64,000 bases of DNA from an uncultured Actinomycetota bacterium (GTDB lineage Bacteria; Actinomycetota; Actinomycetes; Mycobacteriales; Mycobacteriaceae), in contig CAVUSK010000012.1 in NCBI GenBank assembly GCA_963744085.1, positions 36,248-100,247 on the forward strand. Reading direction: 5' to 3'. Below are positions 1 through 64,000 of the stretch, one piece after another. The notes beneath the pieces were generated by a model. That model saw only the letters and a list, made by a program, of their open reading frames with translations, had not been told where the DNA came from and made no database searches. The stretch's first letter is position 1, and the number at the start of each line of letters is the position of its first letter. Made by a program: the position numbers and the translations under genes.

Positions 1-1
1 G

Positions 2-331
2 GTCGTGGTGGGCATTTCAGCCGGCGCGGTCCAGCTAGGACTCTTTGGAATGGTCGAGACACCGGAATCCCCCGAAACCGAGCTGCTCGATGTGTTCAAG
101 CTCGTCCCCGTCGTCGTCGACGCGCACGACGAACGAGCCGAGTGGGCGCGGCTGTCGCGCACGATTCATTTGCTGGAGGGAGCGGCCACCGGGCTCGGAA
201 TCCCCTCCGGTGGCGGGGTCATCGTGCACGCGGATACCACCATCGAACCTCTGCGGCGTCCCGCGCACGAATTCCGTTCCGACGGTACTCGCGTCGCGCA
301 CTCACTGTTGTGCGCCGCAGAGGGCGACTGA
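2..331 (+). CDS. C-terminal part of a peptidase S51/cyanophycinase-like (class I glutamine amidotransferase-like) protein, 5'-truncated by the window edge
   Basis: Frame open from base 2; VVVGISAGAVQLG resembles the G-x-S-A-G nucleophile elbow, followed by LVPVVVDAHDE. Confidence 0.5.
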   Translation, partial: VVVGISAGAVQLGLFGMVETPESPETELLDVFKLVPVVVDAHDERAEWARLSRTIHLLEGAATGLGIPSGGGVIVHADTTIEPLRRPAHEFRSDGTRVAHSLLCAAEGD

Positions 332-893
332 CCGTCGTCCGGGTCGGGGCCAAAGTCAGTGAGATCAACAAGCAGCGGCTCGGCAAGCACCTGAACAAGC
401 CCCGTGTTGAACGGGGACCATGAACAATTGGGAGCCGGGCACTAACGCGAGATCCAATGCAAAGCCCGCGAACATTGAGCGCAGAGCGCGTTTTGGCGGC
501 TCTGCCGTCCCGGTGAGCGCGCTGTACAGACCTCGATGATCAAGGATCCGAACTCCTTGGCCCACAATGCCGCCCTGCCATTAGCCGCCGGGATTCCACC
601 ACCAGGGCGGGCGATGGTTTAGCAACACTAGCCGATTGATCAACTCGGAGAGTTGTATCAGCGGTGGTGAGACCAACCGGATTGTTGACCTCGTCCCGAA
701 CGTAACCTGCACGTTGATCAACTCGCGCAATGGCGCGTTGGAATGTCGATACTGACCCCGTGCGCCGATCCGGCTGATTGCGGACACCTTGGTACGTAGT
801 ATTCGCGAGTGCCGTTGGTGAACGGTCCGACTTTCACTGATTGCACGGTGGATCCACTGCCGACTGGCGCTACGCCCCGGGCGGGGAGGTTAT

Positions 894-1565
894 GTGGTGA
901 AGCTGCGACGGAAGAGGCGAGCGCCCCCGGCCGATGTGGTGATCGAGCTAGACAATGCCGACGAGCTGTTCGCGGCCGATGCCCGCGGCCTGCTCGCCGG
1001 CGCGCACCGCATCGATTGCGGTATGGACGAACTGGTGGAGCGGTTACTAGCCCAGAAAGAGGTTGCCGCTGACCAGCGCGTCGTTCTGGACATCGCCAGC
1101 GAGTGCTCCGACGAACTGGCTGCCAAGGTGGTGGCGGCCGTGCGCAGCTATTGCGAGCTGCGAATGCGCCGAGCCAACCGCGAACACGACGTGATCTGGC
1201 GCCAGGGCATGCGGTCACTGCTCAGTGGCTCGCTGCTGTTCGCTACGGGTATCGCGTTGTCGTACGCGTTCACGCGACCGGTGATGGGCGAATTTGCGAG
1301 CGACCTGCTCGGAAACGGCGCGTTCCTCGTCGTGGCGTGGGTTGGCCTGTGGTACCCGCTCGACCTGTTGTTTATCGCCCGGGAGCAGGCAAAGCGAGAG
1401 ATCCGCGTGCTCGGCAAGATGCTCACCGTGCCGGTCGTTGTTCGCGCCCACGACCGCGCACTGCCCGTTGCAGTGATACGCGGTTCACCGGTAAGCCAGG
1501 GTTCACAGCCAAGCGTGAATTCCCGATTCCGTCGTTTTCGTGGGCCATCCAACTCCGGCCTCTAG
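894..1565 (+). CDS. Hypothetical membrane protein (two C-terminal TM helices)
   Basis: 223-aa ORF; hydrophobic segments SLLSGSLLFATGIALSYAF and AFLVVAWVGLWYPLDLLFI. Confidence 0.6.
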   Translation: MVKLRRKRRAPPADVVIELDNADELFAADARGLLAGAHRIDCGMDELVERLLAQKEVAADQRVVLDIASECSDELAAKVVAAVRSYCELRMRRANREHDVIWRQGMRSLLSGSLLFATGIALSYAFTRPVMGEFASDLLGNGAFLVVAWVGLWYPLDLLFIAREQAKREIRVLGKMLTVPVVVRAHDRALPVAVIRGSPVSQGSQPSVNSRFRRFRGPSNSGL

Positions 1566-2005
1566 GGCAGTGGGCGCGGCACCGTCGGCCAGCTCGTCCT
1601 ACGGGTCAAGGACGCGTCCGAGGACGCCTGACCAGTCGGCGACATGTGCGCCATCTAGGGGCCGATCGCGCCCGGGATCCTACGGCAAGCTGAAGGTGAA
1701 GAGGTCGGCCTCATCGTCCCCCGCACCGCGACGGCGGATTGTCAACGCCCATGGCCGAGTACGTCGCGGCGGTCAACGCCGACGTGCCTCAATCCGGCGC
1801 CACGTTCCTGCACACCCAATACATCATCGCCGACCCCATTGAGGACGGGCCTCGGCGAGCTAATGATCGTCGGATTGCCCGCCGCCATTTTCGACGCGAT
1901 GTTCAAAGCAATCGGCAAGCGTGTCACCGACCTGGCGATCACTCGCGAGAGGCTGCTTCTAGCGATAAGGCTGAACCTGGTGAGCGTGGCAACTAGTCTG
2001 ACCGC

Positions 2006-3178
2006 ATGGTTCAACAGGAGAGTCGCGCGCCTGTTCCTTCTGCGGACCTGGCCGCGGCGCTGGCACCGTTCGGCCGATCGCGCATGCTGCCGCGGGAGGC
2101 CTACGTCGATCCCGAGGTTTTCGATTGGGAACAGCGCAACATCTTCTCTGGATGGACCTGTGTGGGCCATGCCAGCGATATCAATTCGGTCGGCGCCCAG
2201 CGCGCAGTCGGCTCTGGCGCGAACGCCATGCTGCTAGTGCGATCCGAGACCGACGTAGTGCGCGCGTTCGCCAACACCTGTCGCCACCGCGGCCACGAAC
2301 TGCTGGCGTCTGGCGCGGAAACCACGAAGCGCAGCATCATATGTCCGTACCACTCGTGGTCCTTTCGGCTGGACGGCGCGCTGCGGAATGCGCCCGGCTT
2401 CCGCGACGCCGACTACTTCGACCCGGGCGATTTCGGGCTCGCCGAACTGCGCCTGGTGAACTGGCACGGCTGGCTTTTCGTCGACCCGAGCGGGCGCGAC
2501 GCCGATTTCGTCGAGCACGTCGCGGGGCTCGAGGACATCGTCGGCCCCTACCGGCCCGAAGACCTTACGATCGTCGCCCGACACTCCTATGAGCTCGCCA
2601 CCAACTGGAAGGTCATCGTCGAGAACTACCAGGAGTGCTACCACTGTTCGAGAATCCACCCGGAGCTGTCCCGAGTCAGCCCGCCGACCAGCGGCGACAC
2701 CCTCGACCTCGAGGGATCGTGGCTTGCCGGCTGGATGTCGATCGTCGAGGGCGCAGAGACGATGTCGCTCACCGGCAAGAGCGGCGGCGTCTTCATCGCT
2801 GGACTGTCCGAGCAGCAACTGCGCAGCGTCATGTACGTCGTCGGATACCCGAATCTGCTGGTGAGTTTGCACCCCGACTACGTAATGACCCACCTCATGA
2901 TGCCGCTGGCCGTCGACCGCACGCACGTCGAGTGCGCCTGGGCCTTCCCGAAAGACGTTGCGGCCCATTCGGATTTCGATCCTTCGTATGCGGTGGACTT
3001 CTGGGACGTCACCAACCGGCAGGACTGGGCGGCCTGCGAATCGGTGCAACGCGGGCTCGCCTCACCGCACGCCCGCCCAGGTCCGCTGGCCCCGGACGAG
3101 AAGGGGGTCTACCAGTTCCTCACCCGGGTGGCTAGGGCGTACTCCGGTGCCGACGGTTCCGCGGCGGAGCGCCGGTGA
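2006..3178 (+). CDS. Rieske non-heme iron oxygenase alpha subunit (choline monooxygenase/GbcA-like group)
   Basis: Rieske ligands CRHRG and CPYHSW; mononuclear Fe motif NWKVIVENYQECYHCSRIHP; C-terminal QDWAACESVQRG. Confidence 0.9.
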   Translation: MVQQESRAPVPSADLAAALAPFGRSRMLPREAYVDPEVFDWEQRNIFSGWTCVGHASDINSVGAQRAVGSGANAMLLVRSETDVVRAFANTCRHRGHELLASGAETTKRSIICPYHSWSFRLDGALRNAPGFRDADYFDPGDFGLAELRLVNWHGWLFVDPSGRDADFVEHVAGLEDIVGPYRPEDLTIVARHSYELATNWKVIVENYQECYHCSRIHPELSRVSPPTSGDTLDLEGSWLAGWMSIVEGAETMSLTGKSGGVFIAGLSEQQLRSVMYVVGYPNLLVSLHPDYVMTHLMMPLAVDRTHVECAWAFPKDVAAHSDFDPSYAVDFWDVTNRQDWAACESVQRGLASPHARPGPLAPDEKGVYQFLTRVARAYSGADGSAAERR

Positions 3179-5255
3179 CGCTTTCAGTGGACTGACGTAG
3201 GTGCCCACCGCTGGTCTCGCTCATCGTGTACATCGCCGAAGAGGTGATGTACGGCACGGCTTCCGCCAGACCGTTGCCACGCTGATCGACGACGAGGGGC
3301 TCACGCGAGGATCGGGGCGAGAGACCTCCTCGGCCCACAGCAAGGTCTCGATGACTCAGGAACGCTACACGGCAAGGCTCACGCCGACGGATTCTCACTT
3401 CATCCCCTGGTTTTGCGGCCTGCTTCAGCTAAGTCGGCTCAATGCTGGTGACGAGCCTGGGCTAAACCAGATTCTTGTTGTGCCATAACGTATCTACCGG
3501 TTAACCCACTAACTAAGCTGACTATCGGTCGACTTGTGTAGGTATGCGGACGCTTTCGCGTATCCCTGGCCGCTGGGACGGTGCTGGGAATGGGATTTGC
3601 CGTCGCAACTAACCTTGCTGGTCGACTCCCCGAGCCGACCTCGATCGCCATGCGGTGCGTCTGATTCCTCCTGCGCAACAGCGGGATTGGCTGTCTGACA
3701 ACGATCCGGAGGGTGCGGAAGCGGCCGACGACGCGGGTCCAGGGTGCACGCTGAGGTGAAGGCGCGCCATGGCTCACGAGCACGCGGGATCGAGGAGCTG
3801 CTCAAGCGGGACGGTGTTGCCTATCGCCAGGACGCACAATGACTGACAACGACTCTAAAACGCCACGACCGCTGGGTTGTTCGATCCTCCCGGCGGTCGT
3901 AGTGCTGATATGTCTTACGTGTTCTTTGCGCCAGCGCGCGTGATCGTCAAATATCGACGAGTCGTTCGCGCGGAATCCTCCCCGCCGTCAGCGGTTGGTC
4001 GTGAACAACGACCAATACCACGACGTAAAGTACCGCTGTCACAATCGCAAAGAGGAGAGCAGTGATCATCAGTCACGAGTCCTTTCGACGGGTCAGTGCG
4101 GGCGATCTCACCCCAGTTGTGACACGACGCTGAACAAGGTGATGTTCGGCCATGTGACGCTCATCACGACATGACGTTCAACAAGAACGTCCCGGCCATC
4201 GGCGGGCCGCCGGGTCGAAGGGCAACGCTGTGTAGTTGTCAAAGAGCGAGCCTACGCAGTAGGTGAGCGAACTGGCGCAGTCAGTGAGCGTGCGCGCGAG
4301 TCAATGCAGTTGATGAGCTGAAAGTGGGTGAGCGAAACGGGGGCGTGATCCAATCTGCTGCCTCTAGTCCAATTCCAGCGCAGTCAAACGCTCCTGGATG
4401 ATCTGAACCGCGACTCGCAAGGCAGCTTCCGCACGGCGGGTATTGAGTAGGTAGGTTTGCAGCCATTGGGCTGCATGGTTTTCCATGAGGTGACGCACGG
4501 CCTCATACTCATCGCCGTTGCGGTGATCGCAGTGGTGGCCGCATATCCACAACGCACCTCTACGAAAACGGTTTCGGCTACCTCGACGCTCAGCGAGTGG
4601 GTTACGACGGCAATATCGCGTGCGCGAACAGGAAGGCGGGCGTCCCGCCGTACCAGGTCATTCCACTGCTCAAATCACGCGGCTACACGGCCGCCGAAGC
4701 GCAGGGCATCGTCCTGGCGGAGGGGACCGCCAGCGAGTCCCAGGCCTTTCCTGTCTGCTGATGACGAAGAGGCTCTGCCATCAAAGGCAATGCCGAGGTT
4801 GACGTGCTCGCTCAATGTTGTTTGCTGGCCGCGCTTTGCCGGTCGCGGCCATCGCATCGAGCACGGCCATCGCGTCGGCGTGATCGTCTTCGAACAGGTG
4901 CTGCATAGATGCCGAGCGTCGTCTTCACCTTAGTTGTGCCCCATTAACCGACTGATTTCGAGCGGCGGGCGCGGCGGGCATCGTCAGCACAACCTCGGCG
5001 CCAATCACGCCGCCGTCGGCAACCGCAACCAGGGCGGGCGTGTCAGCGAGTTCGTCGTCGTCTGACGTGCCGTCCGAGTAGTTGACTTCTCCCACGGTGC
5101 TTCGGCGTCGGGTCCGACAGCGAAGTGCAACAGCGTCATCAACTCTGCCGTCGATTCCCGAACGAAATCAGCCGCCTGGCCGTCGTTCCTTCACATCGCG
5201 CGGTGCGCTGAGTAGCGTCATCGTCAGCGTCGGACGCCACAGGAAGTGTTGAACA

Positions 5256-6844
5256 ATGCAACCCCAAACAGCCACGCCAACCGAGTTGGTCCAAGCCCCC
5301 AAAGAAGCCCCTCAAAAAGTAGTCGTCAGGTGTCCGGCAAATGGCGAGTATGTCGGCGCCGTGCCGGTGACGCCGCGCGCCGAGATCGAGGCGATCGCGG
5401 CGCGGCTTCGCGACGCTCAGCCGGCTTGGCAGGCGATGGGGCCGCAGAAGCGCGGCGAATGGCTTGGTAAATGGCGGGACTGGTTGCTGGATCGCGAAGA
5501 CGAACTGTCGCGTCTGCTGCAGCGGGAATCTGGTAAGTCGTGGGGGACACGGCGTTGGAAATTCCCTTCTCCACCGCGCTCTTCAATTACTGGATCGAGA
5601 ACGGGGCCAAGTTCCTGGCCGACGAGGGCGTAGCTCCCGCGGGGGTGGCCAACGCCGTCAAGCAGTTGAAGGTCTTCTACGAACCGTACCCGCTCGTCGG
5701 AATGATCACGCCGTGGAATGGGCCCCTCACCGCGCCGTTTCTCGACATCCCGCCGGCTCTGATCGCCGGATGCGCTGTACTGACTAAGCCCTCGGAATAC
5801 AGCCCGCTGGTGTGGCAGGCGGCGGTCGCCGGGTGGAAGGAGATCGACGCCCCGGACGTTCTCGACGCGGTCTATGGATTCGGCGAAACCGGTTCGGCCG
5901 TGGTCGATCTCGTCGACTTCATCATGTTCACCGGCTCGGTCAGCACGGGCAGACGGGTCGCGTTGGCCGCGGCGCAACGGCTGATCCCCTACAGCCTGGA
6001 ACTCGGCGGCAAGGACGCGATGATCGTGTGCGCAGACGCCGACATCGACCGGGCTGTGGAGGGCGCGGTGTGGGGTGGGTTCGTCAATGCCGGTCAGATC
6101 TGCATCTCGGTCGAACGGGTGTATGTGGAAGAGCCGGTCTACGACGAGTTCGTCAAGAAACTGGTGGCTAGGACGGCTGAGTTGCGCGTGGGGATGGACA
6201 CCGAAAAGCACTTTTCGGCCGACGTCGGATCGCTGGCGACCAAGCAGCAGCTGGACATCGTGTCCCGCCACGTCGACGACGCTCGCAGCAAGGGCGCCAA
6301 GGTTCTCATAGGAGGCACGGCGCGTGGGGGTGGCCCTTCTGGTGGCCTCTTCTACGAGCCGACCGTGATGGTCGACGTGGACCACAGCATGGACTGCATG
6401 CGCGAGGAGACATTCGGCCCGACGCTGCCGGTCATGAAGGTGCGTGACACCGCGGAGGCGATCGAGAAAGCCAACGACTCGCGGCTGGGTTTGTCGGGCA
6501 GCGTATGGACCCGCGACAGAGCCAAGGCGATCGCGTTGGCCCGCCGGTTCAACACCGGACTCGTGCACCTCAACGACGTCATGATGGGCGTAGGGCAGAC
6601 GCCGGTGCCGTTCGGCGGCTGGAACGAATCCGGGGTGGGGTCCCGCTCGGGCGGACCCACGGGGATTCGGAAGTACTGCCGCACCAAGAGCATTGTGGCC
6701 AACCGGGTCGAGATGAAGAAGGAAGTCAACTGGTATCCGTACACAGCGCGGAAGGGCAAGTTTCAGTCGGCGATGGCCAGGTTCGTGGGCGCCCGGGATT
6801 GGCGTCGCCGGCTGGGTTTACGGGCCCGCCCGGCTACTCGTTAG
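5256..6844 (+). pseudogene. Aldehyde dehydrogenase split by a single-base frameshift near 5541-5546
   Basis: ORF 5256-5633 gives the N-terminus (RCPANGE...ESGKSWG); ORF 5540-6844 has ITPWNGP, FTGSVSTG, LELGGKD, catalytic GQICISVER and EETFGP; the junction is a G5 run (tgggggac). Confidence 0.85.
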
Positions 6845-6859
6845 ATTCGTGGCCTTTAT

Positions 6860-7817
6860 CAAGTCGGCCGATGGGCAAATGCGACCGAGAGAATCTCCTT
6901 GAACCCAACCCCGTAGCCGGATGACGTTGGTCGCATTGGTGTTTGGGCCGGCCATCTGCCCAAGCTCGGCCATCGCGTCGGCGTGTCCCGCGCGACCGGG
7001 CGGATATTCGTCGCGACGATGACGCGGCGCGACACCGAACACTGACGTTTGCCGTACTTACGGTGACACCATTTGCGTCCTGCATAATCTGGCGGACGGG
7101 CGAGCCAAGATGGACACCTTCCGGACCCAGTTCTTCGACGATTCGCTCCGCCATTTGCGTCATACCGCCGCGGATACGAAATTGCTCGGCCTGCCCGGGG
7201 GCCCTGGCCGTTCATATTGAAGAGCTTGCTGCCATAGGTCTGGAGCACAAAGAGCCAGTGCAGCAGGGACACCTATTTGTGGACCTTATTCTTGAAATCC
7301 ACGAAGATTGTCTTGCCCTTGTCGTACTGCTGGTAGACCTCGATACCGAATTCGTCCACGAGCCGTCGAACGTCGGGCTGGCGGCTCATGCGGTTGAAGT
7401 CATGAGCCTTATCCCCCGCCACGAAGTAGGCCATCAAGCCAGGGGTGTCGATGCCCTCTTCGTATCCACACTCTCTGGGGCCCGGCACCACGCGCGAGGC
7501 CGACCAAATAACCGTGCAATCGTGGTTCAACCTGAACATGTTCACCGACGAAGCAAAAGCGCTGTTAGGCGAGGCGATCGTCGGCTACACAGGCGTAGAA
7601 CTTGGTGCGGGTCGCGCGCCTCGTGATCGCTAACCCACTGTCCGCCGATCTCGAACGGCGTGCCATCGGAAAGATAGGTCGTCCACGTGCGACCACCGAT
7701 GCGTGGTGCCGCCTCGAGCACGGTCACCGAGTGGCCAGCTTTGTGGATCCGGTGTGCGGCCGTTAGCCCGGCATACCCCGCCCCCACGACACAGAAATCG
7801 GATTCCAACTGGGACAC
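6860..7817 (-). pseudogene. Flavin monoamine oxidase remnant, fragmented and apparently non-colinear
   Basis: RBS aaggag + GTG start; VVGAGYAGLTAA...LEAAPRIGGRTWT...EIGGQWVS; further pieces RQPDVRRLVDEFGIEVYQQYDKG, SLLHWLF and GGMTQMAERIVEELG...LGSPVRQI in different frames with stops. Confidence 0.75.
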
Positions 7818-8322
7818 CCGTTAACTCCTTGCGCGGCGAGTTCCGAGAGGTTCACGCTGCGCTTTTGACGGGCAGGTCAATGCCGAACTGCGAGATAACT
7901 GTGACATCGCAAGGCGTCGATGTGTGTTACAGGATCGCGGGCATAGGTTTCGGCCGATTCGTCGTCGCGCAACTGCACGGCTGACGGGCAGAGTGGTCTT
8001 CAGGTTGCTAGCACGCCGTTGATCCGACTCAGACTCGCCAAGGGTGACCCTCGTTAATTCGGGACGCCAGGCGAGGCGTCATATCGTCGAGGTGTCCCCG
8101 GCGATTTGATCTACCGCTCGATCTCGACCAGTCGGTCCGCATCCCCCGAACCGTGCACGATGTGGCCGACGACGTCATTTCCAGCTTAACCCTGCACAAT
8201 GCCTGAGGTATTTGTTGTGGTGCCCAGACCCGTATCGTAGGGTCAACCTAGTTGATATAGGCCCGTCCGTCGAGGAGATGTACTACGTCCGCGCCTGTCG
8301 CCGCTCATTGAAAGGGTCACGG

Positions 8323-8769
8323 ATGCAGCGGTTTTCGATCGGACGCCGACTGAGCCGACGCTGGATGCTGCTGGTAGCGGTGCTGGTGGTCGCGGCGGCT
8401 GGATTCGCGGTGTACCGCCTGCACGGCATCTTCGCCTCCCACGACGTCACGTCCACACCCAGCGGCACCGAGAACGACATCGTTCCGTTCAACCCCAAAC
8501 ACGTGGTCATGGAGGTCTTCGGCCCGCCGGGCACGGTGGCAACCATCACCTACCTCGACGTGAACGCCCAACCGCAGCGCGTCGACGCCGTTACGCTGCC
8601 CTGGGCCTACGACACGACCACCACCCAACCGGCGGTCTTCGTCAACGTCTCCGCCCAGGGCAACAGCAACTCGATCGGCTGCCGAATCAAGATTGACAAC
8701 GTGGTCAAGGACGAGAGATCGGTGAACACCTTGAACGCCTTCACCTATTGCCTGGATAAATCCGGATGA
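8323..8769 (+). CDS. mmpS: MmpS family membrane protein
   Basis: N-terminal [31 protein letters not shown]...TYCLDKS; stop overlaps the mmpL start; start placed at ATG after aaaggg. Confidence 0.9.
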
Positions 8770-11672
8770 GCACCCACAACATCTCGCGGCATTCGGTTCC
8801 CGACTTGATCCGGCGGTTTGCGGTGCTGATCGCGCTGTTTTGGCTGGGCCTGGCGGTAGTCACGAATGTTTTCGTGCCGCAATTGGAGACCGTTGCCCAA
8901 GCGCACAACGTGTCGCTGAGCCCCCAAAATGCGCCGTCGCTGCAGGCCAGTAAACGCATCGGCAAGGTGTTTCACGAATTCGATTCCGACAGTGCGGCGA
9001 TGATCGTCCTGGAGGGCGACAAGCCGCTCGGTGCCGACGCGCACCATTACTACGACGGCTTGATTCAAAAGCTCTCCCAGGACACGAAGCACGTGGAGCA
9101 CATTCAGGATTTCTGGGGCGATCCGCTGACGGCCGCCGGCTCGCAGAGCGCCGACGGCAAGGCGGCGTTAGTGCAGGTGTACCTTGCCGGTAACCAGGGC
9201 GAGTCGTTGGCTAATGAGTCCGTCGATTCTGTACGCAACATCGTGGACCAGACGCCGCCGCCGCCGGGTGTCAAGGCCTATGTCACCGGCGCCGCGCCCC
9301 TGGTCACCGATCAGTTCGAGGTGGGCCGCCACGGCACCCTGAAAACCACCCTGATCACCATCGGGGTGATCGCTGTGATGCTCTTTTCGCTCTACCGTCG
9401 TCTCACCACGGTGTTTCTCGTGATTTTCACGGTGATGATCGAGTTGACCGCGTCCCGCGGCGTCGTCGCCGTTCTCGCCAACGCCGGCATCATCAAGCTG
9501 TCGACGTATTCGACCAATCTGCTGACGCTACTGGTCATCGCCGCCGGAACAGATTATGCGATCTTCATTCTCGGCCGTTTTCACGAAGGGCGTTATGCCG
9601 GGCAGGATCGCGTATCAGCGTTCAATACGATGTACCGCGGCACCGCGCACATTATCTTGGGTTCGGGCCTGACGATTGCCGGCGCGGTGTTCTGTCTGAC
9701 CTTCACCCGGCTCCCGTATTTTCAGAGCCTCGGCGTCCCCGCTGGAATTGGTGTCCTTGTCGCAGTGGTGGCGGCATTGACCCTGGCGCCGGCCGTGCTG
9801 ACCATCGGCCGCCACTTCGGTCTGTTCGAACCCAGCCGCCCGATGCGCACCCAGGGCTGGCGGCGCATCGGCACAGCCATCGTGCGCTGGCCCGGACCCA
9901 TCCTGCTGGCGACGATCGCCGTGGCTGCCATCGGTCTGCTCGCCCTGCCGGGATACACCACGAGTTACGACGCCCGCCCATACATGCCTGCCTCTGCCCC
10001 CGCCAATATCGGATACGCGGCCGCGGAACGCCATTTTTCGCAGGCGCGCCTGAATCCCGAACTGTTGATGATCGAAGCCGACCACGATCTACGAAATTCC
10101 ACCGACATGATCCTGCTGGAGCGCGTCGCCAAGGCGGTCTTCCACACCGACGGCATCGCTCAGGTGCAGTCGATCACCCGGCCGCTGGGCACGCCCTTGG
10201 ACCACACGTCGATACCGTTCCAGATCAGCGCGGGGAGCGCGTCTCAGATCAACAATCTGCCCTTTCAGCAGGCCCGCGGCGCCGACCTGCTCAAGCAGGT
10301 CGACGTAATCAACAACTCGATCGACGTTCTGCGACAGCAGTATGCGCTGCAACAACAGTCCAGCGCCGTCACCGACGAGCAAGCCAAGGCGTTCCAGCAG
10401 ACGGTCGCCACGGCCCAGGACCTGCGCGACAAGATTGCCAACTTCGACGACTTCTTCCGGCCCCTGCGCAACTACTTCTACTGGGAGCCACACTGTTTCG
10501 ACATCCCGATCTGCGCCGCGTTGCGGTCGGTCTTCGACGCGCTCGACGGCATCGACGCGCTGACCGACGAACTGAGCGACGTCTCGGGCAGCATCGCCAA
10601 GTTGGATGCGCTGCAGCCGAAGCTGCTCGCGCTGATTCCTCCTCAGATCGCGAGCCAGCAGACCAACCGCGATCTGACGCTGACGAACTACGCCACCACC
10701 TCGGGCATTGACGACCAGACTGCGGCGGCCCTGCAGAACTCCACCGCCCTGGGCCAGGCATATGACGCGTCGAAAACCGATGACTCTTTCTATCTCCCGC
10801 CGGAGGCATTCACCAACCCTGAATTCCAACGCGGGCTCAAGCTGTTCCTGTCGCCGGACGGCAAGGCTGCGCGGATGATCATCACGCACGACGGCGATCC
10901 CGCCACGCCGGAGGGCATTTCGCACATCGACGCCATCAGGCACGCCGCGCAGGAAGCCGTCAAGGGCACACCCCTAGCGGGATCCAAGATCTACCTCGCC
11001 GGTACTGCAGCCACCTACAAGGACATCCAGGACGGCGCCAAATACGATCTCATGATCGCCGGGATCGCTGCGCTGAGCCTGATTTTGCTCGTCATGATGT
11101 TCATCACCCGAAGCGTCGTCGCCGCGCTCGTCATCGTGGGCACTGTTGCAGTGTCGTTGGGTGCCTCTTTCGGGCTTTCCGTGCTGATTTGGCAGGACCT
11201 TCTCGGTATCCAGCTGTACTGGATCGTGCTGGCGCTGGCCGTCATCCTGCTATTGGCGGTGGGGTCGGACTACAACCTGCTGCTGATCTCTCGGTTCAAG
11301 GAGGAGATCGGCGCCGGCTTGAAGACCGGCATCATCCGGTCGATGGCCGGCTCCGGCGCGGTGGTGACGGCGGCCGGTCTGGTGTTCGCGGCGACCATGG
11401 CCTCCTTCGTGTTCGCCGACTTGCGGATTCTCGGTCAGATCGGGACCACGATCGCCCTTGGTCTGCTGTTCGACACGCTGATCGTGCGTTCGTTCATGAC
11501 GCCGTCAATCGCAGCGCTGCTCGGGCGCTGGTTCTGGTGGCCGCTAAGGGTGCGCTCCCGCCCCGCCAGCCAAATGCTTCAGCCTTACGGATCACGCCAA
11601 TCGGTTCGTCAACTACTGCTGTGGGAAGACGGAGACCCGATCTCCGAACCACCACCACGCTCTCAATCATGA
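8766..11672 (+). CDS. mmpL: MmpL family RND transporter (MmpL4/MmpL5-like)
   Basis: 968 aa; two TM bundles with [10 protein letters not shown] and [10 protein letters not shown] motifs; [15 protein letters not shown]; ends GRWFWWP. Confidence 0.95.
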
Positions 11673-11715
11673 CGAGAGAGAATCGAATGGTGCTTGGCAG
11701 CAGTCGCGGCGGCGG

Positions 11716-12186
11716 CTAGGCAGTGGCGAGCTCTTCAGATGACTCCGGCACCGTCAACGAAACTTCTCGCAGTCGCCCTTTCAACCGCGCGACCCTGCGC
11801 AGCTGAGCGGCCATGTTCATGGAGGTCAACATCGGGATGCCTCCGATGAACGTTCGGAACGAGGGATGGCCGCCATCTATATGGAGCACGAAAAGGCAGC
11901 CGACCACGTAGAAGAATCCCATCGTGAACAGAGCCGCAGGTATCGCGTACGCGAGCGGTGATCGAGCGTCAGCAACCAGTTCGGTCGCATAATCCACTTC
12001 TTCCTGCGACATCGGTTCGCGCTTGCGGAGTTTGACCAGCACCGCTTTATGGGCGCCCACTCTTTCACCTAAAGGATGGGATGTCCGCTTCTCCAGCCGG
12101 CTGATGTACACGAATACGCAAGTGGCGAACACCATTTCCATCACGGCAGTGAGGATCGTGAGATCACCCCATGGACCGAGATTCAC
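11716..12186 (-). CDS. Hypothetical membrane protein
   Basis: 156-aa ORF with two to three hydrophobic segments. Confidence 0.6.
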   Translation of the reverse strand: MNLGPWGDLTILTAVMEMVFATCVFVYISRLEKRTSHPLGERVGAHKAVLVKLRKREPMSQEEVDYATELVADARSPLAYAIPAALFTMGFFYVVGCLFVLHIDGGHPSFRTFIGGIPMLTSMNMAAQLRRVARLKGRLREVSLTVPESSEELATA

Positions 12187-12390
12187 CCTGCCGCTCCTTT
12201 GCTCCCCGTCGAACGTCGCATCAAGCCTGAAATGGCCGAGCCCTCGCCGTCGAGAATAGAGCGTTACACCGTCGCGGATGCCCTTGAGGCGTCGCTGACC
12301 CGCAGAGGGCCATTGGGAGCTGGTCTCGCGCGCCCGTGCGATCGCGGCGCCGGATCAACCGAAGTCAACCGAAGTCACATAGGTCTGAAG

Positions 12391-13217
12391 TGGGGCTGGA
12401 CATCCCCAAAACCGTGGAGGCATGGACTATGAGGAGTAGTCATGTCAGATTCGCGAAGGAAGTTCGACCGCAGTTCCGGGAGGGTGCGGTCCGCATCGTC
12501 CGTGAGACGGGTAAGCCCATCGCCCAGATAGCGCGCGACCTAGTGTCCACCCGGGCACCCTGGGTAACTGGGTTGCTAAGGACCGCGCTGAACACGAAGG
12601 CACGCAAGAGCTTTCGATGGGGGACGCCGCGGAGCGGAAGCGGTTACGCGCCGAGAACGCCCAGCTGCGGATGGAGCGCGATGTTTTAAAACGATCAGTG
12701 GTCCTGTGGGTCAACGAGGCGACGAAGTGAGCGGGGCCCGCTTCGTCGCCGACCAGAGGACCATGCACCGGCTGCTGGCCAGCGCGACCTCGGATCACCC
12801 CGACGCCGACCTGGCGTGCGATGCGATCAAGATGGCCGCGGCGGTGCGCGGTGGACGCGCCGCCATCGACGGGGCGATCTTCCATACCGATCGCGGATCT
12901 ACCTACACGGCAGGGGTTTTCATCACGCTGTGCCGAAAGCTCGGGGTGTCGCAGTCGATGGGCAGGGTCGGTTCATGTTTCGATAACGCCGCTGCGGAGG
13001 CATTCTTCTCGACCTCGAACACGAGGCCTTGTCCTGGCAGCACATCACCACGAAAGCCCACGCACGCCAGGTTGTGGTGGCCTGGTGCCATGACTTCTAC
13101 AACAGCCGACGCCGACACAGCTCCGCCGCATTGATGTCGCCCATCCAATACGAGAGACTCGCTGCAGACCAACCGGCCGCAGCATAAAGGAAACCTTCAC
13201 GACCCGAGGGAAGCCCA
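12391..13217 (+). mobile_element. IS3-family element, degenerate, with a large internal deletion in orfB
   Basis: TG...CA ends (tggggctggacatcccc / ...cgagggaagccca); orfA remnants; orfB jumps from VADQRTMH to RLLASATSDHPD; DDE pieces IFHTDRGSTY and CFDNAAAEAFF; several indels. Confidence 0.85.
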
Positions 13218-13227
13218 TTTCTCTTTC

Positions 13228-13641
13228 TTACGAATGCATCGTGGGCGCGTAAGAGATACCGATAATCGCGCCCTCGATGGACTGCAGTCGAGCGACGGTT
13301 TGTCCCCACGGCTCGGTATGTGCGTCGTGCAGCAGCGTGAAGCCCTTCTCCTTCAACTCGTCCGCTGCGACCTGGACGGTGTCGGCGTCCGCGACCTCGA
13401 ACTCGACGCTGGCCTGCGGCACCGGCCGCTCAACTGGCCAGTCAGGCGTGCCAAAGCACGCTTGCGCAGCCTGAGTCAGGGGCCAGACGCCGAAGGACTT
13501 GCAACCGTCGATGTCTTCACTGTGCAAGTAGCCGTCGGCTTCCCCGGTCAATGGCAGGCCAAGCGCGTCCACGTACAACCTTCGGCTGACGGCCGGCTCA
13601 GGGGTGATCACTGCAACGCTCGTGATGAATTGCACATCCAT
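13228..13641 (-). CDS. VOC/glyoxalase-bleomycin resistance family protein
   Basis: MDVQFITSVAVITPEP...SVEFEVAD...TEPWGQTVARLQS; the ORF-track 345-aa ORF is an artefactual upstream extension. Confidence 0.85.
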   Translation of the reverse strand: MDVQFITSVAVITPEPAVSRRLYVDALGLPLTGEADGYLHSEDIDGCKSFGVWPLTQAAQACFGTPDWPVERPVPQASVEFEVADADTVQVAADELKEKGFTLLHDAHTEPWGQTVARLQSIEGAIIGISYAPTMHS

Positions 13642-13754
13642 GGCGTCACCTTCCAACACTAATTCGACTGATCCACCGATCGTCGCATCCTGCCCCGACA
13701 CCGCAGCTACGAACTCCGAAGCGGTCTCGCACGCCGACCCGCCACCGCACACGC

Positions 13755-14529
13755 TCACGGGCCGGTGCGCGAGCTGTTCGAGGCCTCCCAGGGCACCTAC
13801 GGCTCGCCCCGCATCCACGCCGACCTGCTCGAGGCCGGCGAGACGGTGAGCGTGAACACCGTCGCGGACTCGATGCGCCGGCAGGGCTTGCAGGGCCGCA
13901 AACCGAAGCGGCGCCGGGGGTTGACCCGCCAAGACCGGACCGCGCCGAAGTTTCCCGACCTGCTGCACCGCGACTTCACCGCCCCGACACCGAACGCGAA
14001 GTGGTGCGGCGACATCACCGAGATCCCCACCGACGAAGGCAAGCTCTTCTTGGCCTCGGTGCTGGACCTGCATTCGCGCCGGCTGCTGGCCAGCGCGACC
14101 TCGGAGCACCCCGACGCCGGCCTGGCCTGCGACGCGATCAAGATGGCTGCGGCGGTGCGCGGCGGACGCGCGGCCATCGACGGGGTGATCTTCCATACCG
14201 ATCGCGGATCTACCTACACCGCAGCAATTTTCACTACGCTGTGCCGAAAGCTCGGGGTGTCGCAATCGATGGGAAGAGTCGGTTCATGTTTCGATAACGC
14301 CGCTGCGGAGGCGTTCTTCTCGACCCTCGAACACGAGGTCCTGTCCCGGCACCACTTCACCACGAAAGCCCACGCACGCCAGGTTGTGGTGCCCTGGTGC
14401 CAGGACTTCTACAACAACCGACGCCGACACAGCTCCGCCGCATTGATGTCGCCCGTCCAATACGAGAGACTCGCTGCAGACCAACCGGCCGCAGCATAAG
14501 GAAGCCTTCACGATTCGAGGGGAAGCCCA
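13755..14529 (+). mobile_element. IS3-family element, 5'-truncated, closely related to the 12391 copy
   Basis: orfB GTYGSPRIHADL...WCGDITEI...FHTDRGSTY...DNAAAEAFF...RRHSSAALMSP; right end cgaggggaagccca near-identical to 13217. Confidence 0.85.
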
Positions 14530-15205
14530 ATTGAGCGCTGACATGGGTTTCCGCAGCTCGCCCCTTACGCGCTCTTGATCCGCGCCACACTGCGGGCCAT
14601 CGAACCGATCGCCTTGGCCAGCAGACCCGAATCGGTCTCGGATAGGACATCGCAGCCGGGATGACGGTGGTGTCGGCGCGAACCTTGTCGGTGCGCAGCA
14701 GCTTGGCCGCGGCCGCCTTGGCCAGCAGTGCCTCATTCAGTCCGGCGACCGCGTCCTCCCCGCAGCGAGTGGTGATCTTCATCAACGTCGTCGGGTGCGG
14801 CACCCGGGTACCGAACGGGATCCGGCAAAACCGCTGCCAGGAAATCGAATCGGATACTTCCCGGCACAACGACTCGTAACCCAGCCGGTACCGGAACTTC
14901 AGGAACATCAACCGCACATAGGTCTCCATCGCAATCGACGGCCGACCGATCCGGGCATCGAAATGCGCGGCGAAAGGACCGAAGAACACCGGGTCCTCCA
15001 GCAACGCATCCACCCGCCCCAACTCCACCGGCAGCACCAACAACTCCGGCGGCAGGACCGCATCCCACAACGTCGGCTGGTCGTTTACAGTTCTGAGCAC
15101 GATGGCCTCAATCCCTTCTCGCCAAGGGGTTGAGGCCATCTTCGCGCCCACGAACACCACCATCAGGGGACCGCAACGCCCCGACTTTTTCAGGTCGAAG
15201 TAGCT
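14530..15205 (-). mobile_element. ISNCY/IS5-like transposase, 3'-truncated by the adjacent IS3 end
   Basis: GTG at 15100; GRPSIAMETYVRLMFLKFRYRLGYESLCREVSDSISWQRFCRI...PHPTTL...RADTTV; probable terminal sequence gactttttcaggtcgaagtag at ~15184-15204. Confidence 0.75.
15101..15140 (-). promoter_or_regulatory. Stem-loop covering the transposase ribosome-binding site
   Basis: Perfect 11-bp arms gatggcctcaa/ttgaggccatc plus inner ccctt/aaggg, ending directly at the GTG start. Confidence 0.5.
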
Positions 15206-15338
15206 AGGCCGAGGCCGGTCACCCGAATAGCGGGGGTGCTAGCGCACTATCCGCTGTGGCGCGGGTGTCAGCGCAAGCGTGCATGTCGCGGCGCTTGCTG
15301 TCGTCAAGTTGCCGGTCATCGGCCGCGGTCTTCTTCGC

Positions 15339-16559
15339 TCACGAATCGATGAGCCCTGACTGGATGAGCGCGGCGTCCACAAACCGCTGAACTGGACGAG
15401 ACTGGAAGAAACCGGTGTGACCGCCCTTGTACCAGACGATTTCGGGTCTTCCCCAGTGTTCCCAGAGGCGGACGACTTGCTCGCGAGGGTGCACGAGTTG
15501 GTCAGCGATCCCCGCATAGATGAAGCGGCCCCGCATCGGAACCCGGGGAGTCAGCGACAGTGGCGACACCATCCGGCCCAGCGGTTCCGCCAACGTGACG
15601 GTCTCGCGGCGCGGGTCGGTGCGGCTCATCCCGGCGTGGCGGCTGAGCAGTCCGGTCATATCGGCGACCGGGACGCCGAGGATCGCGCAGGTCAGACCAT
15701 CCTCGAGGCTGGCGACCAGTGATGTGATGTAGCCACCGAGGGAGATGCTGTTCAGGCCGATTGACGAGTCCGGCTGCTGCATGCGTATCCAGGACAGCAG
15801 ACGGCGCACGTCCCACACCGCCTGGGCTGCGGCGTGGACGTCATCGAGCACGTCCTCGCCGGGGAACGCCGCGCCCTGTGGCAGGCCGAGCGCACGCGGG
15901 CCGTGCATCGGAAGGACTGGGAGGACCACATTCAGGCCGAGATCCTCGTGAAGATGCCAGGCACGGAACAGCGTGAGGTCGAGCAGGCCGCGGCCCATCA
16001 CGGCACCGTGCACGCACACCAGCCAGGGTCGTGGCTCCCGGTGTCGCAGGAGCAACGCATACTCGCAGTTGTTGGCGGTATACCCCGACCATCGTTCACG
16101 GCCCGGTTCGCCTTCTCTTGGCTCGTACCCGCTGTCGAAGACGATGCGTTCGAAGGAGCGTCCGGGGGTCTTGACCGGCCGGACCGTCACGTCGGTCAGC
16201 GGCGGCGGGGTGGCAAAAAATTCCTCGGGTTTGTCCAGATACCCTTGCTGCCCATAGAACTCGAGCGCTGCCCGCACTTCGCGGTTGATTCGTTCAAACA
16301 CGTGGGTGTCGCTGAGGGGCCGGAACATCCGGAAGCCGGTGAGGACGATTTCGTCGCGGAACGCTTGTGCAGCGAGCGCGAGGGTGGGGCGCGCAACGGG
16401 GAGTTCATCCGGCTGATGGTCGAGATAGTCTCGCCATGACCGTGCGTAGTAACGGCCGGTCCGTCGGAACGGCCTGACGATGTAGTCCAATGGACCGGCA
16501 CCGCGAGGAGGCTGATGAGATGCAACCGCCGGCGGTTCACCGCTGTCGGGTGCTGCCAT
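15339..16559 (-). CDS. Alpha/beta hydrolase family protein
   Basis: WLVCVHGA, LPVLPMHGPR, nucleophile elbow NSISLGGY, IADQLVHP, GGHTG; start set at MAAPDSG. Confidence 0.8.
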   Translation of the reverse strand: MAAPDSGEPPAVASHQPPRGAGPLDYIVRPFRRTGRYYARSWRDYLDHQPDELPVARPTLALAAQAFRDEIVLTGFRMFRPLSDTHVFERINREVRAALEFYGQQGYLDKPEEFFATPPPLTDVTVRPVKTPGRSFERIVFDSGYEPREGEPGRERWSGYTANNCEYALLLRHREPRPWLVCVHGAVMGRGLLDLTLFRAWHLHEDLGLNVVLPVLPMHGPRALGLPQGAAFPGEDVLDDVHAAAQAVWDVRRLLSWIRMQQPDSSIGLNSISLGGYITSLVASLEDGLTCAILGVPVADMTGLLSRHAGMSRTDPRRETVTLAEPLGRMVSPLSLTPRVPMRGRFIYAGIADQLVHPREQVVRLWEHWGRPEIVWYKGGHTGFFQSRPVQRFVDAALIQSGLIDS

Positions 16560-16703
16560 GTCGGGGAACGCTAATTTCACGCCTGCCGGGCGGCATAGGG
16601 ACTTAGGTCCCGCTCGATGCGGCCGCTCGCCACTTGTGAATGTGCGTAGCCACAGGCGACGGTAGGCGATACCGATCAGTTTCAAGGAATTGGGGTCTGG
16701 CCA

Positions 16704-18119
16704 ATGGACCCGATGGAGCCGTTGGATGCGGCGATGATCACGGCGGAGCTGCTCTCCGACCCGCTGCACACCGCCGCGTTGCTGATCCTGTCTCCGCCCG
16801 CGGACTCCGGGTCCGGGTATGTCGACGAGCTCTATCAGGAGGCGCTGACCGACACCGCAGAACTGGATCCGCGATTTCGCCGGCACCCACACGTGGGCAT
16901 CGACACCGCAGGCCTTTGGGTGTGGCGTACCGACGACACCATCGACATGCGCGAGCATTTGCAGCGCCGAACACTGCCTGCGGGCGCAAATCGCGAAGTG
17001 CTGTGGAAGCTGATCAACGAGCTGCACAGCGTGCCGCTCGACCGGTCACGGCCGATGTGGATGGCGTATGTGATCGACGGTCTGGAGGGCGGTCGATTCG
17101 CGTTCTATATCAAGGTGCACCACACCGTGGTCGACGGTGTCGCCGGATTGAAGATGATCGCTGATGCGCTGACCACCGACCCCGAAAGCCGGTCAATGCG
17201 GCCGATCTATGCTATCGGCCCGAAGCAACCCGCCGAGCATGGTGCTACCTCACACGGACTGATCCCCAACCCGTTGTCACTCGTACGCGCGGCGCTGAAC
17301 GGCGTCACCTCGGGACTGGGCCTTGTTCGCCAAATAGCCCTCGGCGAAATATCAACAGTGCTCGCGAGTCTCGGGCCAGGGACTGCCGTTCTACCGTTCG
17401 GCGCCCCCTACACCAGGTTCAACGGCCGACTCGGCCCCGAGCGGACCTTCGCAGGGGGCAATTGGTCAAAATCGCGAATCCGCGCAGTCCAGAAGGCGGC
17501 CAGGGTGACCGGCAACGACGTGCTGACCGCCATAGTAGCGGGAGTGCTGCGGGAGTGGCTCACCGCGCATGGTGAGTTGCCGGACAAGTCGCTGGTAGCA
17601 ATCTGCCCGGTAACGGTGCGCGGTCGCGAGCACGCGACCGATGAGGACAGGCACGGAAACCTGTTCGGTTTGGAGTTGTGCCCGTTGGGCACCGAGATAG
17701 CCGACCCTGCCGAGCGGCTGGCCCACATCCATCGTGCGATGACGTGGGCAAAGCACCAGGTGGCGAGCCGCGGGTCGAACGCGACGATGCTGCTTCTCGC
17801 GCCGAGTATCGCGTCTACGGTCCTGTCGCCGATGATGCCGTTTGCGCCGCGGCTGCGCCGCGGCTACAACGTGTCGATCTCCAATGTTCCCGGGCCGCAG
17901 GCCGAGATGTATTGGAACGGCGCGCATCTAGAGGAAATCTATCCCGTGTCGACCGCCATCAACGGTCAGGCACTGAACGTGACGATATGCTCCTATGCCG
18001 ACCGCGTGACGTTCGGCTATGTTTCCGGCCGCCACGTGATGCCCGACATAGCGTCGCTGATACCGCTGACCGAGCGCGTCCTCGTTGATTTGGAGACCGC
18101 GGTCGCAGTGGCGACGTGA
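16704..18119 (+). CDS. Wax ester synthase/diacylglycerol acyltransferase (WS/DGAT, Tgs family)
   Basis: Catalytic HHTVVDG; PLDRSRPMW; NVSISNVPGP; ALNVTICSY. Confidence 0.95.
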   Translation: MDPMEPLDAAMITAELLSDPLHTAALLILSPPADSGSGYVDELYQEALTDTAELDPRFRRHPHVGIDTAGLWVWRTDDTIDMREHLQRRTLPAGANREVLWKLINELHSVPLDRSRPMWMAYVIDGLEGGRFAFYIKVHHTVVDGVAGLKMIADALTTDPESRSMRPIYAIGPKQPAEHGATSHGLIPNPLSLVRAALNGVTSGLGLVRQIALGEISTVLASLGPGTAVLPFGAPYTRFNGRLGPERTFAGGNWSKSRIRAVQKAARVTGNDVLTAIVAGVLREWLTAHGELPDKSLVAICPVTVRGREHATDEDRHGNLFGLELCPLGTEIADPAERLAHIHRAMTWAKHQVASRGSNATMLLLAPSIASTVLSPMMPFAPRLRRGYNVSISNVPGPQAEMYWNGAHLEEIYPVSTAINGQALNVTICSYADRVTFGYVSGRHVMPDIASLIPLTERVLVDLETAVAVAT

Positions 18120-18153
18120 AGTCGCCACCCATCAGAGGTGAGGAGATGCGCTC

Positions 18154-19008
18154 ATGGGTATCTACGCGATCACCGGATCGGGCTCCGGCATGGGCCGCAA
18201 GGCCGCGGAGAAGCTGCGCGATGCCGGCCACACCGTCATCGGCGTGGACATCAAGCAGGCGGACATCGTGGCCGATCTGTCGAGCGTCGAGGGACGCCGC
18301 GCCGCCGCCGACGGCGTGTTGGCAGCGTCCGGGGCCAGACTGGACGGCGCCGTTCTCGCAGCCGGTCTCGGCCCCGGCCAAGGACCTGACCGTCCGCGGT
18401 TGATCGCCCAGGTCAACTACCTCGGCGTCGTTGACCTCCTTGACGCGTGGCGCCCCGCACTGGCTGCCGCCGACCGCGCGAAAGTCGTTGTCTTCTCCAG
18501 CAACTCCACAACGACAACCCCCGTGGTTCCCGCACGCACCGTACGGGCATTCCTTGCGCGCGATGCCGAGAAGGCGGTCCGCACCACCCGATTGTTCGGC
18601 AAGAACGCTTCGGTGATCCTGTACGCCGCATCCAAGATCGCCGTCAGCCGTTGGGTTCGCCTCGAGGCAGTGAAAAGCGAGTGGGCTGGCGCAGGCATAC
18701 GCCTGAACGCTCTGGCTCCGGGCGCGATCATGACGCCCCTTCTGGAGGAGCAGCTGTCAACGCCGAAGCGAGCGAAACTCGTTCGTTCCTTCCCTGTCCC
18801 GGTCGGCGGTTTCGGCGATGCCGAGCAGCTGGCCGACTGGGTGCTCTTCATGCTGTCGGATGCTGCGGACTTCCTCTGCGGGAGCGTCGTATTCGTCGAT
18901 GGCGGAACGGACGCGTACTTCCGTGCCAACGACTGGCCGAGGCCTGTCCCGGCGTATCGTTTGTTGTCTTACTTCAAACGGTTCAGAGCCGGGGGTCGCC
19001 GGGAGTAA
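18154..19008 (+). CDS. SDR family oxidoreductase (3-alpha-hydroxysteroid dehydrogenase-like)
   Basis: ITGSGSGMG, VNYLG, YAASK, NALAPG, VDGG. Confidence 0.9.
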   Translation: MGIYAITGSGSGMGRKAAEKLRDAGHTVIGVDIKQADIVADLSSVEGRRAAADGVLAASGARLDGAVLAAGLGPGQGPDRPRLIAQVNYLGVVDLLDAWRPALAAADRAKVVVFSSNSTTTTPVVPARTVRAFLARDAEKAVRTTRLFGKNASVILYAASKIAVSRWVRLEAVKSEWAGAGIRLNALAPGAIMTPLLEEQLSTPKRAKLVRSFPVPVGGFGDAEQLADWVLFMLSDAADFLCGSVVFVDGGTDAYFRANDWPRPVPAYRLLSYFKRFRAGGRRE

Positions 19009-19089
19009 AGGTCGATTGCGAGCGGCGTGCCGCTTTGCTCCTTGACACGTCTCACCATGCCGACGTGGCCGCCCCGTCTGACGCGTCCC

Positions 19090-19418
19090 AAGGCCTCGCC
19101 TCGACATCGGCCGACATTTGATGCGGACAACTCACCGGACGATGCGACCGGTCCACCCAACCCCTCGAGGCCCTCGGCCTCATACCGGGCCAACCACGAG
19201 TGCAGTGTCTGGCGCGACACCCCTACCTTCGAAGCGACCTGCGAAATCGGCAACCCATCGCTGATCACCGCCAACACGGCCTGATACCTCTGCTGACCCA
19301 CGCTCGACTCCTCATCCATGGGAGTGTCAAGGATCAGCCGGAGTAACTGTCAAGCGTCAGCCGAAACACTGTCAGGCATCACTCGAAGCAAGAATGTCAA
19401 CGATCGGCCGAGCTCACA
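19090..19418 (-). mobile_element. IS481-family left-end remnant
   Basis: QRYQAVLAVISDGLPISQVASKVGVSRQTLHSWLARYEAEGLEGL; iterated tgtcaag.atcagccg motifs ending in caca. Confidence 0.8.
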
Positions 19419-19438
19419 TACTCGGTGGGGCTGAAGTG

Positions 19439-19481
19439 GGGCGGGCGGGACTCGAACCCGCGACCAACGGATTATGAGTCC
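19439..19481. repeat. att-like direct repeat of the tRNA(CAT) 3' half
   Basis: gggcgggcgggactcgaacccgcgaccaacggattatgagtcc, identical to 39647-39689. Confidence 0.95.
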
Positions 19482-19498
19482 CTTTCTAGCGCCTTGGC

Positions 19499-19621
19499 GA
19501 CCAGGCGAAACGGTTAGCCAATTGGCCTAAATTGCCTGCGCGACAGCGGTTTTGGCTGTTACCGGTGCGGTTCCGGTACGCCCTGAGTACGGCTACGAAT
19601 CGCCCCCGGTCGCCGGGGTGA
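19499..19621. repeat. Element-end sequence, degenerate direct repeat of 29969-30092
   Basis: Shared blocks gaccaggcgaaacggt, ttccggtacgccct.agtacggctac.aatcg and cgccggggtga with conserved spacing. Confidence 0.8.
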
Positions 19622-20035
<414 letters not shown>

Positions 20036-20060
20036 CGCACCGGCGACCGACAGCTGTCTT

Positions 20061-20075
20061 GTTTACTGTGTTCAC
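20061..20075 (+). promoter_or_regulatory. Possible RegX3/Pho-type repeat upstream of pstS
   Basis: gtttac-tgt-gttcac, a GTTCAC-like direct repeat ~115 bp upstream of pstS. Confidence 0.35.
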
Positions 20076-20189
20076 CGAGTTGTCTGCTTTCCGTTCATGT
20101 GCCATGAGTCGGCCTTCCACCACAACCGTGTACGGCGCCGGATGTGTCAACAGCCGGTTCCGGCTCGGCTTAGAAAGGTTCAACAAACG

Positions 20190-21302
20190 TTGAAGCTCAA
20201 CGGGTTCGGCAAAGCGTTTGGTGCGACGGTGTCGGCGGCTGCCATCGTCGCCTTCTCCATCTCGGCGTGCGGCAGCGACAACAACGCGGGCACGTCGTCG
20301 CCCACGAATGGCGCAAAGGCGGAGTGCGGCGGTAAGAACTCCTTGATCGCGGAGGGCTCAACGGCGCAGCAGAACGCGATCGGAGAATTCAACAAGGCTT
20401 GGGGACAAGCGTGCTCGGGCAAGAACCTGTCGTACAACCCGACCGGTTCCAGTGCCGGGGTTCAGCAGTTCATCGCCAAGCAGGTCGACTTCGCCGGCTC
20501 CGATTCGCCGCTGGCCAAGGATGAGGTCGACCCGGCCACGCAGCGCTGCAACGGCAACCCGGCCTGGAACCTGCCGCTGGTCTTCGGCCCGGTTGCGCTG
20601 GCCTACAACGTGTCTGGTGTCGACAAGCTGGTCCTGAACGCCGACGTGATCGCCAAGATCTTCACCGGCGCCATCGCGACGTGGAACGATCCGGCCATCG
20701 CGGCGCTCAATAGTGTTGTCTCGCTGCCCGATACCAAGATCACCCCGATCTACCGGTCGGACTCATCGGGCACCACCGATAATTTCCAGCAGTACCTCAC
20801 TACGGCGGCGCCGGAGTCGTGGACCAAGGGCGCGGGCAAGAAGTTCCAGGGCGGCGCCGGTGAAGGCGCGCCGAAATCGGCGCGGGTCGTTCAGGCAGTG
20901 CAGACGATCCGGGGCAGCATCGGCTACGTCGAGAAGGGCTTCGCCACCCAGGCGAACCTCCCCTTCGCGCAGATCAACAACGGTAGCGGTCCGGTGGCGC
21001 TCACCGACGACTCGGCCGCTAAGGCGATCGCCGGGGCAAAGTTCGCTGGAGAAGGCAAGGACCTCGTCCTGGACTTGAACTCGCTGTACGGCGCCAAGGA
21101 GGCCGGTGCCTATCCGCTGGTGCTGGCGACCTACGAGATCGTCTGCTCCAAGGGTTACGACGCTCAAACGGCCGCCGCGGTGAAGTCCTTCTTGAAGGTC
21201 TCGGCGAGCCAAGGCCAGTCAGGTCTGCCATCGGCGGGCTACGTGCCGTTGCCCGACTCGTTCAAGCAGCGCCTGCTTCAGTCGGTCGACGCTATTCAAT
21301 AG
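20190..21302 (+). CDS. pstS: Phosphate ABC transporter substrate-binding lipoprotein PstS
   Basis: TTG start MKLNGFG; lipobox ISAC; EGSTAQ, YNPTGSSAG, DFAGSD, YRSDSSGTT, YPLVLATYEIVC; no pstCAB follows. Confidence 0.92.
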   Translation: MKLNGFGKAFGATVSAAAIVAFSISACGSDNNAGTSSPTNGAKAECGGKNSLIAEGSTAQQNAIGEFNKAWGQACSGKNLSYNPTGSSAGVQQFIAKQVDFAGSDSPLAKDEVDPATQRCNGNPAWNLPLVFGPVALAYNVSGVDKLVLNADVIAKIFTGAIATWNDPAIAALNSVVSLPDTKITPIYRSDSSGTTDNFQQYLTTAAPESWTKGAGKKFQGGAGEGAPKSARVVQAVQTIRGSIGYVEKGFATQANLPFAQINNGSGPVALTDDSAAKAIAGAKFAGEGKDLVLDLNSLYGAKEAGAYPLVLATYEIVCSKGYDAQTAAAVKSFLKVSASQGQSGLPSAGYVPLPDSFKQRLLQSVDAIQ

Positions 21303-21827
21303 CGAGTACAACTGGATGCATCAGCCGTGACGATAAGCGCCGACGGAACGAGCGACAGTCTCGGTGTGTCGGAGAAAAACCCCGTGAACGCTGGGTCAGG
21401 TGAGGCCCCGGCCCAGCGATTCCCCCAATAGGCCTCCCCGATGCCACACAAAACCATTACCGCAGCTCACGCGGCATTTTTGCCGTTCCCACATCGTTTG
21501 CTGCGGAGGAGATTTCGCGCGAAAACGCCGAAAAGCCTCCACAAAGCTTCCTGGTCATTCGTCGACTCAAAACGACGAACGGATCGCCCAACGATTCGTT
21601 CACCATCGTGAAGGCTGCGGGTCGATTTTTCTCCCGTCGCGCCAGATCGCCGAAATTGTTTGCCCAACAAGGGAAGCTGGATCTCGGCCCTATTTCGCAC
21701 AGTTACAGTTCTAGCCACAGCGATCGAGCGGGAATTGGTGTCGTCCGTCCGTTTTGCTGTCGGCTAATCGAGACCGGACTAGACTCCGCTTGGTAGTCCA
21801 GCCACCGGGCGGTTGAGGAGATTGCTC

Positions 21828-22007
21828 ATGGAGGCATTCTTCAGGTACTCGAGCCGCAACAAGCTGGCGATTGAGGATCTCACCCGGACGCTTGAGGGCG
21901 CCCATGCGGGCTTTGGGCCGAATCATGCGGAGGGTTTCAGGCGGCCCGTCCTTCCCGTGCCGGACTCCGGTGGGCCGACACGGGCGCACGGCGCGTCGGC
22001 CCGATGA
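21828..22007 (+). pseudogene. 59-aa ORF resembling a collapsed TIR domain, coupled to the downstream gene
   Basis: RBS gaggag 7 nt before ATG; FFRYSSRNKLAIEDLTRTLE resembles TIR betaA-alphaA; RPVLPV resembles betaD; stop overlaps the next ATG (ATGA). Confidence 0.4.
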
Positions 22008-23776
22008 TCTCCCCAAGGTCCCTGGGACACCTCATCGCTGAATTCCGATGGGCTTTGCTCGGTGTGGCTACTATCATCGCGATTGCGCTTGGCTGGGTGG
22101 GATACACCGAGCACTTAAACGAGTTGTACGTCGAGGGAACACTTACGCATCCCCCTCAGGCGACCGACATCGCCTACGACACCTTCAAGCTATTCCTCCT
22201 GGGGTCGCCAGATAGGACCGGGCTACCGGTGACGATCGAGATTGCTCGCATCCTCGCGCCAATCGTGGCCGGTTGGGCCGCGCTGAGCGGGCTGGCTTTG
22301 CTGTTTCACGACCGCGTGCAACAGCTACGCATCCCGCTGATGCGGGGTCACGTCGTAGTCTGCGGGTTGGGCTACGTCGGCAGGGTGTTCCTTGACCACC
22401 TTCGACAGGCCGGCCGCCGGGTAGTCGTCATTGAGTCAGACCCCGCGAATCCGTCCCTAGAGCTATGCCGCAGTTGGAACGTCCCGGTCATAGTGGGCGA
22501 TGCAAGGCAAGATCGGACGCTGCGTGAGGCCGGGGTGCAGCGTGCGGCCCAACTCCTCGCGGTATGCCCGAACGACGCGGTGAACACCGAGATTGTTGCC
22601 ATCGCTCGGCGACTTCCGACCGGCCGCCGAAGCGGTGGGCTGCGATGTCTGGCTCGAATCGGTAACCCAGAGCTGTGCGCGTTGTTGCGGGTCCAAGAGG
22701 CCAACTATTCGGATGGTGCCTTATCGTCACTGGACTTCTTCAACCTTGACGAGCTCAGCGCGCGGTTGTGCCTCGACGAGTACCCGATCGAGGCCGAACG
22801 CGGCCAGCCGCACCTCCTCGTTAGTCGCTTTGATGGGCTGGCAACGTGGCTAGTGAAGCACGCAGCGTGGGGCTGGTATTCCGACCGCGCCGACGACACC
22901 CCACTATGGATCACGGTTGTCGACGACCTGGCCGCAGAGCGCGTTCGGGGGCTTCTCGACCAATACCCGGCACTTGAGCCGGTGTGTCAGTTCACTTACT
23001 CTTCGACACGCGTCCGTGATCTGCACCGACTCGAAGCGGTGTACGCCGACGCGGGAGCGCCACCGATAACGTGCGCCTATGTGAGCGCATACCGCGATGA
23101 AGACGCGATCGAGGCCGCGCTCGCGTTGCGCCATGAACTCGATTCGGCCGTCCCGATGGTCCTCGCGTTGTCGCGGGCGCAAGGGGTTGCCCGGCTCATC
23201 ACCGACGCTACTGCCAGCGGCGAGCTGACGAACGTTAACGTATTCCCGACGCTGGAGCGCACGTGCACGGCCGAGCTTGTCCTGGGCGGCTCGTTCGAAA
23301 GGATCGCAGTCGCCATCCACCGCCGCTGGTGCGCTGGGCAACTCGCCGCCGGCAAGGAGGCGCCGTCTTGGTCCGAGCTGGACGAGTCGCGCAAGGAGTC
23401 CAGCCGTGCTCAAGCTCGCGACATACCAGCCAAGTTGCGCAGCATCGGGTGCACCATCGCGCCTCTGCATGACATAAGCGCACCAGCGTTCGAATTCACC
23501 GACGACGAATTCGAGACACTCGCGATCGCCGAGCACAAACGTTGGGTAACCGAACGACTCAAGTCCGGCTGGCGGCTGGGGCCCAAAGACATTGAGCGGA
23601 AGACGTCGCCGTATCTGATTCCGTTCGAGGAGCTGCCGGGCGACATCGCCGACGCCGATCGCGACACGGTGCGTCAGATTCCCGATGCGCTCGCCTTACT
23701 CGATCTGAAAGTCATCCGGTCCGCCACGGGCTCGGCCCGCGTCGGGCAGCCGACGCTCGTCGGCGGTGACCGGTAG
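22004..23776 (+). CDS. Membrane protein: 2 TM + putative pore helix, RCK/TrkA_N nucleotide-binding domain, C-terminal RyR domain
   Basis: TM1 RWALLGVATIIAIALGWVGY; helix DIAYDTFKLFLLG; TM2; HVVVCGLGYVG and VIVGDAR; RyR-type AIHRRW, WSELDESRKESSR, LAIAEHKRW, GWRLG, SPYLIPFEEL. Confidence 0.85.
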   Translation: MISPRSLGHLIAEFRWALLGVATIIAIALGWVGYTEHLNELYVEGTLTHPPQATDIAYDTFKLFLLGSPDRTGLPVTIEIARILAPIVAGWAALSGLALLFHDRVQQLRIPLMRGHVVVCGLGYVGRVFLDHLRQAGRRVVVIESDPANPSLELCRSWNVPVIVGDARQDRTLREAGVQRAAQLLAVCPNDAVNTEIVAIARRLPTGRRSGGLRCLARIGNPELCALLRVQEANYSDGALSSLDFFNLDELSARLCLDEYPIEAERGQPHLLVSRFDGLATWLVKHAAWGWYSDRADDTPLWITVVDDLAAERVRGLLDQYPALEPVCQFTYSSTRVRDLHRLEAVYADAGAPPITCAYVSAYRDEDAIEAALALRHELDSAVPMVLALSRAQGVARLITDATASGELTNVNVFPTLERTCTAELVLGGSFERIAVAIHRRWCAGQLAAGKEAPSWSELDESRKESSRAQARDIPAKLRSIGCTIAPLHDISAPAFEFTDDEFETLAIAEHKRWVTERLKSGWRLGPKDIERKTSPYLIPFEELPGDIADADRDTVRQIPDALALLDLKVIRSATGSARVGQPTLVGGDR

Positions 23777-23822
23777 GCGACGCGCTAATCGTTTGCGTTG
23801 ACCCGACACTGCCGGATCGCCC

Positions 23823-25440
23823 TCAACGGATCCAAGCCGGCGGCGCGAGCTTCAGATCCTCAACGAGCAGCGCTTCCACGGTCTGAAGCGCTCCCTCGAC
23901 CCAGCCTTGATCGGTAGACCAGGCTTCACCGATGATATGCAACGCTGTGCCCGGCAGCGGCGTCCGCACCGCGGGCATGATTTCCCAGCTCTTCACGCCC
24001 TGCTTCCATGTGTGCCAGCCAGACACGTACGGTTCGCCACCCCAGTTGATGAAGCCGGCGGACGAGATCGCCGGCGTGTCCTTCAGGTCGTGCACAGTGA
24101 CGATCTGGCGGACCAGCTCAGTGGCCATCGGTCCTTTCGGATCGAGCATGGTCAAGCCGGTGGCGTTTGGCTGCTCCATGTTGCGTAAACCGGACCAGAA
24201 GTCGATCGCCGGCTCGTCGAAATAGGCCATCGTTGTGGCTCCAGACGATCCGTTCAGGCGGCCCGGCTCCGTGCCGAAATAATAGAGCTGCCGTGCCGGC
24301 AGATCGGTCACCGCGCGGCCGCTTGACAGCCCGAGCGAGCGCCACCAAGGCTCGGTGTGCGCGACGAAAGCCTTCGCCAGCGGCCTAGCCGTGATTGTGG
24401 CCAACAAACCCGCCGTGGCGGGCGCCTTCAAGGCGGGGCAGTCGGGAATGCGATCGATCGCTTGCTGCGGCATTGCGAGGATCACGCGCCGACTTTTCAC
24501 GCTGCGATTCCCCTCCGCCGTTGCGAAGACGAGCTCATGAGAGCCACCGACTTCTGGCGCCACCCGGAGTGACTCGAGACGATGCCGTCGGTTCACTGCG
24601 GTGCCCTTGCGTTGCAGCGCGGCGGCAAGCTCGTCGGGAAGTGCTGACATTCCCTTGGCGAGAGTCTTGTACTCAGGGTTGTTCGCGAAGTCGGCGAGAA
24701 GCCACGGCAACGCCTCAGCCGCATTCCATTCGCGGGGAATAGAGCAGTAACCGCCACCGTCGTCGACCAGCATCACCGCCTCGTAGGACAGATAGCGGTT
24801 CAAGAATTCCCAGAAGCCCCGGTCGCTGAGGGGTAATCCGTCGAGCGTCAGTTGTCGCTTGACGGTGTTCCATTTTTCAAGCCCGAGCGTTTCTGCGTCG
24901 GGCACGAGATCGCGAATCGCTCTGACCATCAGCGCGGTCGGGTCGTCGCCGACCTCGTTGTTGTTGAGCGCGTAGGGAATTGCGCTCGGGCGCGCGTAGT
25001 CGGCTGTGGTGAAGCGCTTGCCTCGAAGGTAGACGAGATTTTCCGGGCCGCCCATCGGAAACGACCGAACACCGATGCCGAGATGTTGCACTAGCGAGGC
25101 GATGATCCGCTGGCTGGTGAGGAAGCGCATACCACCGAACTCCGCCACGAGGCCATTTGTGCCGGGCATGCTCACGCTCAAGAGCCGGCCTCCGATCCGA
25201 TCGGTCGCCTCGAAGACTGCGATCCGATCGGGCGGAACGTGCCGTCGGCCAGGCGCCAGGCTGCATAGAGTCCCGCGATGCCACCGCCGATCACTACAGT
25301 GTCGAGCGTCCCATCGCCTGGCTTTCGAACCCGCAGGCGGCGCCGGCGACGCCCAGCATTGCGACATTCGAGGCGGCCGCGCCGATAAAACGACGGCGGG
25401 TGAGGACGCGACTCGTGTCGCCAGCCTGCAGTTCGGCCAC
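23823..25440 (-). pseudogene. Tat-exported (probably lipoprotein) flavin amine/L-amino-acid oxidase with two N-terminal frameshifts
   Basis: RBS gaggaa + GTG at 25440; TRRRFIG twin-arginine motif and GAAC; second frame DTVVIGGGIAGLYAAWRL; main frame FEATDRIGGR, AEFGGMRF, IIGEAWSTDQGWVEGALQT. Confidence 0.8.
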
Positions 25441-25556
25441 GGTTGTTTTCCTCGATCGACGGCCCCGGTGATCATCATGACCGCGGCGCCGGTTTGGCGG
25501 GCCAAGTTGACTGCATCAAGCCGTACTTGCCAAACGCATCGCCCGGATCGCCCGCC

Positions 25557-28500
25557 CTAGTCGGGTGGGACTGGCAAATCGGGACAGACCTTGATGTAGT
25601 CGATGTCCGGCGACACCCACTCATCCCACTGCTTGTGGCTCATGTTCGCAGTGAGCTTGTCGCACAGATCTTTTGGACTTGCAACCGCCGGCCAGACCCG
25701 GACGGTACGGTCCGCGCTCCCCGAAACGATGCGCTGGCCATCGGGACTGTACGCAACACTATCGACGTCGTCGGTGTGCGCGGTCAACGCATCACCAGCC
25801 TGTTGGCCGGACTCGACGTCCCACAACCGGATGGTTTCGTCGCGACTCGCGGAAGCGATCGTGCGGCCGTCCGGGCTGAACGCCAGCCCAACGACCGTGT
25901 CCTCATGGCCTTTCAGTGGCTTGCCGATTTTTTCAAGCCCGGCCGCATCCAACACCTGAATGACACCGTCGGCGCCGGCGGCTGCGACGCGGCGTGAGTC
26001 GGGGCTGAAGGTTACGGCCCATACAACTACTTCCGCGTCGCCGATCGTGACTGCCCGTATCAATTGACCTGTGTTGGCGTCCCACAACCTCACACTGCCG
26101 TTGTTGGCGCCCTCCATGCCGCCAGAGACGATGCGGTTCCCGTCGGGACTGAACGCAACACTGTGTACCAATTCGCCGTGGATCAGCGGCGCACCAATGG
26201 GAGTGCCCCTTTCGACATCCCACAACCGGACGGTGTTTCCACCGCCGATTACCAGACGGCGTCCATCGGGGCTGAACGCCACACTGGTCAGTGGCCCCTG
26301 CCCGGGACTGATCGGTGCACCAAGGGGCGTGCCGGTGTTCGCGTCCCATATCCGGACGGTGCCATCGGCGCCAGCGGTGGCGAGACGCCGTCCGTGCGGG
26401 CTGAAAACGACGCTGGACAGCGGCTGGCCGCTGCCCATGAGCGGCTTGCCAATCGGGTGGCCGTTGTCTGCGTTCCACAAGCGCGCAGTGCCGCCATCAC
26501 CCGCCGAAGCGATGCGATGCCCGTCAGGGCTCACCGCCACACTCGACACTCCTCCGATGTGGCCAAAGAGAGGCCGACGTATGCCGACATCCCACAACCG
26601 GATCATCCCGTCCTGCGATCCCGACAGTAGGCGGGTTCCGTCGGGACTGAACGACAACGTCCACACCGCGCTCTTGTGGCCCAGCATGGGGGGACCGAGC
26701 ATCTGTCTGGTGTCGACATCCCACAGCCGCACCGCGCCGTCACCACTTCCGTCAGCAAGCCGGTGGCTGTCGGGGCTGAACGCCACGCTGAGCACCTGGG
26801 TTCCGTGACCGGCCAGGGGCTCGCCGATCGGCTGGCCAGTTTCGGCGTCCCACAGCTGCACGTCCCCGTCGCCACTCGCCGAGGCGAATTGGCGGCCATC
26901 GGGGCTGAACGCCACGTCGAACACGTCGACCACTTCGCCCTCGTGAACCCTGTGCGGAGGACCGATCTGCTGGCCGGTGCTGACGTCCCACAAGCGCACC
27001 GTCCCGTCGGAGCTGCCACTGACGAGGCGCCGTCCGTCGGGGCTGAATTCCACGGTGTGGACCCTGCCGGGATGTCTCAGTGGTTGGCCGATGGGTTGGC
27101 CGGTGTTGGCGTTCCACAGCCGCACAGTGGTGTCGATGCTGCCGGAGGCGATCATGAGCCCGTCCGGGCTGAACGCCACCGCCCACACCTCGTCTTGATG
27201 GCCTGTCATCGGCGGGCCGATCGGGTCTCCGGTGTCCGCGTTCCAGAGCCGTACGGTGCGATCGTCACTTACGGATGCGATCCGGTGCCCGTCGGGACTG
27301 AACACCGCGTCGTTAACCCAATCAGCATGTCCGATCATGTCGTGGCCGACTTGTTGGCCGGTCTCAGTGTCCCACAAGCGCAACCGTCCATCATCGCCTC
27401 CAGTGACGAAGCGGCGACCTTGAGGGCTGAAGACGGTAGCAGGGCTGAAGACGGCACCGAAGATCGCCCTCGACGTGTCGATGAGCTTGAGGGTGTTGAA
27501 GGTCCTGACCGCGACGGAGTACAGATCTTGCTCAAAAGTCCTCGGAGAGAGTGCGTTCGCGGCAAGTAATTCCTGCAAGGCCCTGGCATCACTGCCCGGC
27601 CTACTGCTATCCAAGATGCCGTTCGACTCGGAGACCAGCCGCACGCTCGTCGCCTGACGGAACCGTTCTTGCGCCTGACCACGAGCGCTCATCGCGAAGC
27701 CGAATCCAACCACGGCGGCCACAGCGACTACCGCTGTAATTGCAAGAACAGTACGCATAATCCGCGATCGCTTGCGCAAGTCGGTCGCATGCGCTTCGGC
27801 AACTGCTTGCCGTTCTTGCGCATTGCGTAATTCGGCATCCCGACGTTCTTCTTCCGCCTTTGCCCGCTCGTTCTCGCATTGTCGAGACGCGTCGAGGTAT
27901 TCGCGAACAGGATTCATACGTTGGGTGAAAGTGGTTGAGCCCACAACATTTTCGGCATCGGCAAGACGGGAACCAGTGAGGAGCCACGCCGGGTCTTTGC
28001 TGTTGCTTCTCCACGCCGCGTCGGCACGCTCGACGTCATCGGCCACCTGGAGTTCATGGCGTTGCTCGCGAAGCCAGTCTGCCACCTCATCCCACTGGCG
28101 CAGCAGGCTTTCCAGGGCGACCTCGACCACTACTTGGCCGTCGCGCTGGTCCTTAATCAACAGCCGCTTGGCGACCATTGCGTCGATCAACGGTCTACTT
28201 TCCTCGGGTAGGTCGTCATACCGGGCCATCCGACGCATCGGCTGGTCATTATCCGGGTTCACTGTGGCGAGCCAGGGAATGAAAGCCGCCCGCAGACAGT
28301 CAAGTTGGTGGCGCCGTTGGTCCGGATCGGTCGCAAGAACCTCATTGATCTCCGTCTCGACGACACGGCGCATTCCACCCATCGCCTCGTACTGCTCGAC
28401 GGTCAACTCACCCGTCGAGCCGTAGTCGGTGTACAGTCGTGCCAGCGTCAACGACAGCATCGGCAGTGTGTCGGCACCCTCGGCGGCGTCAACGAGAAGC

Positions 28501-29771
28501 CGCTCCACCAAGTCTGGTGAAATTGCGAGGCGGTGGCCACCTTCGCTCGCACGAGCCGCCGGGCCCGTAATCACCTCCTTGAACTGCGTCGAGGGCATTG
28601 GCTTGAGGTCATCGAAAACTCTTGCCTCCACACCAGCCAGTTCGGGATGTGTCTGCATGACCTCATACCGGTCAGTCCGAATGGTGGCCACCACGATCAG
28701 GTTCAGCGGTTGGAGGTCGATTCGTGCCGTCAGCAATCGAATCAGCGACAACAGTTCCGTCCCTTGGGCTCCCGCGTCAGCGGAGAACAATTCCTCGGCT
28801 TGGTCCAAGGGCAGTATCAACGTCGGAGGGGCCGGTTTTTCATCATCGCGAACCGGATCCGGTAACCGATCCGCCGCTGTCTTCTGGATTTCGATCAGCA
28901 ACTCGCGCAGCCGCGCGATGTCGCCCTTGCATGCGGTCTTGATTTCGCCGAGGCTTGGTGCTGATAGGCCCAGCCTGTCTCGAGCATGCCAAATGGCCGC
29001 TGCCAGGCCGACATCCCCCGTGAGCGCGTTGCGACCGGGCCGGACGATGCCCAACAATGCGAAACGTCGATCTTCGCGGGCCAGGCGCGGCAGGATACCC
29101 GCGCGAAGAAACGACGACTTACCTGTGCCCGACGGACCCAACACGACGAACAGCGACTTCGTTTCAGCCAGCCTCATGCCGCGTAGCTCATCCAGCCCGT
29201 GCACGATTGCCGCATCCCGGCCAAAGAACACGGCGGCATCGACCTGTTCGAATGGCTCCCAGCCGCGATATGGAGCCCGACCCAGGTCGCCCGGCGGCGG
29301 CCATGCGAACGAATGCGCGCTGATGCCGGTCCCGCGAATGGCGTCTCGTAACCGGTACAAGCCAGCGGTGGCAAACATCACCGGTGGTCCGCTGGGCAGA
29401 TCGATCGAGGTCATGTCACCCTCGCCGAACAGGTCGCACCGCTGCCACTCCGACGTCAAGTCATCCCCGGCCGAACGTTCGAGGCGGGCACACAAAATCT
29501 GCTTGTTCAGATTCTCCGCAACGCGGTATTCGGTCTTGCACTCATGGGACATTTCCCAATTCCTTGACAGGAGGCAGACCACGACTTCACATTTGGCACT
29601 CGCCTGCTGCAGTCTGTCCTTCCATCGCTCTCCCGGTCGGAGCCCCACTTCAGGATCGATGTCGAGGAATATCTCAGTCGCCAGCGGAGGCTCCTGTTCG
29701 ACCAGCCAGCGTTTTAAGGCCAACGCCTCGCGCTCGTCGAGACTCGAATGGCTGAGGAAAATTCGCGACAT
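25557..29771 (-). CDS. TIR - STAND NTPase (nSTAND1-like) - TM helix - 14 WD40 repeats
   Basis: TIR IFLSHSS...IFLD...VVVCLLSRNW...CKTEY; Walker A VVLGPSGTGKSSFLRAG; Walker B LILPLDQAEELF; LPMLSLTLARLY; VEVALESLLRQW; TM VLAITAVVAVAAVVGFGF; 14 SPDG...LW repeats. Confidence 0.93.
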   Translation of the reverse strand: MSRIFLSHSSLDEREALALKRWLVEQEPPLATEIFLDIDPEVGLRPGERWKDRLQQASAKCEVVVCLLSRNWEMSHECKTEYRVAENLNKQILCARLERSAGDDLTSEWQRCDLFGEGDMTSIDLPSGPPVMFATAGLYRLRDAIRGTGISAHSFAWPPPGDLGRAPYRGWEPFEQVDAAVFFGRDAAIVHGLDELRGMRLAETKSLFVVLGPSGTGKSSFLRAGILPRLAREDRRFALLGIVRPGRNALTGDVGLAAAIWHARDRLGLSAPSLGEIKTACKGDIARLRELLIEIQKTAADRLPDPVRDDEKPAPPTLILPLDQAEELFSADAGAQGTELLSLIRLLTARIDLQPLNLIVVATIRTDRYEVMQTHPELAGVEARVFDDLKPMPSTQFKEVITGPAARASEGGHRLAISPDLVERLLVDAAEGADTLPMLSLTLARLYTDYGSTGELTVEQYEAMGGMRRVVETEINEVLATDPDQRRHQLDCLRAAFIPWLATVNPDNDQPMRRMARYDDLPEESRPLIDAMVAKRLLIKDQRDGQVVVEVALESLLRQWDEVADWLREQRHELQVADDVERADAAWRSNSKDPAWLLTGSRLADAENVVGSTTFTQRMNPVREYLDASRQCENERAKAEEERRDAELRNAQERQAVAEAHATDLRKRSRIMRTVLAITAVVAVAAVVGFGFAMSARGQAQERFRQATSVRLVSESNGILDSSRPGSDARALQELLAANALSPRTFEQDLYSVAVRTFNTLKLIDTSRAIFGAVFSPATVFSPQGRRFVTGGDDGRLRLWDTETGQQVGHDMIGHADWVNDAVFSPDGHRIASVSDDRTVRLWNADTGDPIGPPMTGHQDEVWAVAFSPDGLMIASGSIDTTVRLWNANTGQPIGQPLRHPGRVHTVEFSPDGRRLVSGSSDGTVRLWDVSTGQQIGPPHRVHEGEVVDVFDVAFSPDGRQFASASGDGDVQLWDAETGQPIGEPLAGHGTQVLSVAFSPDSHRLADGSGDGAVRLWDVDTRQMLGPPMLGHKSAVWTLSFSPDGTRLLSGSQDGMIRLWDVGIRRPLFGHIGGVSSVAVSPDGHRIASAGDGGTARLWNADNGHPIGKPLMGSGQPLSSVVFSPHGRRLATAGADGTVRIWDANTGTPLGAPISPGQGPLTSVAFSPDGRRLVIGGGNTVRLWDVERGTPIGAPLIHGELVHSVAFSPDGNRIVSGGMEGANNGSVRLWDANTGQLIRAVTIGDAEVVVWAVTFSPDSRRVAAAGADGVIQVLDAAGLEKIGKPLKGHEDTVVGLAFSPDGRTIASASRDETIRLWDVESGQQAGDALTAHTDDVDSVAYSPDGQRIVSGSADRTVRVWPAVASPKDLCDKLTANMSHKQWDEWVSPDIDYIKVCPDLPVPPD
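25680..27460 (-). repeat. 14 WD40 coding repeats (double beta-propeller)
   Basis: 14 recurrences of [FVY]SP[DQH][GS]...[LIV]W-type units, also visible as DNA repeats (gggctgaacgcc, tcccacaa). Confidence 0.9.
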
Positions 29772-29968
29772 ATCGTCCTCTTGCGGCCGGTTAGCTCGGA
29801 GGGTAAACCTCTCGTCGAGTTAAAAAGTTGCTTTGCCGTAAATCCTCGGCAGCCTCATAGCCGCAATAACCTCAATCCATGACCTCCGGGCCTGGACCGG
29901 GCGACGCCGCCGCGCCGCATGAGGCGGAGCCACACCACGGTGCGATCGCCAACAAACCGGCAGTCTAT

Positions 29969-30092
29969 GACCAGGCGAAACGGTCAGCCGAATCGGATCA
30001 AACCACCTGTAAGACAGAACTTTTCGCCGCTGCCGGTACGGTTCCGGTACGCCCTCAGTACGGCTACAAATCGGCCCTGGACGCCGGGGTGA
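29969..30092. repeat. Element-end sequence, degenerate direct repeat of 19499-19621, lacking an adjacent att core
   Basis: gaccaggcgaaacggtcagcc...ttccggtacgccctcagtacggctacaaatcg...cgccggggtga. Confidence 0.8.
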
Positions 30093-30221
30093 GAACCGGC
30101 CGCGGCATGTTAGCTAGGGGTGCTCGCGCTGAACGTGGCTGGCCGCAGCCGCAACGCGACTACCATCACCGTCGGAGTCCCTAGCAGCGGCTAAGGCGCG
30201 TTGAGCAGCGACGGAGCAAAG

Positions 30222-31192
30222 ATGTTTCTAAAGGTGAAGGTACCGCCGGATCTAATCGGCGGAGGCGTCGATGAGGGTTTCGGGAAAGTGGCCGACGTCT
30301 TCCGTCGGAATCTGAGCAGCGGTCGGGAGATCGGAGCCGCTGTCGCCGTCTACGTTCACCGCCGCTGACACTCGACGACTTGGCCAACCCGATGCGGATG
30401 TCTGCGAAGCTCGCGGCGCAGCGCCCCGCTTAGGCTCCTGGGACGAGACACGGCTACCACGCGATCACGATCGGCTGGTACGAAAGTGAACTGATCCGCC
30501 GAACCGACTCGGCAGGAAGGTCACTCGGCCAGTTCTTCGCCGACGAGGTAGCCGAGCCACTCGGTTTGGATTTCTACATCGGGTTGCCCGCGTTGGTGGA
30601 CCGCAACCACCTCGCGTACGTCCACGGCATCTCCCTACCGGAGATGGTGTTGCACCTCAATACGTTGCCGCCACGTTTTGCGTTCAGCGTGCTGAGCCCT
30701 CGCAGCCTGTCGGCGCGATCATTCGCCGTTCCCGGTCTGCGCTCCTCCGCCGAAGAGGTTAACCGTGAAGCAGTACAGGCAGTTGAAATGCCCGGCTTCA
30801 ACGGCATGGGTAACGCAAGGGCGGTGGCCAAGCTGTATGGCTCAGTAGCGATAGGTGGCTCCGAACTTGGGATGACCGCCGCAACTCTCGACGCTCTCAT
30901 GATGCCCGCTACGCCGCCAACGGACGGCGTGCGCGACAAGGTATTGCATACCGACACGATCTACCCGCTTGGCTTCGTAAAGCCTTTCCCGAACTGGGTC
31001 TTCGGTTCCTCACAGAAGGCGTTCGGCACCTGTGGCACGGGAGGCTCGTTCGGCTTCGCCGATCCGCATACCGGTATCGGTTTCGCCTACGTGATGAACA
31101 GAATGGGCTTTCACATGTGGAGCGACCCACGCGAACTCGCGCTTCGCCACACCCTCTTTCACGACATCCTCGGCGCGAGACCGCAGAAGTAA
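30222..31192 (+). pseudogene. Serine hydrolase (beta-lactamase-family esterase) with internal deletion and stops
   Basis: GGVDEGFGKVADVFRRNL...IGAAVAVY, then a jump past the SxxK region; GYHAITIGWY; C-terminal AFGTCGTGGSFGFADP...FAYVMN. Confidence 0.8.
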
Positions 31193-31199
31193 CTTGATT

Positions 31200-31340
31200 C
31201 GCACCTCCTGAGCAGGCCGTCGCGTCGTCGAGTTGCTCTGACAGGCAGGCCGGCGCCATTGAGCGCGGATCCGGGATCGGCCCGAGTACCAGCACCGCCG
31301 CACTAGTGGCGCGCAGCTGCTGCACTAGGCGGGTCAAGAC
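31200..31340 (-). pseudogene. Fragment resembling the SGNH domain of acyltransferase-3 proteins
   Basis: RLVQQLRATSAAVLVLGPIPDP...PACLSEQLDDATACS. Confidence 0.45.
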
Positions 31341-31434
31341 GTAGTCCAGTGGGCGTTTGCGCCGGTTTTTGGTCCCTTCAGCCTCGTGTCAGCAAGCCAA
31401 GAATAGGGTCATCTTCCTGGCTATATATGCCACA

Positions 31435-31472
31435 GGGGCGGGCGGGACGCGAAACCCGCGACCAACGGAATA
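31435..31472. repeat. Degenerate att-like copy of the tRNA(CAT) 3' half
   Basis: ggggcgggcgggacgcgaaacccgcgaccaacggaata versus gggcgggcgggactcgaacccgcgaccaacggatta. Confidence 0.8.
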
Positions 31473-31775
31473 CCAAACGGCAGACTGCGGTGATTCGCGT
31501 GGATGACCGCATCTCTTGTGGAGCAGGCATATTCGCTTCTCAACGGCTCGGTTCGAACTGGCCAATTCCCCGCGATCCCCGCTCGTATTCGAGGAATATG
31601 CGATGAGCAGTTTGGGGGCTCGAACCTGACCTCACGCTGCCACGAGCGGGCGGAATGGTGAACAACACCCCGGCGTTAGTCTGAAAAAGCAGCGTTGCCA
31701 GTTCGGTGGCGTGTCTTCGTGCCGACGCTCCCAGGTCGGCGCGTGACGACCATGAGGATTTCGGAGGGCACGAGG

Positions 31776-33692
31776 ATGTGCGGGATATTCGCCGCGATGA
31801 CGCGCCGCGGCCTTTCGAGTGAACGGCGAGATGCGGCGCTCAAGCTTTTGGAACATCGCGGGCCGGACGGCTCCGGCATCTGGACGTCGCGGGATGGGCA
31901 GTGGACGCTCGGACACACGCGTTTGTCGATCATCGGTTTGAAAAACGGGAGTCAGCCCATGACGAGCCCCGATGGCGTGGTGCATTTGGTAGTGAACGGC
32001 GAATTTTACGGCTACCGCGAGATTCGCGAGCGTCTTCGTGCGAGCGGCTATCGTTTCTCCACCGAGAGCGACAGCGAAATTGCGCTGCACCTCTATGAGG
32101 AGCGCGGCATCCAGGCCGCGACGCTCCTGCGCGGTGAGTTCGCGGTGGTCATTGCCGACGAACGCCAACGCGCGATGTATGCGATCCGCGATCGCTTCGG
32201 GGTCAAACCCCTCTACTACGCGGTGGTGAGCGGCGACGTGTACTTCGCGTCGGAGGTCAAAGCGCTGTTGGCGCTGGGTGTGCCGGCCAAATGGGACCTC
32301 GAGGGCGCTACCGGAGGTTTTGGAAGATCTCACGAGAAAACCGAGTTCGCCGGGATCAGTACCGTGCCGCCGGGTTGTTATGCGATCGCCCGAGATGGCG
32401 ATGTTCGCATCTATCCATACTGGGATTGGGAGATCCCGACTGCTGATCAGATGCGCGTAGACGCGCGAAGTGACGCCGAGATCGTCGACGAATTTCGCCA
32501 GGCTCTCCAGGATGCCGTGCGGCAAAGGCTGGTCGCCGATGTCGAGGTCGCTTCGTATCTGAGTGGTGGCATCGACTCATGTGCCGTCCTCGGGCTCGCG
32601 CAGCAAGAGATGGACCGGCCGATTCGCGCGTTCACGCTCACCTTTGAGAACCCGCTCTATGACGAGGCCAGCGTCGCTGAAGCACAGGCCAAGCGCGTCG
32701 GCGCGACGTATCACCCAATTCCGATCACTGGGCGGGAGATTGCCGACTCATTCGCAGATGCGGTCTGGCATGCCGAAACGCAGATGTTCAACGGCCACGG
32801 CGTTGCCAAGTACCTGCTCAGCCGTGCCGTGAGAGCTGCAGGCATCAAGGTGGTGTTCACCGGCGAAGGCGCCGACGAGATGCTGGGAGGGTATCCGTAC
32901 TTCCGAGTCGACGCGCTGAACAACAACGCGACGTTGAGCGCCGACGAGAGATCGGCGCTCCTCGATGAGATGCTCGGCGCCAATGCTGCGACTCGCGCGT
33001 TGATGATGCCGGATCAAATCAGCAGTCCCGAAATGCAGGCAGTGGAGCGCAGGCTCGGCTGGCTGCCGGCGACGCTCAATGTCGGTGCGGCCCAGACTAA
33101 TAGCGTGGCGTCATTGTTCCGCGATGACCTCCCGGCCTCGGTTCGGGAGTTTCAGCCGCTGGTGTCTGCGCTGGATCGCTTGCCGCTTGCGCAACGCGTC
33201 GCTGGCCGCGACCGCCTGAATCAGATGCTCTACGTCAATGCCAAGACAGTATTGCCGAATTTCATTCTGAACTATCTCGCTGATCGGATGGAGATGGCTC
33301 ACTCCATCGAAGGGCGCGTGCCGTTCCTGGACCACCGTGTCGCCGAAGTCGCGGCTCGCGTGCCGGTGAACATGAAAGTCAAAGGCATTCGCGAAAAACA
33401 TGTCCTTCGCGAAGCGGCGAAGGACGTGTTGATACCCGAGGTGTATGACCGCCAGAAGCATCCATTCACGACGCCTCCGACACGCAACACGAGCGACCCG
33501 ATGCTCGCTTTCTACCGGGATACGTTTGCTTCGCAAGCTGCGAAGGACCAGCCGATCTACGACATAAAGAAGGTCTCCACGACGCTCGATCAACTGCTCG
33601 AGTCCCCGGACGATCAGCGCATCGCGGTGGAAGGCGGTCTGCAGCGTGTTGCGAGCGTGATTGTGATGCAAGAGCTGTTTTCCATGACGTGA
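31776..33692 (+). CDS. asnB: Asparagine synthase (glutamine-hydrolysing)-like class II amidotransferase
   Basis: N-terminal MCG nucleophile, HRGPDG, HTRLSII, NGEFY, DRFGVKPLYY, LSGGIDS, TGEGADE, RVPFLDH. Confidence 0.92.
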   Translation: MCGIFAAMTRRGLSSERRDAALKLLEHRGPDGSGIWTSRDGQWTLGHTRLSIIGLKNGSQPMTSPDGVVHLVVNGEFYGYREIRERLRASGYRFSTESDSEIALHLYEERGIQAATLLRGEFAVVIADERQRAMYAIRDRFGVKPLYYAVVSGDVYFASEVKALLALGVPAKWDLEGATGGFGRSHEKTEFAGISTVPPGCYAIARDGDVRIYPYWDWEIPTADQMRVDARSDAEIVDEFRQALQDAVRQRLVADVEVASYLSGGIDSCAVLGLAQQEMDRPIRAFTLTFENPLYDEASVAEAQAKRVGATYHPIPITGREIADSFADAVWHAETQMFNGHGVAKYLLSRAVRAAGIKVVFTGEGADEMLGGYPYFRVDALNNNATLSADERSALLDEMLGANAATRALMMPDQISSPEMQAVERRLGWLPATLNVGAAQTNSVASLFRDDLPASVREFQPLVSALDRLPLAQRVAGRDRLNQMLYVNAKTVLPNFILNYLADRMEMAHSIEGRVPFLDHRVAEVAARVPVNMKVKGIREKHVLREAAKDVLIPEVYDRQKHPFTTPPTRNTSDPMLAFYRDTFASQAAKDQPIYDIKKVSTTLDQLLESPDDQRIAVEGGLQRVASVIVMQELFSMT

Positions 33693-33769
33693 GCCGCGTC
33701 GAGCTCTCACTGGCACACTTTGTACAGCACGGCCAGGCGATGCGTTCCAGGGTCGTGGCCAGAGCCCGT

Positions 33770-34001
33770 CGAGACCCTCGGCCTCATAGCGGGCCAACCA
33801 GGTGTGCAGCGGCTGGCGCGACACCCCCACCTTCTCGGCGACTTGCGACACCGACGAACCGTCCGCGATGACAGCCATCGCGGCCTGATACCTCTGCTCT
33901 GCCACGCTCAACTCCCTCATCCACGGAGTGTCAAGCATCAGCCGAAACACTGTCGCGCATTACCCGAAACCGAAACGTCAAGCATCAGCCGAGGTAATAC
34001 A
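33770..34001 (-). mobile_element. IS481-family left-end remnant
   Basis: MRELSVAEQRYQAAMAVIADG...VSRQPLHTWLARYEAEGLDGL; iterated tcaagcatcagccga motifs. Confidence 0.8.
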
Positions 34002-34004
34002 GTT

Positions 34005-35323
34005 TGAACCGCCCCGGCATGTCCGGAGACTCTGGTGTGTCCCGGGTTGCACGCAGTCGGTTTGCTTGATTCTTGGTCACGACGTCCGTCGAAGGAGCCG
34101 TGTCCGTGCCGAAGCGTTATCCCGAGGAGTTCCGCCGCAAAGTGCTCGATCTGGTGGCCGCTGGCCGCCCTATCGCGCAGATCGCTGCCGATCTGGGCAT
34201 CAGTGACCAGACTATCTACGGCTGGCGCAAACAAGAACTGATCGACACCGGACAGTTGCCCGGTCTTAACCGTGCCGAACAGGCTGAGCTGGCCGCGGCC
34301 AACAAACGCATCCGCGAGCTGGAAACCGAGGTGGCGATCCTGAAAAGGGCCCGTGAGCTGCTGAGGGAGCCACACGACCCAAAAGACGGTACGCGGCCAT
34401 AGCCACGATGGCCGCAGAAGGACTGCCCGTGCAGATGGCGTGCCGACTGCTGTCGGTGGCCGAATCGGGCTACTACGAGTGGCGCCGCCGGCCACCGTCG
34501 GCCCGGGCGGTTCGCCACGCCTGGCTGACCGAGCAGATCCGGGCCGTGCACACCGCCTCACGCGGCACCTACGGCGTCCGCCGGGTGCATGCCGAGCTGA
34601 CCCTCGGACTGGGGCTACAGGTCGGCCACAACCAGGTCGAGCTGCTGATGACACGCGCAGCGATCAAAGGCCTTCCGGGCAACCGCCGTCCTCGGCCGCG
34701 CAATGAGACGCCGACCGCGTCGGATCTGGTCGAGCGGATGTTCACCCGCGAGGCACCAAATCGTTTGTGGGTCACCGACATCACCGAACACCGCACCTAC
34801 GAAGGCAAGGTGTATTGCGCGGTCGTGCTCGATACCTTCTCCCGCCGCGTTGTCGGCTGGTCGATCGACTCGAGCCAGACCGCCGCGCTGGTCACCAATG
34901 CGCTGAGTATGGCCATCGCCAACCGTGATCCGCAGGCCGGTGGGATCATCCACTCCGACCACGGCGTGCAATTCACCTCCTGGGCCTTCACCGACCGCGC
35001 AATACGCTCCGGTCTGGTGCCCTCGATGGGGTCAATTGGCGACTGCTACGACAACGCGATGATCGAATCCTTCTGGGGAAGAATGCAAACCGAGCTACTT
35101 AACCGAAAACGGTGGAGGACACGGATTGAGCTGGCCAATGCGATCTTCGATTACCTGGAGATCTTCCACAACCGTCAACGGCGTCATTCCGCCCTAGGGA
35201 TGCGCACTCCGATAGAGTTCGAATTGCTACACCAATCCACCCAACCCGTGGCCTGAAACCAAGTATGGCGACACCGCCGAACCGGGGATACATCAAAGTC
35301 TCCGGACTCACCGGGGCGGTTCA
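34005..35323 (+). mobile_element. Apparently intact IS3-family element with IS6110-type terminal inverted repeats
   Basis: IRL tgaaccgccccggcatgtccggagactc; IRR ...gtctccggactcaccggggcggttca; orfA 34106-34402 and orfB to 35256 (WVTDITE, HSDHGVQF, DNAMIESFW); -1 overlap at cccaaaag; no target duplication. Confidence 0.93.
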
Positions 35324-36990
35324 CCGCCGCCATCTGATGCGGACACCCTGGGCTTGACCCCGTTTGGTGGACACAGGGTCAGGCGGCTTGTGCCGTCTGA
35401 TTGAGTTGGTCTTCGAAGTCGACCGGGCTGATCATACCGAGGGCAGAATGGCGTCGGCGCCTGTTATAGACCCGTTCGATCCAGTCGCCAACGGCGAGCT
35501 TGGCGGCTGACTTGGTCGGCCATAAGTAGCGGTCGTAGAACTCGACTTTCAGTGTGGCCCAAAATGATTCGGCTGCAGCGTTGTCCCAACACACCGCGGT
35601 ACGGCCGACTGAGCGCACCAGGTTATGGTCGCGGGCGAACCGCGCCAGCTGGGCCGAGGTGTACTGGCAGCCGCGGTCGGCGTGCAGGATCACCTCGCCG
35701 CCCAGCTCGCCGCGCATCGCCACGGCCATTGCCACCGCGGAGGTGACCAGGTCGGTGCCCATGGCATCGTCGATGGCCCAGCCGATCACCCGCCGTGAGC
35801 AGCCATCGCGCACCGCGCACAGGTACAGCCAGCCCGCCCCAGTGCGCAGGTAGGTGATGTCTGAGGTCCACACCCGATTCAGCTCGCCGGTGTCGAAACG
35901 ACGCCCCACCAGGTCTTTGGGCACCGCAGCATCCAGGTCGACTACGGTGGTCGCCGGCACAAACGTGCGAGGGCTGATCCCGGCCAGCCTCTGGCGGCGC
36001 AGTGACGCTGCCACCGTCTTACGCGACACCGTCTCGCCGTCGGCACGCAGATCGGCCAGGATGCGTGGCGCCCGTACACGCCGTCGGACGCCTGGTGGAA
36101 TGCGGCGACCTTGGCGTCCAACTCCGCGCGCCGCACCGCCGTCGGACTCGGGCCCGACACGCAGGCTTTGCGCCACTTGTAGTATCCCGACCGCGAAACT
36201 TCCAGCAGTTCGCACATCCGCTTGATCGTGTAGGTAGCCTTCTCCGCCTCGATCACCCGGTAGGCCTCTACCGGTTCTGTTCGGAGACGAAGAAGGCCGC
36301 GGCTTTTTTCAGAAACGCACGGTCCAAACGTAATTCGGCGTTCTCGCGGCGCAGACGCTCCAGCTCCGCGCGTTCATCGGCATCAAGCACTCGGGCAGTA
36401 TCGCCAGCGTCGGCCGCTTCCCGTTGAAGGCGCACCCAACGACCCAGCACTTGTTCACCAACGCCGATCTCGGCCGCGACATGAGCCACCGGTCGGCCGG
36501 TCTCGATCACCAGGCGGGCAGCCTGCTCCCGGAACTCCGGGGTGTACTTCCTACGCTTGCCCGACATATGGACAACCTTCCCGCAGGACCAGCGGTCCCA
36601 CCAGTCAGGTGTCCACCATCAGGGGTCAACCCCAACCCATGCGGACGCGACGAGCGGTCCTCAAGATTGAGCACCGCCCCATCACGGGCATAACGACGTA
36701 GCCACGCATGCACCGTCTGACGCGACACCCCATAGCGGCGGGCCACATCACTAATCACGGCCCCATCCAGGACCTCCAACACCGCCCGATAACGCATCTC
36801 GGACACACGCAGCTCCCGCAACATGCCGGCCCCTTCCGCCGTCCACCAACGACTACGAAAGAACCCACACCCACCAACGGGTGTAAAGCACCTACCGGAA
36901 CTGTTGTCGCGGACCTACCGGAACCGCGTCCAGGAACCGTAAAGCAGCAACCGGACCTCAAACGTCAAGCATCAACCGGAACCGCACACA
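35324..36990 (-). mobile_element. IS481-family remnant interrupted by an IS3 element and truncated by the IS6110-like element
   Basis: MLRELRVSEMRYRAVLEVLDG...LEDRSSRPHG (36824-36635) continues as CPHQMAA at 35348-35324; iterated accgga end motifs to 36990. Confidence 0.8.
35349..36634 (-). mobile_element. IS3-family element with 4-bp target duplication ACCC; orfB has a 1-bp frameshift near 36072
   Basis: IRs tgggcttgaccccgtttggtggacac / gtgtccaccatcaggggtcaacccca; accc at 35345-35348 and 36635-36638; orfA 36268-36567; orfB WTSDITY, HADRGCQY, DNAAAESFW. Confidence 0.92.
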
Positions 36991-37093
36991 AAGCGCTTGT
37001 GGACGCGGTGTGGACGTAGAGCCGGTTTCGCGGGCCGTGGCGCCCGGGCGCCGGACTGGCAAAATAGCCCTCTAGCTGCATCTTTGTGTTGTG

Positions 37094-37133
37094 GGGCGGG
37101 CGGGACTCGAACCCGCGACCAACGGATTATGAG
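37094..37133. repeat. att-like direct repeat of the tRNA(CAT) 3' half
   Basis: 40-bp exact match to 39647-39686, ending just past the anticodon. Confidence 0.95.
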
Positions 37134-37408
37134 AACGATGGTCGCTGTTGCTGACGGCCCAACTAGAGCCGTTGTAATGACCCTTGTGGGCAAGATTTCT
37201 GCTCTAATCATGTTGTGCCAGAACCGATTACAACAAAAGCCGATTCCTATAACCACTGTAGTAAGACAAAAGCCCAGGTTGCCAGGTCACGGCGCTAGTG
37301 TTGGTGTGAGCGGGTTTGCTGGCTAGATGCGTTCGCTTCCAGACCCAAACTAGACGCAGTGAAATAATCGGACGGCCAACCACCCATCGCTAGGAGCAGC
37401 CACAGACG

Positions 37409-38014
37409 ATGACGAAAGCAACCAGGCGACCCAAAACCCAAGAACTATGTAGCGCAGTTGTTTCTGTGATCCTGCTAGTGAGTCTCGTTGGCACAGCTTG
37501 CAGCACTAGCACCACCGGCAGTAAACAGACACAGGCCACAACAACCCATGTATTCAGCGCGCCAATAATTCCGCAGTCGCCTACACCAAACTTCAAGATT
37601 GTTGGGAAGCGTTACGTGCGTAAGGACAACGCGCCTGGCTACTACGTTGTGATCGACCCGGTGGATTTGAGCAATGACAGCTTTAAGCAAAACGTGAAGC
37701 TGGTACTTCAGGCACTTGCGAAAACCAATGGCGGGCCGAACTTCACGGCATGGGTTCTCGATGACGAAGCCGTTGCTAACACCAAATATTCCTACGACAC
37801 AAACCCGGGAGCCGATACAGTAGACAAGATGAAAGCACAACAAGCAGCAGAAGAACAGCACCTAATCGCTGGGTACACAGGTGGCTGGGACACTACCTAC
37901 GCTCACTCCAGCACCGCAGATGATGCGTACACGATTAGTTGGTTTCCAGCCGCGATCATTGATAGCCCGAACGTGGGCCAGTATGTCAAATTTGGCGAGC
38001 AATTTAAGCCCTAG
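37409..38014 (+). CDS. Hypothetical lipoprotein (island cargo)
   Basis: Signal peptide ending LVGTAC, Thr-rich linker; AT-richer than the core. Confidence 0.7.
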   Translation: MTKATRRPKTQELCSAVVSVILLVSLVGTACSTSTTGSKQTQATTTHVFSAPIIPQSPTPNFKIVGKRYVRKDNAPGYYVVIDPVDLSNDSFKQNVKLVLQALAKTNGGPNFTAWVLDDEAVANTKYSYDTNPGADTVDKMKAQQAAEEQHLIAGYTGGWDTTYAHSSTADDAYTISWFPAAIIDSPNVGQYVKFGEQFKP

Positions 38015-38158
38015 CGTCAACCGCTGCTAGCCGCTGGCACGCTCTATTGGCACTACTTGAGCCGCAGACCGCTTAGAACGCGCCCTGGTGGTCAGTATCG
38101 ACTCGCCGCAACTAGGTGAGATCCACCAAGGCGGGGGTGGGATCAGGATACAGCGTAT

Positions 38159-38870
38159 TTAGCCGCTGGCCTTTTGTAGTGGCACTACTTTGTTGTCCGG
38201 CTTTTGTGCTTGTGGACGGGCCAGCGGTGCAGCTTTACCGCCCTCAGCGGTGGTGATGTAATCGCCGTAAGTATTGAGCGTCAGAACAAACGTGGAGTGT
38301 CCCAGCATCTTTGAAACCTGCATAAAATGCTCCCCCGCGCTCAGACTCATTACTGCGAAGCTGTGCCGTAAATCGTGCCAACGCGCACGCGGTAGGTTCA
38401 ACGCTTCTAATGCTGGCCGGAAGTAACGCAACGTGACGTTTCTAGCGTCGATAGGTTGCGTGTAATCAAACAGGTTGGCCCGATCTTTGACGTTGTGACC
38501 TAGTTCTTTTGCGCGCTGCATCGTCAGCCTGCCCGGAAACAACGGCGCGTTAGATTCTTGCTTGCGTGGGTGCGTTTGGAGGTAGTCGCGTAGATCGTCA
38601 GCAAGCCACGCATCTAACGGAACCGTCCGTATGGACTGCTCTGTCTTGGGTGTGTCTGTCACCCACTGACCGTTCTTGCGCTCTTTGGTCCGTTGTACGT
38701 GGATTGCTCCTACCGTGCCTGCGTGATTACTGAGGGTTAAATCTTGGACCTCTAGCCCCTGAAGCTCCGCGAGCCGCACGCCGGTAAACGCGGAAAATTT
38801 CACCGCCAGGGCGTAGATGTGGTTGTGCTGGGCGTGTTCTATGTGGTCTGCGACGGCTGCGATTTGTTGA
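38159..38870 (-). pseudogene. Tyrosine integrase, catalytic domain only (N-terminus lost)
   Basis: FTGVRLAELQGL (Arg I), TPKT, WHDLRHSFA (HxxR), MLGHS and TYGDY (Tyr); the frame is closed by a stop upstream. Confidence 0.88.
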
Positions 38871-38938
38871 AAATCGCTCTTATTACCGCTGCGATCACAA
38901 TTCCGATTAAATACGCCCAGATAATCACGCGCTCAAGT

Positions 38939-38967
38939 TTACGCCGGTTACGCCGGTTACGCCGGTT
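38939..38967. repeat. 9-bp tandem repeat (ttacgccgg) x3
   Basis: Seen directly; encodes NRRNRRNRR on the minus strand before a TM-like segment. Confidence 0.8.
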
Positions 38968-39077
38968 GGGGCTAGAAGTGGTTCTAGTTGGTCGGCTTGA
39001 GCGGCTCTGCGTCCATAGGACCACTGCTCAAGACGGCTCTACGGGCCTCTGAGGGCTTGCTTTGACGGCTGTGCTGG

Positions 39078-39488
39078 TCACTCGTCAGAGTCAACGTCGG
39101 TTACTTCTATGTCATCTGCACTGTCTACTTTGATTTTCTTGATGGGTTTATTGTCCGGCCCGTAGATCGTGATTATTTTCGGGCGTTCCGTTCCTTCGTC
39201 TTTTTCCCGTTTACGTTTGAATCGGTTGTTGGCCCAAGTGATCGCAGCAGCTTCCAAAGAAGTGACAACGCCACCTATCGTTGCGTCTGCGGCTTGCAAA
39301 GCGATATAGAGGCCGATCGTTTCGTAAAGGGTGATTCCCCTACCCGTTGGCGGCCTGTAGGTTATTTGGCCGTCACTGCCACCTTCGCGTATTTCGTCTA
39401 TCAGTTCTTCTAACCCCGATAAGAATGGATTGAGTCTAAAAGTACCGCCGATCCTAACCGTAATTATTGCTGCTGCTTGTCCTCCCAT
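39078..39488 (-). CDS. Hypothetical protein (island cargo)
   Basis: 136-aa ORF, AT-richer DNA, next to the tRNA 3' end. Confidence 0.6.
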   Translation of the reverse strand: MGGQAAAIITVRIGGTFRLNPFLSGLEELIDEIREGGSDGQITYRPPTGRGITLYETIGLYIALQAADATIGGVVTSLEAAAITWANNRFKRKREKDEGTERPKIITIYGPDNKPIKKIKVDSADDIEVTDVDSDE

Positions 39489-39644
39489 GCGACCAGGCTA
39501 GTCGAGCTAGCCGCGCTGTGGCGTTTGCTAGTTCCCGTGTGTCTGCGCTGGTGTTGGTGCCGTGTTGGTGTGAGCGCCCAAAACCGCCCAAAGTAGCAGC
39601 GGCCAGCAAACCACGAAATTAGCCCTACCAGCATTTTTAACTTG

Positions 39645-39718
39645 TAGGGCGGGCGGGACTCGAACCCGCGACCAACGGATTATGAGTCCGCGGCTCTAAC
39701 CAACTGAGCTACCGCCCC
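39645..39718 (-). tRNA. tRNA with CAT anticodon, Ile2-type (metV locus of M. tuberculosis)
   Basis: GGGGCGGTAGCTCAGTTGGTTAGAGCCGCGGACTCATAATCCGTTGGTCGCGGGTTCGAGTCCCGCCCGCCCTA folds as a cloverleaf; the CTCATAA loop matches Ile2. Confidence 0.95.
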
Positions 39719-39744
39719 GTGCGAATCACCATCGTAGGTGGCCG

Positions 39745-40575
39745 TCATTCGTAGTGCGTGGACCCGTCCGCCAGGATGCGATACCGCTCGGTGCCCTGCT
39801 CGACGTGCGGTGCATCGGCAGCCATCGCGACCGCGATCTTGTTGCTCGCATTTCGCATGACGTCGAGCGTCAACTCCACGGCCTCCTCGGCCGAGAAGTG
39901 CTCCCGCATCTCCGCCGAGACCTCCGAAGCGATGTCTGCCGGTGACCAAATCAGCGCATCGACGTATCGCAGCGCCGCCTTGTGCCCATCGCTCAGACGG
40001 CGCGACCCCTCGTATGTCGCGATCTCGCCGTACATGTCCTCCGATCCGCCGGCGTCCAGCGCCGTGACTTCGCGCAGCGAATTGCACAGCCGGCAGTGGT
40101 GTTGCCCGGCACCCCGCAATCTCACGATCTCCGCCGTCACCGGGTCCAGTGCTCTCCGCCTGGCGACTGCCGGCAGAAATCCGTTGAACACCGCGTCGGC
40201 CGGATCGGTCGAGTGGTCCCACGCCGGGCAGCGCGGCAGCGCCGAATCCAACTCGAGCGCAGACAATCCCGCGAGAACCCGCGGGACGAAGTCCGCGATG
40301 TACGTCAATACCACCGCACCGAGTGCCTCGCGGCCGAGCGTCGCCAACAACCGCTGTCGCTGATCCGCGGAAATCCCCGTCACGTCCCTGCTGAATTGCT
40401 GCGCGAAGTCGACCGCTGCCTCCTCCGCTTCCGACCGCGGCCCGTCTGCCTCGACCTCCGCCGCGAGCGGCGGCAGCGCCAGCACCCGCCCGCACGTGTG
40501 CCGGACCATCGTGTTGATCCGCGCGGCGGGCCCTTCCGGCGACAGCGATACCAGTCGCGCTAGTTCGTCGATCAC
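39745..40575 (-). CDS. Carboxymuconolactone decarboxylase/AhpD-like protein
   Basis: [26 protein letters not shown] (CxxC); AALRYVDAL. Confidence 0.85.
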
Positions 40576-40585
40576 TGGTCAGACG

Positions 40586-41947
40586 CTACTGTGCCTGACT
40601 CACACTGGACATATGGAAGTCGGGAATCATCAACGGCGGCATCGCGGCTCGGGTCGCCCAATCACCCCATTCCCGGGGCAGCGTGATCTCCGTGGCACCC
40701 ACCTCGGTGGCCCGCTGCAGCAAATCGAGCGGGCTTTCGTTGAACCGGAAGTTGTTCACCGCCGCCGACACCTTGCCGTCCTCGACCAGATACACGCCGT
40801 CGCGCGTCAAGCCCGTCAACAGCAACATCGTCGGATCGACCGTGCGGATGTACCACAGCGTGGTCAACAGCAACGCCCGCTCCGTTCCGGCGATCATGTC
40901 CTCGAGGCTCACGTCGCCGCCTGTCATCACCAGGTTGTCGGCGGGAACGGCGACGGGCGCGTCGAACTCGGCCGCCGCGGCCCGCGGGTACGCCAGCGCG
41001 TTGATCACCCCATCGCGGATCCAGTCGACGCGGTCGATGTCCATGCCGTTGTCGAAAACCGACACCGTCTCCGACGAACTCGAGGTCGCGACGAACGGCC
41101 GGCACCGCAACGGCCGCTCGGACGGATCCGTGTACAACGTCACCGGCAACTGGGTGAGCCGCTCCCCCACCCGCGTCCCGCCGCCCGGCGCGGAGAACGT
41201 CGTCCGGCCTTCCTGCGCGCCGCGGCCGTCCATCATCCACGCCATGTAGATCATCATGTCGGCGACCGTCGACGGCGGCATCAGCGTCGGATACCTGCCC
41301 GCAGGTAACGAGACCGTCCGCCGCGACCACCCCAGCCGCGTCGACAGGTCCGCCAACAGCCGGTCCGTTGGCACGTCGAGGAAGTCGAGCGTGCTCACAC
41401 CGGCCCACGCGCTCGCGCCGTCACGTTTGGCATTGATCTCCACGGAGCCGGTGGGCTGCGTGAAGCGCCGACGCAATCCGGTCGAACTGGCCATGAACGT
41501 CGTCGCCAGTTCGTGGCGGGCGTACCCGTACAACGTGTCCGGTCCGCTGAACCCAAGCGAAAGTGACGCTGCCAGAGCGCCGAACACCTCGGCGCCGGTG
41601 GCGGGCACCGCATCGTCCCAGTCGTCCGGCGAACCGGAACCGGTGATCAGCCGTGCGCTGTCGCGCGCCTCGGGCGCCGACCGGGCCGCAACCTCGCTTG
41701 CCGCGACGACGTCGCCGATGACCGCAGGGTCCACCTCGCTGGTCTGCACCGACCCGACGTGACCCGTGGCGCCGTCCCTCACGATCGAGATCACCGATGT
41801 CGAGCGGCTCATCGACACACCGTTGGTGGTCATCGAGCTGTTGGCCCAGCGCAGCGATGCCTCGGCACGATCGGTGACGACCACGATCGTCTCGTCGACC
41901 GTCGCCGCCGCCAGCGCATCGTCGACGACCTTCTGCGGAGCGATCAA
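40586..41947 (-). CDS. tldE: TldE/PmbA family metallopeptidase subunit
   Basis: SLRWANS, LLTTLWYIR, TGLTRDGVYLVEDG, NNFRFNESP; TTG start overlaps the tldD stop. Confidence 0.88.
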   Translation of the reverse strand: MIAPQKVVDDALAAATVDETIVVVTDRAEASLRWANSSMTTNGVSMSRSTSVISIVRDGATGHVGSVQTSEVDPAVIGDVVAASEVAARSAPEARDSARLITGSGSPDDWDDAVPATGAEVFGALAASLSLGFSGPDTLYGYARHELATTFMASSTGLRRRFTQPTGSVEINAKRDGASAWAGVSTLDFLDVPTDRLLADLSTRLGWSRRTVSLPAGRYPTLMPPSTVADMMIYMAWMMDGRGAQEGRTTFSAPGGGTRVGERLTQLPVTLYTDPSERPLRCRPFVATSSSSETVSVFDNGMDIDRVDWIRDGVINALAYPRAAAAEFDAPVAVPADNLVMTGGDVSLEDMIAGTERALLLTTLWYIRTVDPTMLLLTGLTRDGVYLVEDGKVSAAVNNFRFNESPLDLLQRATEVGATEITLPREWGDWATRAAMPPLMIPDFHMSSVSQAQ

Positions 41948-43461
41948 TGCCCCGACTCCGTCATCGTGTTCAACACCCGCACCCCACGAAACAGCGCAGA
42001 CGGGCACCCGTGACTGACCGCGGCGACCTGTCCCGGTTGCGCCTTGCCGCAGTTGAACGCGCCGCCGAGCCGCCACGTCGACTCGCCGCCGACCGCCTCC
42101 AGTGAACGCCAGAAGTCGGTGGTTGTGGCCTGGTACGCGACGTCGCGCACCTGTCCGGCCAGCTGCCCTTCGCGGATGGCGAAGAAACGTTGCCCAGTGA
42201 ACTGAAAGTTGTAGCGCTGCATGTCAATTGACCACGACTTGTCGCCGACGATGTACAGACCGTCCTGCACCTGTGCGATGAGGTCCGCGGTCGAGATGTC
42301 CTCGTGCCCGGGCTGCAGCGACACGTTGGCCATCCGCTGAATCGGCACGTGGTGCGCAGAGTCGGCGTATGAACAGCCGTTGGATCTTTCCTCGCCCAGG
42401 CGTGGCGCGAACACCCGGTCGAGTTGGTAGCCGACGAACATGCCGTCGTCCACCAGGTCCCAGCACTGTGCGGCGACGCCCTCGTCGTCGTATCCCACCG
42501 TCGCCAACCCGAAGTCGACCGTGCGGTCGGCGGTCACATTCATCACCGGCGAGCCGTAGCGCAGCTTGCCGAGCAGGTCGGGGGTGGCGAACGACGTCCC
42601 GGCATAGGCGGCCTCGTAGCCGATCGCACGGTCGTATTCGGTTGCGTGCCCGATGGATTCGTGGATCGTCAGCCACAGGTTGGAAGGGTCGATCACCAGG
42701 TCAGTGGGACCCGGTGTGACGCTCGGCGCCTTGACCTTCTCGGTCAGCAGCGACGGAAGCTCGGCCAGTTCCTCCGACCAGTTCCAGATCCCGGCGTCGA
42801 CGACCGCCTCCCAGCCGCGCGCGGAGGGCGGCGCCAGCGTGCGCATCGAGTCGAAGCTTCCGGCAGCGGCGTCGACCGCGAGACCCTCCAACGCCGGCAG
42901 CACCCGCACCCGCTGCTGCGTGATCGAAGACCCGTAGACGTCGGCGTAGAACGTCTGCTCTTTGACGCCGTGAAAACCCGCCGACACGTGATCGACACCG
43001 TCCGCTGATAGCAGCCGGTCCGAATAGTCCTGGAGCACGGCGATCTTGTCGGCAGCCGCGACGTCGAACGGGTCGGTCTCATATGACGACACCCACTCGG
43101 CGTCGCGATAGACGGGCTCCTCGGCCAGCCGGACGGTCTCGGCGTTCAACGCCCGCAGAGTGCGGGCCACCTGGACGGCGCGGCGGGCGGTGTCGGCGGC
43201 CACCTCAGGTGCGAGCTCGGCGTGTGACGCGAATCCCCAGGTCCCGTCCACGATCACCCGCACCGCGAGCCCCAGCTCACGATTGACCACCGACGTTTCC
43301 AGGGTCGCGTCGCGCAGCTGGATGACCTCGGTGACGATCCGGTGGATGCGCAGGTCGGCGTGGCTCGCGCCAGCCGCGGTGGCAGCGCTCAGCGCGGCGT
43401 CAGCAAGCTGAGAACGGGGCAGCGCCAGAAAGTCCGCATCGATCCCCCCTCGCGCCCTCAT
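41944..43461 (-). CDS. tldD: TldD family metallopeptidase
   Basis: LTIHESIGHATE (HExxxH), IQRMANVSL, SWSIDMQRYNFQF, FNCGKAQPGQ. Confidence 0.92.
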   Translation of the reverse strand: MRARGGIDADFLALPRSQLADAALSAATAAGASHADLRIHRIVTEVIQLRDATLETSVVNRELGLAVRVIVDGTWGFASHAELAPEVAADTARRAVQVARTLRALNAETVRLAEEPVYRDAEWVSSYETDPFDVAAADKIAVLQDYSDRLLSADGVDHVSAGFHGVKEQTFYADVYGSSITQQRVRVLPALEGLAVDAAAGSFDSMRTLAPPSARGWEAVVDAGIWNWSEELAELPSLLTEKVKAPSVTPGPTDLVIDPSNLWLTIHESIGHATEYDRAIGYEAAYAGTSFATPDLLGKLRYGSPVMNVTADRTVDFGLATVGYDDEGVAAQCWDLVDDGMFVGYQLDRVFAPRLGEERSNGCSYADSAHHVPIQRMANVSLQPGHEDISTADLIAQVQDGLYIVGDKSWSIDMQRYNFQFTGQRFFAIREGQLAGQVRDVAYQATTTDFWRSLEAVGGESTWRLGGAFNCGKAQPGQVAAVSHGCPSALFRGVRVLNTMTESGH

Positions 43462-43507
43462 CCGTCCTACCGTAACGGTTGGCTCGGGTGACGGCTTTAA
43501 TATCCGC

Positions 43508-44380
43508 ATGGCCACCGCGCGTGTCCGGAGCAGCCCTGTGGCGTACGCGCTGCTGGCGCCGAGCCTGTTCGGGGTCGCAGCCTTCCTGCTGCTTCCGATG
43601 TTCGTCGTGGGCTGGTTGAGCCTGCACCGTTGGGACCTATTGGGCCCCATCCGTTATGTCGGACTGGACAATTGGCGCTCCGTGCTCACCGACGGCACGT
43701 TTGGCAATTCGCTGGTGATGACCGCGGCGTTCGTCGCCCTCGTGGTCCCGGTACAGAGCGCGCTCGGCCTCTTCGCAGCGTCGATGCTCGCCCGCCAGCT
43801 TCCCGGCAGCGTGTTCTTCCGAACGCTGTACGTGATCCCGTGGATCTGTGCGCCGATCGCCATCGCGGTGCTCTGGCGCTGGCTGCTCGCTCCCACCGAC
43901 GGTGCCATCAACACGCTGTTGGGCCACCGGGTGGAGTGGCTCACCGATCCCGGCCTCGCCCTGCCGGTGGTTTCGGCCGTCACCGTCTGGACCAACGTGG
44001 GCTATATGACGCTGTTCTTCCTGGCCGGCATCCTGGCCATCCCCGAACAGATCTACCACGCCGCCCGGTTGGATGGCGCCGGTGCTTGGCAGCGGTTCTG
44101 GCGTATCACGCTGCCGCTCCTCCGCCCGACGCTGTTTTTCGTCGTGGTGACGGGAATCATTAGCGCCGCACAGGTTTTCGACACCGTGTATGCGCTGACT
44201 GGCGGCGGCCCTCAGAACCGCACCGACCTGGTCGCGCACCGCATCTACGTCGAGGCGTTCGGCACAGCAGCGGTCGGCCGGGCCGCAGTGATGGCGATCG
44301 TCCTGTTCGCGATCCTGGTGTTCGCCACTGTCGCGCAACACCTCTATTTCCGACGACGGATCAGCTATGACCTCGCCTAG
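43508..44380 (+). CDS. uspA: Carbohydrate/amino-sugar ABC permease UspA
   Basis: EAA-like loop YHAARLDGAGAWQRFWRITLPLL; synteny. Confidence 0.9.
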   Translation: MATARVRSSPVAYALLAPSLFGVAAFLLLPMFVVGWLSLHRWDLLGPIRYVGLDNWRSVLTDGTFGNSLVMTAAFVALVVPVQSALGLFAASMLARQLPGSVFFRTLYVIPWICAPIAIAVLWRWLLAPTDGAINTLLGHRVEWLTDPGLALPVVSAVTVWTNVGYMTLFFLAGILAIPEQIYHAARLDGAGAWQRFWRITLPLLRPTLFFVVVTGIISAAQVFDTVYALTGGGPQNRTDLVAHRIYVEAFGTAAVGRAAVMAIVLFAILVFATVAQHLYFRRRISYDLA

Positions 44381-45194
44381 CCGTGCGGCCTCCGGCGTCA
44401 CAATCTACGTGTTGCTGAGCCTCGGCGCGCTGATCACGTTGGCGCCGTTCGTGTTCGGTGTCGTAACGTCGTTCACCTCGGCGCGGCAGTTCGCAACGGG
44501 CACACCACTTCAGGTGCCGAATCCCCCGACACTGCAAAATTACACGGGGCTGGCCGACGCCGGCTTCGGGCGCGCCGTCGCGGTGACCGCGCTGATGACC
44601 GCCGTGATCGTGCTCGGCCAGCTGACGTTCTCGGTGCTGGCGGCATACGCGTTCGCCCGGTTGTCCTTTCGCGGACGTGATGTGCTGTTCTGGATTTACA
44701 TCGCGACGTTGATGGTGCCGCCCACCGTGACCATCGTGCCGTTGTATCTGATGATGGCGCAGGCCGGCCTTCGCAACACGTTCTGGGCGCTGGTGCTGCC
44801 GTTCGTGTTCGGGTCGCCATACGCGATCTTCCTGTTGCGCGAGTACTTCCGCACGATCCCGGCCGACCTGATCGACGCCGCACGCCTCGAGGGCGCGAAC
44901 ACACTCGATATCCTGGTGCACGTCGTGATCCCGGTCAGCAAGCCGATCCTCGTAACGCTGACCCTGATCACCGTTGTCTCGCAGTGGAACAACTTCATGT
45001 GGCCGCTGGTGATCACCAGCGGGCCGAAGTGGCGGGTGTTGACGGTCGCCACCGCGGGGTTGCAGTCCCAGTACAACGCTCAGTGGACGCTGGTCATGGC
45101 GGCGACAACGGTCGCGATCGTCCCGCTGCTCGTGGTGTTCGTAGCGTTTCAGCGCCACATCGTCCGGTCTATCGTCGTGACGGGTCTGAAATGA
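44367..45194 (+). CDS. uspB: ABC permease UspB
   Basis: LIDAARLEGA, QWNNFMWPLVI; overlaps uspA. Confidence 0.9.
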   Translation: MTSPSRAASGVTIYVLLSLGALITLAPFVFGVVTSFTSARQFATGTPLQVPNPPTLQNYTGLADAGFGRAVAVTALMTAVIVLGQLTFSVLAAYAFARLSFRGRDVLFWIYIATLMVPPTVTIVPLYLMMAQAGLRNTFWALVLPFVFGSPYAIFLLREYFRTIPADLIDAARLEGANTLDILVHVVIPVSKPILVTLTLITVVSQWNNFMWPLVITSGPKWRVLTVATAGLQSQYNAQWTLVMAATTVAIVPLLVVFVAFQRHIVRSIVVTGLK

Positions 45195-46489
45195 TTGCGC
45201 GACCCAAGTTTTCGACGTTGACTGCGCTCAGCCTCATCGCCGTGATGGCGGTCCTACTGGCATCGGCCGTCGTTCTCGGCCGAGAAACCGAACCGGGCGG
45301 GCGGACGGTGGTCACGGTGCGGCTGTGGGATCAGCAGGTGGCCGCGGCGTACCGCAAATCGTTCGAGGAGTTCACCCGTCGCCACCCCGGCATTGAGGTG
45401 CGCGTCAACGTCGTCGCGTACTCCACATACTTCGACACGTTGCGCACCGACCTCGCGGGCGGCAGTGCCGACGACATCTTCTGGATCAGCAACGCATATT
45501 TCGCGCCCTACGCCGACAGCGGCCGGCTCGTCGACGTCACCGGGGCGGTGGGGCCGCAAGCCGCGGCCGAATGGGAACCGTCGGTGGTCGAGCAGTTCAC
45601 CCGAGACGGCACGCTGTGGGGGGTGCCGCAGCTGACCGACGCTGGAATCGCGTTGTACTACAACGCTGATCTGCTGTCCGCGGCCGGTGTGGACCCGGCG
45701 GCACTCGACACACTGCGGTGGAGCCCTGACGACGCAACGGACACCCTGCGGCCACTGCTGGCCCGCCTAGCCGGTGACCGGACACGGCAGTGGGCCTACA
45801 ACGCCGCCAACGACCTCCAAGGCATCTACCTCAACTACATCGGCTCGGCGGGTGGTGTGTTCTCCGACGGTGACCGGTTCGCGTTCGACAATCCGCAGGC
45901 TGCCGAGGCGTTTCGCTATCTCGTGCGCCTGATCAACAGCGACAGGCTGGCGCCACCGGCCTCCGACACCAACGACAACGGTGACTTCTCGCGCAACATG
46001 TTCCTACAGGGGCGGATGGCGCTGTTCCAGTCGGGTACCTACAACCTGGCGCAGGTCGCGTCCAACGCCCGCTTCCGGTGGGGCATCGCGTCGATGCCCT
46101 CGGGACCTGTCGGCCGGGTCAGCGTCACCAACGGCATCGCCGCTGCGGGAAATTCGGCCTCGCCCCACCCTGACGCGGTACGCGACGTACTCGAGTGGAT
46201 GGGCAGCGCCGACGGCAATGCCTACTTGGGTGCCGACGGAGCGGCGGTGCCCGCCGTGCTGGCCGCGCAACACACATACTTCGACTACTGGGCTGCCAGG
46301 GGCGTTGACGTCTCCCCGTTCTTCGACGTGCTGCGGGGTCCGCGGATTCCCGCACCGGGTGGGGCGGGGTTCGCGGCGGGATTCGAGGCCCTCAAACCGT
46401 ATTTCGACGAGATGTTCCTCGGCCGCCTCGATGTCATGCAGGCACTGGGCCGAGGTCAGGCCGCGGCCAACGCGGCCGCCGACCGCTAG
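45191..46489 (+). CDS. uspC: ABC substrate-binding protein UspC
   Basis: N-terminal anchor, [25 protein letters not shown]; ATG overlaps the uspB stop. Confidence 0.9.
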
Positions 46490-47310
46490 ACGGTGGTCGC
46501 GCCCAGCAGCTGCTCGCTGACGATCGCAGCCGCCGACACCGCCGCCACGAGCAGCAGCGCTACCGCATCGGGCCACCGCGGCCGCGCCGGCGTCGCCGAA
46601 ATCTGCCCGGTGCCACCGCGTGCCGCGATGGCGTCGCCCATCTCGTCGGCACGCCGCAGCGCGACCGTGATCGCGGCGGTCACCATGTCGATCAGCTCAG
46701 CTCGCCGCTGCCTCAGCCGCTCCCGTCGCGTCGTCGGCACTGAACGTGGCCGCAGCCGGCGGGCGGCATAGAGGATGCGGAACTCGTCGATCAACATGGG
46801 GAATGCGCGAAGTGCCAAGGCCAGCACCGTCGCCCACTCGTCGACCGGGATCCGCAGCCACCGCATTGGGCGGCCAAGCGTCGCGACCGCCGGTGCAACC
46901 TCCGCGACGTTGGTGGTCCACGACATCATCGCGCCCAGACCGAGCAGCACAATCGACAATGCGGTGACGCGCAGGAAGTACAGGAGCCCGCCCAAACCCA
47001 GTTCCACAGAGCCGAAGTGGACGTCCGGAGGGCCCCCACCCAGTGCCGCGGTGATCCCGCCGACCGCCACTATCACCCACAGCAAACGCGGCACCGACGG
47101 CAGCGCGCCACGTGGAATCCGCGCCATCAAAGCAGCGGTGAGCACGAGGGCGGCGACGAGCGCGATGGTGAGCCAGCCTGGGTAGAACGTCAGCAGCACC
47201 GAGATAACAAACACGGCAATGAGTTTCGTTCCGGCCCACAACTCGTGAATCGTCGACGTGCCTGGAATGGGGCGCAGCAGAACAACCGGCCGACGCGTCG
47301 GGGCGCTCAT
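46486..47310 (-). CDS. Energy-coupling-factor transporter transmembrane (T) component
   Basis: [31 protein letters not shown]. Confidence 0.88.
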
Positions 47311-49364
47311 GCGGCACCCCCGGCGGTCGCCGGCGCCGGCCGCACCACGCCGTCCTGGAGGCGCAGCGTGCGCGGGCATAGGTTCTCCAGCCCGGCGAAG
47401 TCATGTGAGATTACGACCACCGTCAGTCCCGTGCGGCGCCGTAGATCTTCGAGCAGACGCACCAGCCCGCGCTGGCTGGCGACGTCCACCCCGGCAAGAG
47501 GCTCGTCGAGGATGAGCGCGCGTGGCGAGCGCCCCAGCAACCCGGCCAGCACGACGCGCCGCATCTGCCCACCGCTCAGCTGGTCGATTCGCCTGGTGGC
47601 CAGCGATGCATCCAGTCCCACGGTCGCGAGCGCGGCCACCACGCGGTCTGTCTCGGTCGGCGAAAACCCTGCCGCTGACGCGACTTCTCGATCGACCCGA
47701 CCGCGCATCAGCTGCAGCCTGGCGGCCTGGAACGATATCGCGACGGCGCCCACCTGGTCGCTCACGGGCCTGCCGTCGAGCAGGCAGCTGCCGGTGGTGG
47801 GTACGGTGAGCCCCGCCATGATCCAGGCCAGAGTCGATTTGCCGGAACCGTTGCCGCCATGGATCAGCAGGCCGTCCCCCTCGTACACGTCGAAACTGAC
47901 ATCGCGCAAAGCGGTTGTGGCCCAAGGCGTTCCGCTGGCGTATTCGTGGCCTACCCCATCGACCTCGATCACCGCCGCTGCCGATCGCAGATCCACCGGT
48001 GGCGTCGCCACCGGCGCGGCCACCGGCTTGACCATCTCGGTGTTGTCGCTGTTGCCGTTGCCTGTCAGGTTGACGATTCGCTCGGCCGAGTCGGCCTCGT
48101 TGTTGTCGTGCGTTATGTGCACCAACGTCATTCGGTGGCGCTCGCGCAGCCCGGCCAGAAGCCGCAACAGCGACGCGCGGCCAGGCTGGTCGACCATGCT
48201 CGTCACCTCGTCTGCGATCAGCAGTGACGGCTCCCGTGCGAGCGCGGCCGCCACCGCGAGTCGCTGCAGTTCGCCGCCGGAGAGCCCGCCGGTGTCACGC
48301 TCGGCCAGCCCGTCGAGGCCCACCTCCTCGAGGATCCTGGGCACGTCGGTGCTCTGCCCGGGCGGTAGCCCCCACACCACGTCGTCGGCGACACGAGTCC
48401 CGAGGACCTGGCTCTCCGGGTGCTGCATGATCACCGCAGTGCCACCGACCTTGCCGAGCCCGACGGAGCCCGGTCTTTCGATCGTTCCCGAGGTGGGCTG
48501 CTGCCCGGCTAAGAGCAGCATCAGCGTGGTCTTGCCCGAGCCGTTCACGCCGGTGATCGCGACGTGTTCGCCGGGTTCCACACTCAAAGTCACCGGTCCC
48601 AGCGCGTCGTTGTCGGCATTTGGATATCGAAAGGTGACGTCGTGCAACCGCACCGGAAGAGGCGCGATCACGCCGGGATCGGCGGGCGTATCCAGTTTCT
48701 GAAGGTCGGAAACCGACCACAACCGCCTGAGCACGCGCGACAGAGCCCACCATCCGATCAGCGTGACGATCAAGATGAACAGCACCGATAGACCGCCGAT
48801 CAGCCACGGCCAGTAACTCAACAACCGCGCGAACGTGTCTTTGAGGCGCTCGGCGAACGGCTGCATGTACGGCACGTGAGATAGCGCGCGCGCCACGCCG
48901 TTGACGTTCGCAGTCATTGATTCGAAGATCAAATTCCGCAGCCGCGACAGCACGGCCAGGCCAGCGACCACGGCAAAACCGCACGCCACACCAGCGCAGA
49001 CCCCCACCACGATCACTGTGGGCGTGCCCCGGTTGCGGCGCTTGACCAGGCCGACCAACCCGCCGATGTAGGCGCATTGGACCACGGTCATCATCCCGCC
49101 CATGCCCGCAATCAGGAACGCGATCAGCGCGCCGGCGACCGTCGCCCCAATCAGAACGCGAATGCGGTAGCGGTAGGAAATGATGCCCATCGGAACGGTG
49201 CCGAGCAGCGCCAATCCTGCAGCGAACGGGATAACCACCGACACAATCGCGGTGGCTGCGGACAACGCCGCCATCACCGACGCCTGCGCGAACTCGCCGG
49301 GCCGAAGCGACCCCTTGCGAGCCGGGTGCGGCAGCCCGTCCCGCGGCACCCGGCTCCCAGTCAC
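47307..49364 (-). CDS. ECF/ABC protein with N-terminal membrane domain and two ATPase domains
   Basis: [16 protein letters not shown] and [17 protein letters not shown]. Confidence 0.92.
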
Positions 49365-49447
49365 TTCTTGATTCTGCCAGGCGGCGCCGCGGGGTTGTGA
49401 AACGCAACACGTTGATCGTGCATAGGCAACCTATGTAATTTGGAAGC

Positions 49448-49915
49448 ATGTCTTCTTCCGAATCCGCGCGCCCGTCGCTCGGAGTCGACCTGCTGGGGGT
49501 GGTGGCCAGACTGAACCGGCTCGCTACCCAGCGCACGACGCTCCCGCTGCCGTGGGCTCAGGCCCGGCTGCTGGGGACGATCGGGGACCAAGGCCCGACC
49601 CGGATCTCCGACCTCGCCGCGCTGGACCACTGCTCGCAGCCGACGATGACCATGCAGGTGCGCCGCCTGGAAGACGCCGGTTTCGTCACCCGGACCACCG
49701 ATCCCGCCGATGCGAGGGCGGTCCTCATCGAGATCACGCCGGCGGGAATCGACACGTTGCGTCACGTGCGTGCCGACCGCGCCGGTGTCATCGATCCGCA
49801 CATCGCCGCGCTCGACTCCGACGACCGGCAGACGCTGGCCGCCGCCGTTGCTGTGCTGCACCGGTTGCTCGACGACGCGGCGACCAACCCACGAACACCC
49901 CGAACTGACGAATAA
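49448..49915 (+). CDS. MarR family regulator
   Basis: RISDLAALDHCSQPTMT...RLEDAGFVTRTTDPADARAVLIEIT. Confidence 0.92.
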   Translation: MSSSESARPSLGVDLLGVVARLNRLATQRTTLPLPWAQARLLGTIGDQGPTRISDLAALDHCSQPTMTMQVRRLEDAGFVTRTTDPADARAVLIEITPAGIDTLRHVRADRAGVIDPHIAALDSDDRQTLAAAVAVLHRLLDDAATNPRTPRTDE

Positions 49916-49959
49916 TAAGTAGCCGTTTCGCGCCAGATCGCCCTTGTCTCAATATGTTC

Positions 49960-50156
49960 GGCGACAAAGAGTGCGCACGGCGTCGCCCGGCGACTGGTAC
50001 TACAACAACGATTCGAACCCGGGCGGTCAACGTTCGTGCGGCACCTACAACGGTCAGCCGGACATGTTCTACACCAGGAACGCCGACCTGATGTTGGGCA
50101 ATATCTTTAGCAACGATATGAATTCGCTATATCAGTGGTGGCAGAACTACGGTTGA
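49960..50156 (+). pseudogene. Remnant resembling the C-terminal extracellular domain of mycobacterial kinase/sensor proteins
   Basis: SPGDWYY...CGTY...DLMLG...LYQWW; no credible start. Confidence 0.35.
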
Positions 50157-50169
50157 GCCCTCATCCTCG

Positions 50170-50889
50170 CTAGGGGCTCACAGCCGAACCGATAAGTAGC
50201 CCAACGAGATACGTCGCGGCGATAGCAACCGCCCCGAATGCCAATTGGCGCGTGGACGCCCACCACACCGGCTTTCCGGTGTACCGGGCCGCGACTCCCC
50301 CGGCAACGAGCAGTCCGACGCCGCCGCACACCAGCCCGGCGGCGAGCGAGGCGAAGCCGAGTAGGTATGGGATCAGCGGGACGACCGCGCCGATCGCGAA
50401 CATGAGGAACGACGAGATCGCGGCAAGGCGTGCGGACGGCTTTTCGCGGGGGTCGACGCCGAGCTCGGCAACCATGTGGAAATTGACCGCCTGGTTCTCG
50501 TCCTGATGGATCTCTTTCGTGGCCGCGCGCGCCGTCTCCTCGGACATGCCCATCTGGACGAGCATCTGAACGAGCTCCTCCATCTCGGCCTGCGGATGAG
50601 CGCGAAACGCACGACGTTCAAGGCGCAGTTCGGAATCGATCTGTTCATTGGCCGTCGTGACGGACGTGTACTCGCCCAGCGCCATAGAGAACGAGCCGGC
50701 GAGCAGACCGGCGACGCCACTGAGCACGACCGCGTGAGCGTTCGCCGCCGCCGCAACCCCGGCGATCAACGCGGTGTTGCTCACCAGACCGTCCATCGCC
50801 CCGAAGCTCGCCGCCCTCAGCCATCCGCCGGACACGTCGCTGTGGGTGTGGTCGAACTCATGCGGCAGGCCGGTGCGCGGCGTTGTCAT
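50170..50889 (-). CDS. VIT1/CCC1 family Fe/Mn transporter
   Basis: LRAASFGAMDGLVSN, SMALGEYTS, GAVVPLIPY. Confidence 0.92.
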   Translation of the reverse strand: MTTPRTGLPHEFDHTHSDVSGGWLRAASFGAMDGLVSNTALIAGVAAAANAHAVVLSGVAGLLAGSFSMALGEYTSVTTANEQIDSELRLERRAFRAHPQAEMEELVQMLVQMGMSEETARAATKEIHQDENQAVNFHMVAELGVDPREKPSARLAAISSFLMFAIGAVVPLIPYLLGFASLAAGLVCGGVGLLVAGGVAARYTGKPVWWASTRQLAFGAVAIAATYLVGLLIGSAVSP

Positions 50890-50991
50890 GACGCCAATTG
50901 AACGCCTGCGGCGCACGCCACACCTACGCAGGTAGACCTACCCTTTGCGGGAGTGCTGCCGCGGGGATGCGGCTACGGGTTACCGTCTGGT

Positions 50992-52956
50992 ATGGCGTCG
51001 ACTACCACTCAGATCTCTCCTGACCTTGCCCGGCATCTACTGATCACTCTCGACGGCCGGTGGCACCAGGTACGGAACCGGTGCCGTGAGCAGCTGGCAG
51101 GCGAAGTCTTCCGGCCGCATTACACCCCCAACACGGTGATCGCGCGTACCAAGACGATGGAGCAGCTGAAGATCGTCGCCGCGGGAGGCGCAGCCGATGA
51201 CGGCTTTCGCAAGGAGCACGGCGGAACCGGCGACGTCGGGGCGGCGGTCACCACTATCGAGATGCTCGCGATGTCCGACCTCTCACTCATGGTGAAAGCC
51301 GGTGTGCAATGGGGACTGTTCGGCGGCGCGATCGAGAACCTCGGCACCGAACGCCACCACGAGGCGTACGTGCAGAAGATCATCAACCTCGACCTGCTCG
51401 GCTGCTTCGCGATGACCGAGACCGGCCACGGCAGCGACGTCCAGGCGCTGGAGACCACAGCAACCTACGACAGGGAGACCGACGAGTTCGTCATCCACTC
51501 ACCCACCAAGACGTCACGCAAGGACTACATCGGCGGCGCAGCGGAATCCGCCCGAATGGCAGCGGTTTTCGCGCAGCTGATCACCGCGGGTCCGGGAGAA
51601 GAGCCGAAGAATCACGGAGTGCATTGCTTCGCCGTACCCATCCGTGACGACGAGGGCAATGACCTCCCCGGCGTCACTACATCCGACTGCGACTACAAGG
51701 GCGGGCTGCCCGGTGTGGACAACGGTCGCATCATGTTCGATCACGTCCGAATCCCGCGGAACAACCTGCTCAACAAATACGGTGACGTTTCCGAGGACGG
51801 CACATACTCGTCACCGATCGACAATCCGAACCGGCGGTTCTTCACAATGCTGGGAACGCTGGTGCGCGGCCGAGTGACCGTCGGTGGCAGTGCGGCGGCC
51901 GCCACGCAGGTGGCGCTAGACATCGCCACCCGATATGCGTTGCAGCGCAGGCAATTCAAGACTCCAGATGACGAGGGCGAGGTATTGCTGATGGACTACC
52001 TCGTCCATCAGCGTCGGCTCCTGCCGCTCATCGCGAGGTCCTATGCGCTGCAATTCGCGCAGAACGAGTTGGTGGCCAAGCTCCACGAAATCCAGACCAC
52101 CGAGATTCCGGACCCGGAGGAACAGCGCGAGCTCGAGTCACGCGCTGCCGGCCTGAAGGCGGCCAATACATGGCATGCCAGCCGTGCGATTCAAGAGGCC
52201 CGCGAAGCCTGCGGCGGCGCAGGCTATCTGGCTGAGAACAGGTTGATTGCGTTGCGGGGCGACACCGACGTCTTCACCACCTTCGAGGGCGACAACCATG
52301 TGCTGATCCAGCTGGTCGCCAAGGAACAGCTGACTGCGTACTCCGATGACATACACAGCATGAGCCCTGTCGAGTGGGTTCGGTTCGCGGCCAGCACTGT
52401 CGGAGACAGGGTTGTCAAACGTACCCTGGCGCAAGCGCTTTGGCAGAGAATCATCGACACCCGCCAAGATAACGAGGAAGAGGGCAGCCTTTTCAATCGC
52501 GGCACTCAGATGAAGATGTTCGAGGACCGCGAGGAATATCTGCTGTCGACCGTCGCCCGTCGCCTGCAGGACAGGACCAAGGAGAAAGACGCGTTCGACG
52601 CGTTCAACGAGGTGCAGGATCACGTGCTGCACGCAGCGACCGCGCACATCGACCGCATCATCCTGGAGGCCTTCGTCGCCGGCATCGAATCGTGCGATAG
52701 CCGGGAGGCTCAGCGTGTGCTGAACATGGTGTGCGATCTCTATGCGTTGTCGGTGATCGAGGAAGACAAGGCCTGGTTCACCGAACACACCTACCTGTCG
52801 ACGGAACGGGCCAAGGCCGTCACGCGGGGCATCAACGAACGCTGCCGCACGCTGCGGCCGTATGCGGAAGCCCTCGTCGACGGCTTCGGGATTCCCGAGC
52901 AGTTGCGCGACGTGCCGATGCTGCACCCGGAGCGCATCGACGAAGACGACGACTGA
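50992..52956 (+). CDS. Acyl-CoA oxidase/dehydrogenase family protein
   Basis: GCFAMTETGHGSDV, KDYIG, GVDNGRI, REACGGAGY, TTFEGDN. Confidence 0.92.
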   Translation: MASTTTQISPDLARHLLITLDGRWHQVRNRCREQLAGEVFRPHYTPNTVIARTKTMEQLKIVAAGGAADDGFRKEHGGTGDVGAAVTTIEMLAMSDLSLMVKAGVQWGLFGGAIENLGTERHHEAYVQKIINLDLLGCFAMTETGHGSDVQALETTATYDRETDEFVIHSPTKTSRKDYIGGAAESARMAAVFAQLITAGPGEEPKNHGVHCFAVPIRDDEGNDLPGVTTSDCDYKGGLPGVDNGRIMFDHVRIPRNNLLNKYGDVSEDGTYSSPIDNPNRRFFTMLGTLVRGRVTVGGSAAAATQVALDIATRYALQRRQFKTPDDEGEVLLMDYLVHQRRLLPLIARSYALQFAQNELVAKLHEIQTTEIPDPEEQRELESRAAGLKAANTWHASRAIQEAREACGGAGYLAENRLIALRGDTDVFTTFEGDNHVLIQLVAKEQLTAYSDDIHSMSPVEWVRFAASTVGDRVVKRTLAQALWQRIIDTRQDNEEEGSLFNRGTQMKMFEDREEYLLSTVARRLQDRTKEKDAFDAFNEVQDHVLHAATAHIDRIILEAFVAGIESCDSREAQRVLNMVCDLYALSVIEEDKAWFTEHTYLSTERAKAVTRGINERCRTLRPYAEALVDGFGIPEQLRDVPMLHPERIDEDDD

Positions 52957-52959
52957 CCG

Positions 52960-53448
52960 CTACCGGTTGGGGATCGGGTCCAGCGCCTTGAGCTTGCCGT
53001 CGTCGCCCAGCTCGAACCTGACCTGAGCTATTCCAGTCGGCCTGCCCGGGGCGTCGCCGCCTTGCTGCCACTGGTACTGCACGGTCACAGTGTTGTCGCC
53101 CGAACTCAGCACCACGGTGTAGGGCTTGGGCTCAGGCGTCGCGGTGCCGATCGGGGTGTTGCGGTCGAAGAACAGCAGGTGCTGCGGCGCGGCCGGGTCG
53201 GCCCCGGCGCCCACCTGCACCCAGTACAGGCGGCAATTCTTGGTGTGGCCGCGGGCCGTTTCCTTCCACGCGCCCTGTGAGGCTGGCCGTAGCCCGTTGA
53301 TGGCGGAGGCCACGGCGTCTGGCGTGGGCCCGTCCGTGGGGGCGCAGGTGTCGGGCGACGGCGGCGGTGCACTCGGGGGGCTCCAGCCGCAACCGGCGAC
53401 GAGAAGTCCGCACGCCAGCAGCATGACCGCGAGTCGGCGAAATCGCAT
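52960..53448 (-). CDS. lppP: LppP/LprE family lipoprotein
   Basis: Lipobox LVAGC; CRLYWVQV, HLLFFD, VTVQYQW. Confidence 0.8.
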   Translation of the reverse strand: MRFRRLAVMLLACGLLVAGCGWSPPSAPPPSPDTCAPTDGPTPDAVASAINGLRPASQGAWKETARGHTKNCRLYWVQVGAGADPAAPQHLLFFDRNTPIGTATPEPKPYTVVLSSGDNTVTVQYQWQQGGDAPGRPTGIAQVRFELGDDGKLKALDPIPNR

Positions 53449-53572
53449 GAGTTTCACCCTAGTGAGCGCGGCCGGACGAAAGATCTCCCAGAAAAGTGTC
53501 CCCGTTTCGACTCGTGGTCGCTCCTACACGTGAACGCAGCCCACAGGGGGGTGCGAGAACGCAAGGAGAAGC

Positions 53573-53995
53573 ATGATCACCACACAGAACAACCCTCGTC
53601 GTCGGACCAAGGTCGCCGCAGCCATGCTCGTCGCCGCAGCCATGCTCGTCGCCGCCGGCGCGATCGTCGCGGGCGCGCTCGGTGCGGCGGCACCGGCGAA
53701 CGCACAGGCGGACAAGTTCGTCGCCATCTCGTACTCGCCGGAGACCGGTGCGTATGGCTGGGGCAACAACTACAACGACCTGGACAGTGCGAGAGTCCGC
53801 TCGCTGAGTGAGTGCCAGAACTACGGCGGCAGCCACTGCGTATTCCTCGCCTGGTCGAAGAACGGGTGCGCCGCGCTGGCCGTCAACGGGGACAATTACT
53901 ACGGCTGGTACGGAGCGAATCGCTCGGAGGCCGAGCAGGGCGCCCTGCAACGCAACGGCGGGGGTCACATCCTCGTGTCGCAGTGCGCGACCTAA
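53573..53995 (+). CDS. Secreted DUF4189-type protein
   Basis: Signal peptide ending AQA; FVAISYSPETGAYGW...ECQ...C...NGCAALAV. Confidence 0.8.
   Translation: MITTQNNPRRRTKVAAAMLVAAAMLVAAGAIVAGALGAAAPANAQADKFVAISYSPETGAYGWGNNYNDLDSARVRSLSECQNYGGSHCVFLAWSKNGCAALAVNGDNYYGWYGANRSEAEQGALQRNGGGHILVSQCAT
53612..53655 (+). repeat. 18-bp in-frame tandem repeat (gtcgccgcagccatgctc) x2.4 in the signal peptide
   Basis: Seen directly; encodes VAAAML twice. Confidence 0.85.
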
Positions 53996-54046
53996 ACGCA
54001 CACCGCGTCGGCCCGTCACTTTATGGGGTGGCGGGCCGATGTGCGT

Positions 54047-54697
54047 TCAGAGACGACCTGCGGCGAAAGTCGCTGCCTGATTGGTCATTCCGGACTGGAC
54101 GTACTGGACGTGCGGTCCCATGCTCACGCCGTTGGTGCAAATCGGGTCGCCCGGCATACACATGTCAATCGTCTTGGAGGTGTACAGCGGGCCGATGCCG
54201 GGCATCGGCCGGCCGCCTGACAACGCCCTCGCCAACGAACCGTTAGGCGACGGGTTACCGAACACAGCGACCGCCGCGACACTATTGGCCACATTGGCAG
54301 GCATCGCTCCGGTGGCCAGATCCATTACGAGCGCACCTTGTGAATATCCGCCGAGCACCATTCTGGTGTTGGGACAGTTCGCGGCCATGCTCTGGACGTG
54401 ACCGCTCGTATCGTTAGCACCGACGGCCGACGAGCTGGAAAAAGCGTCAGTGGCGGGGTAGTTCACCGCGTAGACGCCCACGGACCTCCCGCCGGTTTGG
54501 GAGGTCAGCGAGTCGACGAAGGCCTGTCCAACGCCGCCGACACCGGGCGGTTCGTTAGTGCCTCGGGCGAACACCACCTCGACGTCCGGGCATGGGGCAG
54601 CGATGGCGGAAGGAATGTTGACGGCTGCGGTCAGCGCCGAGGTTGTCACCACCGCGGCGCCGAGGAAAACGGCGATCTGACGTGCGCTCTCGTTCAT
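54047..54697 (-). CDS. Cutinase family protein
   Basis: CPDVEVVFARGT, GGYSQG, FGNP, DPIC, HVQY. Confidence 0.93.
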   Translation of the reverse strand: MNESARQIAVFLGAAVVTTSALTAAVNIPSAIAAPCPDVEVVFARGTNEPPGVGGVGQAFVDSLTSQTGGRSVGVYAVNYPATDAFSSSSAVGANDTSGHVQSMAANCPNTRMVLGGYSQGALVMDLATGAMPANVANSVAAVAVFGNPSPNGSLARALSGGRPMPGIGPLYTSKTIDMCMPGDPICTNGVSMGPHVQYVQSGMTNQAATFAAGRL

Positions 54698-55248
54698 GCT
54701 CGTTTATCGCTCCGGGTGAAGATTTTGAAACACGAAAACGCGCCGCCTTTGCTTCCGCCGACGACGCCCGCTGCGGGATGTGTCCGGATTATTGACGGCT
54801 TCGTCAGCCGCCGGTTTCTAAACAGAACCTTGAGATTAGCTGAATACTTACCGGCGTTACGCATGTATGGATCTAACCAGCGAGCTAGACAGGCGCATTC
54901 TCGGCAGGTGCCTCAAATTTTGCGGGGACGGAATTTTGCTGTTCTGATCCGCTGGGCGTGGGACGCGGAATATCGTATTTCTCGTCCATCATCAACCCCT
55001 CGAATGAGGGGCACCAGCACAGCGGTCGGCGCTGACAGCATCGCAAGAGCACTGGTGATAACCAAACAGGCGACCGCTCTCGAGCGCGGTGGCATCGTGA
55101 CCCGCGACTCAAGGGAGGATGGCGGCGACGAGACCTCGCAGAAATGAGCTCCCCTGGGTGGACTGGGCGCCTCCAGAAGCGGAGTTGGCCCGCTCTAGAC
55201 CTCCACTTTCTCCAGCAAGGCATTGGCCATGCGTGCGGCACGGCGGTG

Positions 55249-55560
55249 CTACTCCGGCGGAATCCACCTCACAATGCGCTCGCCGTGATCGACGAGCGCG
55301 CACCACACTTCCCTGACGCTGCCGGTGTCCTGCCCCGCGTAGATCTCGCCGAAACGGGGCCAGTATCGCCGGTCGAGTTCGAATGGTTCTATTCGAGTGC
55401 GGTCAGTTGGTGCAGACACGTTTGTCGACGAATGCCAATCCGGGTCTTTGGCGACCTCGCGACTCCAGCCCGCCATGTCAGCGTCCAAGGGGTCGACGAT
55501 GAGAAAGCGGTCACCGTCTGGATTCGAGAGGTACCTGACAGGTATTCCGTTCTCGACGGT
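55249..55560 (-). CDS. Hypothetical protein or remnant
   Basis: Protein-like stretch VENGIPVRYL...FELDRRYWPRFGEIY; start uncertain. Confidence 0.3.
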   Translation of the reverse strand, partial: TVENGIPVRYLSNPDGDRFLIVDPLDADMAGWSREVAKDPDWHSSTNVSAPTDRTRIEPFELDRRYWPRFGEIYAGQDTGSVREVWCALVDHGERIVRWIPPE

Positions 55561-55852
55561 CCAAATCCGACATAGGTGAACTTTGTCAGACCGCAGGATC
55601 AAGTGCGAAGTGCGCAAAGGAGTCGCACCCGTGGCCGACGGAGTGAACGCAGTTACGCGACGTTCACCGAGGAGCACCTGAAGCGGCTCGTGCAGATCGC
55701 CCGCGAGGACCAAGAGGGCTTGTTTCAGGGGGGCCACGCCCACATCAAATTGCGGGTGTTTGGCAGCAATCCTGCGGCCGCCAACCACGACATGCCAAAC
55801 TTCAACTATCCATTCAATTGCGCTGGCGTCCGATCAGAGCAAGGAGCAACTC

Positions 55853-56158
55853 ATGTACGTACATTGGGGAACTTTCACCCTCAACACCCCGCACTGGAAT
55901 GCACTGAAGTACATCGAAGCACTGCTCAAGACTCGCCCGGAGCTTACATACGACATCTACGACCCCGCCCAAGACGGGGACTTTCAGATCATCGCCGGGG
56001 CAATAAATGGTGCAGCGGTCATTACGACGGTGGTGTGCGTCCCGCTCGAGGCGCACAGTACGTGGGTAAGCGTCATCGTTACGGGCAACGACAGTGGACT
56101 GGCCGAACGAGAACGAAACTCGATCAGGGAAGAAATCATCGAGTTGAACCTGAATTAA
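55853..56158 (+). CDS. Hypothetical 101-aa protein
   Basis: RBS aaggag before ATG; AT-richer DNA next to the tRNA-Asn 3' end. Confidence 0.55.
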   Translation: MYVHWGTFTLNTPHWNALKYIEALLKTRPELTYDIYDPAQDGDFQIIAGAINGAAVITTVVCVPLEAHSTWVSVIVTGNDSGLAERERNSIREEIIELNLN

Positions 56159-56262
56159 CTAGAGCGAGCTGGCGCCGCCAAATCCTTCGAGGAACCGCAT
56201 GGCGGAGGCACGATACTTCATTCGATAGGCTAGATACTGCCTTTGACATGGGCGTATGCTTG

Positions 56263-56335
56263 CTCCCCCGGCTGGACTCGAACCAGCAACCCTTCGGTTA
56301 ACAGCCGAACGCTCTGCCAATTGAGCTACAGGGGA
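56263..56335 (-). tRNA. asnT: tRNA-Asn (GTT)
   Basis: TCCCCTGTAGCTCAATTGGCAGAGCGTTCGGCTGTTAACCGAAGGGTTGCTGGTTCGAGTCCAGCCGGGGGAG cloverleaf. Confidence 0.96.
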
Positions 56336-56479
56336 TCGCTCGCCCGCGCGGATGCTGCGCGCAACGCGGGACGACTCTAGCGTACGGCGGCGGGCCAACG
56401 CCACGAGTCGCCTGCCCTGAACGTGCCGCTGGACACGTCAGGCAGGATGGTGGCACGCACAACTGTGGAGGGGACGACC

Positions 56480-56722
56480 GTGATCCGCTATGCCGTCGTA
56501 TTGGCCATGGGCTACGTGCTGGGTACTCGAGCCGGCCGGCGCCGATACGAGCAGATCGTCGGCACCTACAAGGCCGTGACCGGCAGTCCCGCGGCCAAAA
56601 CGATGATCGACGCAGGACGGCGCAAGATCGCCAACCGTGTCTCACCCGACACGGGGATGGTCACGCTGACCGAAATCGACAACGAAACATTGGTGCTGCG
56701 GTCGCAGGCGCCGCGCGCCTAG
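56480..56722 (+). CDS. Conserved small actinobacterial protein (Rv2342-like)
   Basis: GYVLGTRAGRRRYEQI; synteny with dnaG. Confidence 0.8.
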   Translation: MIRYAVVLAMGYVLGTRAGRRRYEQIVGTYKAVTGSPAAKTMIDAGRRKIANRVSPDTGMVTLTEIDNETLVLRSQAPRA

Positions 56723-56736
56723 CCCCGACGAGTCGC

Positions 56737-57006
56737 CTAGGCCAACGGCATTTCGACTGTCTGACCCGGAAACAGCGGGCTGCTGCTGATCCCGGGGCCG
56801 CTACCGTCGGTGGGACCCACCCCGAACGACGGGAAATCCGGCTGCGGCGCCGACGGCCCATCCAGGCAGACGCCGTCGTTACGCGACCCGAACGTGGCCA
56901 GGCACTGCGCGTCGACACGGTCAGGGGCATCGACCATTGCCGGGCCCATTGCGGCGGCGACCGCGAGGCCACCGAGAATCACGACACGCCCCACACGTGA
57001 AGTCAT
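56737..57006 (-). CDS. Small secreted protein
   Basis: Signal peptide, paired Cys (QCLATFGSRNDGVCLDG), Pro/Gly-rich tail. Confidence 0.65.
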   Translation of the reverse strand: MTSRVGRVVILGGLAVAAAMGPAMVDAPDRVDAQCLATFGSRNDGVCLDGPSAPQPDFPSFGVGPTDGSGPGISSSPLFPGQTVEMPLA

Positions 57007-57016
57007 GGCGAGAACC

Positions 57017-58933
57017 TTACGCGGTCAGCCCGTTTCCGTCTCCAGTCGCCTGCTCGAGCAGACTGCGTCGGTAGGCCTCCATCGCGACCAACTCGCCGAA
57101 CAAGGCGTGGTATTGATCACCCTGCTCAATCGGTGACATGCGCTGCAACTTCGACTTGACCTCAGCGATCTGCCGGCCCACCCAGACCTCCTGCAACCGG
57201 GCCATCACGCCGCCGATGTACCGGGGCAGCTTGTCGTCGTCGTCGACGCGAATGGTCTCGACACCGAGCTCGTTGACCAGCCCGCCCGCCGCTGCCGCCT
57301 GCTGGCGGACCGAGTCGATCCACTCGGCTCCGGCCAACCCAGCCGACGTGCCGCCCGCCGACGCGATCGCCGCCCGCACAGCCGCGTAGCCGGGGTGGGT
57401 GAAGCTGTCGACGGTCAGCGAGTCGAACACCGGTCCGGCCAGCGCCGGGTATTGCAGCGCGCCCTTCAACGCTTCCCGCTGCGGCCACAGTGTCGGGTCG
57501 CGGGGGTCGGGCCGCTCCGGTGAGGGCGCCGCAGATGTCGGTGACGGCTTCCTCGTCGCTGCGGCGCGCCTCGACTCGCGCCGAAGCGTGCCGCCCCGCC
57601 GCTGCGCGTCTTCGCGCACCCGGCCGATCACCTGAGCGACGTCGTCCCAGCCGACCCATCCGGCGAGCTGGCGCGCGTACTCGTCGCGGAGCGTCGGGTC
57701 CTTGATCCGGGCGACCATCGGCACGCATCGCCGCAACGAGGCGACCCGGCCCTCCGCACTGTCGAGGTCCATCTCCGAAAGCGCTGAGCGGATAGCGAAT
57801 TCGAACAACGGCGTGCGCCGGGCCACCAGGTCGCGCAGCGCGCCGTCACCGGCCTTCAGGCGCAGATCGCAGGGATCCATGCCGTCCGCGGCGATCGCGA
57901 CGAAGGACTGCCCGGCCAGGTTCTGTTCACCGTCGAACGCCTTGAGCGCGGCCGCGCGGCCGGCTTCGTCACCGTCGAACACGTAGATCAGCTCGCCGCG
58001 AAAGAAGCTGTCGTCCATCATGAGTCGGCGCAACATCGCGAGGTGCTCGTCGCCGAATGCGGTGCCGCACGACGCCACCGCAGTGGTCACCCCGGCAAGG
58101 TGCATCGCCATCACGTCGGTGTATCCCTCGACGACGACGGCCTGGTGGCCTTTGGCGATGTCGCGCTTGGCCAGGTCGATCCCGAACAGCACCGCGGACT
58201 TCTTGTACAACACGGTTTCGGGCGTGTTCACGTACTTGGCTTCCATCGGATCATCGTCGAAGATGCGGCGTGCGCCGAAGCCGATGACCTCGCCGCTGCT
58301 GGTCCTGATCGGCCACAGCAACCGCCGGTGAAAGCGGTCCATCGGCCCGTGGCGGCCCTCTCGTGACAACCCCGCCGCTTCGAGCTCCTTGAATTCAAAA
58401 CCCTTGCGCAGCAAGTGTTTCGTCAATGAGTCCCAACCCGAGGGAGCGAAGCCGCAGCCGAAGTGTCGTGCCACGTCGGCGTCGAAGTTGCGGTCGATCA
58501 AATACTGCCGGGCCGGAGCCGCCTCGGGTGACTGCAGGGCCTCGGCGTAGAACTCCTGGGCGGCGGCGTTGGCGGCGATCAGGCGGCTGCGGCTGCCCCG
58601 GTCGCGCTGCACGGCCGACGCGGCTCCGGTGTAGGTGATCGTGTAACCGATCCGGTCGGCCAGCTGCTCGACCGCCTCGACGAAGCTGATGTGCTCGATC
58701 TTCTGGACGAACGCGTACACATCGCCGCCTTCACCGCAGCCGAAGCAGTGGAAGTGGCCGTGGTTGGGCCGGACATGAAACGACGGTGACTTCTCATCGT
58801 GGAACGGGCACAGGCCCTTCAGCGAGTCGGCACCGGCGCGGCGCAGTTGGACGTAGTCGCCGACGACCTCGTCGATGCGATTGCGTTCGCGGATGGCGGC
58901 GATGTCACGATCGGAGATGCGGGTGCCGGCCAT
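57017..58933 (-). CDS. dnaG: DNA primase
   Basis: Zn finger CPFHDEKSPSF...CFGC; VVVEGYTDV; FDGDEAG. Confidence 0.97.
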   Translation of the reverse strand: MAGTRISDRDIAAIRERNRIDEVVGDYVQLRRAGADSLKGLCPFHDEKSPSFHVRPNHGHFHCFGCGEGGDVYAFVQKIEHISFVEAVEQLADRIGYTITYTGAASAVQRDRGSRSRLIAANAAAQEFYAEALQSPEAAPARQYLIDRNFDADVARHFGCGFAPSGWDSLTKHLLRKGFEFKELEAAGLSREGRHGPMDRFHRRLLWPIRTSSGEVIGFGARRIFDDDPMEAKYVNTPETVLYKKSAVLFGIDLAKRDIAKGHQAVVVEGYTDVMAMHLAGVTTAVASCGTAFGDEHLAMLRRLMMDDSFFRGELIYVFDGDEAGRAAALKAFDGEQNLAGQSFVAIAADGMDPCDLRLKAGDGALRDLVARRTPLFEFAIRSALSEMDLDSAEGRVASLRRCVPMVARIKDPTLRDEYARQLAGWVGWDDVAQVIGRVREDAQRRGGTLRRESRRAAATRKPSPTSAAPSPERPDPRDPTLWPQREALKGALQYPALAGPVFDSLTVDSFTHPGYAAVRAAIASAGGTSAGLAGAEWIDSVRQQAAAAGGLVNELGVETIRVDDDDKLPRYIGGVMARLQEVWVGRQIAEVKSKLQRMSPIEQGDQYHALFGELVAMEAYRRSLLEQATGDGNGLTA

Positions 58934-58942
58934 CGGCTCAGT

Positions 58943-60193
58943 TTAAGCACGCTCGAGTCGCTCCAACCGACCCTCTGTGAACGACGCGATCTGATCGACG
59001 ATGACCCTTAGACGCTGGCCGTCATCCTCGGCGGCGTTGAATGCGGGCGCGAACAGCGGGTCCAGCGTGGCCGGCGCGCCGGCGAGCAACCAGTGCGCCA
59101 TCCGGTGGATGCGTTCCCGCTGCAGGGCCTGCAGCTGCAGGTGGCGAGGGTCCGACATGATGAACTGCAGCGCCAGGATTTTCAGCACGGCGACCTCCGC
59201 GCGGACAAGGTCGGGAACGTGCAGGTCGGCGGCGTACCGGGTGAGCGGCTGGGGGCCGGCCATGTTCCGGGTCTGCGCGATCGCGGCGGAGGCGAACCTC
59301 CCGACCAGCTCGCTGGTCAACCGCTTCAACGCGGCCGAGGACGCGAGAGTTGCGTCGTACTTGCCGACCGCGGCGACTACTGGCAACTGCGACAGCCGAC
59401 CGGCGGCGGCCACCAGGTCATCGGCGGGCAGTCCACCTTCCTGCTCGCCGAGCCGACCAAGCGCGGTGGCGGCATCGTCGTCGGCAAGCACGCGCAGGTC
59501 GATCCGCCCCGAAATCACCCCGTCCTCGACGTCGTGAACGGAGTACGCGACGTCGTCGGCCCAATCCATTACCTGAGCCTCCAGGCACGGCCGACCGGGT
59601 GGCGCGCCATCGCGCACCCAGGCGAACATTTCGGCGTCCTCCGCGTAAGCACCGAACTTGCGGTGGTCGGCACGGCGCAGCCACGGATACTTGGTCACCG
59701 CGTCGAGCGCGGCGCGGGTCAAGTTGAGGCCCGCGCTGACGCCTTGAGCATCAAGGGTTTTGGGTTCCAGACGGGTGAGGATGCGCAGGTTCTGGGCATT
59801 GCCCTCGAACCCGCCGTAGTCGGCGGCGAAGTCGTCGAGCGCCTTCTCGCCGTTGTGCCCGTACGGCGGATGGCCGATGTCGTGAGCCAGGCCTGCCATG
59901 TCGACCAAATCCGGGTCGCAACCCAGCCCGACGGCCATGCCGCGGCCGATCTGCGCAACCTCGAGCGAATGAGTCAGCCGGGTCCGCGGAGTGTCGCTTT
60001 CCCGCGGCCCGACCACCTGCGTCTTGTCAGCGAGCCGCCGCAGCGCGGCGCTGTGCAGAACGCGTGCCCGATCGCGGGCGAAATCAGTGCGATGTTCGGA
60101 CGCCCCGCCGGGCAGTGCGGCGGTCTTCGGCGCCTCGACCACAATCCGTTCGCGGTCGTGCGCGTCGTACCCGTCGTGCTGATGAGCGGTCAC
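58943..60193 (-). CDS. dgt: Deoxyguanosinetriphosphate triphosphohydrolase
   Basis: [43 protein letters not shown]. Confidence 0.95.
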
Positions 60194-60253
60194 CGAGGCA
60201 CAGTCTGCCAGCGACCGCTCACGGCGACCGTGCATGCAGCTAGATTGGCGATC

Positions 60254-62272
60254 ATGCGCTCTGCCTTCTGCTCTTCGCGCAAGCGGTTCATCCTCGCCCG
60301 ACTGCTCGGCCCCATCTTCGCGGTGCTCGCCGCGGCTCTTCTGGTCGCGCCGCAGGCCGCGGCAGATCGACCGTTCCACCTTCCCGAGTACATCACCGAC
60401 AAAGCCGGAGTGTTGACCGATGCCGGCCGCACCCAGGTCGAGACCGCGATCAACAACCTGTACAACAGTCGGCGGATCCGGCTGTGGGTCGTCTACGTCG
60501 ACGACTTCTCCGGTCAGGATCCCGCGAGCTGGGCCGAAACTACCTACCGGACAAGCAATCTGGGCGCCTACGATGCTGTCCTCGCGGTGGCCACCGTCGA
60601 CCGGGCGTACGCGTTCAAGGTGCCCACCACCGTCAAGAACGTCAGCGCGAGCCAGGTTGCCAATTTGCAGCGCAACGATATCGAGCCCGCACTTCACCAA
60701 GACGACTGGAGCGGAGCCGCCGTGGCGGCCGCCAACGGCCTGAACACCTCGGGCAGCCCCGGAATGAAGGTGCCGTGGGGCACGGTACTCGTGTTGCTCG
60801 GTGGCATCGTGCTCGTGATCGCGGGTCTGCTGCTATTGATGCGACGTCGCCGCCGCCTTCGGCGCGCCGCCGAATTGGCTGCCGCCCAACGGGTGGACGC
60901 GACCGACCCCGAGGCATTGGCCTCGCTGTCGGTTGACACGCTCGACGATCTGTCCAAGACGAAGGTCGTCGAGGTCGACAACGCGGTGCGCACCAGCACC
61001 AACGAGCTGGCACTGGCGGTCGAAGAGTTCGGCACGGATCGAACCGAGCCGTTCACCCGTGCCGTGAACAACGCTAAAATTGCTCTGGCGCAAGCCTTTA
61101 GGGTTCGCCAGCAGCTCGATGACACAGTTCCGGAGACAACGGCTCAGCGCCGCGATCTGTTGACGCGCGTCATAGTGTCCGCGGCTCAGGCCGACCGCGA
61201 GCTGGACGCGCAGACCGAGGCGTTCCACGAATTGCGTGACTTGGTCCTCAACGCGCCCGCCAAGCTGGACACCCTGACACAGCAACTGGTGGATCTCACC
61301 GCCCGGATTGCGCCGTCTCAACAGAAGCTGGCCGACCTGCACAACGAGTTCGACAGCAACGCGTTGGGTTCGGTGAACGGCAACGTCACCACCGCGCAGG
61401 AGCGGCTGAAGTTCGCCGACCAGAGCATCACGCGGGCCCGCGAACTGGCTGGCCACCCGGTCGCCGGCGAGCAGGCCGAGCTCGTCGACACCGTGCGGAG
61501 CACGGAGTCAGCTCTGGGACAAGCCCGCTCGATGCTTGACGCGGTCGACAGCGCCGAAAGCGACATCAAGCGGGCCGTCGGGATGTTGCCCTCCGCGATC
61601 GCGGACATCCAGAACGGAATCGCCCAGGCCGACGCGCAATTGCGCCAGGGCAAGATCAATAAGGCCGACGAACTCACCGCCGCCCGCACCACCGCCGCCA
61701 AGGCCGTCGACACTGCACAAGCCAGCGGATCGAGCGATCCGCTGGGAGCGTTCACGCAATTGACGAAGGCCGACGCCGAGCTCGACCGGTTGCTGGCTGA
61801 CGTCGCAGAGGAGCGAGAAGCCGCGGCCCGCCTTTCCCGCACCTTCGATCAGGCGCTGTTCACCGCACAGTCGCGAGTGCGCGCGGTGTCCGATTACATC
61901 GACACTCGCCGAGGAAGCATCGGCCCGGAGGCGCGCACCCGACTCGCGGAGGCCGTCCGGCAGCTGCAGGGGGCAGAGGCCAGCCGCTCGACCGACCTGA
62001 ACGAGGCCATCGCATACGCCAACGGCGCGTCGATGCTTGCGGCGCAGGCGCAGTCGCTGGCCAACGCCGACGTACAGGCCGCCCAGCGCGCCTACACCGG
62101 ACGGTACGGCGGCGGAAACTCGAACATGGGCGCGGTGCTGGGCGGCATCATCATCGGCAACATCTTGAGCGGCTCGATGCGCGGCGGGTTCGGCGGCGGT
62201 TGGAGTTCAACCACGTACGGCGGCTCGCCCAGTTCCGGCGGTGGCTTCTTCGGCGGTGGCGGCCGCTTCTAA
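60254..62272 (+). CDS. TPM-domain membrane protein with coiled-coil C-terminus (Rv2345-like)
   Basis: [26 protein letters not shown] helix, Gly-rich GGGGRF tail; true start is well downstream of the ORF-track start. Confidence 0.9.
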
Positions 62273-62421
62273 CCCCCGTGAGCGTGCGTAGGTTCCGCGA
62301 CGGCATTTCATCGAGATCGACCTTTCGCAGGCCCGCACTCGCACTTCTGCTGCAAAACGTCGATCTGGACGCGGTGTTGGGGGCTTGCCTCCGCCCCTCG
62401 CCGCGCCCGTTGGTGCGACGA

Positions 62422-63987
62422 TTACGTATTCGACACGGACGCTTCTGAGGGCTCGGCCCTCGTGAACGATTGGCGCAGTTCGCGTTTTAGCACCTTCCCG
62501 ACGCCGGACAACGGCAGCGGCTTGTCGCGGAACTCGACGGAGCGTGGGCACTTGTAGCCGGCAATCTGCGTGCGGCAGTGTGCGATTACCGCTTCACCGG
62601 TGAGTTCGGCGCCGGTAAGCGGCACGATCACAGCGTGGACGCTCTCGCCCCACTTGGCGTCCGGCATGCCGATCACAGCCACCTCGGCTACACCTCGCAT
62701 CAACGAGATCGTGTGCTCGACCTCGGCCGAGTAGACGTTTTCGCCACCGGAAATGATCATGTCTCTGAGCCTGTCGACGATGAAGACGAAGCCCTCGTCG
62801 TCCATGTAACCGGCATCGCCGCTGTAGTACCAACCGTCCTGCAACACGGCTGCCGTCGCATCGGGTTTGTTCCAGTAGCCCAACATGATCGTTGGACCCC
62901 TGCCCGCGACTTCGCCGATCGTGCCGCGCGGCACTTCTTGGCGATTCTCGTCGACGATCCTCACCTCGGTGGTGTGCGCGGCTTGGCCGCAGGACTTGAG
63001 GAGGCCGGCAAACGGCGCTTCGACTGTGGCGTAGCGCGGCGGTAGCACGGTCAACACCGGCGCCGCCTCCGTCATGCCGTAGCACTGGATGAACTGACAG
63101 TTCGGGAAGACCTCAAGCGCCTTACGCAGCACGCCCTCAGGCATTGGCGAACCGCCGTAGGGAATGTATTTGAGGTGCGAGAGACCGAAGTCGCCCGCCC
63201 TGGGGTGATTAGTCAGAATGTTGATCATTGTTGGCACATACACGACGTGCGTGACCTTCTCCTGGTCCATGGTGCGCAGGCAGTCGTCGGGATCGAACCG
63301 CGGCACGAAGACGTGGCAGCCGCCGCACATCGTGACAGCGAAGGTCGCGCCGCTGTCGGCGAGGTGGTACATGGGTCCGGCATGGAGGTAAGTGGTGTCC
63401 CGGTCGTAGTAGAACCCGGCGATCACGTTCATCGCGTTTGACACCAGGTTTCTGTGACTGAGCATCACACCCTTGGACTTGCCCGTCGTGCCCCCGGTGT
63501 AGAACAGGGCGGCGAGCACGTCGCCGCCTGCGCCAACGTCCGCGACCGCCGGTAACGCCGCGAACTCCTCATAGGGCCGCATGCCCGCAGGCGGCGCATC
63601 GTCGTCTAAATAGATCATCGCGTCGATCGTCGGCAGCTCAGACAGCGCATCGGCATGCATCGTCATGGCGCCGTCGATGAACAGCACATGTGCACCCGAA
63701 TCCTCTATGAGATAACGAATTTCGGGTGTCGCCAGCCTTATGTTCACTGGCACCATGACCGCGCCCAGCCACGGAATCGCGTACATCAGCTCGAAGTAAC
63801 GGTCACTGTTGAGCGCAAGGATCGCCACGCGATCGCCAGCCTGCACGCCGACTCCGCTGAGACCACCGGCGACCCGTGCGACTCGATCGATCGTTTCCGA
63901 CCAGGTGCGCCGCCTGTCCCTGAAGACCGTGGACTCTTCCCGCGGCCGAATCTGCGCTGCGCGCCGCAACCCCTGGGTCAGGTACAT
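62422..63987 (-). CDS. Long-chain fatty acid-CoA ligase (FadD family)
   Basis: YTGGTTGKSKG, YGMTE, SGDAG, DRLRDMIISGGENV, GKVLK. Confidence 0.93.
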   Translation of the reverse strand: MYLTQGLRRAAQIRPREESTVFRDRRRTWSETIDRVARVAGGLSGVGVQAGDRVAILALNSDRYFELMYAIPWLGAVMVPVNIRLATPEIRYLIEDSGAHVLFIDGAMTMHADALSELPTIDAMIYLDDDAPPAGMRPYEEFAALPAVADVGAGGDVLAALFYTGGTTGKSKGVMLSHRNLVSNAMNVIAGFYYDRDTTYLHAGPMYHLADSGATFAVTMCGGCHVFVPRFDPDDCLRTMDQEKVTHVVYVPTMINILTNHPRAGDFGLSHLKYIPYGGSPMPEGVLRKALEVFPNCQFIQCYGMTEAAPVLTVLPPRYATVEAPFAGLLKSCGQAAHTTEVRIVDENRQEVPRGTIGEVAGRGPTIMLGYWNKPDATAAVLQDGWYYSGDAGYMDDEGFVFIVDRLRDMIISGGENVYSAEVEHTISLMRGVAEVAVIGMPDAKWGESVHAVIVPLTGAELTGEAVIAHCRTQIAGYKCPRSVEFRDKPLPLSGVGKVLKRELRQSFTRAEPSEASVSNT

Positions 63988-64000
63988 GACAACCACCACC

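What the first reader, a model, noticed from the sequence alone, without database searches (positions are those of the whole stretch)
21828..29771. Candidate TIR-messenger system: membrane-anchored TIR-STAND-WD40 receptor paired with an RCK/RyR channel-like effector
Seen: one att/end-bounded island unit carries a TIR-STAND-TM-WD40 gene and a convergent gene encoding 2 TM + pore-like helix + Rossmann RCK + RyR domain; a Tat amine oxidase lies between them and a TIR-like mini-ORF overlaps the channel gene start. Established: bacterial TIR domains consume NAD+ and, in Thoeris, make ADPR-derived messengers that activate separate effectors, including membrane effectors; STAND/Avs proteins are pattern-recognition receptors; RCK domains gate channels by binding adenine nucleotides. 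Inference: ligand binding at the propellers oligomerises the STAND, the TIR makes a nucleotide signal, and the RCK-gated pore depolarises the cell (abortive infection or conflict signalling). I know of no named system with this pairing, but cannot exclude one without a search.
Basis: partly seen in the sequence, partly recalled or inferred. Interest (0 to 1): 0.85.

Follow-up and report, generated by a model that had tools for sequence, protein, structure and literature searches.

The report
TIR sensor paired with RyR-domain channel
A membrane-anchored TIR "alarm" protein sits next to a channel-like protein whose tail resembles the ryanodine-receptor domain recently shown to bind TIR-made cyclic ADP-ribose, and this pairing recurs across many bacteria, so it is probably an undescribed signal-and-effector pair.

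Summary
The two main genes are as described. Gene 22004-23776(+) encodes a 2TM pore-like module, tandem RCK domains and a two-repeat RyR domain. Gene 25557-29771(-) encodes TIR-nSTAND1-TM-WD40. The extras do not hold. The amine oxidase is a frameshifted pseudogene, present in only 3 related loci. The "TIR-like mini-ORF" is a 26-residue resemblance conserved in one relative. No att sites were found.

The pairing is not chance. Among species-representative genomes with enough flank, 19 of 27 RCK/RyR loci have a TIR gene within 5 kb; in metagenomes, 8 of 12. Partner TIR proteins have at least seven architectures: STAND-TM-WD40, TM-WD40, TM-PknH_C, CHASE2, TPR, RDD and NACHT. The pairing also holds in low-GC contigs whose RCK/RyR proteins are only 26-35% identical.

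Two 2026 preprints show that phage RyR-domain proteins bind or cleave 2'/3'cADPR. The window protein keeps 4 of the 6 binding residues.

Homologous TIR-STAND sensors elsewhere pair with SLATT or patatin, which looks like effector swapping. PADLOC and the 29-type Thoeris survey do not contain this pairing.

Verdict: a probable new Thoeris-like variant, untested experimentally.

The parts
22004..23776 (+). RCK/RyR channel-like protein gene (590 aa), the proposed effector/receiver
   Evidence: Pfam TrkA_N 4.8e-19 and RyR 2.6e-10. AF2 pLDDT 85, pTM 0.76. Foldseek: GsuK, TrkA, MthK and RyR3 Repeat12. 307 homologues, mostly Mycobacterium.
22046..22303 (+). 2TM pore-like module: TM1 (res 15-43), short pore-type helix (53-65), loop LGSPDRTGLP, TM2 (76-100). 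No TVGYG filter.
   Evidence: Secondary structure of the AF2 model. Full-length alignment to the GsuK channel, about 585 columns. No Pfam Ion_trans_2 hit at E<1. The loop is poorly conserved in the family.
22352..22702 (+). RCK1 / TrkA_N Rossmann domain with G121-x-G123-x-x-G126 and D146
   Evidence: Pfam. The motif residues are conserved in almost all canonical homologues and lost in the divergent paralogues. PDB profile hits TrkA, Kch and KefC RCK domains.
22811..23248 (+). Second Rossmann-like (RCK2-like) lobe, without a GxGxxG motif
   Evidence: AF2 strand/helix pattern, residues 270-415. Foldseek matches to the tandem-RCK proteins TrkA and GsuK.
23294..23719 (+). Two-repeat RyR (Repeat12-like) domain. 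Repeat 2 carries H511, W514, K528, D552 and R553; repeat 1 carries H439 and W442.
   Evidence: Pfam RyR. PDB profile E 3.6e-20 to RyR repeats. Foldseek to human RyR3 Repeat12 over about 180 columns and to phage RyR-domain proteins. Residue mapping to RyR Tad gp68.
25557..29771 (-). TIR-nSTAND1-TM-WD40 gene (1404 aa), the proposed sensor and signal generator
   Evidence: Pfam. Orthologues of 1404-1412 aa lie convergent to RCK/RyR in L001, L003-L005, L007 and L107.
29421..29762 (-). TIR_2 domain (res 4-117) with putative catalytic Glu81 (CKTEY)
   Evidence: Pfam TIR_2 3.1e-12. E81 is invariant across 8 partner TIRs of different architecture. It aligns with the (W)xxxEL motif of solved TIRs.
27990..29273 (-). 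nSTAND1 NTPase (res 167-594), Walker A GPSGTGK218SS, Walker B LPLDQAEE
   Evidence: Pfam nSTAND1 9.8e-68. Motifs located.
27690..27761 (-). Single transmembrane helix (res 671-694) after a coiled, charged segment; RKRSR on its N side
   Evidence: Sequence. The same position is hydrophobic in TIR-TM-WD40 and TIR-TM-PknH_C partners.
25683..27437 (-). About 14 WD40 blades (two propellers), inferred extracytoplasmic, plus a C-terminal tail with two Cys (1370, 1396)
   Evidence: Pfam WD40, 13 stretches, E 2e-130. 129-nt periodic DNA repeats. Topology is inferred from the single TM helix and the cytoplasmic requirements of TIR and the NTPase. Cys positions.
23823..25440 (-). Tat-signal flavin amine oxidase PSEUDOGENE (two 1-bp deletions at about 25320 and 25240); not part of the conserved pair
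   Evidence: Pfam Amino_oxidase 2.7e-26. Three-frame reading. Alignment to the intact L004 and L031 genes. Present only in the window, L004 and L031.
29879..29957 (+). First 26 codons of a VIT1-family gene that follows the TIR-STAND gene in relatives; truncated here
   Evidence: tblastn and blastn breakpoints. Pfam VIT1 on the L001 orthologue.
21828..22007 (+). 59-codon mini-ORF; not a supported feature
   Evidence: No Pfam hit for the overlapping ORFs. 7-bit match of 26 residues to a TIR profile. Upstream DNA is alignable only with L004.

Best explanation
This is a two-gene TIR-messenger module.

1. The TIR-nSTAND1-TM-WD40 protein is a membrane receptor. Its propellers face outward. Its NTPase and TIR lie in the cytoplasm.
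2. When triggered, NTPase-driven assembly brings TIR domains together.
3. The assembled TIR domains convert NAD+ into a cyclic-ADP-ribose-type nucleotide.
4. The neighbouring protein receives that nucleotide at its C-terminal RyR (Repeat12-like) domain.
5. The tandem RCK ring transmits the change to a 2TM pore that lacks a K+ selectivity filter, giving ion leak and depolarisation.

Shown here: the domain anatomy, the intact catalytic and binding motifs, and the recurrent linkage of RCK/RyR genes with TIR genes.

Taken from the literature: RyR domains bind cADPR isomers.

Inferred: the identity of the signal, gating of the pore, and the biological role. The role could be phage or abortive defence, or envelope or extracellular sensing; I rate these about equally likely.
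For: Linkage:
- A TIR ORF lies within 5 kb in 19 of 27 GTDB species loci and 8 of 12 metagenome loci that have at least 3 kb of flank on both sides. Density is 8.5 TIR ORFs per 100 kb within 5 kb, against 1.3 further out.
- Independent precomputed Pfam calls confirm the pairs in Mycobacterium sp. ITM-2016-00318 and M. paraffinicum.
- Partner TIR proteins have unrelated architectures: STAND-TM-WD40, TM-WD40, TM-PknH_C, CHASE2-TIR, TPR-TIR, TIR-RDD and TIR-NACHT.
- Gene orders vary: convergent, tandem or divergent.
- Genomic contexts differ.
- The pairing persists in low-GC contigs at 26-35% identity.
- TIR-linked members are spread over the RCK/RyR tree.
- One metagenomic ORF fuses TIR-nSTAND1 to RCK-RyR.

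Chemistry:
- Glu81 is invariant and aligns with the Glu of the conserved (W)xxxEL motif in solved TIR domains; that this Glu is the catalytic residue is taken from my own knowledge of SARM1.
- Phage RyR domains bind 3'cADPR, 2'cADPR and cADPR at nM affinity or cleave them (PMC13232231; 10.64898/2026.06.04.730250).
- The window protein keeps H511, W514, K528 and D552, which is 4 of 6 RyR Tad contact residues. L094, L086 and L098 homologues keep 6 of 6.

Channel: AF2 and Foldseek place it with GsuK, MthK and TrkA.

Effector swapping: TIR-nSTAND1-WD40 homologues (TIR 58-63% identical) sit next to SLATT, the type VII Thoeris effector class, or patatin.
Against: - No experiment of any kind supports it.
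- About 30% of RCK/RyR loci have no TIR gene within the fetched flanks.
- Several TIR-nSTAND1-WD40 homologues stand alone, as expected of self-contained NADase STANDs.
- The genes are convergent here, not an operon.
- The pore loop has no selectivity filter and is poorly conserved, and Pfam Ion_trans_2 is not matched. Conduction is therefore unproven.
- The RyR Tad residues H154 and K170 are Ser and Ala here.
- Eukaryotic Repeat12 also binds ATP and ADP (PDB titles), so the ligand could be an ordinary adenine nucleotide.
- There is no PADLOC hit.
- Neighbours are metabolic or core genes rather than a defence island.
- The family is not found in viral contigs.
Confidence: 0.55

Rival explanations
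1. The TIR-STAND-WD40 protein is a self-contained, Avs-like suicide NADase whose TIR is the effector. The RCK/RyR protein is a modulator, not the killer. Its RyR domain might sequester or hydrolyse stray TIR products, acting as an off-switch or autoimmunity brake like the phage RyDEP or sponges. Alternatively, its RCK and RyR domains might read the fall in NAD+ or ATP and adjust ion balance.
For: - Many TIR-nSTAND1-WD40 homologues lack any RCK/RyR neighbour.
- TIR-STAND proteins are treated as NAD-depleting effectors in the Thoeris survey, which discarded them.
- RyDEP is a glycosidase whose catalytic H/D dyad has equivalents here, H511 and D552.
- RCK1 keeps GxGxxG...D.
- GsuK binds NAD and ADP (PDB titles).
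Against: - Partner TIR proteins without any STAND (TM-PknH_C, TM-WD40, TPR, RDD) are just as tightly linked. This fits a diffusible signal better than a one-protein suicide device.
- A brake would not need a membrane pore module and a gating ring.
- SLATT and patatin neighbours of homologous sensors look like interchangeable effectors.
Confidence: 0.22
2. The mechanism is the same, but the role is not immune. The pair is a transmembrane signalling pathway, with an outside sensor, a cytoplasmic TIR second messenger and a ligand-gated channel. It would serve envelope stress, nutrient or cell-cell sensing, analogous to mycobacterial receptor kinases such as PknH and PknD.
For: - Partner sensors are classical extracytoplasmic domains: PknH_C and CHASE2.
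- The TM-PknH_C pair sits in a conserved core context, leuA-ask-asd-DUF4185, in five to six species.
- Flanks in the window are metabolic.
- There is no PADLOC hit and the family is absent from viral contigs.
Against: - TIR arrays, STAND/NACHT partners, effector swapping with SLATT and patatin, duplicated sensors (L002, L022, L031, L107) and variable contexts of the STAND type are hallmarks of conflict systems.
- Mycobacteriophages carry RyR-domain anti-Thoeris enzymes, implying that hosts use cADPR signalling against them.
Confidence: 0.3
3. There is no functional link. An ordinary Kch/GsuK-like potassium channel merely lies beside a TIR-STAND gene.
For: - The genes are convergent with separate promoters.
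- About 30% of family members have no TIR neighbour.
- Sources annotate the family as a 'potassium channel family protein'.
Against: The pairing recurs with at least seven TIR architectures, several gene orders, different contexts and distant taxa. By my own assumption, TIR genes are rare (a few per genome), so adjacency in about 70% of loci cannot be chance.
Confidence: 0.04

Closest known systems
Thoeris anti-phage systems (types I-XI; ThsB TIR plus effector ThsA/C-L)
   Same: A TIR protein with an intact catalytic Glu sits next to a separate effector that carries a domain able to bind TIR-made ADPR-derived nucleotides. Effector swapping occurs among homologous TIR sensors (SLATT, patatin, RCK/RyR).
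   Different: - The TIR is fused to a membrane receptor (STAND-TM-WD40, TM-PknH_C, CHASE2...) instead of being a small ThsB.
- The effector sensor would be a RyR domain, not SLOG, Macro or the other known sensor domains.
- There are no PADLOC Thoeris hits beyond ThsB at E 0.006.
- TIR-STAND proteins were explicitly excluded from the 2025 survey.
- Neither 'RyR' nor 'TrkA' appears in that survey's text or held tables.
Type X Thoeris (ThsB plus 'ion channel' effector ThsK; Bacillus sp. BH32, Vibrio)
   Same: A TIR gene sits beside a small K-channel-like membrane effector, and the signal is still unknown.
   Different: - The effector is about 208 aa with only a weak Ion_trans_2 match and no RCK or RyR domain.
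- It has no sequence similarity to the window protein (BLASTP E 2.2).
- Its TIR belongs to the ThsB_TIR family PF08937, not TIR_2.
Phage RyR-domain anti-Thoeris proteins (RyDEP of mycobacteriophage DyoEdafos; RyR Tad gp68 of Pectobacterium phage CB1)
   Same: Same Pfam family (PF02026). The window's model has the same fold as other phage RyR-domain proteins, one of them a homologue of gp68. The binding residues are shared: H-x-x-W, K and D.
   Different: - The phage proteins are small and soluble, forming homodimers of one repeat.
- Here two repeats sit in one chain at the end of a membrane RCK protein encoded by the host.
- The H154 and K170 equivalents differ.
- The function would be reception, not evasion.
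GsuK / MthK / Slo-type RCK-gated K+ channels and the TrkA gating ring
   Same: 2TM pore topology followed by tandem RCK domains, with RCK1 carrying GxGxxG...D. These are the best Foldseek matches (E 4e-10).
   Different: - There is no TVGYG selectivity filter.
- Pfam Ion_trans_2 is not matched.
- There is an extra C-terminal RyR domain.
Avs / bacterial NLR-like antiviral STAND proteins with TIR effectors
   Same: N-terminal TIR, central STAND NTPase and C-terminal repeat sensor.
   Different: - It belongs to the nSTAND1 clade.
- A transmembrane helix lies between the NTPase and the WD40 propellers, so the sensor is outside the cytoplasm.
- There is no PADLOC Avs match.
- It has a conserved partner gene.
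Animal cADPR to ryanodine-receptor Ca2+ release (SARM1/CD38 products acting on RyR)
   Same: A TIR-type enzyme product, a Repeat12-type RyR domain and an ion channel occur in one pathway.
   Different: - In animals the site of cADPR action on RyR is unresolved.
- The animal channel core is unrelated to a 2TM-RCK channel.
- Only the Repeat12 domain is homologous.

Membership tests
Thoeris-type TIR signalling system | TIR domain with the catalytic glutamate | tested here: met
   TIR_2 E 3.1e-12. E81 is invariant in 8 diverse partner TIRs. It aligns with the EL motif of PdTIR, Cat1 and TLR2.
Thoeris-type TIR signalling system | Separate effector gene conserved next to the TIR gene | tested here: met
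   19/27 and 8/12 loci have a TIR ORF within 5 kb. Independent Pfam-annotated contexts agree.
Thoeris-type TIR signalling system | Effector carries a domain that binds the TIR-made nucleotide | tested here: inconclusive
   The RyR domain is homologous to phage cADPR binders and keeps 4 of 6 contact residues (PMC13232231; 10.64898/2026.06.04.730250).
Thoeris-type TIR signalling system | Recognised by existing defence-system models | tested here: not met
   PADLOC gives no hit for RCK/RyR, and only ThsB E 0.006 and a WD40-driven HEAT-ARM hit for the sensor.
Thoeris-type TIR signalling system | Infection-triggered signal production and phage protection | not testable with these tools
   Needs expression, phage challenge and LC-MS.
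Type X Thoeris (ion-channel effector) | Small ThsB_TIR (PF08937) gene(s) flanking an Ion_trans_2-like effector of about 200 aa | tested here: not met
   The L037 context is ThsB_TIR, a 208-aa gene, then ThsB_TIR. The effector's only hit is Ion_trans_2 at E 0.001. BLASTP to the window protein gives E 2.2.
RyR domain / Repeat12 family (PF02026) | Significant match to the family model, and the fold | tested here: met
   40.8 bits against a cutoff of 27.4. PDB profile E 3.6e-20. Foldseek to RyR3 Repeat12 E about 1e-6 over about 180 columns.
RyDEP-type cADPR glycosidase | Catalytic His/Asp dyad (H75/D117) in the pocket | tested here: inconclusive
   H511 and D552 occupy the H129 and D171 positions of gp68. 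The DyoEdafos sequence was not retrieved. Most phage homologues with these residues bind but do not cleave.
RCK-gated K+ channel (GsuK/MthK) | 2TM pore with pore helix followed by RCK domain(s) | tested here: met
   AF2 topology. Foldseek to full-length GsuK E 3.7e-10. TrkA_N Pfam hit.
RCK-gated K+ channel (GsuK/MthK) | K+ selectivity filter T-V-G-Y-G | tested here: not met
   The loop reads FLLGSPDRTGLPVT and is variable across the family. No Ion_trans_2 hit at E<1.
Antiviral STAND (Avs/bNLR-like) | Effector, STAND NTPase with Walker A/B, and repeat sensor in one chain | tested here: met
   TIR_2, nSTAND1 (E 1e-67) and WD40. GPSGTGK218SS and LPLDQAEE.
Antiviral STAND (Avs/bNLR-like) | Match to Avs models; cytoplasmic sensor recognising phage proteins | tested here: not met
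   No PADLOC Avs hit. A TM helix separates the NTPase from the propellers, which places the sensor outside by inference.

The most novel reading that the evidence does not exclude
Bacteria possess a complete TIR to cyclic-ADP-ribose to RyR-domain-gated ion channel pathway, driven by Toll-like transmembrane receptors (outside sensor, one TM helix, cytoplasmic TIR). [quoted passage not shown] If so, the bacterial system would give the long-disputed cADPR-RyR connection a testable structural basis.
Probability: 0.3. Interest if true: 0.95.

Novelty: new variant of a known kind. Interest (0 to 1): 0.82.

Why it matters
- It would add a new effector class to TIR signalling systems: a ligand-gated, channel-like protein with a RyR sensor domain.
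- It would add a new sensor class: membrane receptors with outside propellers, PknH_C or CHASE2 domains and a cytoplasmic TIR.
- It would identify the cellular counterpart of the phage RyR-domain anti-Thoeris proteins reported in 2026. That suggests phages borrowed or mimic the host receptor domain.
[quoted passage not shown] This makes the old question of how cADPR acts on RyR approachable in a simple two-gene system.
- It would point to unexplored nucleotide signalling in mycobacteria and Nocardia.

Tried and rejected
- Amine oxidase as a module part: rejected. It is a pseudogene here and absent from most related loci.
- TIR-like mini-ORF: rejected. It gives 7 bits over 26 residues and is conserved only in L004.
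- att or integrase-bounded island: not supported. Only a 124-nt repeat pair was found, with no copy in other loci.
- PADLOC classification: nothing useful.
- Identity with type X Thoeris: rejected after fetching a type X locus.
- Retrieval of DyoEdafos RyDEP by tblastn against phage records failed. RyR Tad gp68 (NC_048653) was used instead.
- Sequence-profile search for a K-channel pore in PDB: no hit for residues 1-110. Only the structure comparison supports it.
- Viral contigs: no relative found.
- Exact look-up of the window protein's own contig: not on record.
- Literature searches for RyR or TrkA together with TIR in bacteria found only the phage papers.
- Figure 1C of the Thoeris survey (the list of putative effectors) is not held. 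A differently named entry cannot be fully excluded.

Full report
**What is in the window**

The finding spans three long ORFs.

- ORF 22004-23776(+) encodes a 590-aa protein with Pfam TrkA_N (E 4.8e-19) and RyR (E 2.6e-10).
- ORF 25557-29771(-) encodes 1404 aa with TIR_2 (E 3.1e-12 on the isolated N-terminus), nSTAND1 (9.8e-68) and 13 WD40 stretches.
- This protein has Walker A GPSGTGK218SS, Walker B LPLDQAEE, and one hydrophobic helix at residues 671-694 preceded by RKRSR.
- Between the two genes, on the minus strand, lies a flavin amine oxidase (PF01593, 2.7e-26).
- PADLOC recognises none of the three as a known defence protein. It gives only ThsB at E 0.006 and a WD40-driven hit.

**Corrections to the observation**

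- The amine oxidase is broken. Its Tat signal (TRRRFIGAAA), its FAD motif (GGGIAGL) and its body lie in three different frames.
- Aligned with the intact orthologues in L004 and L031, the window has two 1-bp deletions at about 25320 and 25240.
- The amine oxidase occurs only in the window, L004 and L031. In L001, L003, L005 and L007 the two main genes abut directly. It is an accessory insert and a pseudogene here.
- The mini-ORF at 21828 has no family hit. Only 26 residues align to a TIR profile, at 7 bits. Its DNA aligns with one relative only.
- No att-like repeats flank the unit.
- DNA homology with relatives runs from about 22000 to 29957. It ends 26 codons into a VIT1 gene that is intact in relatives.
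- Twelve bases further on starts a 124-nt repeat whose other copy lies at 19499.

**Anatomy of the channel-like protein**

An AlphaFold model built from 86 homologues is confident (pLDDT 85, pTM 0.76). It shows these parts:

- TM1 (residues 15-43)
- a short pore-type helix (53-65)
- a 10-residue loop
- TM2 (76-100)
- an RCK1 Rossmann lobe with G121-x-G123-x-x-G126 and D146
- a second Rossmann-like lobe (270-415)
- a two-repeat RyR domain (431-572)

The structure and sequence comparisons agree with this.

- Foldseek's best PDB matches are the tandem-RCK proteins GsuK (full length, about 585 columns, E 3.7e-10) and TrkA, then MthK and Slo1.
- For the C-terminus, the best match is human RyR3 Repeat12 (about 180 columns, E about 1e-6).
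- A sequence profile finds the RyR repeats (E 3.6e-20) and RCK domains, but nothing for residues 1-110.
- The loop where TVGYG would sit reads LGSPDRTGLP. It is variable in the family, and Ion_trans_2 is not matched.

The protein is therefore channel-like in fold but is not a canonical K+-selective channel. Conduction is an inference.

**Is the pairing real?**

The 590-aa protein has 307 detected homologues, mostly Mycobacterium. I fetched 35 loci from species-representative genomes and 62 from metagenomes. I then searched all six frames with a TIR profile built from the partners.

- With at least 3 kb of flank on both sides, 19 of 27 genome loci and 8 of 12 metagenome loci have a TIR ORF within 5 kb.
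- TIR ORF density is 8.5 per 100 kb within 5 kb, against 1.3 further out.
- Some apparent negatives are contigs too short to reach the TIR end.

The partners are not one protein. They include:

- TIR-nSTAND1-TM-WD40 (the window clade, L008, L024, L029)
- TIR-TM-WD40 without a STAND (L015, L022, L023 from Nocardia arizonensis, L035)
- TIR-TM-PknH_C (M. paraffinicum and four to five other species)
- CHASE2-TIR
- a TIR protein with zinc ribbons

The TIR-TM-PknH_C partner lies in the core context leuA-ask-asd-DUF4185.

Low-GC contigs whose RCK/RyR proteins are only 26-35% identical show further partner types:

- two TPR-TIR genes directly upstream on the same strand (L094)
- four to five tandem TIR-RDD genes plus a TPR-TIR (L086)
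- a TIR-NACHT (L077)

Further points:

- Gene order is convergent, tandem or divergent, and flanking genes differ.
- TIR-linked members are spread over the RCK/RyR tree.
- Precomputed Pfam annotation of independently called genes confirms the pairs in the complete genome of Mycobacterium sp. ITM-2016-00318 (two tandem sensors) and in M. paraffinicum.
- One metagenomic ORF of 1129 aa fuses TIR-nSTAND1 directly to RCK-RyR, without pore or propellers. This would be a Rosetta-stone fusion, but I could not check reads.

**The reverse test**

Homologues of the TIR-STAND part, with TIR domains 58-63% identical, do not always have an RCK/RyR neighbour.

- Four of the six non-fused homologues examined stand alone.
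- One has a SLATT gene immediately upstream, in Nocardia xishanensis.
- One is followed by an unknown gene and a patatin, in Crystallibacter degradans.

SLATT is the effector class of type VII Thoeris, which responds to canonical cADPR (10.64898/2025.12.03.692087). This pattern is effector swapping, which is typical of signalling defence systems. It also shows that the sensor family can work without RCK/RyR.

**Which domain receives the signal?**

The literature points to the RyR domain.

- PMC13232231 shows that the mycobacteriophage protein RyDEP, a PF02026 protein, cleaves 2'/3'cADPR. Six of eight phage homologues tested bind these molecules, and the two that were measured do so with nM affinity. 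The pocket residues are H75, W78, H100 and D117, and they are shared with RyR Repeat12.
- 10.64898/2026.06.04.730250 shows that RyR Tad (gp68 of Pectobacterium phage CB1) binds 3'cADPR, 2'cADPR and cADPR through H129/W132, K147/H154 and K170/D171.

I fetched gp68 and aligned it.

- Repeat 2 of the window protein has H511, W514, K528 and D552, with S535 and A551 at the other two positions.
- Repeat 1 keeps H439 and W442.
- TIR-linked homologues in L094, L086 and L098 keep all six residues.
- H, W, K/R and D are conserved through almost the whole family, whether or not a TIR gene is nearby.
- The model's RyR part also matches phage RyR-domain proteins in BFVD, including the Yersinia phage TG1 homologue of gp68.

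On the sender side, Glu81 (CKTEY) is invariant among eight partner TIRs of different architecture. It aligns with the Glu of the (W)xxxEL motif in solved TIR domains. That this position is catalytic in SARM1-type NADases is established knowledge that I recall, not something I tested here.

**Topology (inference)**

TIR needs NAD+ and the NTPase needs ATP, so the N-terminal 670 residues must be cytoplasmic. With one TM helix, the propellers are outside. This is like the PknH_C and CHASE2 domains of the other partners, which their Pfam descriptions call extracellular or extracytoplasmic sensors. The only two Cys in the C-terminal 770 residues lie in the tail, which is compatible with a disulfide. 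The system therefore probably reads something at the envelope, not a cytoplasmic phage protein.

**Most likely mechanism**

An outside cue triggers STAND-driven clustering of TIR domains. The TIR domains make a cADPR-type nucleotide. The RyR domain of the neighbouring protein binds it. The RCK ring opens a non-selective pore, causing depolarisation.

- The linkage is shown. I rate a functional link at about 0.85.
- The messenger step rests on homology and literature (about 0.6).
- Gating and ion flux are inferred (about 0.45).
- The overall confidence given for the best explanation is 0.55.

The biological role is open.

- For conflict or defence: STAND/NACHT partners, TIR arrays, duplicated sensors, swapped effectors and phage anti-cADPR RyR proteins in mycobacteriophages.
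- For physiological signalling: the core-genome context of the PknH_C type, metabolic neighbours, no PADLOC hits and absence from viral contigs.

**Comparison with known systems**

- It works like Thoeris but is not a member of any described type.
- The 2025 survey of 29 types discarded TIR-STAND proteins. Its text and held tables have no occurrence of RyR or TrkA.
- The one channel-type effector, type X, is an unrelated 208-aa protein beside ThsB_TIR genes.
- The sensor resembles Avs/bNLR proteins in layout, but has a TM helix and no model match.
- The effector resembles GsuK or MthK, but lacks the filter and adds a RyR domain.
- I could not see Figure 1C of the survey, and subscription literature is not searchable here. 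Prior description under another name cannot be fully excluded.

**Verdict**

The core observation is real and the pairing is far beyond chance. The extras (amine oxidase, mini-ORF, att ends) are dropped. It is best classed as a new variant of TIR-messenger systems and is of high interest, because it ties bacterial TIR signalling to a RyR-domain channel.

Noticed in passing
L100 2515-5904 (ENA ERZ27256608 contig k141_2543313): A single 1129-aa ORF carries TIR_2, nSTAND1, TrkA_N and RyR. The STAND C-terminus joins directly to the RCK start ('RLPRMRGHVVVCGLG'), with no 2TM pore, no TM helix and no WD40. It is either a Rosetta-stone fusion or an assembly chimera.
   Followed up: partly
L103 4933-9504 (Nocardia xishanensis) and L102 6001-11468 (Crystallibacter degradans): Homologous TIR-nSTAND1-WD40 genes are paired with a SLATT gene (DUF4231/SLATT_3/SLATT_1), or with an unknown 493-aa gene plus patatin. 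This suggests interchangeable effectors for this sensor family.
   Followed up: partly
L086 1026-12511 (low-GC metagenome contig; near-identical L092): An array of four to five tandem TIR_2-RDD membrane genes and a TPR-TIR_2 gene lies upstream of a TrkA_N/RyR gene. A second, 858-aa RyR-domain protein follows.
   Followed up: partly
L012 14534-16942, L028 9501-12110, L033 2176-4641: Divergent paralogues of 800-870 aa carry a RyR domain plus a C-terminal PGDYG domain and a degenerate RCK motif. They often lie in tandem with a canonical RCK/RyR gene. Their function is unknown.
   Followed up: no
L002, L022, L031, L107: The TIR sensor gene is duplicated in tandem next to a single RCK/RyR gene (two copies of about 1400 aa or about 930 aa). 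Some copies are disrupted.
   Followed up: no
window 29879-29957 and 29969-30092; 19499-19621: A VIT1-family gene is cut off after 26 codons. Twelve bases later begins a 124-nt element, 80% identical to a copy at 19499-19621. A 225-nt repeat links 19161-19381 with 33765-33987. No copies occur in the other loci.
   Followed up: partly
window 30566-31192: This beta-lactamase-family ORF covers only profile positions 186-313, so it is a truncated gene. Together with the amine oxidase and VIT1, it makes three damaged genes within 8 kb.
   Followed up: no
window 34073-36215 and 12765-14532: Two IS3-family (rve) transposase ORFs lie back to back (34408-35256 + and 35379-36215 -), with a related ORF at 13765-14499. 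A 458-nt, 92% direct repeat at 12765-13220 and 14076-14532 flanks about 850 nt.
   Followed up: no
window 37000-40000: G+C drops to 0.54-0.57. A Phage_integrase-family fragment (38159-38803, -) lies beside tRNA-Met (39644-39718, -). This is probably the remnant of an integrated element.
   Followed up: no
window 8766-11672: An MMPL-family transporter gene (968 aa, E 2.5e-211) lies upstream, and WS/DGAT and SDR genes lie at 16704-19008. These indicate a mycobacterial lipid-metabolism neighbourhood rather than a defence island.
   Followed up: no

What the first reader, a model, noticed from the sequence alone, without database searches (positions are those of the whole stretch)
25557..29771. 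Toll-like/NLR hybrid topology: TM helix between STAND and a 14-blade double propeller
Seen: a strongly hydrophobic helix (27690-27758) preceded by basic residues (RKRSR) separates TIR-STAND from exactly 14 WD40 repeats; the tail carries a Cys pair (DLCDK...KVCP); the TIR retains a Glu in CKTEY at the expected catalytic position; Walker A and B are intact. Established: Apaf-1-type STANDs use tandem propellers as sensors, normally in the cytosol. Inference: here the sensor faces the periplasm (positive-inside rule, possible disulfide), so it could detect envelope-level cues such as phage injection machinery or neighbour contact.
Basis: partly seen in the sequence, partly recalled or inferred. 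Interest (0 to 1): 0.7.

Follow-up and report, generated by a model that had tools for sequence, protein, structure and literature searches.

The report
Membrane-spanning TIR-STAND sensor with RyR partner
A mycobacterial gene encodes an immune-type switch protein whose NAD-cleaving and ATPase parts lie inside the cell while its 14-bladed sensor most likely lies outside the membrane, and it travels with (and in relatives is fused to) a membrane protein carrying a ryanodine-receptor-type domain recently shown to bind the signal molecules such enzymes make.

Summary
Window 25557-29771 (-) encodes a 1404-aa protein: TIR (invariant Glu81), nSTAND1 NTPase (intact Walker A/B), helical stalk, one strongly hydrophobic helix (aa 672-694) after RKRSR, 14 WD40 blades, and a tail with two Cys.

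The helix is a family trait, present in 98 of 121 close homologues and 86 of 112 50%-identity representatives.

An outward-facing sensor is supported indirectly:
- More K/R on the N-side of the helix.
- The WD40 region of helix-bearing members is nearly Cys-free (0.12% against 0.77% in helix-less members).
- Related TIR proteins carry CHASE2 or PknH_C after the same kind of helix.

The Cys pair is not diagnostic, because helix-less members keep it.

New here: a 2-TM/TrkA_N(RCK)/RyR-domain gene (22004-23776, +) is a conserved neighbour. It lies beside 14 of 27 TIR-STAND loci, and 13 of 21 long RyR-gene loci carry a TIR-family sensor gene. In a diverged subfamily it is fused as TIR-nSTAND1-TrkA_N-RyR. 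Two 2026 preprints show that phage RyR domains bind or cleave TIR-made cADPR isomers.

Best reading: a Thoeris-like, outside-in TIR signalling pair. Topology, enzymology and phenotype are untested. It is a new variant of known kinds.

The parts
25557..29771 (-). Whole ORF, 1404 aa plus stop: TIR-nSTAND1-stalk-TM-WD40x14-tail
   Evidence: N-terminus MSRIFLSHS matches the family consensus start
29421..29762 (-). TIR_2 domain (aa 4-117); putative catalytic Glu81 codon at 29529-29531
   Evidence: Pfam TIR_2 E 2.6e-12; E81 invariant; aligns to the Glu of SpbK TIR
27990..29273 (-). nSTAND1 NTPase module (aa 167-594); Walker A 29115-29138, Walker B 28791-28820
   Evidence: PF20703 229.9 bits against cut-off 27.1; motifs; AF2 model pLDDT 87 with Foldseek hits to Cdc6/Orc1, RPP1 and Apaf-1
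27759..27926 (-). Long helical stalk (aa 616-671) ending in the basic motif RKRSR (27762-27776)
   Evidence: AF2: helix 616-699 continuous in the N-half model; helix 613-667, then a low-confidence break at 668-675, in the C-half model
27690..27758 (-). Predicted transmembrane helix (aa 672-694)
   Evidence: KD 2.55; conserved in 98/121 and 86/112 relatives; cleanly deleted in a minority of relatives
27492..27689 (-). Juxtamembrane helix continuing from the TM to about aa 720, plus a two-helix cap (aa 695-760), with conserved RFR[EQ]A and GGD.RA.QQ.LAA motifs
   Evidence: AF2 secondary structure; conserved in helix-bearing and helix-less relatives
26589..27491 (-). WD40 blades 1-7 (aa 761-1061), first propeller
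25689..26588 (-). WD40 blades 8-14 (aa 1062-1361), second propeller
25560..25688 (-). Conserved 43-aa tail LCxKLTxNMSHxQWxxWVSPDIxYxxxCPxLP with C1370 and C1396; no Pfam family
   Evidence: (both Cys invariant in 34 sequences)
22004..23776 (+). Partner gene, 590 aa. Two N-terminal hydrophobic helices (about 22049-22105 and 22229-22306) flank a pore-helix-like stretch without GYG. Then TrkA_N/RCK Rossmann domain (22352-22702, GLGYVG) and a tandem RyR Repeat12-like domain (23291-23710, HxxW at H439/W442 and H511/W514, D552-R553).
   Evidence: Pfam; family alignment A4; PDB profile hits to RyR R12 at E 2e-21 and TrkA at E 2.6e-10; hydropathy and motifs; conserved adjacency and fusion
23823..25505 (-). 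Intervening flavin amine-oxidase gene, 52 bp downstream of the TIR-STAND stop on the same strand. It is not a conserved part of the pair.
   Evidence: Pfam; present only in the window, L003 and L004 among close orthologous loci

Best explanation
The window carries a two-gene, membrane-embedded TIR signalling module of Mycobacteriaceae.

Gene 1 (25557-29771, -) is a single-pass, N-in/C-out receptor. The cytoplasmic part holds a TIR domain with the catalytic-type Glu81, an nSTAND1 NTPase switch, and a long helical stalk. The stalk runs into the membrane helix (aa 672-694). Outside lie a small helical cap, two seven-bladed WD40 propellers and a Cys-pair tail.

The helix separates sensor from NTPase, so the propellers cannot clamp the NTPase as they do in Apaf-1. 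Activation is therefore inferred to be outside-in. Ligand binding or clustering of the ectodomains would bring stalks and NTPase modules together. NTP-dependent oligomerisation would then juxtapose TIR domains and switch on NAD+ cleavage or cyclisation.

Gene 2 (22004-23776, +) is a two-helix membrane protein with an RCK/TrkA_N nucleotide-binding domain and a RyR Repeat12-type domain. It is inferred to read the TIR product (a cADPR-type molecule, or the NAD+ level) and to turn it into a membrane or ion-flux response. This is the logic of Thoeris.

Shown: domain content, conservation of the helix, conserved linkage of the two genes, and their fusion in a subfamily. Inferred: topology, ligand-induced clustering, the TIR product, binding of that product by the RyR domain, the effector role of gene 2, and an anti-phage role.
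For: Architecture and motifs. AF2 models have pLDDT 87. Foldseek matches the C-half to 2ymu and Apaf-1, and the N-half to Cdc6/Orc1, the TIR-NLR RPP1 and Apaf-1.

Helix conservation and charge bias.

Cys exclusion: the WD40 region has 0.12% Cys in helix-bearing members (63% have none, n=106), 0.77% in helix-less members (n=12), and about 0.9-1.0% in the cytoplasmic half. Mann-Whitney p = 4.7e-5.

Exchangeable extracytoplasmic domains after the helix: CHASE2 in P0064, PknH_C in TIR-TM-PknH_C, and TIR-TM-linker-WD40-tail without a NOD.

The WD40 region is the most variable part among orthologues: 45% variable sites against 28% in the NOD and 18% in TIR.

Partner linkage:
- A RyR-domain membrane protein lies beside 14 of 27 TIR-nSTAND1 loci. 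It comes in two subfamilies only about 27% identical and in convergent, divergent and co-directional arrangements.
- Reciprocally, 13 of 21 metagenome loci of at least 8 kb anchored on TrkA_N-RyR carry a TIR-family sensor gene. This includes remote RyR relatives L080 and L081.
- Genome look-ups gave TIR neighbours in L029/L030/L093, L031 and L094, but not in L092.
- A fusion subfamily TIR-nSTAND1-TrkA_N-RyR has four clusters: one identical to the L067 query and three 60-63% identical to it.

RyR-domain biochemistry: PF02026 proteins of phages bind or cleave 2'cADPR, 3'cADPR and cADPR through an HxxW-containing pocket (PMC13232231; 10.64898/2026.06.04.730250). HxxW and D-R are invariant in the partner family.

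The Nocardia homologue has a SLATT gene 124 bp upstream. SLATT is the cADPR-activated effector of type VII Thoeris (10.64898/2025.12.03.692087).
Against: No experiment bears on topology, TIR activity or phenotype.

The two genes are convergent and separated by an unrelated gene in the window, so they are not an operon.

Ten to twenty percent of relatives lack the helix yet keep the same linker, propellers and Cys-pair tail. The module therefore also works in the cytoplasm, and the Cys pair says nothing about export.

Exporting about 710 aa of fast-folding propeller is demanding, and the basic motif is not a canonical twin-arginine signal.

In the fusion proteins TrkA_N-RyR sits in the slot that STAND proteins normally use for the sensor, and those proteins have no membrane helices. 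This fits a regulator or sensor role at least as well as an effector role.

The His that contacts phosphates in phage RyR proteins is Ser/Thr here (alignment). The partner has no K+ selectivity filter.

PADLOC recognises neither gene as part of a known system. The only hits are the WD40 part against HEAT-ARM_XIII and a weak ThsB hit at E 0.006.

The statistics on related sequences are not phylogenetically corrected.
Confidence: 0.55

Rival explanations
1. Self-contained abortive-infection STAND. The TIR is simply an NAD+-depleting executioner, as assumed for TIR-Avs and TIR-bNACHT proteins. The RyR-domain neighbour is either unrelated or a safety device that mops up or hydrolyses stray TIR products, as the phage enzyme RyDEP does.
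For: The effector-NOD-sensor layout is typical of one-protein STAND defences. The genes are convergent and not in an operon. Ten of 23 informative TIR-nSTAND1 loci lack a RyR neighbour. The partner keeps His and Asp at the positions of the RyDEP catalytic dyad.
Against: The fusion subfamily and the reciprocal enrichment argue against 'unrelated'. Small TIR-TM-PknH_C proteins without a NOD keep the same partner. That fits TIR-product signalling better than bulk depletion.
Confidence: 0.25
2. The TrkA_N-RyR membrane protein is an upstream sensor or co-receptor rather than the output. It would report ion flux, membrane potential or nucleotide status, for example the K+ leak at phage genome injection, to the TIR proteins. 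The WD40 ectodomain would be a second input or an anchor.
For: In the fusion subfamily TrkA_N-RyR occupies the C-terminal sensor slot of the STAND. RCK domains are ligand sensors of ion-transport proteins (PDB hits to TrkA, KefC and Kch). RyR R12 is described as an ADP/ATP sensor (PMC12627627 and PMC13642953; abstracts seen).
Against: RyR-fold proteins tested so far bind exactly the TIR products. Nocardia replaces the partner with a SLATT effector.
Confidence: 0.2
3. The system is not antiviral. It would be an envelope-stress, developmental cell-death or neighbour-recognition receptor of soil mycobacteria that uses NAD+ signalling.
For: The gene is chromosomal and syntenic among related species. 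It is absent from viral contigs. Its neighbours here are metabolic genes. nSTAND1 systems were described as enriched in multicellular or social bacteria (PMC8195603; PMC7159879).
Against: Defence-type neighbours occur at other loci: a type I restriction-modification R subunit, HipA, patatin and PIN. A mycobacteriophage encodes a RyR-fold enzyme that destroys TIR signals, which implies that such signalling matters during infection of this host genus.
Confidence: 0.15
4. The hydrophobic segment does not span the membrane. It would be peripheral or buried, and the propellers would stay in the cytoplasm as in Apaf-1.
For: Helix-less relatives use the same linker, propellers and tail. No topology predictor or experiment was available.
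Against: The segment has 21-25 uncharged residues with KD 2.2-3.4 across the family. AF2 models a long helix. Cys is depleted only in helix-bearing members. Sister proteins carry CHASE2 or PknH_C after the same kind of helix.
Confidence: 0.07

Closest known systems
nSTAND1 STAND NTPases of bacterial conflict systems (Pfam PF20703; named in Kaur et al. 2021, PMC8195603)
   Same: Strong Pfam match, Walker A/B, and the N-terminal effector (TIR) - NOD - C-terminal repeat sensor layout. NCBI already names relatives 'nSTAND1 domain-containing NTPase'.
   Different: The papers I could search do not describe a conserved membrane helix between the NOD and the WD40 sensor, nor a RyR-domain partner.
Apaf-1 (tandem WD40 propellers on a STAND ATPase)
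   Same: Tandem propellers C-terminal to a STAND NOD. Foldseek matches full-length Apaf-1 with both halves (E 5.8e-43 and 2.8e-4).
   Different: Apaf-1 is soluble, its NOD is NB-ARC, and its propellers contact the NOD directly. Here a membrane helix intervenes, the NOD is nSTAND1, and the effector is TIR rather than CARD.
Animal Toll-like receptors
   Same: Repeat ectodomain, one membrane helix and a cytoplasmic TIR. Activation by ectodomain-driven clustering is the likely shared logic. The NOD-less relatives TIR-TM-WD40 and TIR-TM-PknH_C are even closer in plan.
   Different: Orientation is reversed (N-in, C-out). The ectodomain is WD40, not LRR. An NTPase switch is inserted. The TIR keeps the catalytic-type Glu. 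There is no evidence of common descent of the whole architecture.
Thoeris systems (ThsB TIR plus effector; 29 predicted types, types I-XI named; 10.64898/2025.12.03.692087)
   Same: A TIR gene is linked to a gene whose product carries a domain that binds TIR-made ADPR derivatives and membrane helices. The Nocardia homologue sits beside SLATT, the type VII effector.
   Different: The TIR is part of a 1404-aa membrane STAND receptor rather than a small ThsB. The genes are not in an operon. The main text of that survey has no mention of RyR or TrkA, and it excluded Avs-type and non-operonic TIRs. PADLOC gives no Thoeris call.
Phage RyR-domain anti-Thoeris proteins RyDEP and RyR Tad (PMC13232231; 10.64898/2026.06.04.730250)
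   Same: Same Pfam family (PF02026) and conserved HxxW and Asp ligand residues. RyDEP comes from a mycobacteriophage, so its host genus is the one that carries these loci.
   Different: The phage proteins are small soluble dimers that sequester or cleave the signal. The window protein is host-encoded, has two repeats in one chain, and is joined to RCK and membrane helices. A His of the phage pocket is Ser/Thr here.
RCK-gated two-helix K+ channels and Trk/Kef regulators (MthK/Kch, TrkA, KefC)
   Same: Two N-terminal helices followed by an RCK/TrkA_N Rossmann domain with GxGxxG. Some relatives are named 'potassium channel family protein'.
   Different: There is no TVGYG selectivity filter. The C-terminal RyR domain is extra. 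Channel activity is only conjecture.
Single-pass Ser/Thr kinases with predicted periplasmic WD40 or TPR arrays (Planctomycetota, PMC11032199), and bacterial NACHT proteins with TM-type C-terminal regions (10.1101/2022.07.19.500537)
   Same: Precedent for a cytoplasmic enzyme, one helix and an outside WD40 array, and for the idea that some bacterial NLR-like proteins read periplasmic signals.
   Different: The enzyme modules differ (kinase or NACHT). None was linked to TIR or RyR, and none was tested for topology.

Membership tests
nSTAND1 STAND NTPase (PF20703) | Match to the family model above its curated cut-off | tested here: met
   229.9 bits against cut-off 27.1, aa 167-594 covering profile positions 1-378 of 379
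nSTAND1 STAND NTPase (PF20703) | Intact P-loop (Walker A GxxxxGK[ST]) and Walker B acidic residues | tested here: met
   GPSGTGKS 212-219; LILPLDQAEE 318-327. G215, G217, K218, S219, D323, Q324, E326 and E327 are invariant in 66 sequences.
nSTAND1 STAND NTPase (PF20703) | AAA+/STAND fold with helical and winged-helix arm; effector-NOD-sensor order | tested here: met
   AF2 pLDDT 87.1. Foldseek hits Cdc6/Orc1 at 2.8e-8, TIR-NLR RPP1 at 5.3e-7 and Apaf-1 at 2.8e-4. No sequence-level relative in the PDB.
nSTAND1 STAND NTPase (PF20703) | NTP-dependent oligomerisation on ligand binding | not testable with these tools
   Needs biochemistry or cryo-EM
Enzymatic TIR domains (NADase/cyclase) | TIR fold or family match | tested here: met
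   TIR_2 E 2.6e-12, 47.7 bits against cut-off 28. The N-half model aligns over TIR plus NOD with RPP1.
Enzymatic TIR domains (NADase/cyclase) | Conserved catalytic Glu after the '[WY]C' motif | tested here: met
   E81 is invariant. It aligns with the Glu of CLNEM in SpbK 9phb, a weak profile hit at E 0.023. That this is the catalytic position rests on my knowledge of TIR enzymes.
Enzymatic TIR domains (NADase/cyclase) | NAD+ cleavage or cyclisation activity | not testable with these tools
   Needs an assay
Toll-like receptor architecture | Ectodomain - single membrane helix - cytoplasmic TIR | tested here: inconclusive
   One conserved hydrophobic span, charge bias, Cys exclusion and sister ectodomains point that way. 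No topology experiment or dedicated predictor was available.
Toll-like receptor architecture | LRR ectodomain at the N-terminus (type I orientation) | tested here: not met
   The ectodomain is WD40 and C-terminal; the TIR is N-terminal
Apaf-1 / NB-ARC-WD40 apoptosome type | NB-ARC NOD and sensor propellers in the same compartment as the NOD | tested here: not met
   The NOD is nSTAND1 by Pfam, and no NB-ARC family appears among the 25 best Pfam rows shown. A hydrophobic span separates NOD and propellers.
Apaf-1 / NB-ARC-WD40 apoptosome type | Tandem beta-propellers C-terminal to the NOD | tested here: met
   14 blades. Foldseek hits 2ymu at 3.5e-57 and Apaf-1 3sfz at 5.8e-43.
Thoeris-type TIR signalling system | TIR gene genetically linked to a gene with a signal-binding domain plus an effector or membrane part | tested here: met
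   Adjacent in 14 of 27 TIR-STAND loci and in 13 of 21 long RyR-anchored loci; fused in four clusters
Thoeris-type TIR signalling system | Partner domain binds a TIR-made ADPR derivative | tested here: inconclusive
   Same Pfam family and HxxW/D-R residues as phage proteins shown to bind 2'/3'cADPR and cADPR. One pocket His is not conserved. No binding data exist.
Thoeris-type TIR signalling system | Recognised by defence-system models; operon organisation | tested here: not met
   PADLOC gives ThsB only at E 0.006 for gene 1 and nothing for gene 2. The genes are convergent with an intervening gene.
Thoeris-type TIR signalling system | Infection-triggered signal production and phage restriction | not testable with these tools
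   Needs infection assays and LC-MS
Avs/AVAST and bNACHT antiviral STANDs | Match to the family's defence models | tested here: not met
   No Avs or NACHT model among the PADLOC hits; Pfam assigns nSTAND1

The most novel reading that the evidence does not exclude
Host-encoded RyR Repeat12-type domains are the native receptors for TIR-made cADPR-type signals in a bacterial immune pathway. In this pathway danger is perceived outside the cytoplasmic membrane by exchangeable ectodomains (WD40, PknH_C, CHASE2). The output is a two-helix RCK/RyR membrane protein that alters ion flux. This would be a prokaryotic TIR -> cADPR -> 'RyR-domain channel' axis. It would also be the source from which mycobacteriophages took their RyR-fold sponges and glycosidases, and it would bear on the long-disputed cADPR-ryanodine receptor link in animals.
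Probability: 0.3. Interest if true: 0.9.

Novelty: new variant of a known kind. Interest (0 to 1): 0.75.

Why it matters
Known bacterial STAND/NLR-like defences and Thoeris TIR sensors are thought to detect phage components in the cytoplasm. A widespread family would be different if its NTPase switch and TIR enzyme are wired through the membrane to a large ectodomain. That would be outside-in innate sensing, able to act before or during genome entry, and it would be a mechanistic bridge between Toll-like and NOD-like receptor logic.

The conserved pairing, and occasional fusion, with an RCK/RyR-domain membrane protein gives a directly testable hypothesis for the cellular function of bacterial RyR domains. 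Phage RyR-fold proteins have just been shown to bind TIR products. The pairing also offers an experimentally tractable prokaryotic model for nucleotide control of RyR-type domains.

Tried and rejected
- Sequence searches of the TIR region and of the NOD-to-linker region against the PDB gave only chance-level hits. A family profile was needed to reach TIR structures, and then only weakly.
- PADLOC did not classify either gene.
- NCBIfam gave only sub-threshold propeller and FxsC-TIR hits.
- A first literature search for bacterial RyR/TrkA returned nothing useful.
- A tblastn search of the partner's RyR domain against phage genomes gave only weak hits (E at best 2e-4), none in a mycobacteriophage. 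No direct alignment to RyDEP could therefore be made.
- The window's own partner protein is not on record in the contig index, so the source organism could not be named.
- Viral-contig scans found no TIR-nSTAND1 relative and one remote RyR relative, which I did not follow.
- I considered the tail Cys pair as evidence of export and rejected it, because helix-less members keep it.
- I considered the basic motif as an internal twin-arginine signal and rejected it, because it does not fit the consensus. This rests on my own knowledge of that consensus.
- I considered that the RyR gene merely flanks a defence hotspot and rejected it. The surrounding genes differ from locus to locus while the pair stays together, and fusions exist.
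- The L092 neighbour turned out to be a low-complexity repeat protein, not a TIR.

Full report
**Observation**

Window 25557-29771 on the minus strand is one uninterrupted 1404-codon ORF. Pfam places TIR_2 at aa 4-117 (E 2.6e-12). It places nSTAND1 at aa 167-594 (229.9 bits against a cut-off of 27.1) and WD40 repeats from about aa 780 to 1365 (E 2e-130).

The most hydrophobic 19-residue window of the protein has a Kyte-Doolittle mean of 2.55; the next best is 1.46. It falls in aa 672-694, which is exactly nt 27690-27758, and RKRSR (aa 666-670) precedes it.

Splitting the C-terminal region at the '[LV]R[LV]WD' ends gives 14 repeats at aa 761-1361, followed by a 43-residue tail. The protein has eight Cys up to residue 632. 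It has none across the next 737 residues, which include the helix, the linker and all 14 blades. Then come C1370 and C1396.

Walker A (GPSGTGKS, 212-219) and Walker B (LILPLDQAEE, 318-327) are intact, and their key residues are invariant in 66 relatives. Glu81 of HECKTEY is invariant. A family profile aligns it with the Glu of 'CLNEM' in the solved SpbK TIR (a weak hit).

**Structure models**

AlphaFold2 on family alignments gave confident models for both halves: pLDDT 87.4 for aa 600-1404 and 87.1 for aa 1-700.

The N-half model shows TIR, a P-loop NOD with helical and winged-helix parts, and one helix running from aa 616 to 699, that is, stalk and hydrophobic span as a single rod. The C-half model breaks that rod with low confidence at the RKRSR motif. 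It then shows a helix at 676-720, two short cap helices, blades with pLDDT above 90, and two short tail helices.

Foldseek matches the C-half best to the 14-bladed Nostoc propeller 2ymu (E 3.5e-57) and next to full-length Apaf-1 (E 5.8e-43). It matches the N-half to Cdc6/Orc1 (2.8e-8), to the plant TIR-NLR RPP1 (5.3e-7) and to Apaf-1 (2.8e-4). No sequence-level relative of the TIR or NOD is in the PDB.

**The family**

A search with aa 1-772 found 1,224 proteins at E <= 1e-5 among the 8,000 candidates scored. Those that carry names are mostly from Mycobacterium/Mycolicibacterium, Nocardia and Arthrobacter. Named members are called 'TIR domain-containing protein' or 'nSTAND1 domain-containing NTPase'.

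The NOD alone matches 29,794 representative clusters at E <= 1e-3. The closest genome loci are Mycobacterium sp. B14F4 and soil MAGs at 86-89% identity. The window is chromosomal, with DnaG, MMPL and metabolic genes.

nSTAND1 was named by Kaur et al. 2021 (PMC8195603). I found no description there or in the companion 2020 paper of a membrane helix between NOD and WD40.

**Is the helix real, and which way does it face?**

*Conservation.* A segment of 20-37 uncharged residues (mean 22) with KD of at least 2.0 lies about 460 residues after Walker A. It is present in 98 of 121 sequences and in 86 of 112 representatives of 50%-identity clusters. A conserved LRKRSRILR motif precedes it.

*Charge bias.* K+R in the 15 flanking residues average 4.6 on the N side against 3.3 on the C side. 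Net charge is +3.4 against +1.4. The N side is richer in 78 of 98 sequences and poorer in 4.

*Helix-less relatives.* A minority of relatives (P0048, P0089, P0092, P0099, P0107, P0113) lack exactly the basic motif, the helix and a few residues after it. They keep the stalk, linker, propellers and tail. They serve as natural controls.

*Cys exclusion.* Cys makes up 0.12% of the WD40 region in helix-bearing members (63% have none; n=106). It makes up 0.77% in helix-less members (n=12) and about 0.9-1.0% in the cytoplasmic half of either group. Mann-Whitney p is 4.7e-5, not corrected for relatedness. That is the pattern expected if the propellers of helix-bearing members sit in an oxidising compartment.

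*The Cys pair.* The tail Cys pair is invariant in both groups. It cannot be used as evidence of export.

*Sister architectures.* P0064 has CHASE2 with its usual extra helices after the same span. TIR proteins tied to the same partner gene carry PknH_C after a basic-motif-plus-helix, or the same linker-WD40-tail directly after TIR and a helix with no NOD.

*Cofactors.* TIR and the NTPase need cytoplasmic NAD+ and ATP.

Taken together, I consider N-in/C-out the most likely topology. It remains an inference, and the export route for about 710 residues of propeller is unexplained.

**Sensor variability**

Orthologues keep the 14-blade length of 1404-1406 aa. They differ most in the WD40 region, at 72-84% identity against 84-91% for TIR and NOD. 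Variable sites are 45% in WD40, 28% in the NOD and 18% in TIR. The variation falls at the non-consensus positions of the repeat.

**The partner gene**

Beside the gene lies 22004-23776 (+), convergent with it and separated from it by an amine-oxidase gene. It encodes a 590-aa protein with TrkA_N and RyR Pfam domains. Its parts are:
- two N-terminal hydrophobic helices around a pore-helix-like stretch that lacks GYG;
- a GLGYVG Rossmann motif;
- two RyR half-repeats, each with an invariant HxxW.

A family profile hits ryanodine-receptor Repeat12 domains (E 2e-21 to 1e-11), the Bacteroides 'putative ryanodine receptor', and TrkA, KefC and Kch RCK domains (E 2.6e-10 and weaker).

**Linkage of the two genes**

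*From the TIR-STAND side.* The same gene lies beside the TIR-nSTAND1 gene in L001-L004 and L006-L008. A second subfamily has about 800 aa, adds PGDYG, and is only about 27% identical. It lies beside more distant TIR-nSTAND1 genes in L011-L013, L017, L018, L021 and L026. Its arrangement varies from convergent to divergent to co-directional, and in L018 the gap is only 5 bp. That makes 14 of 27 loci, four of which have flanks too short to judge.

*From the partner side.* Starting from the partner instead, 58-59% identical members in M. paraffinicum and two other genomes lie 15-16 bp from, or divergent to, a 501-aa TIR-TM-PknH_C gene. In Mycobacterium sp. OAE908 the partner is followed by a TIR-TM-WD40-tail gene and a CHASE2-TIR gene. 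One genome locus (L092) had no TIR.

*Metagenome loci.* In a metagenome scan anchored on the partner, 13 of the 21 loci of at least 8 kb carry a TIR-family sensor gene. In L033 only its WD40 part lies within the contig. The 13 include loci whose RyR protein is only 32-42% identical to the query.

*Chance expectation.* I assumed a few TIR or RyR genes per roughly 6-Mb genome, which I did not measure. On that assumption chance adjacency within 10 kb should be near 1%.

*Fusion.* L067 encodes a 1134-aa protein with TIR_2, nSTAND1, TrkA_N and RyR in one chain, joined just where the partner's second helix would end. Four clusters share this architecture over 100% of the query length: one identical to the L067 query and three 60-63% identical to it. 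The fusion is therefore conserved and not an assembly artefact.

I regard functional coupling of the two genes as well supported.

**What the coupling means**

Two 2026 preprints show that phage PF02026 proteins bind TIR-made nucleotides. [quoted passage not shown] Ligand contacts come from H75, W78, H100 and D117 (PMC13232231). RyR Tad binds 3'cADPR at 43 nM, and also 2'cADPR and cADPR, through H129/W132 among other residues (10.64898/2026.06.04.730250).

The HxxW and Asp-Arg positions are invariant in the window's partner family. The second His is Ser/Thr.

The systematic Thoeris survey lists 29 effector types, including SLATT activated by cADPR. It does not mention RyR or TrkA in its main text, and it excluded Avs-type and non-operonic TIRs (10.64898/2025.12.03.692087). 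The Nocardia homologue of the window's protein has a SLATT gene 124 bp upstream.

The simplest reading is a Thoeris-like pair. A membrane TIR receptor makes an NAD-derived signal, and a membrane RCK/RyR protein reads it.

The fusion proteins lack membrane helices and put RCK-RyR in the STAND's sensor slot. A regulator or sensor role, or co-assembly with the membrane partner's RCK ring, is therefore equally conceivable. I keep that as a rival explanation.

**Comparison with known systems**

The protein is a member of the nSTAND1 STAND family and of the TIR_2 family, with defining features tested and met.

It works like, but is not a member of, two other groups. Toll-like receptors differ in orientation and ectodomain and lack an NTPase. 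Apaf-1 has a different NOD, and its sensor sits in the same compartment as the NOD.

PADLOC does not classify it as Avs, bNACHT or Thoeris. Predicted periplasmic WD40 arrays after one helix are known for planctomycete kinases (PMC11032199). The idea that some bacterial NLR-like proteins read periplasmic signals has been stated for NACHT proteins with TM regions.

What appears new is threefold:
- the conserved NOD-helix-propeller plan of this large family;
- the modular set of TIR receptors with extracytoplasmic-type domains;
- their linkage to host RyR-domain proteins.

**Verdict**

The topological interpretation is supported by comparative evidence but unproven, and the disulfide argument does not hold. 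The gene is best understood as one half of a TIR/RyR-domain pair. Everything about activity, ligand and phenotype remains to be tested.

Noticed in passing
window 23823-25505 (-): A flavin amine-oxidase gene starts 52 bp after the TIR-STAND stop on the same strand and separates it from the RyR-domain gene. Among close orthologous loci it is present only in L003 and L004, so it looks like an insertion into the pair.
   Followed up: partly
window 34408-36215 and 36000-40000: Two IS3-type transposase ORFs (rve/HTH_21) lie at 34408-35256 (+) and 35379-36215 (-). A truncated phage-integrase ORF lies at 38159-38803 (-). G+C dips to 0.56-0.59 against about 0.63 elsewhere. This is a mobile-element scar about 5 kb from the gene.
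   Followed up: partly
window 30566-31192 (+); L026 11085-12236: A 208-aa ORF matches only the C-terminal half of the Beta-lactamase fold profile, so it is a truncated gene, and it lies upstream of the TIR-STAND gene. In Mycobacterium sp. OAE908 a full-length 383-aa Beta-lactamase-fold gene lies directly downstream of the homologue.
   Followed up: no
P0001, P0002; L004 1778-5998 and 5890-10272; L005: Some relatives are tandem duplications. These are either two TIR-nSTAND1 units in one roughly 1290-aa protein with no WD40, or two full paralogous genes side by side.
   Followed up: partly
L023 11501-12385; L024 11776-13188; L025 10945-11226; C-termini of P0042, P0076, P0082, P0084, P0085, P0094: In many homologues the 3' WD40 part is split into an extra overlapping ORF or ends in frameshift-like sequence. 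This could be assembly error in GC-rich repeats, gene decay, or variation within the repeat array.
   Followed up: no
L023 6933-7877 (Nocardia xishanensis): A SLATT/DUF4231 two-helix protein is encoded 124 bp upstream of the TIR-nSTAND1-TM-WD40 homologue on the same strand. It stands in place of the RyR-domain partner seen in mycobacteria.
   Followed up: partly
L066 3946-7278; L062 4847-7906: Other STAND types occur near TrkA_N-RyR genes: a TIR-NB-ARC-TPR protein, and a DUF4062-AAA_16/22 protein about 2 kb away. The RyR link may extend beyond nSTAND1.
   Followed up: no
L011 11340-13733, L021 3434-5848, L026 4534-6879: The second partner subfamily (about 800 aa) has several N-terminal hydrophobic segments and a weakly TrkA_N-like region. 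It also has RyR repeats and a C-terminal PGDYG domain of unknown function.
   Followed up: partly
L095 984-2462 (IMG/VR contig): This is the only relative of the TrkA_N-RyR family on a viral contig (22% identity over aa 117-558). I did not examine it.
   Followed up: no
L025, L028, L031 flanks: Defence or toxin-type neighbours occur at some homologous loci. They are a type I restriction-modification R subunit and a DUF222-HNH protein (L025), HipA and patatin (L028), and a PIN toxin pair (L031).
   Followed up: no
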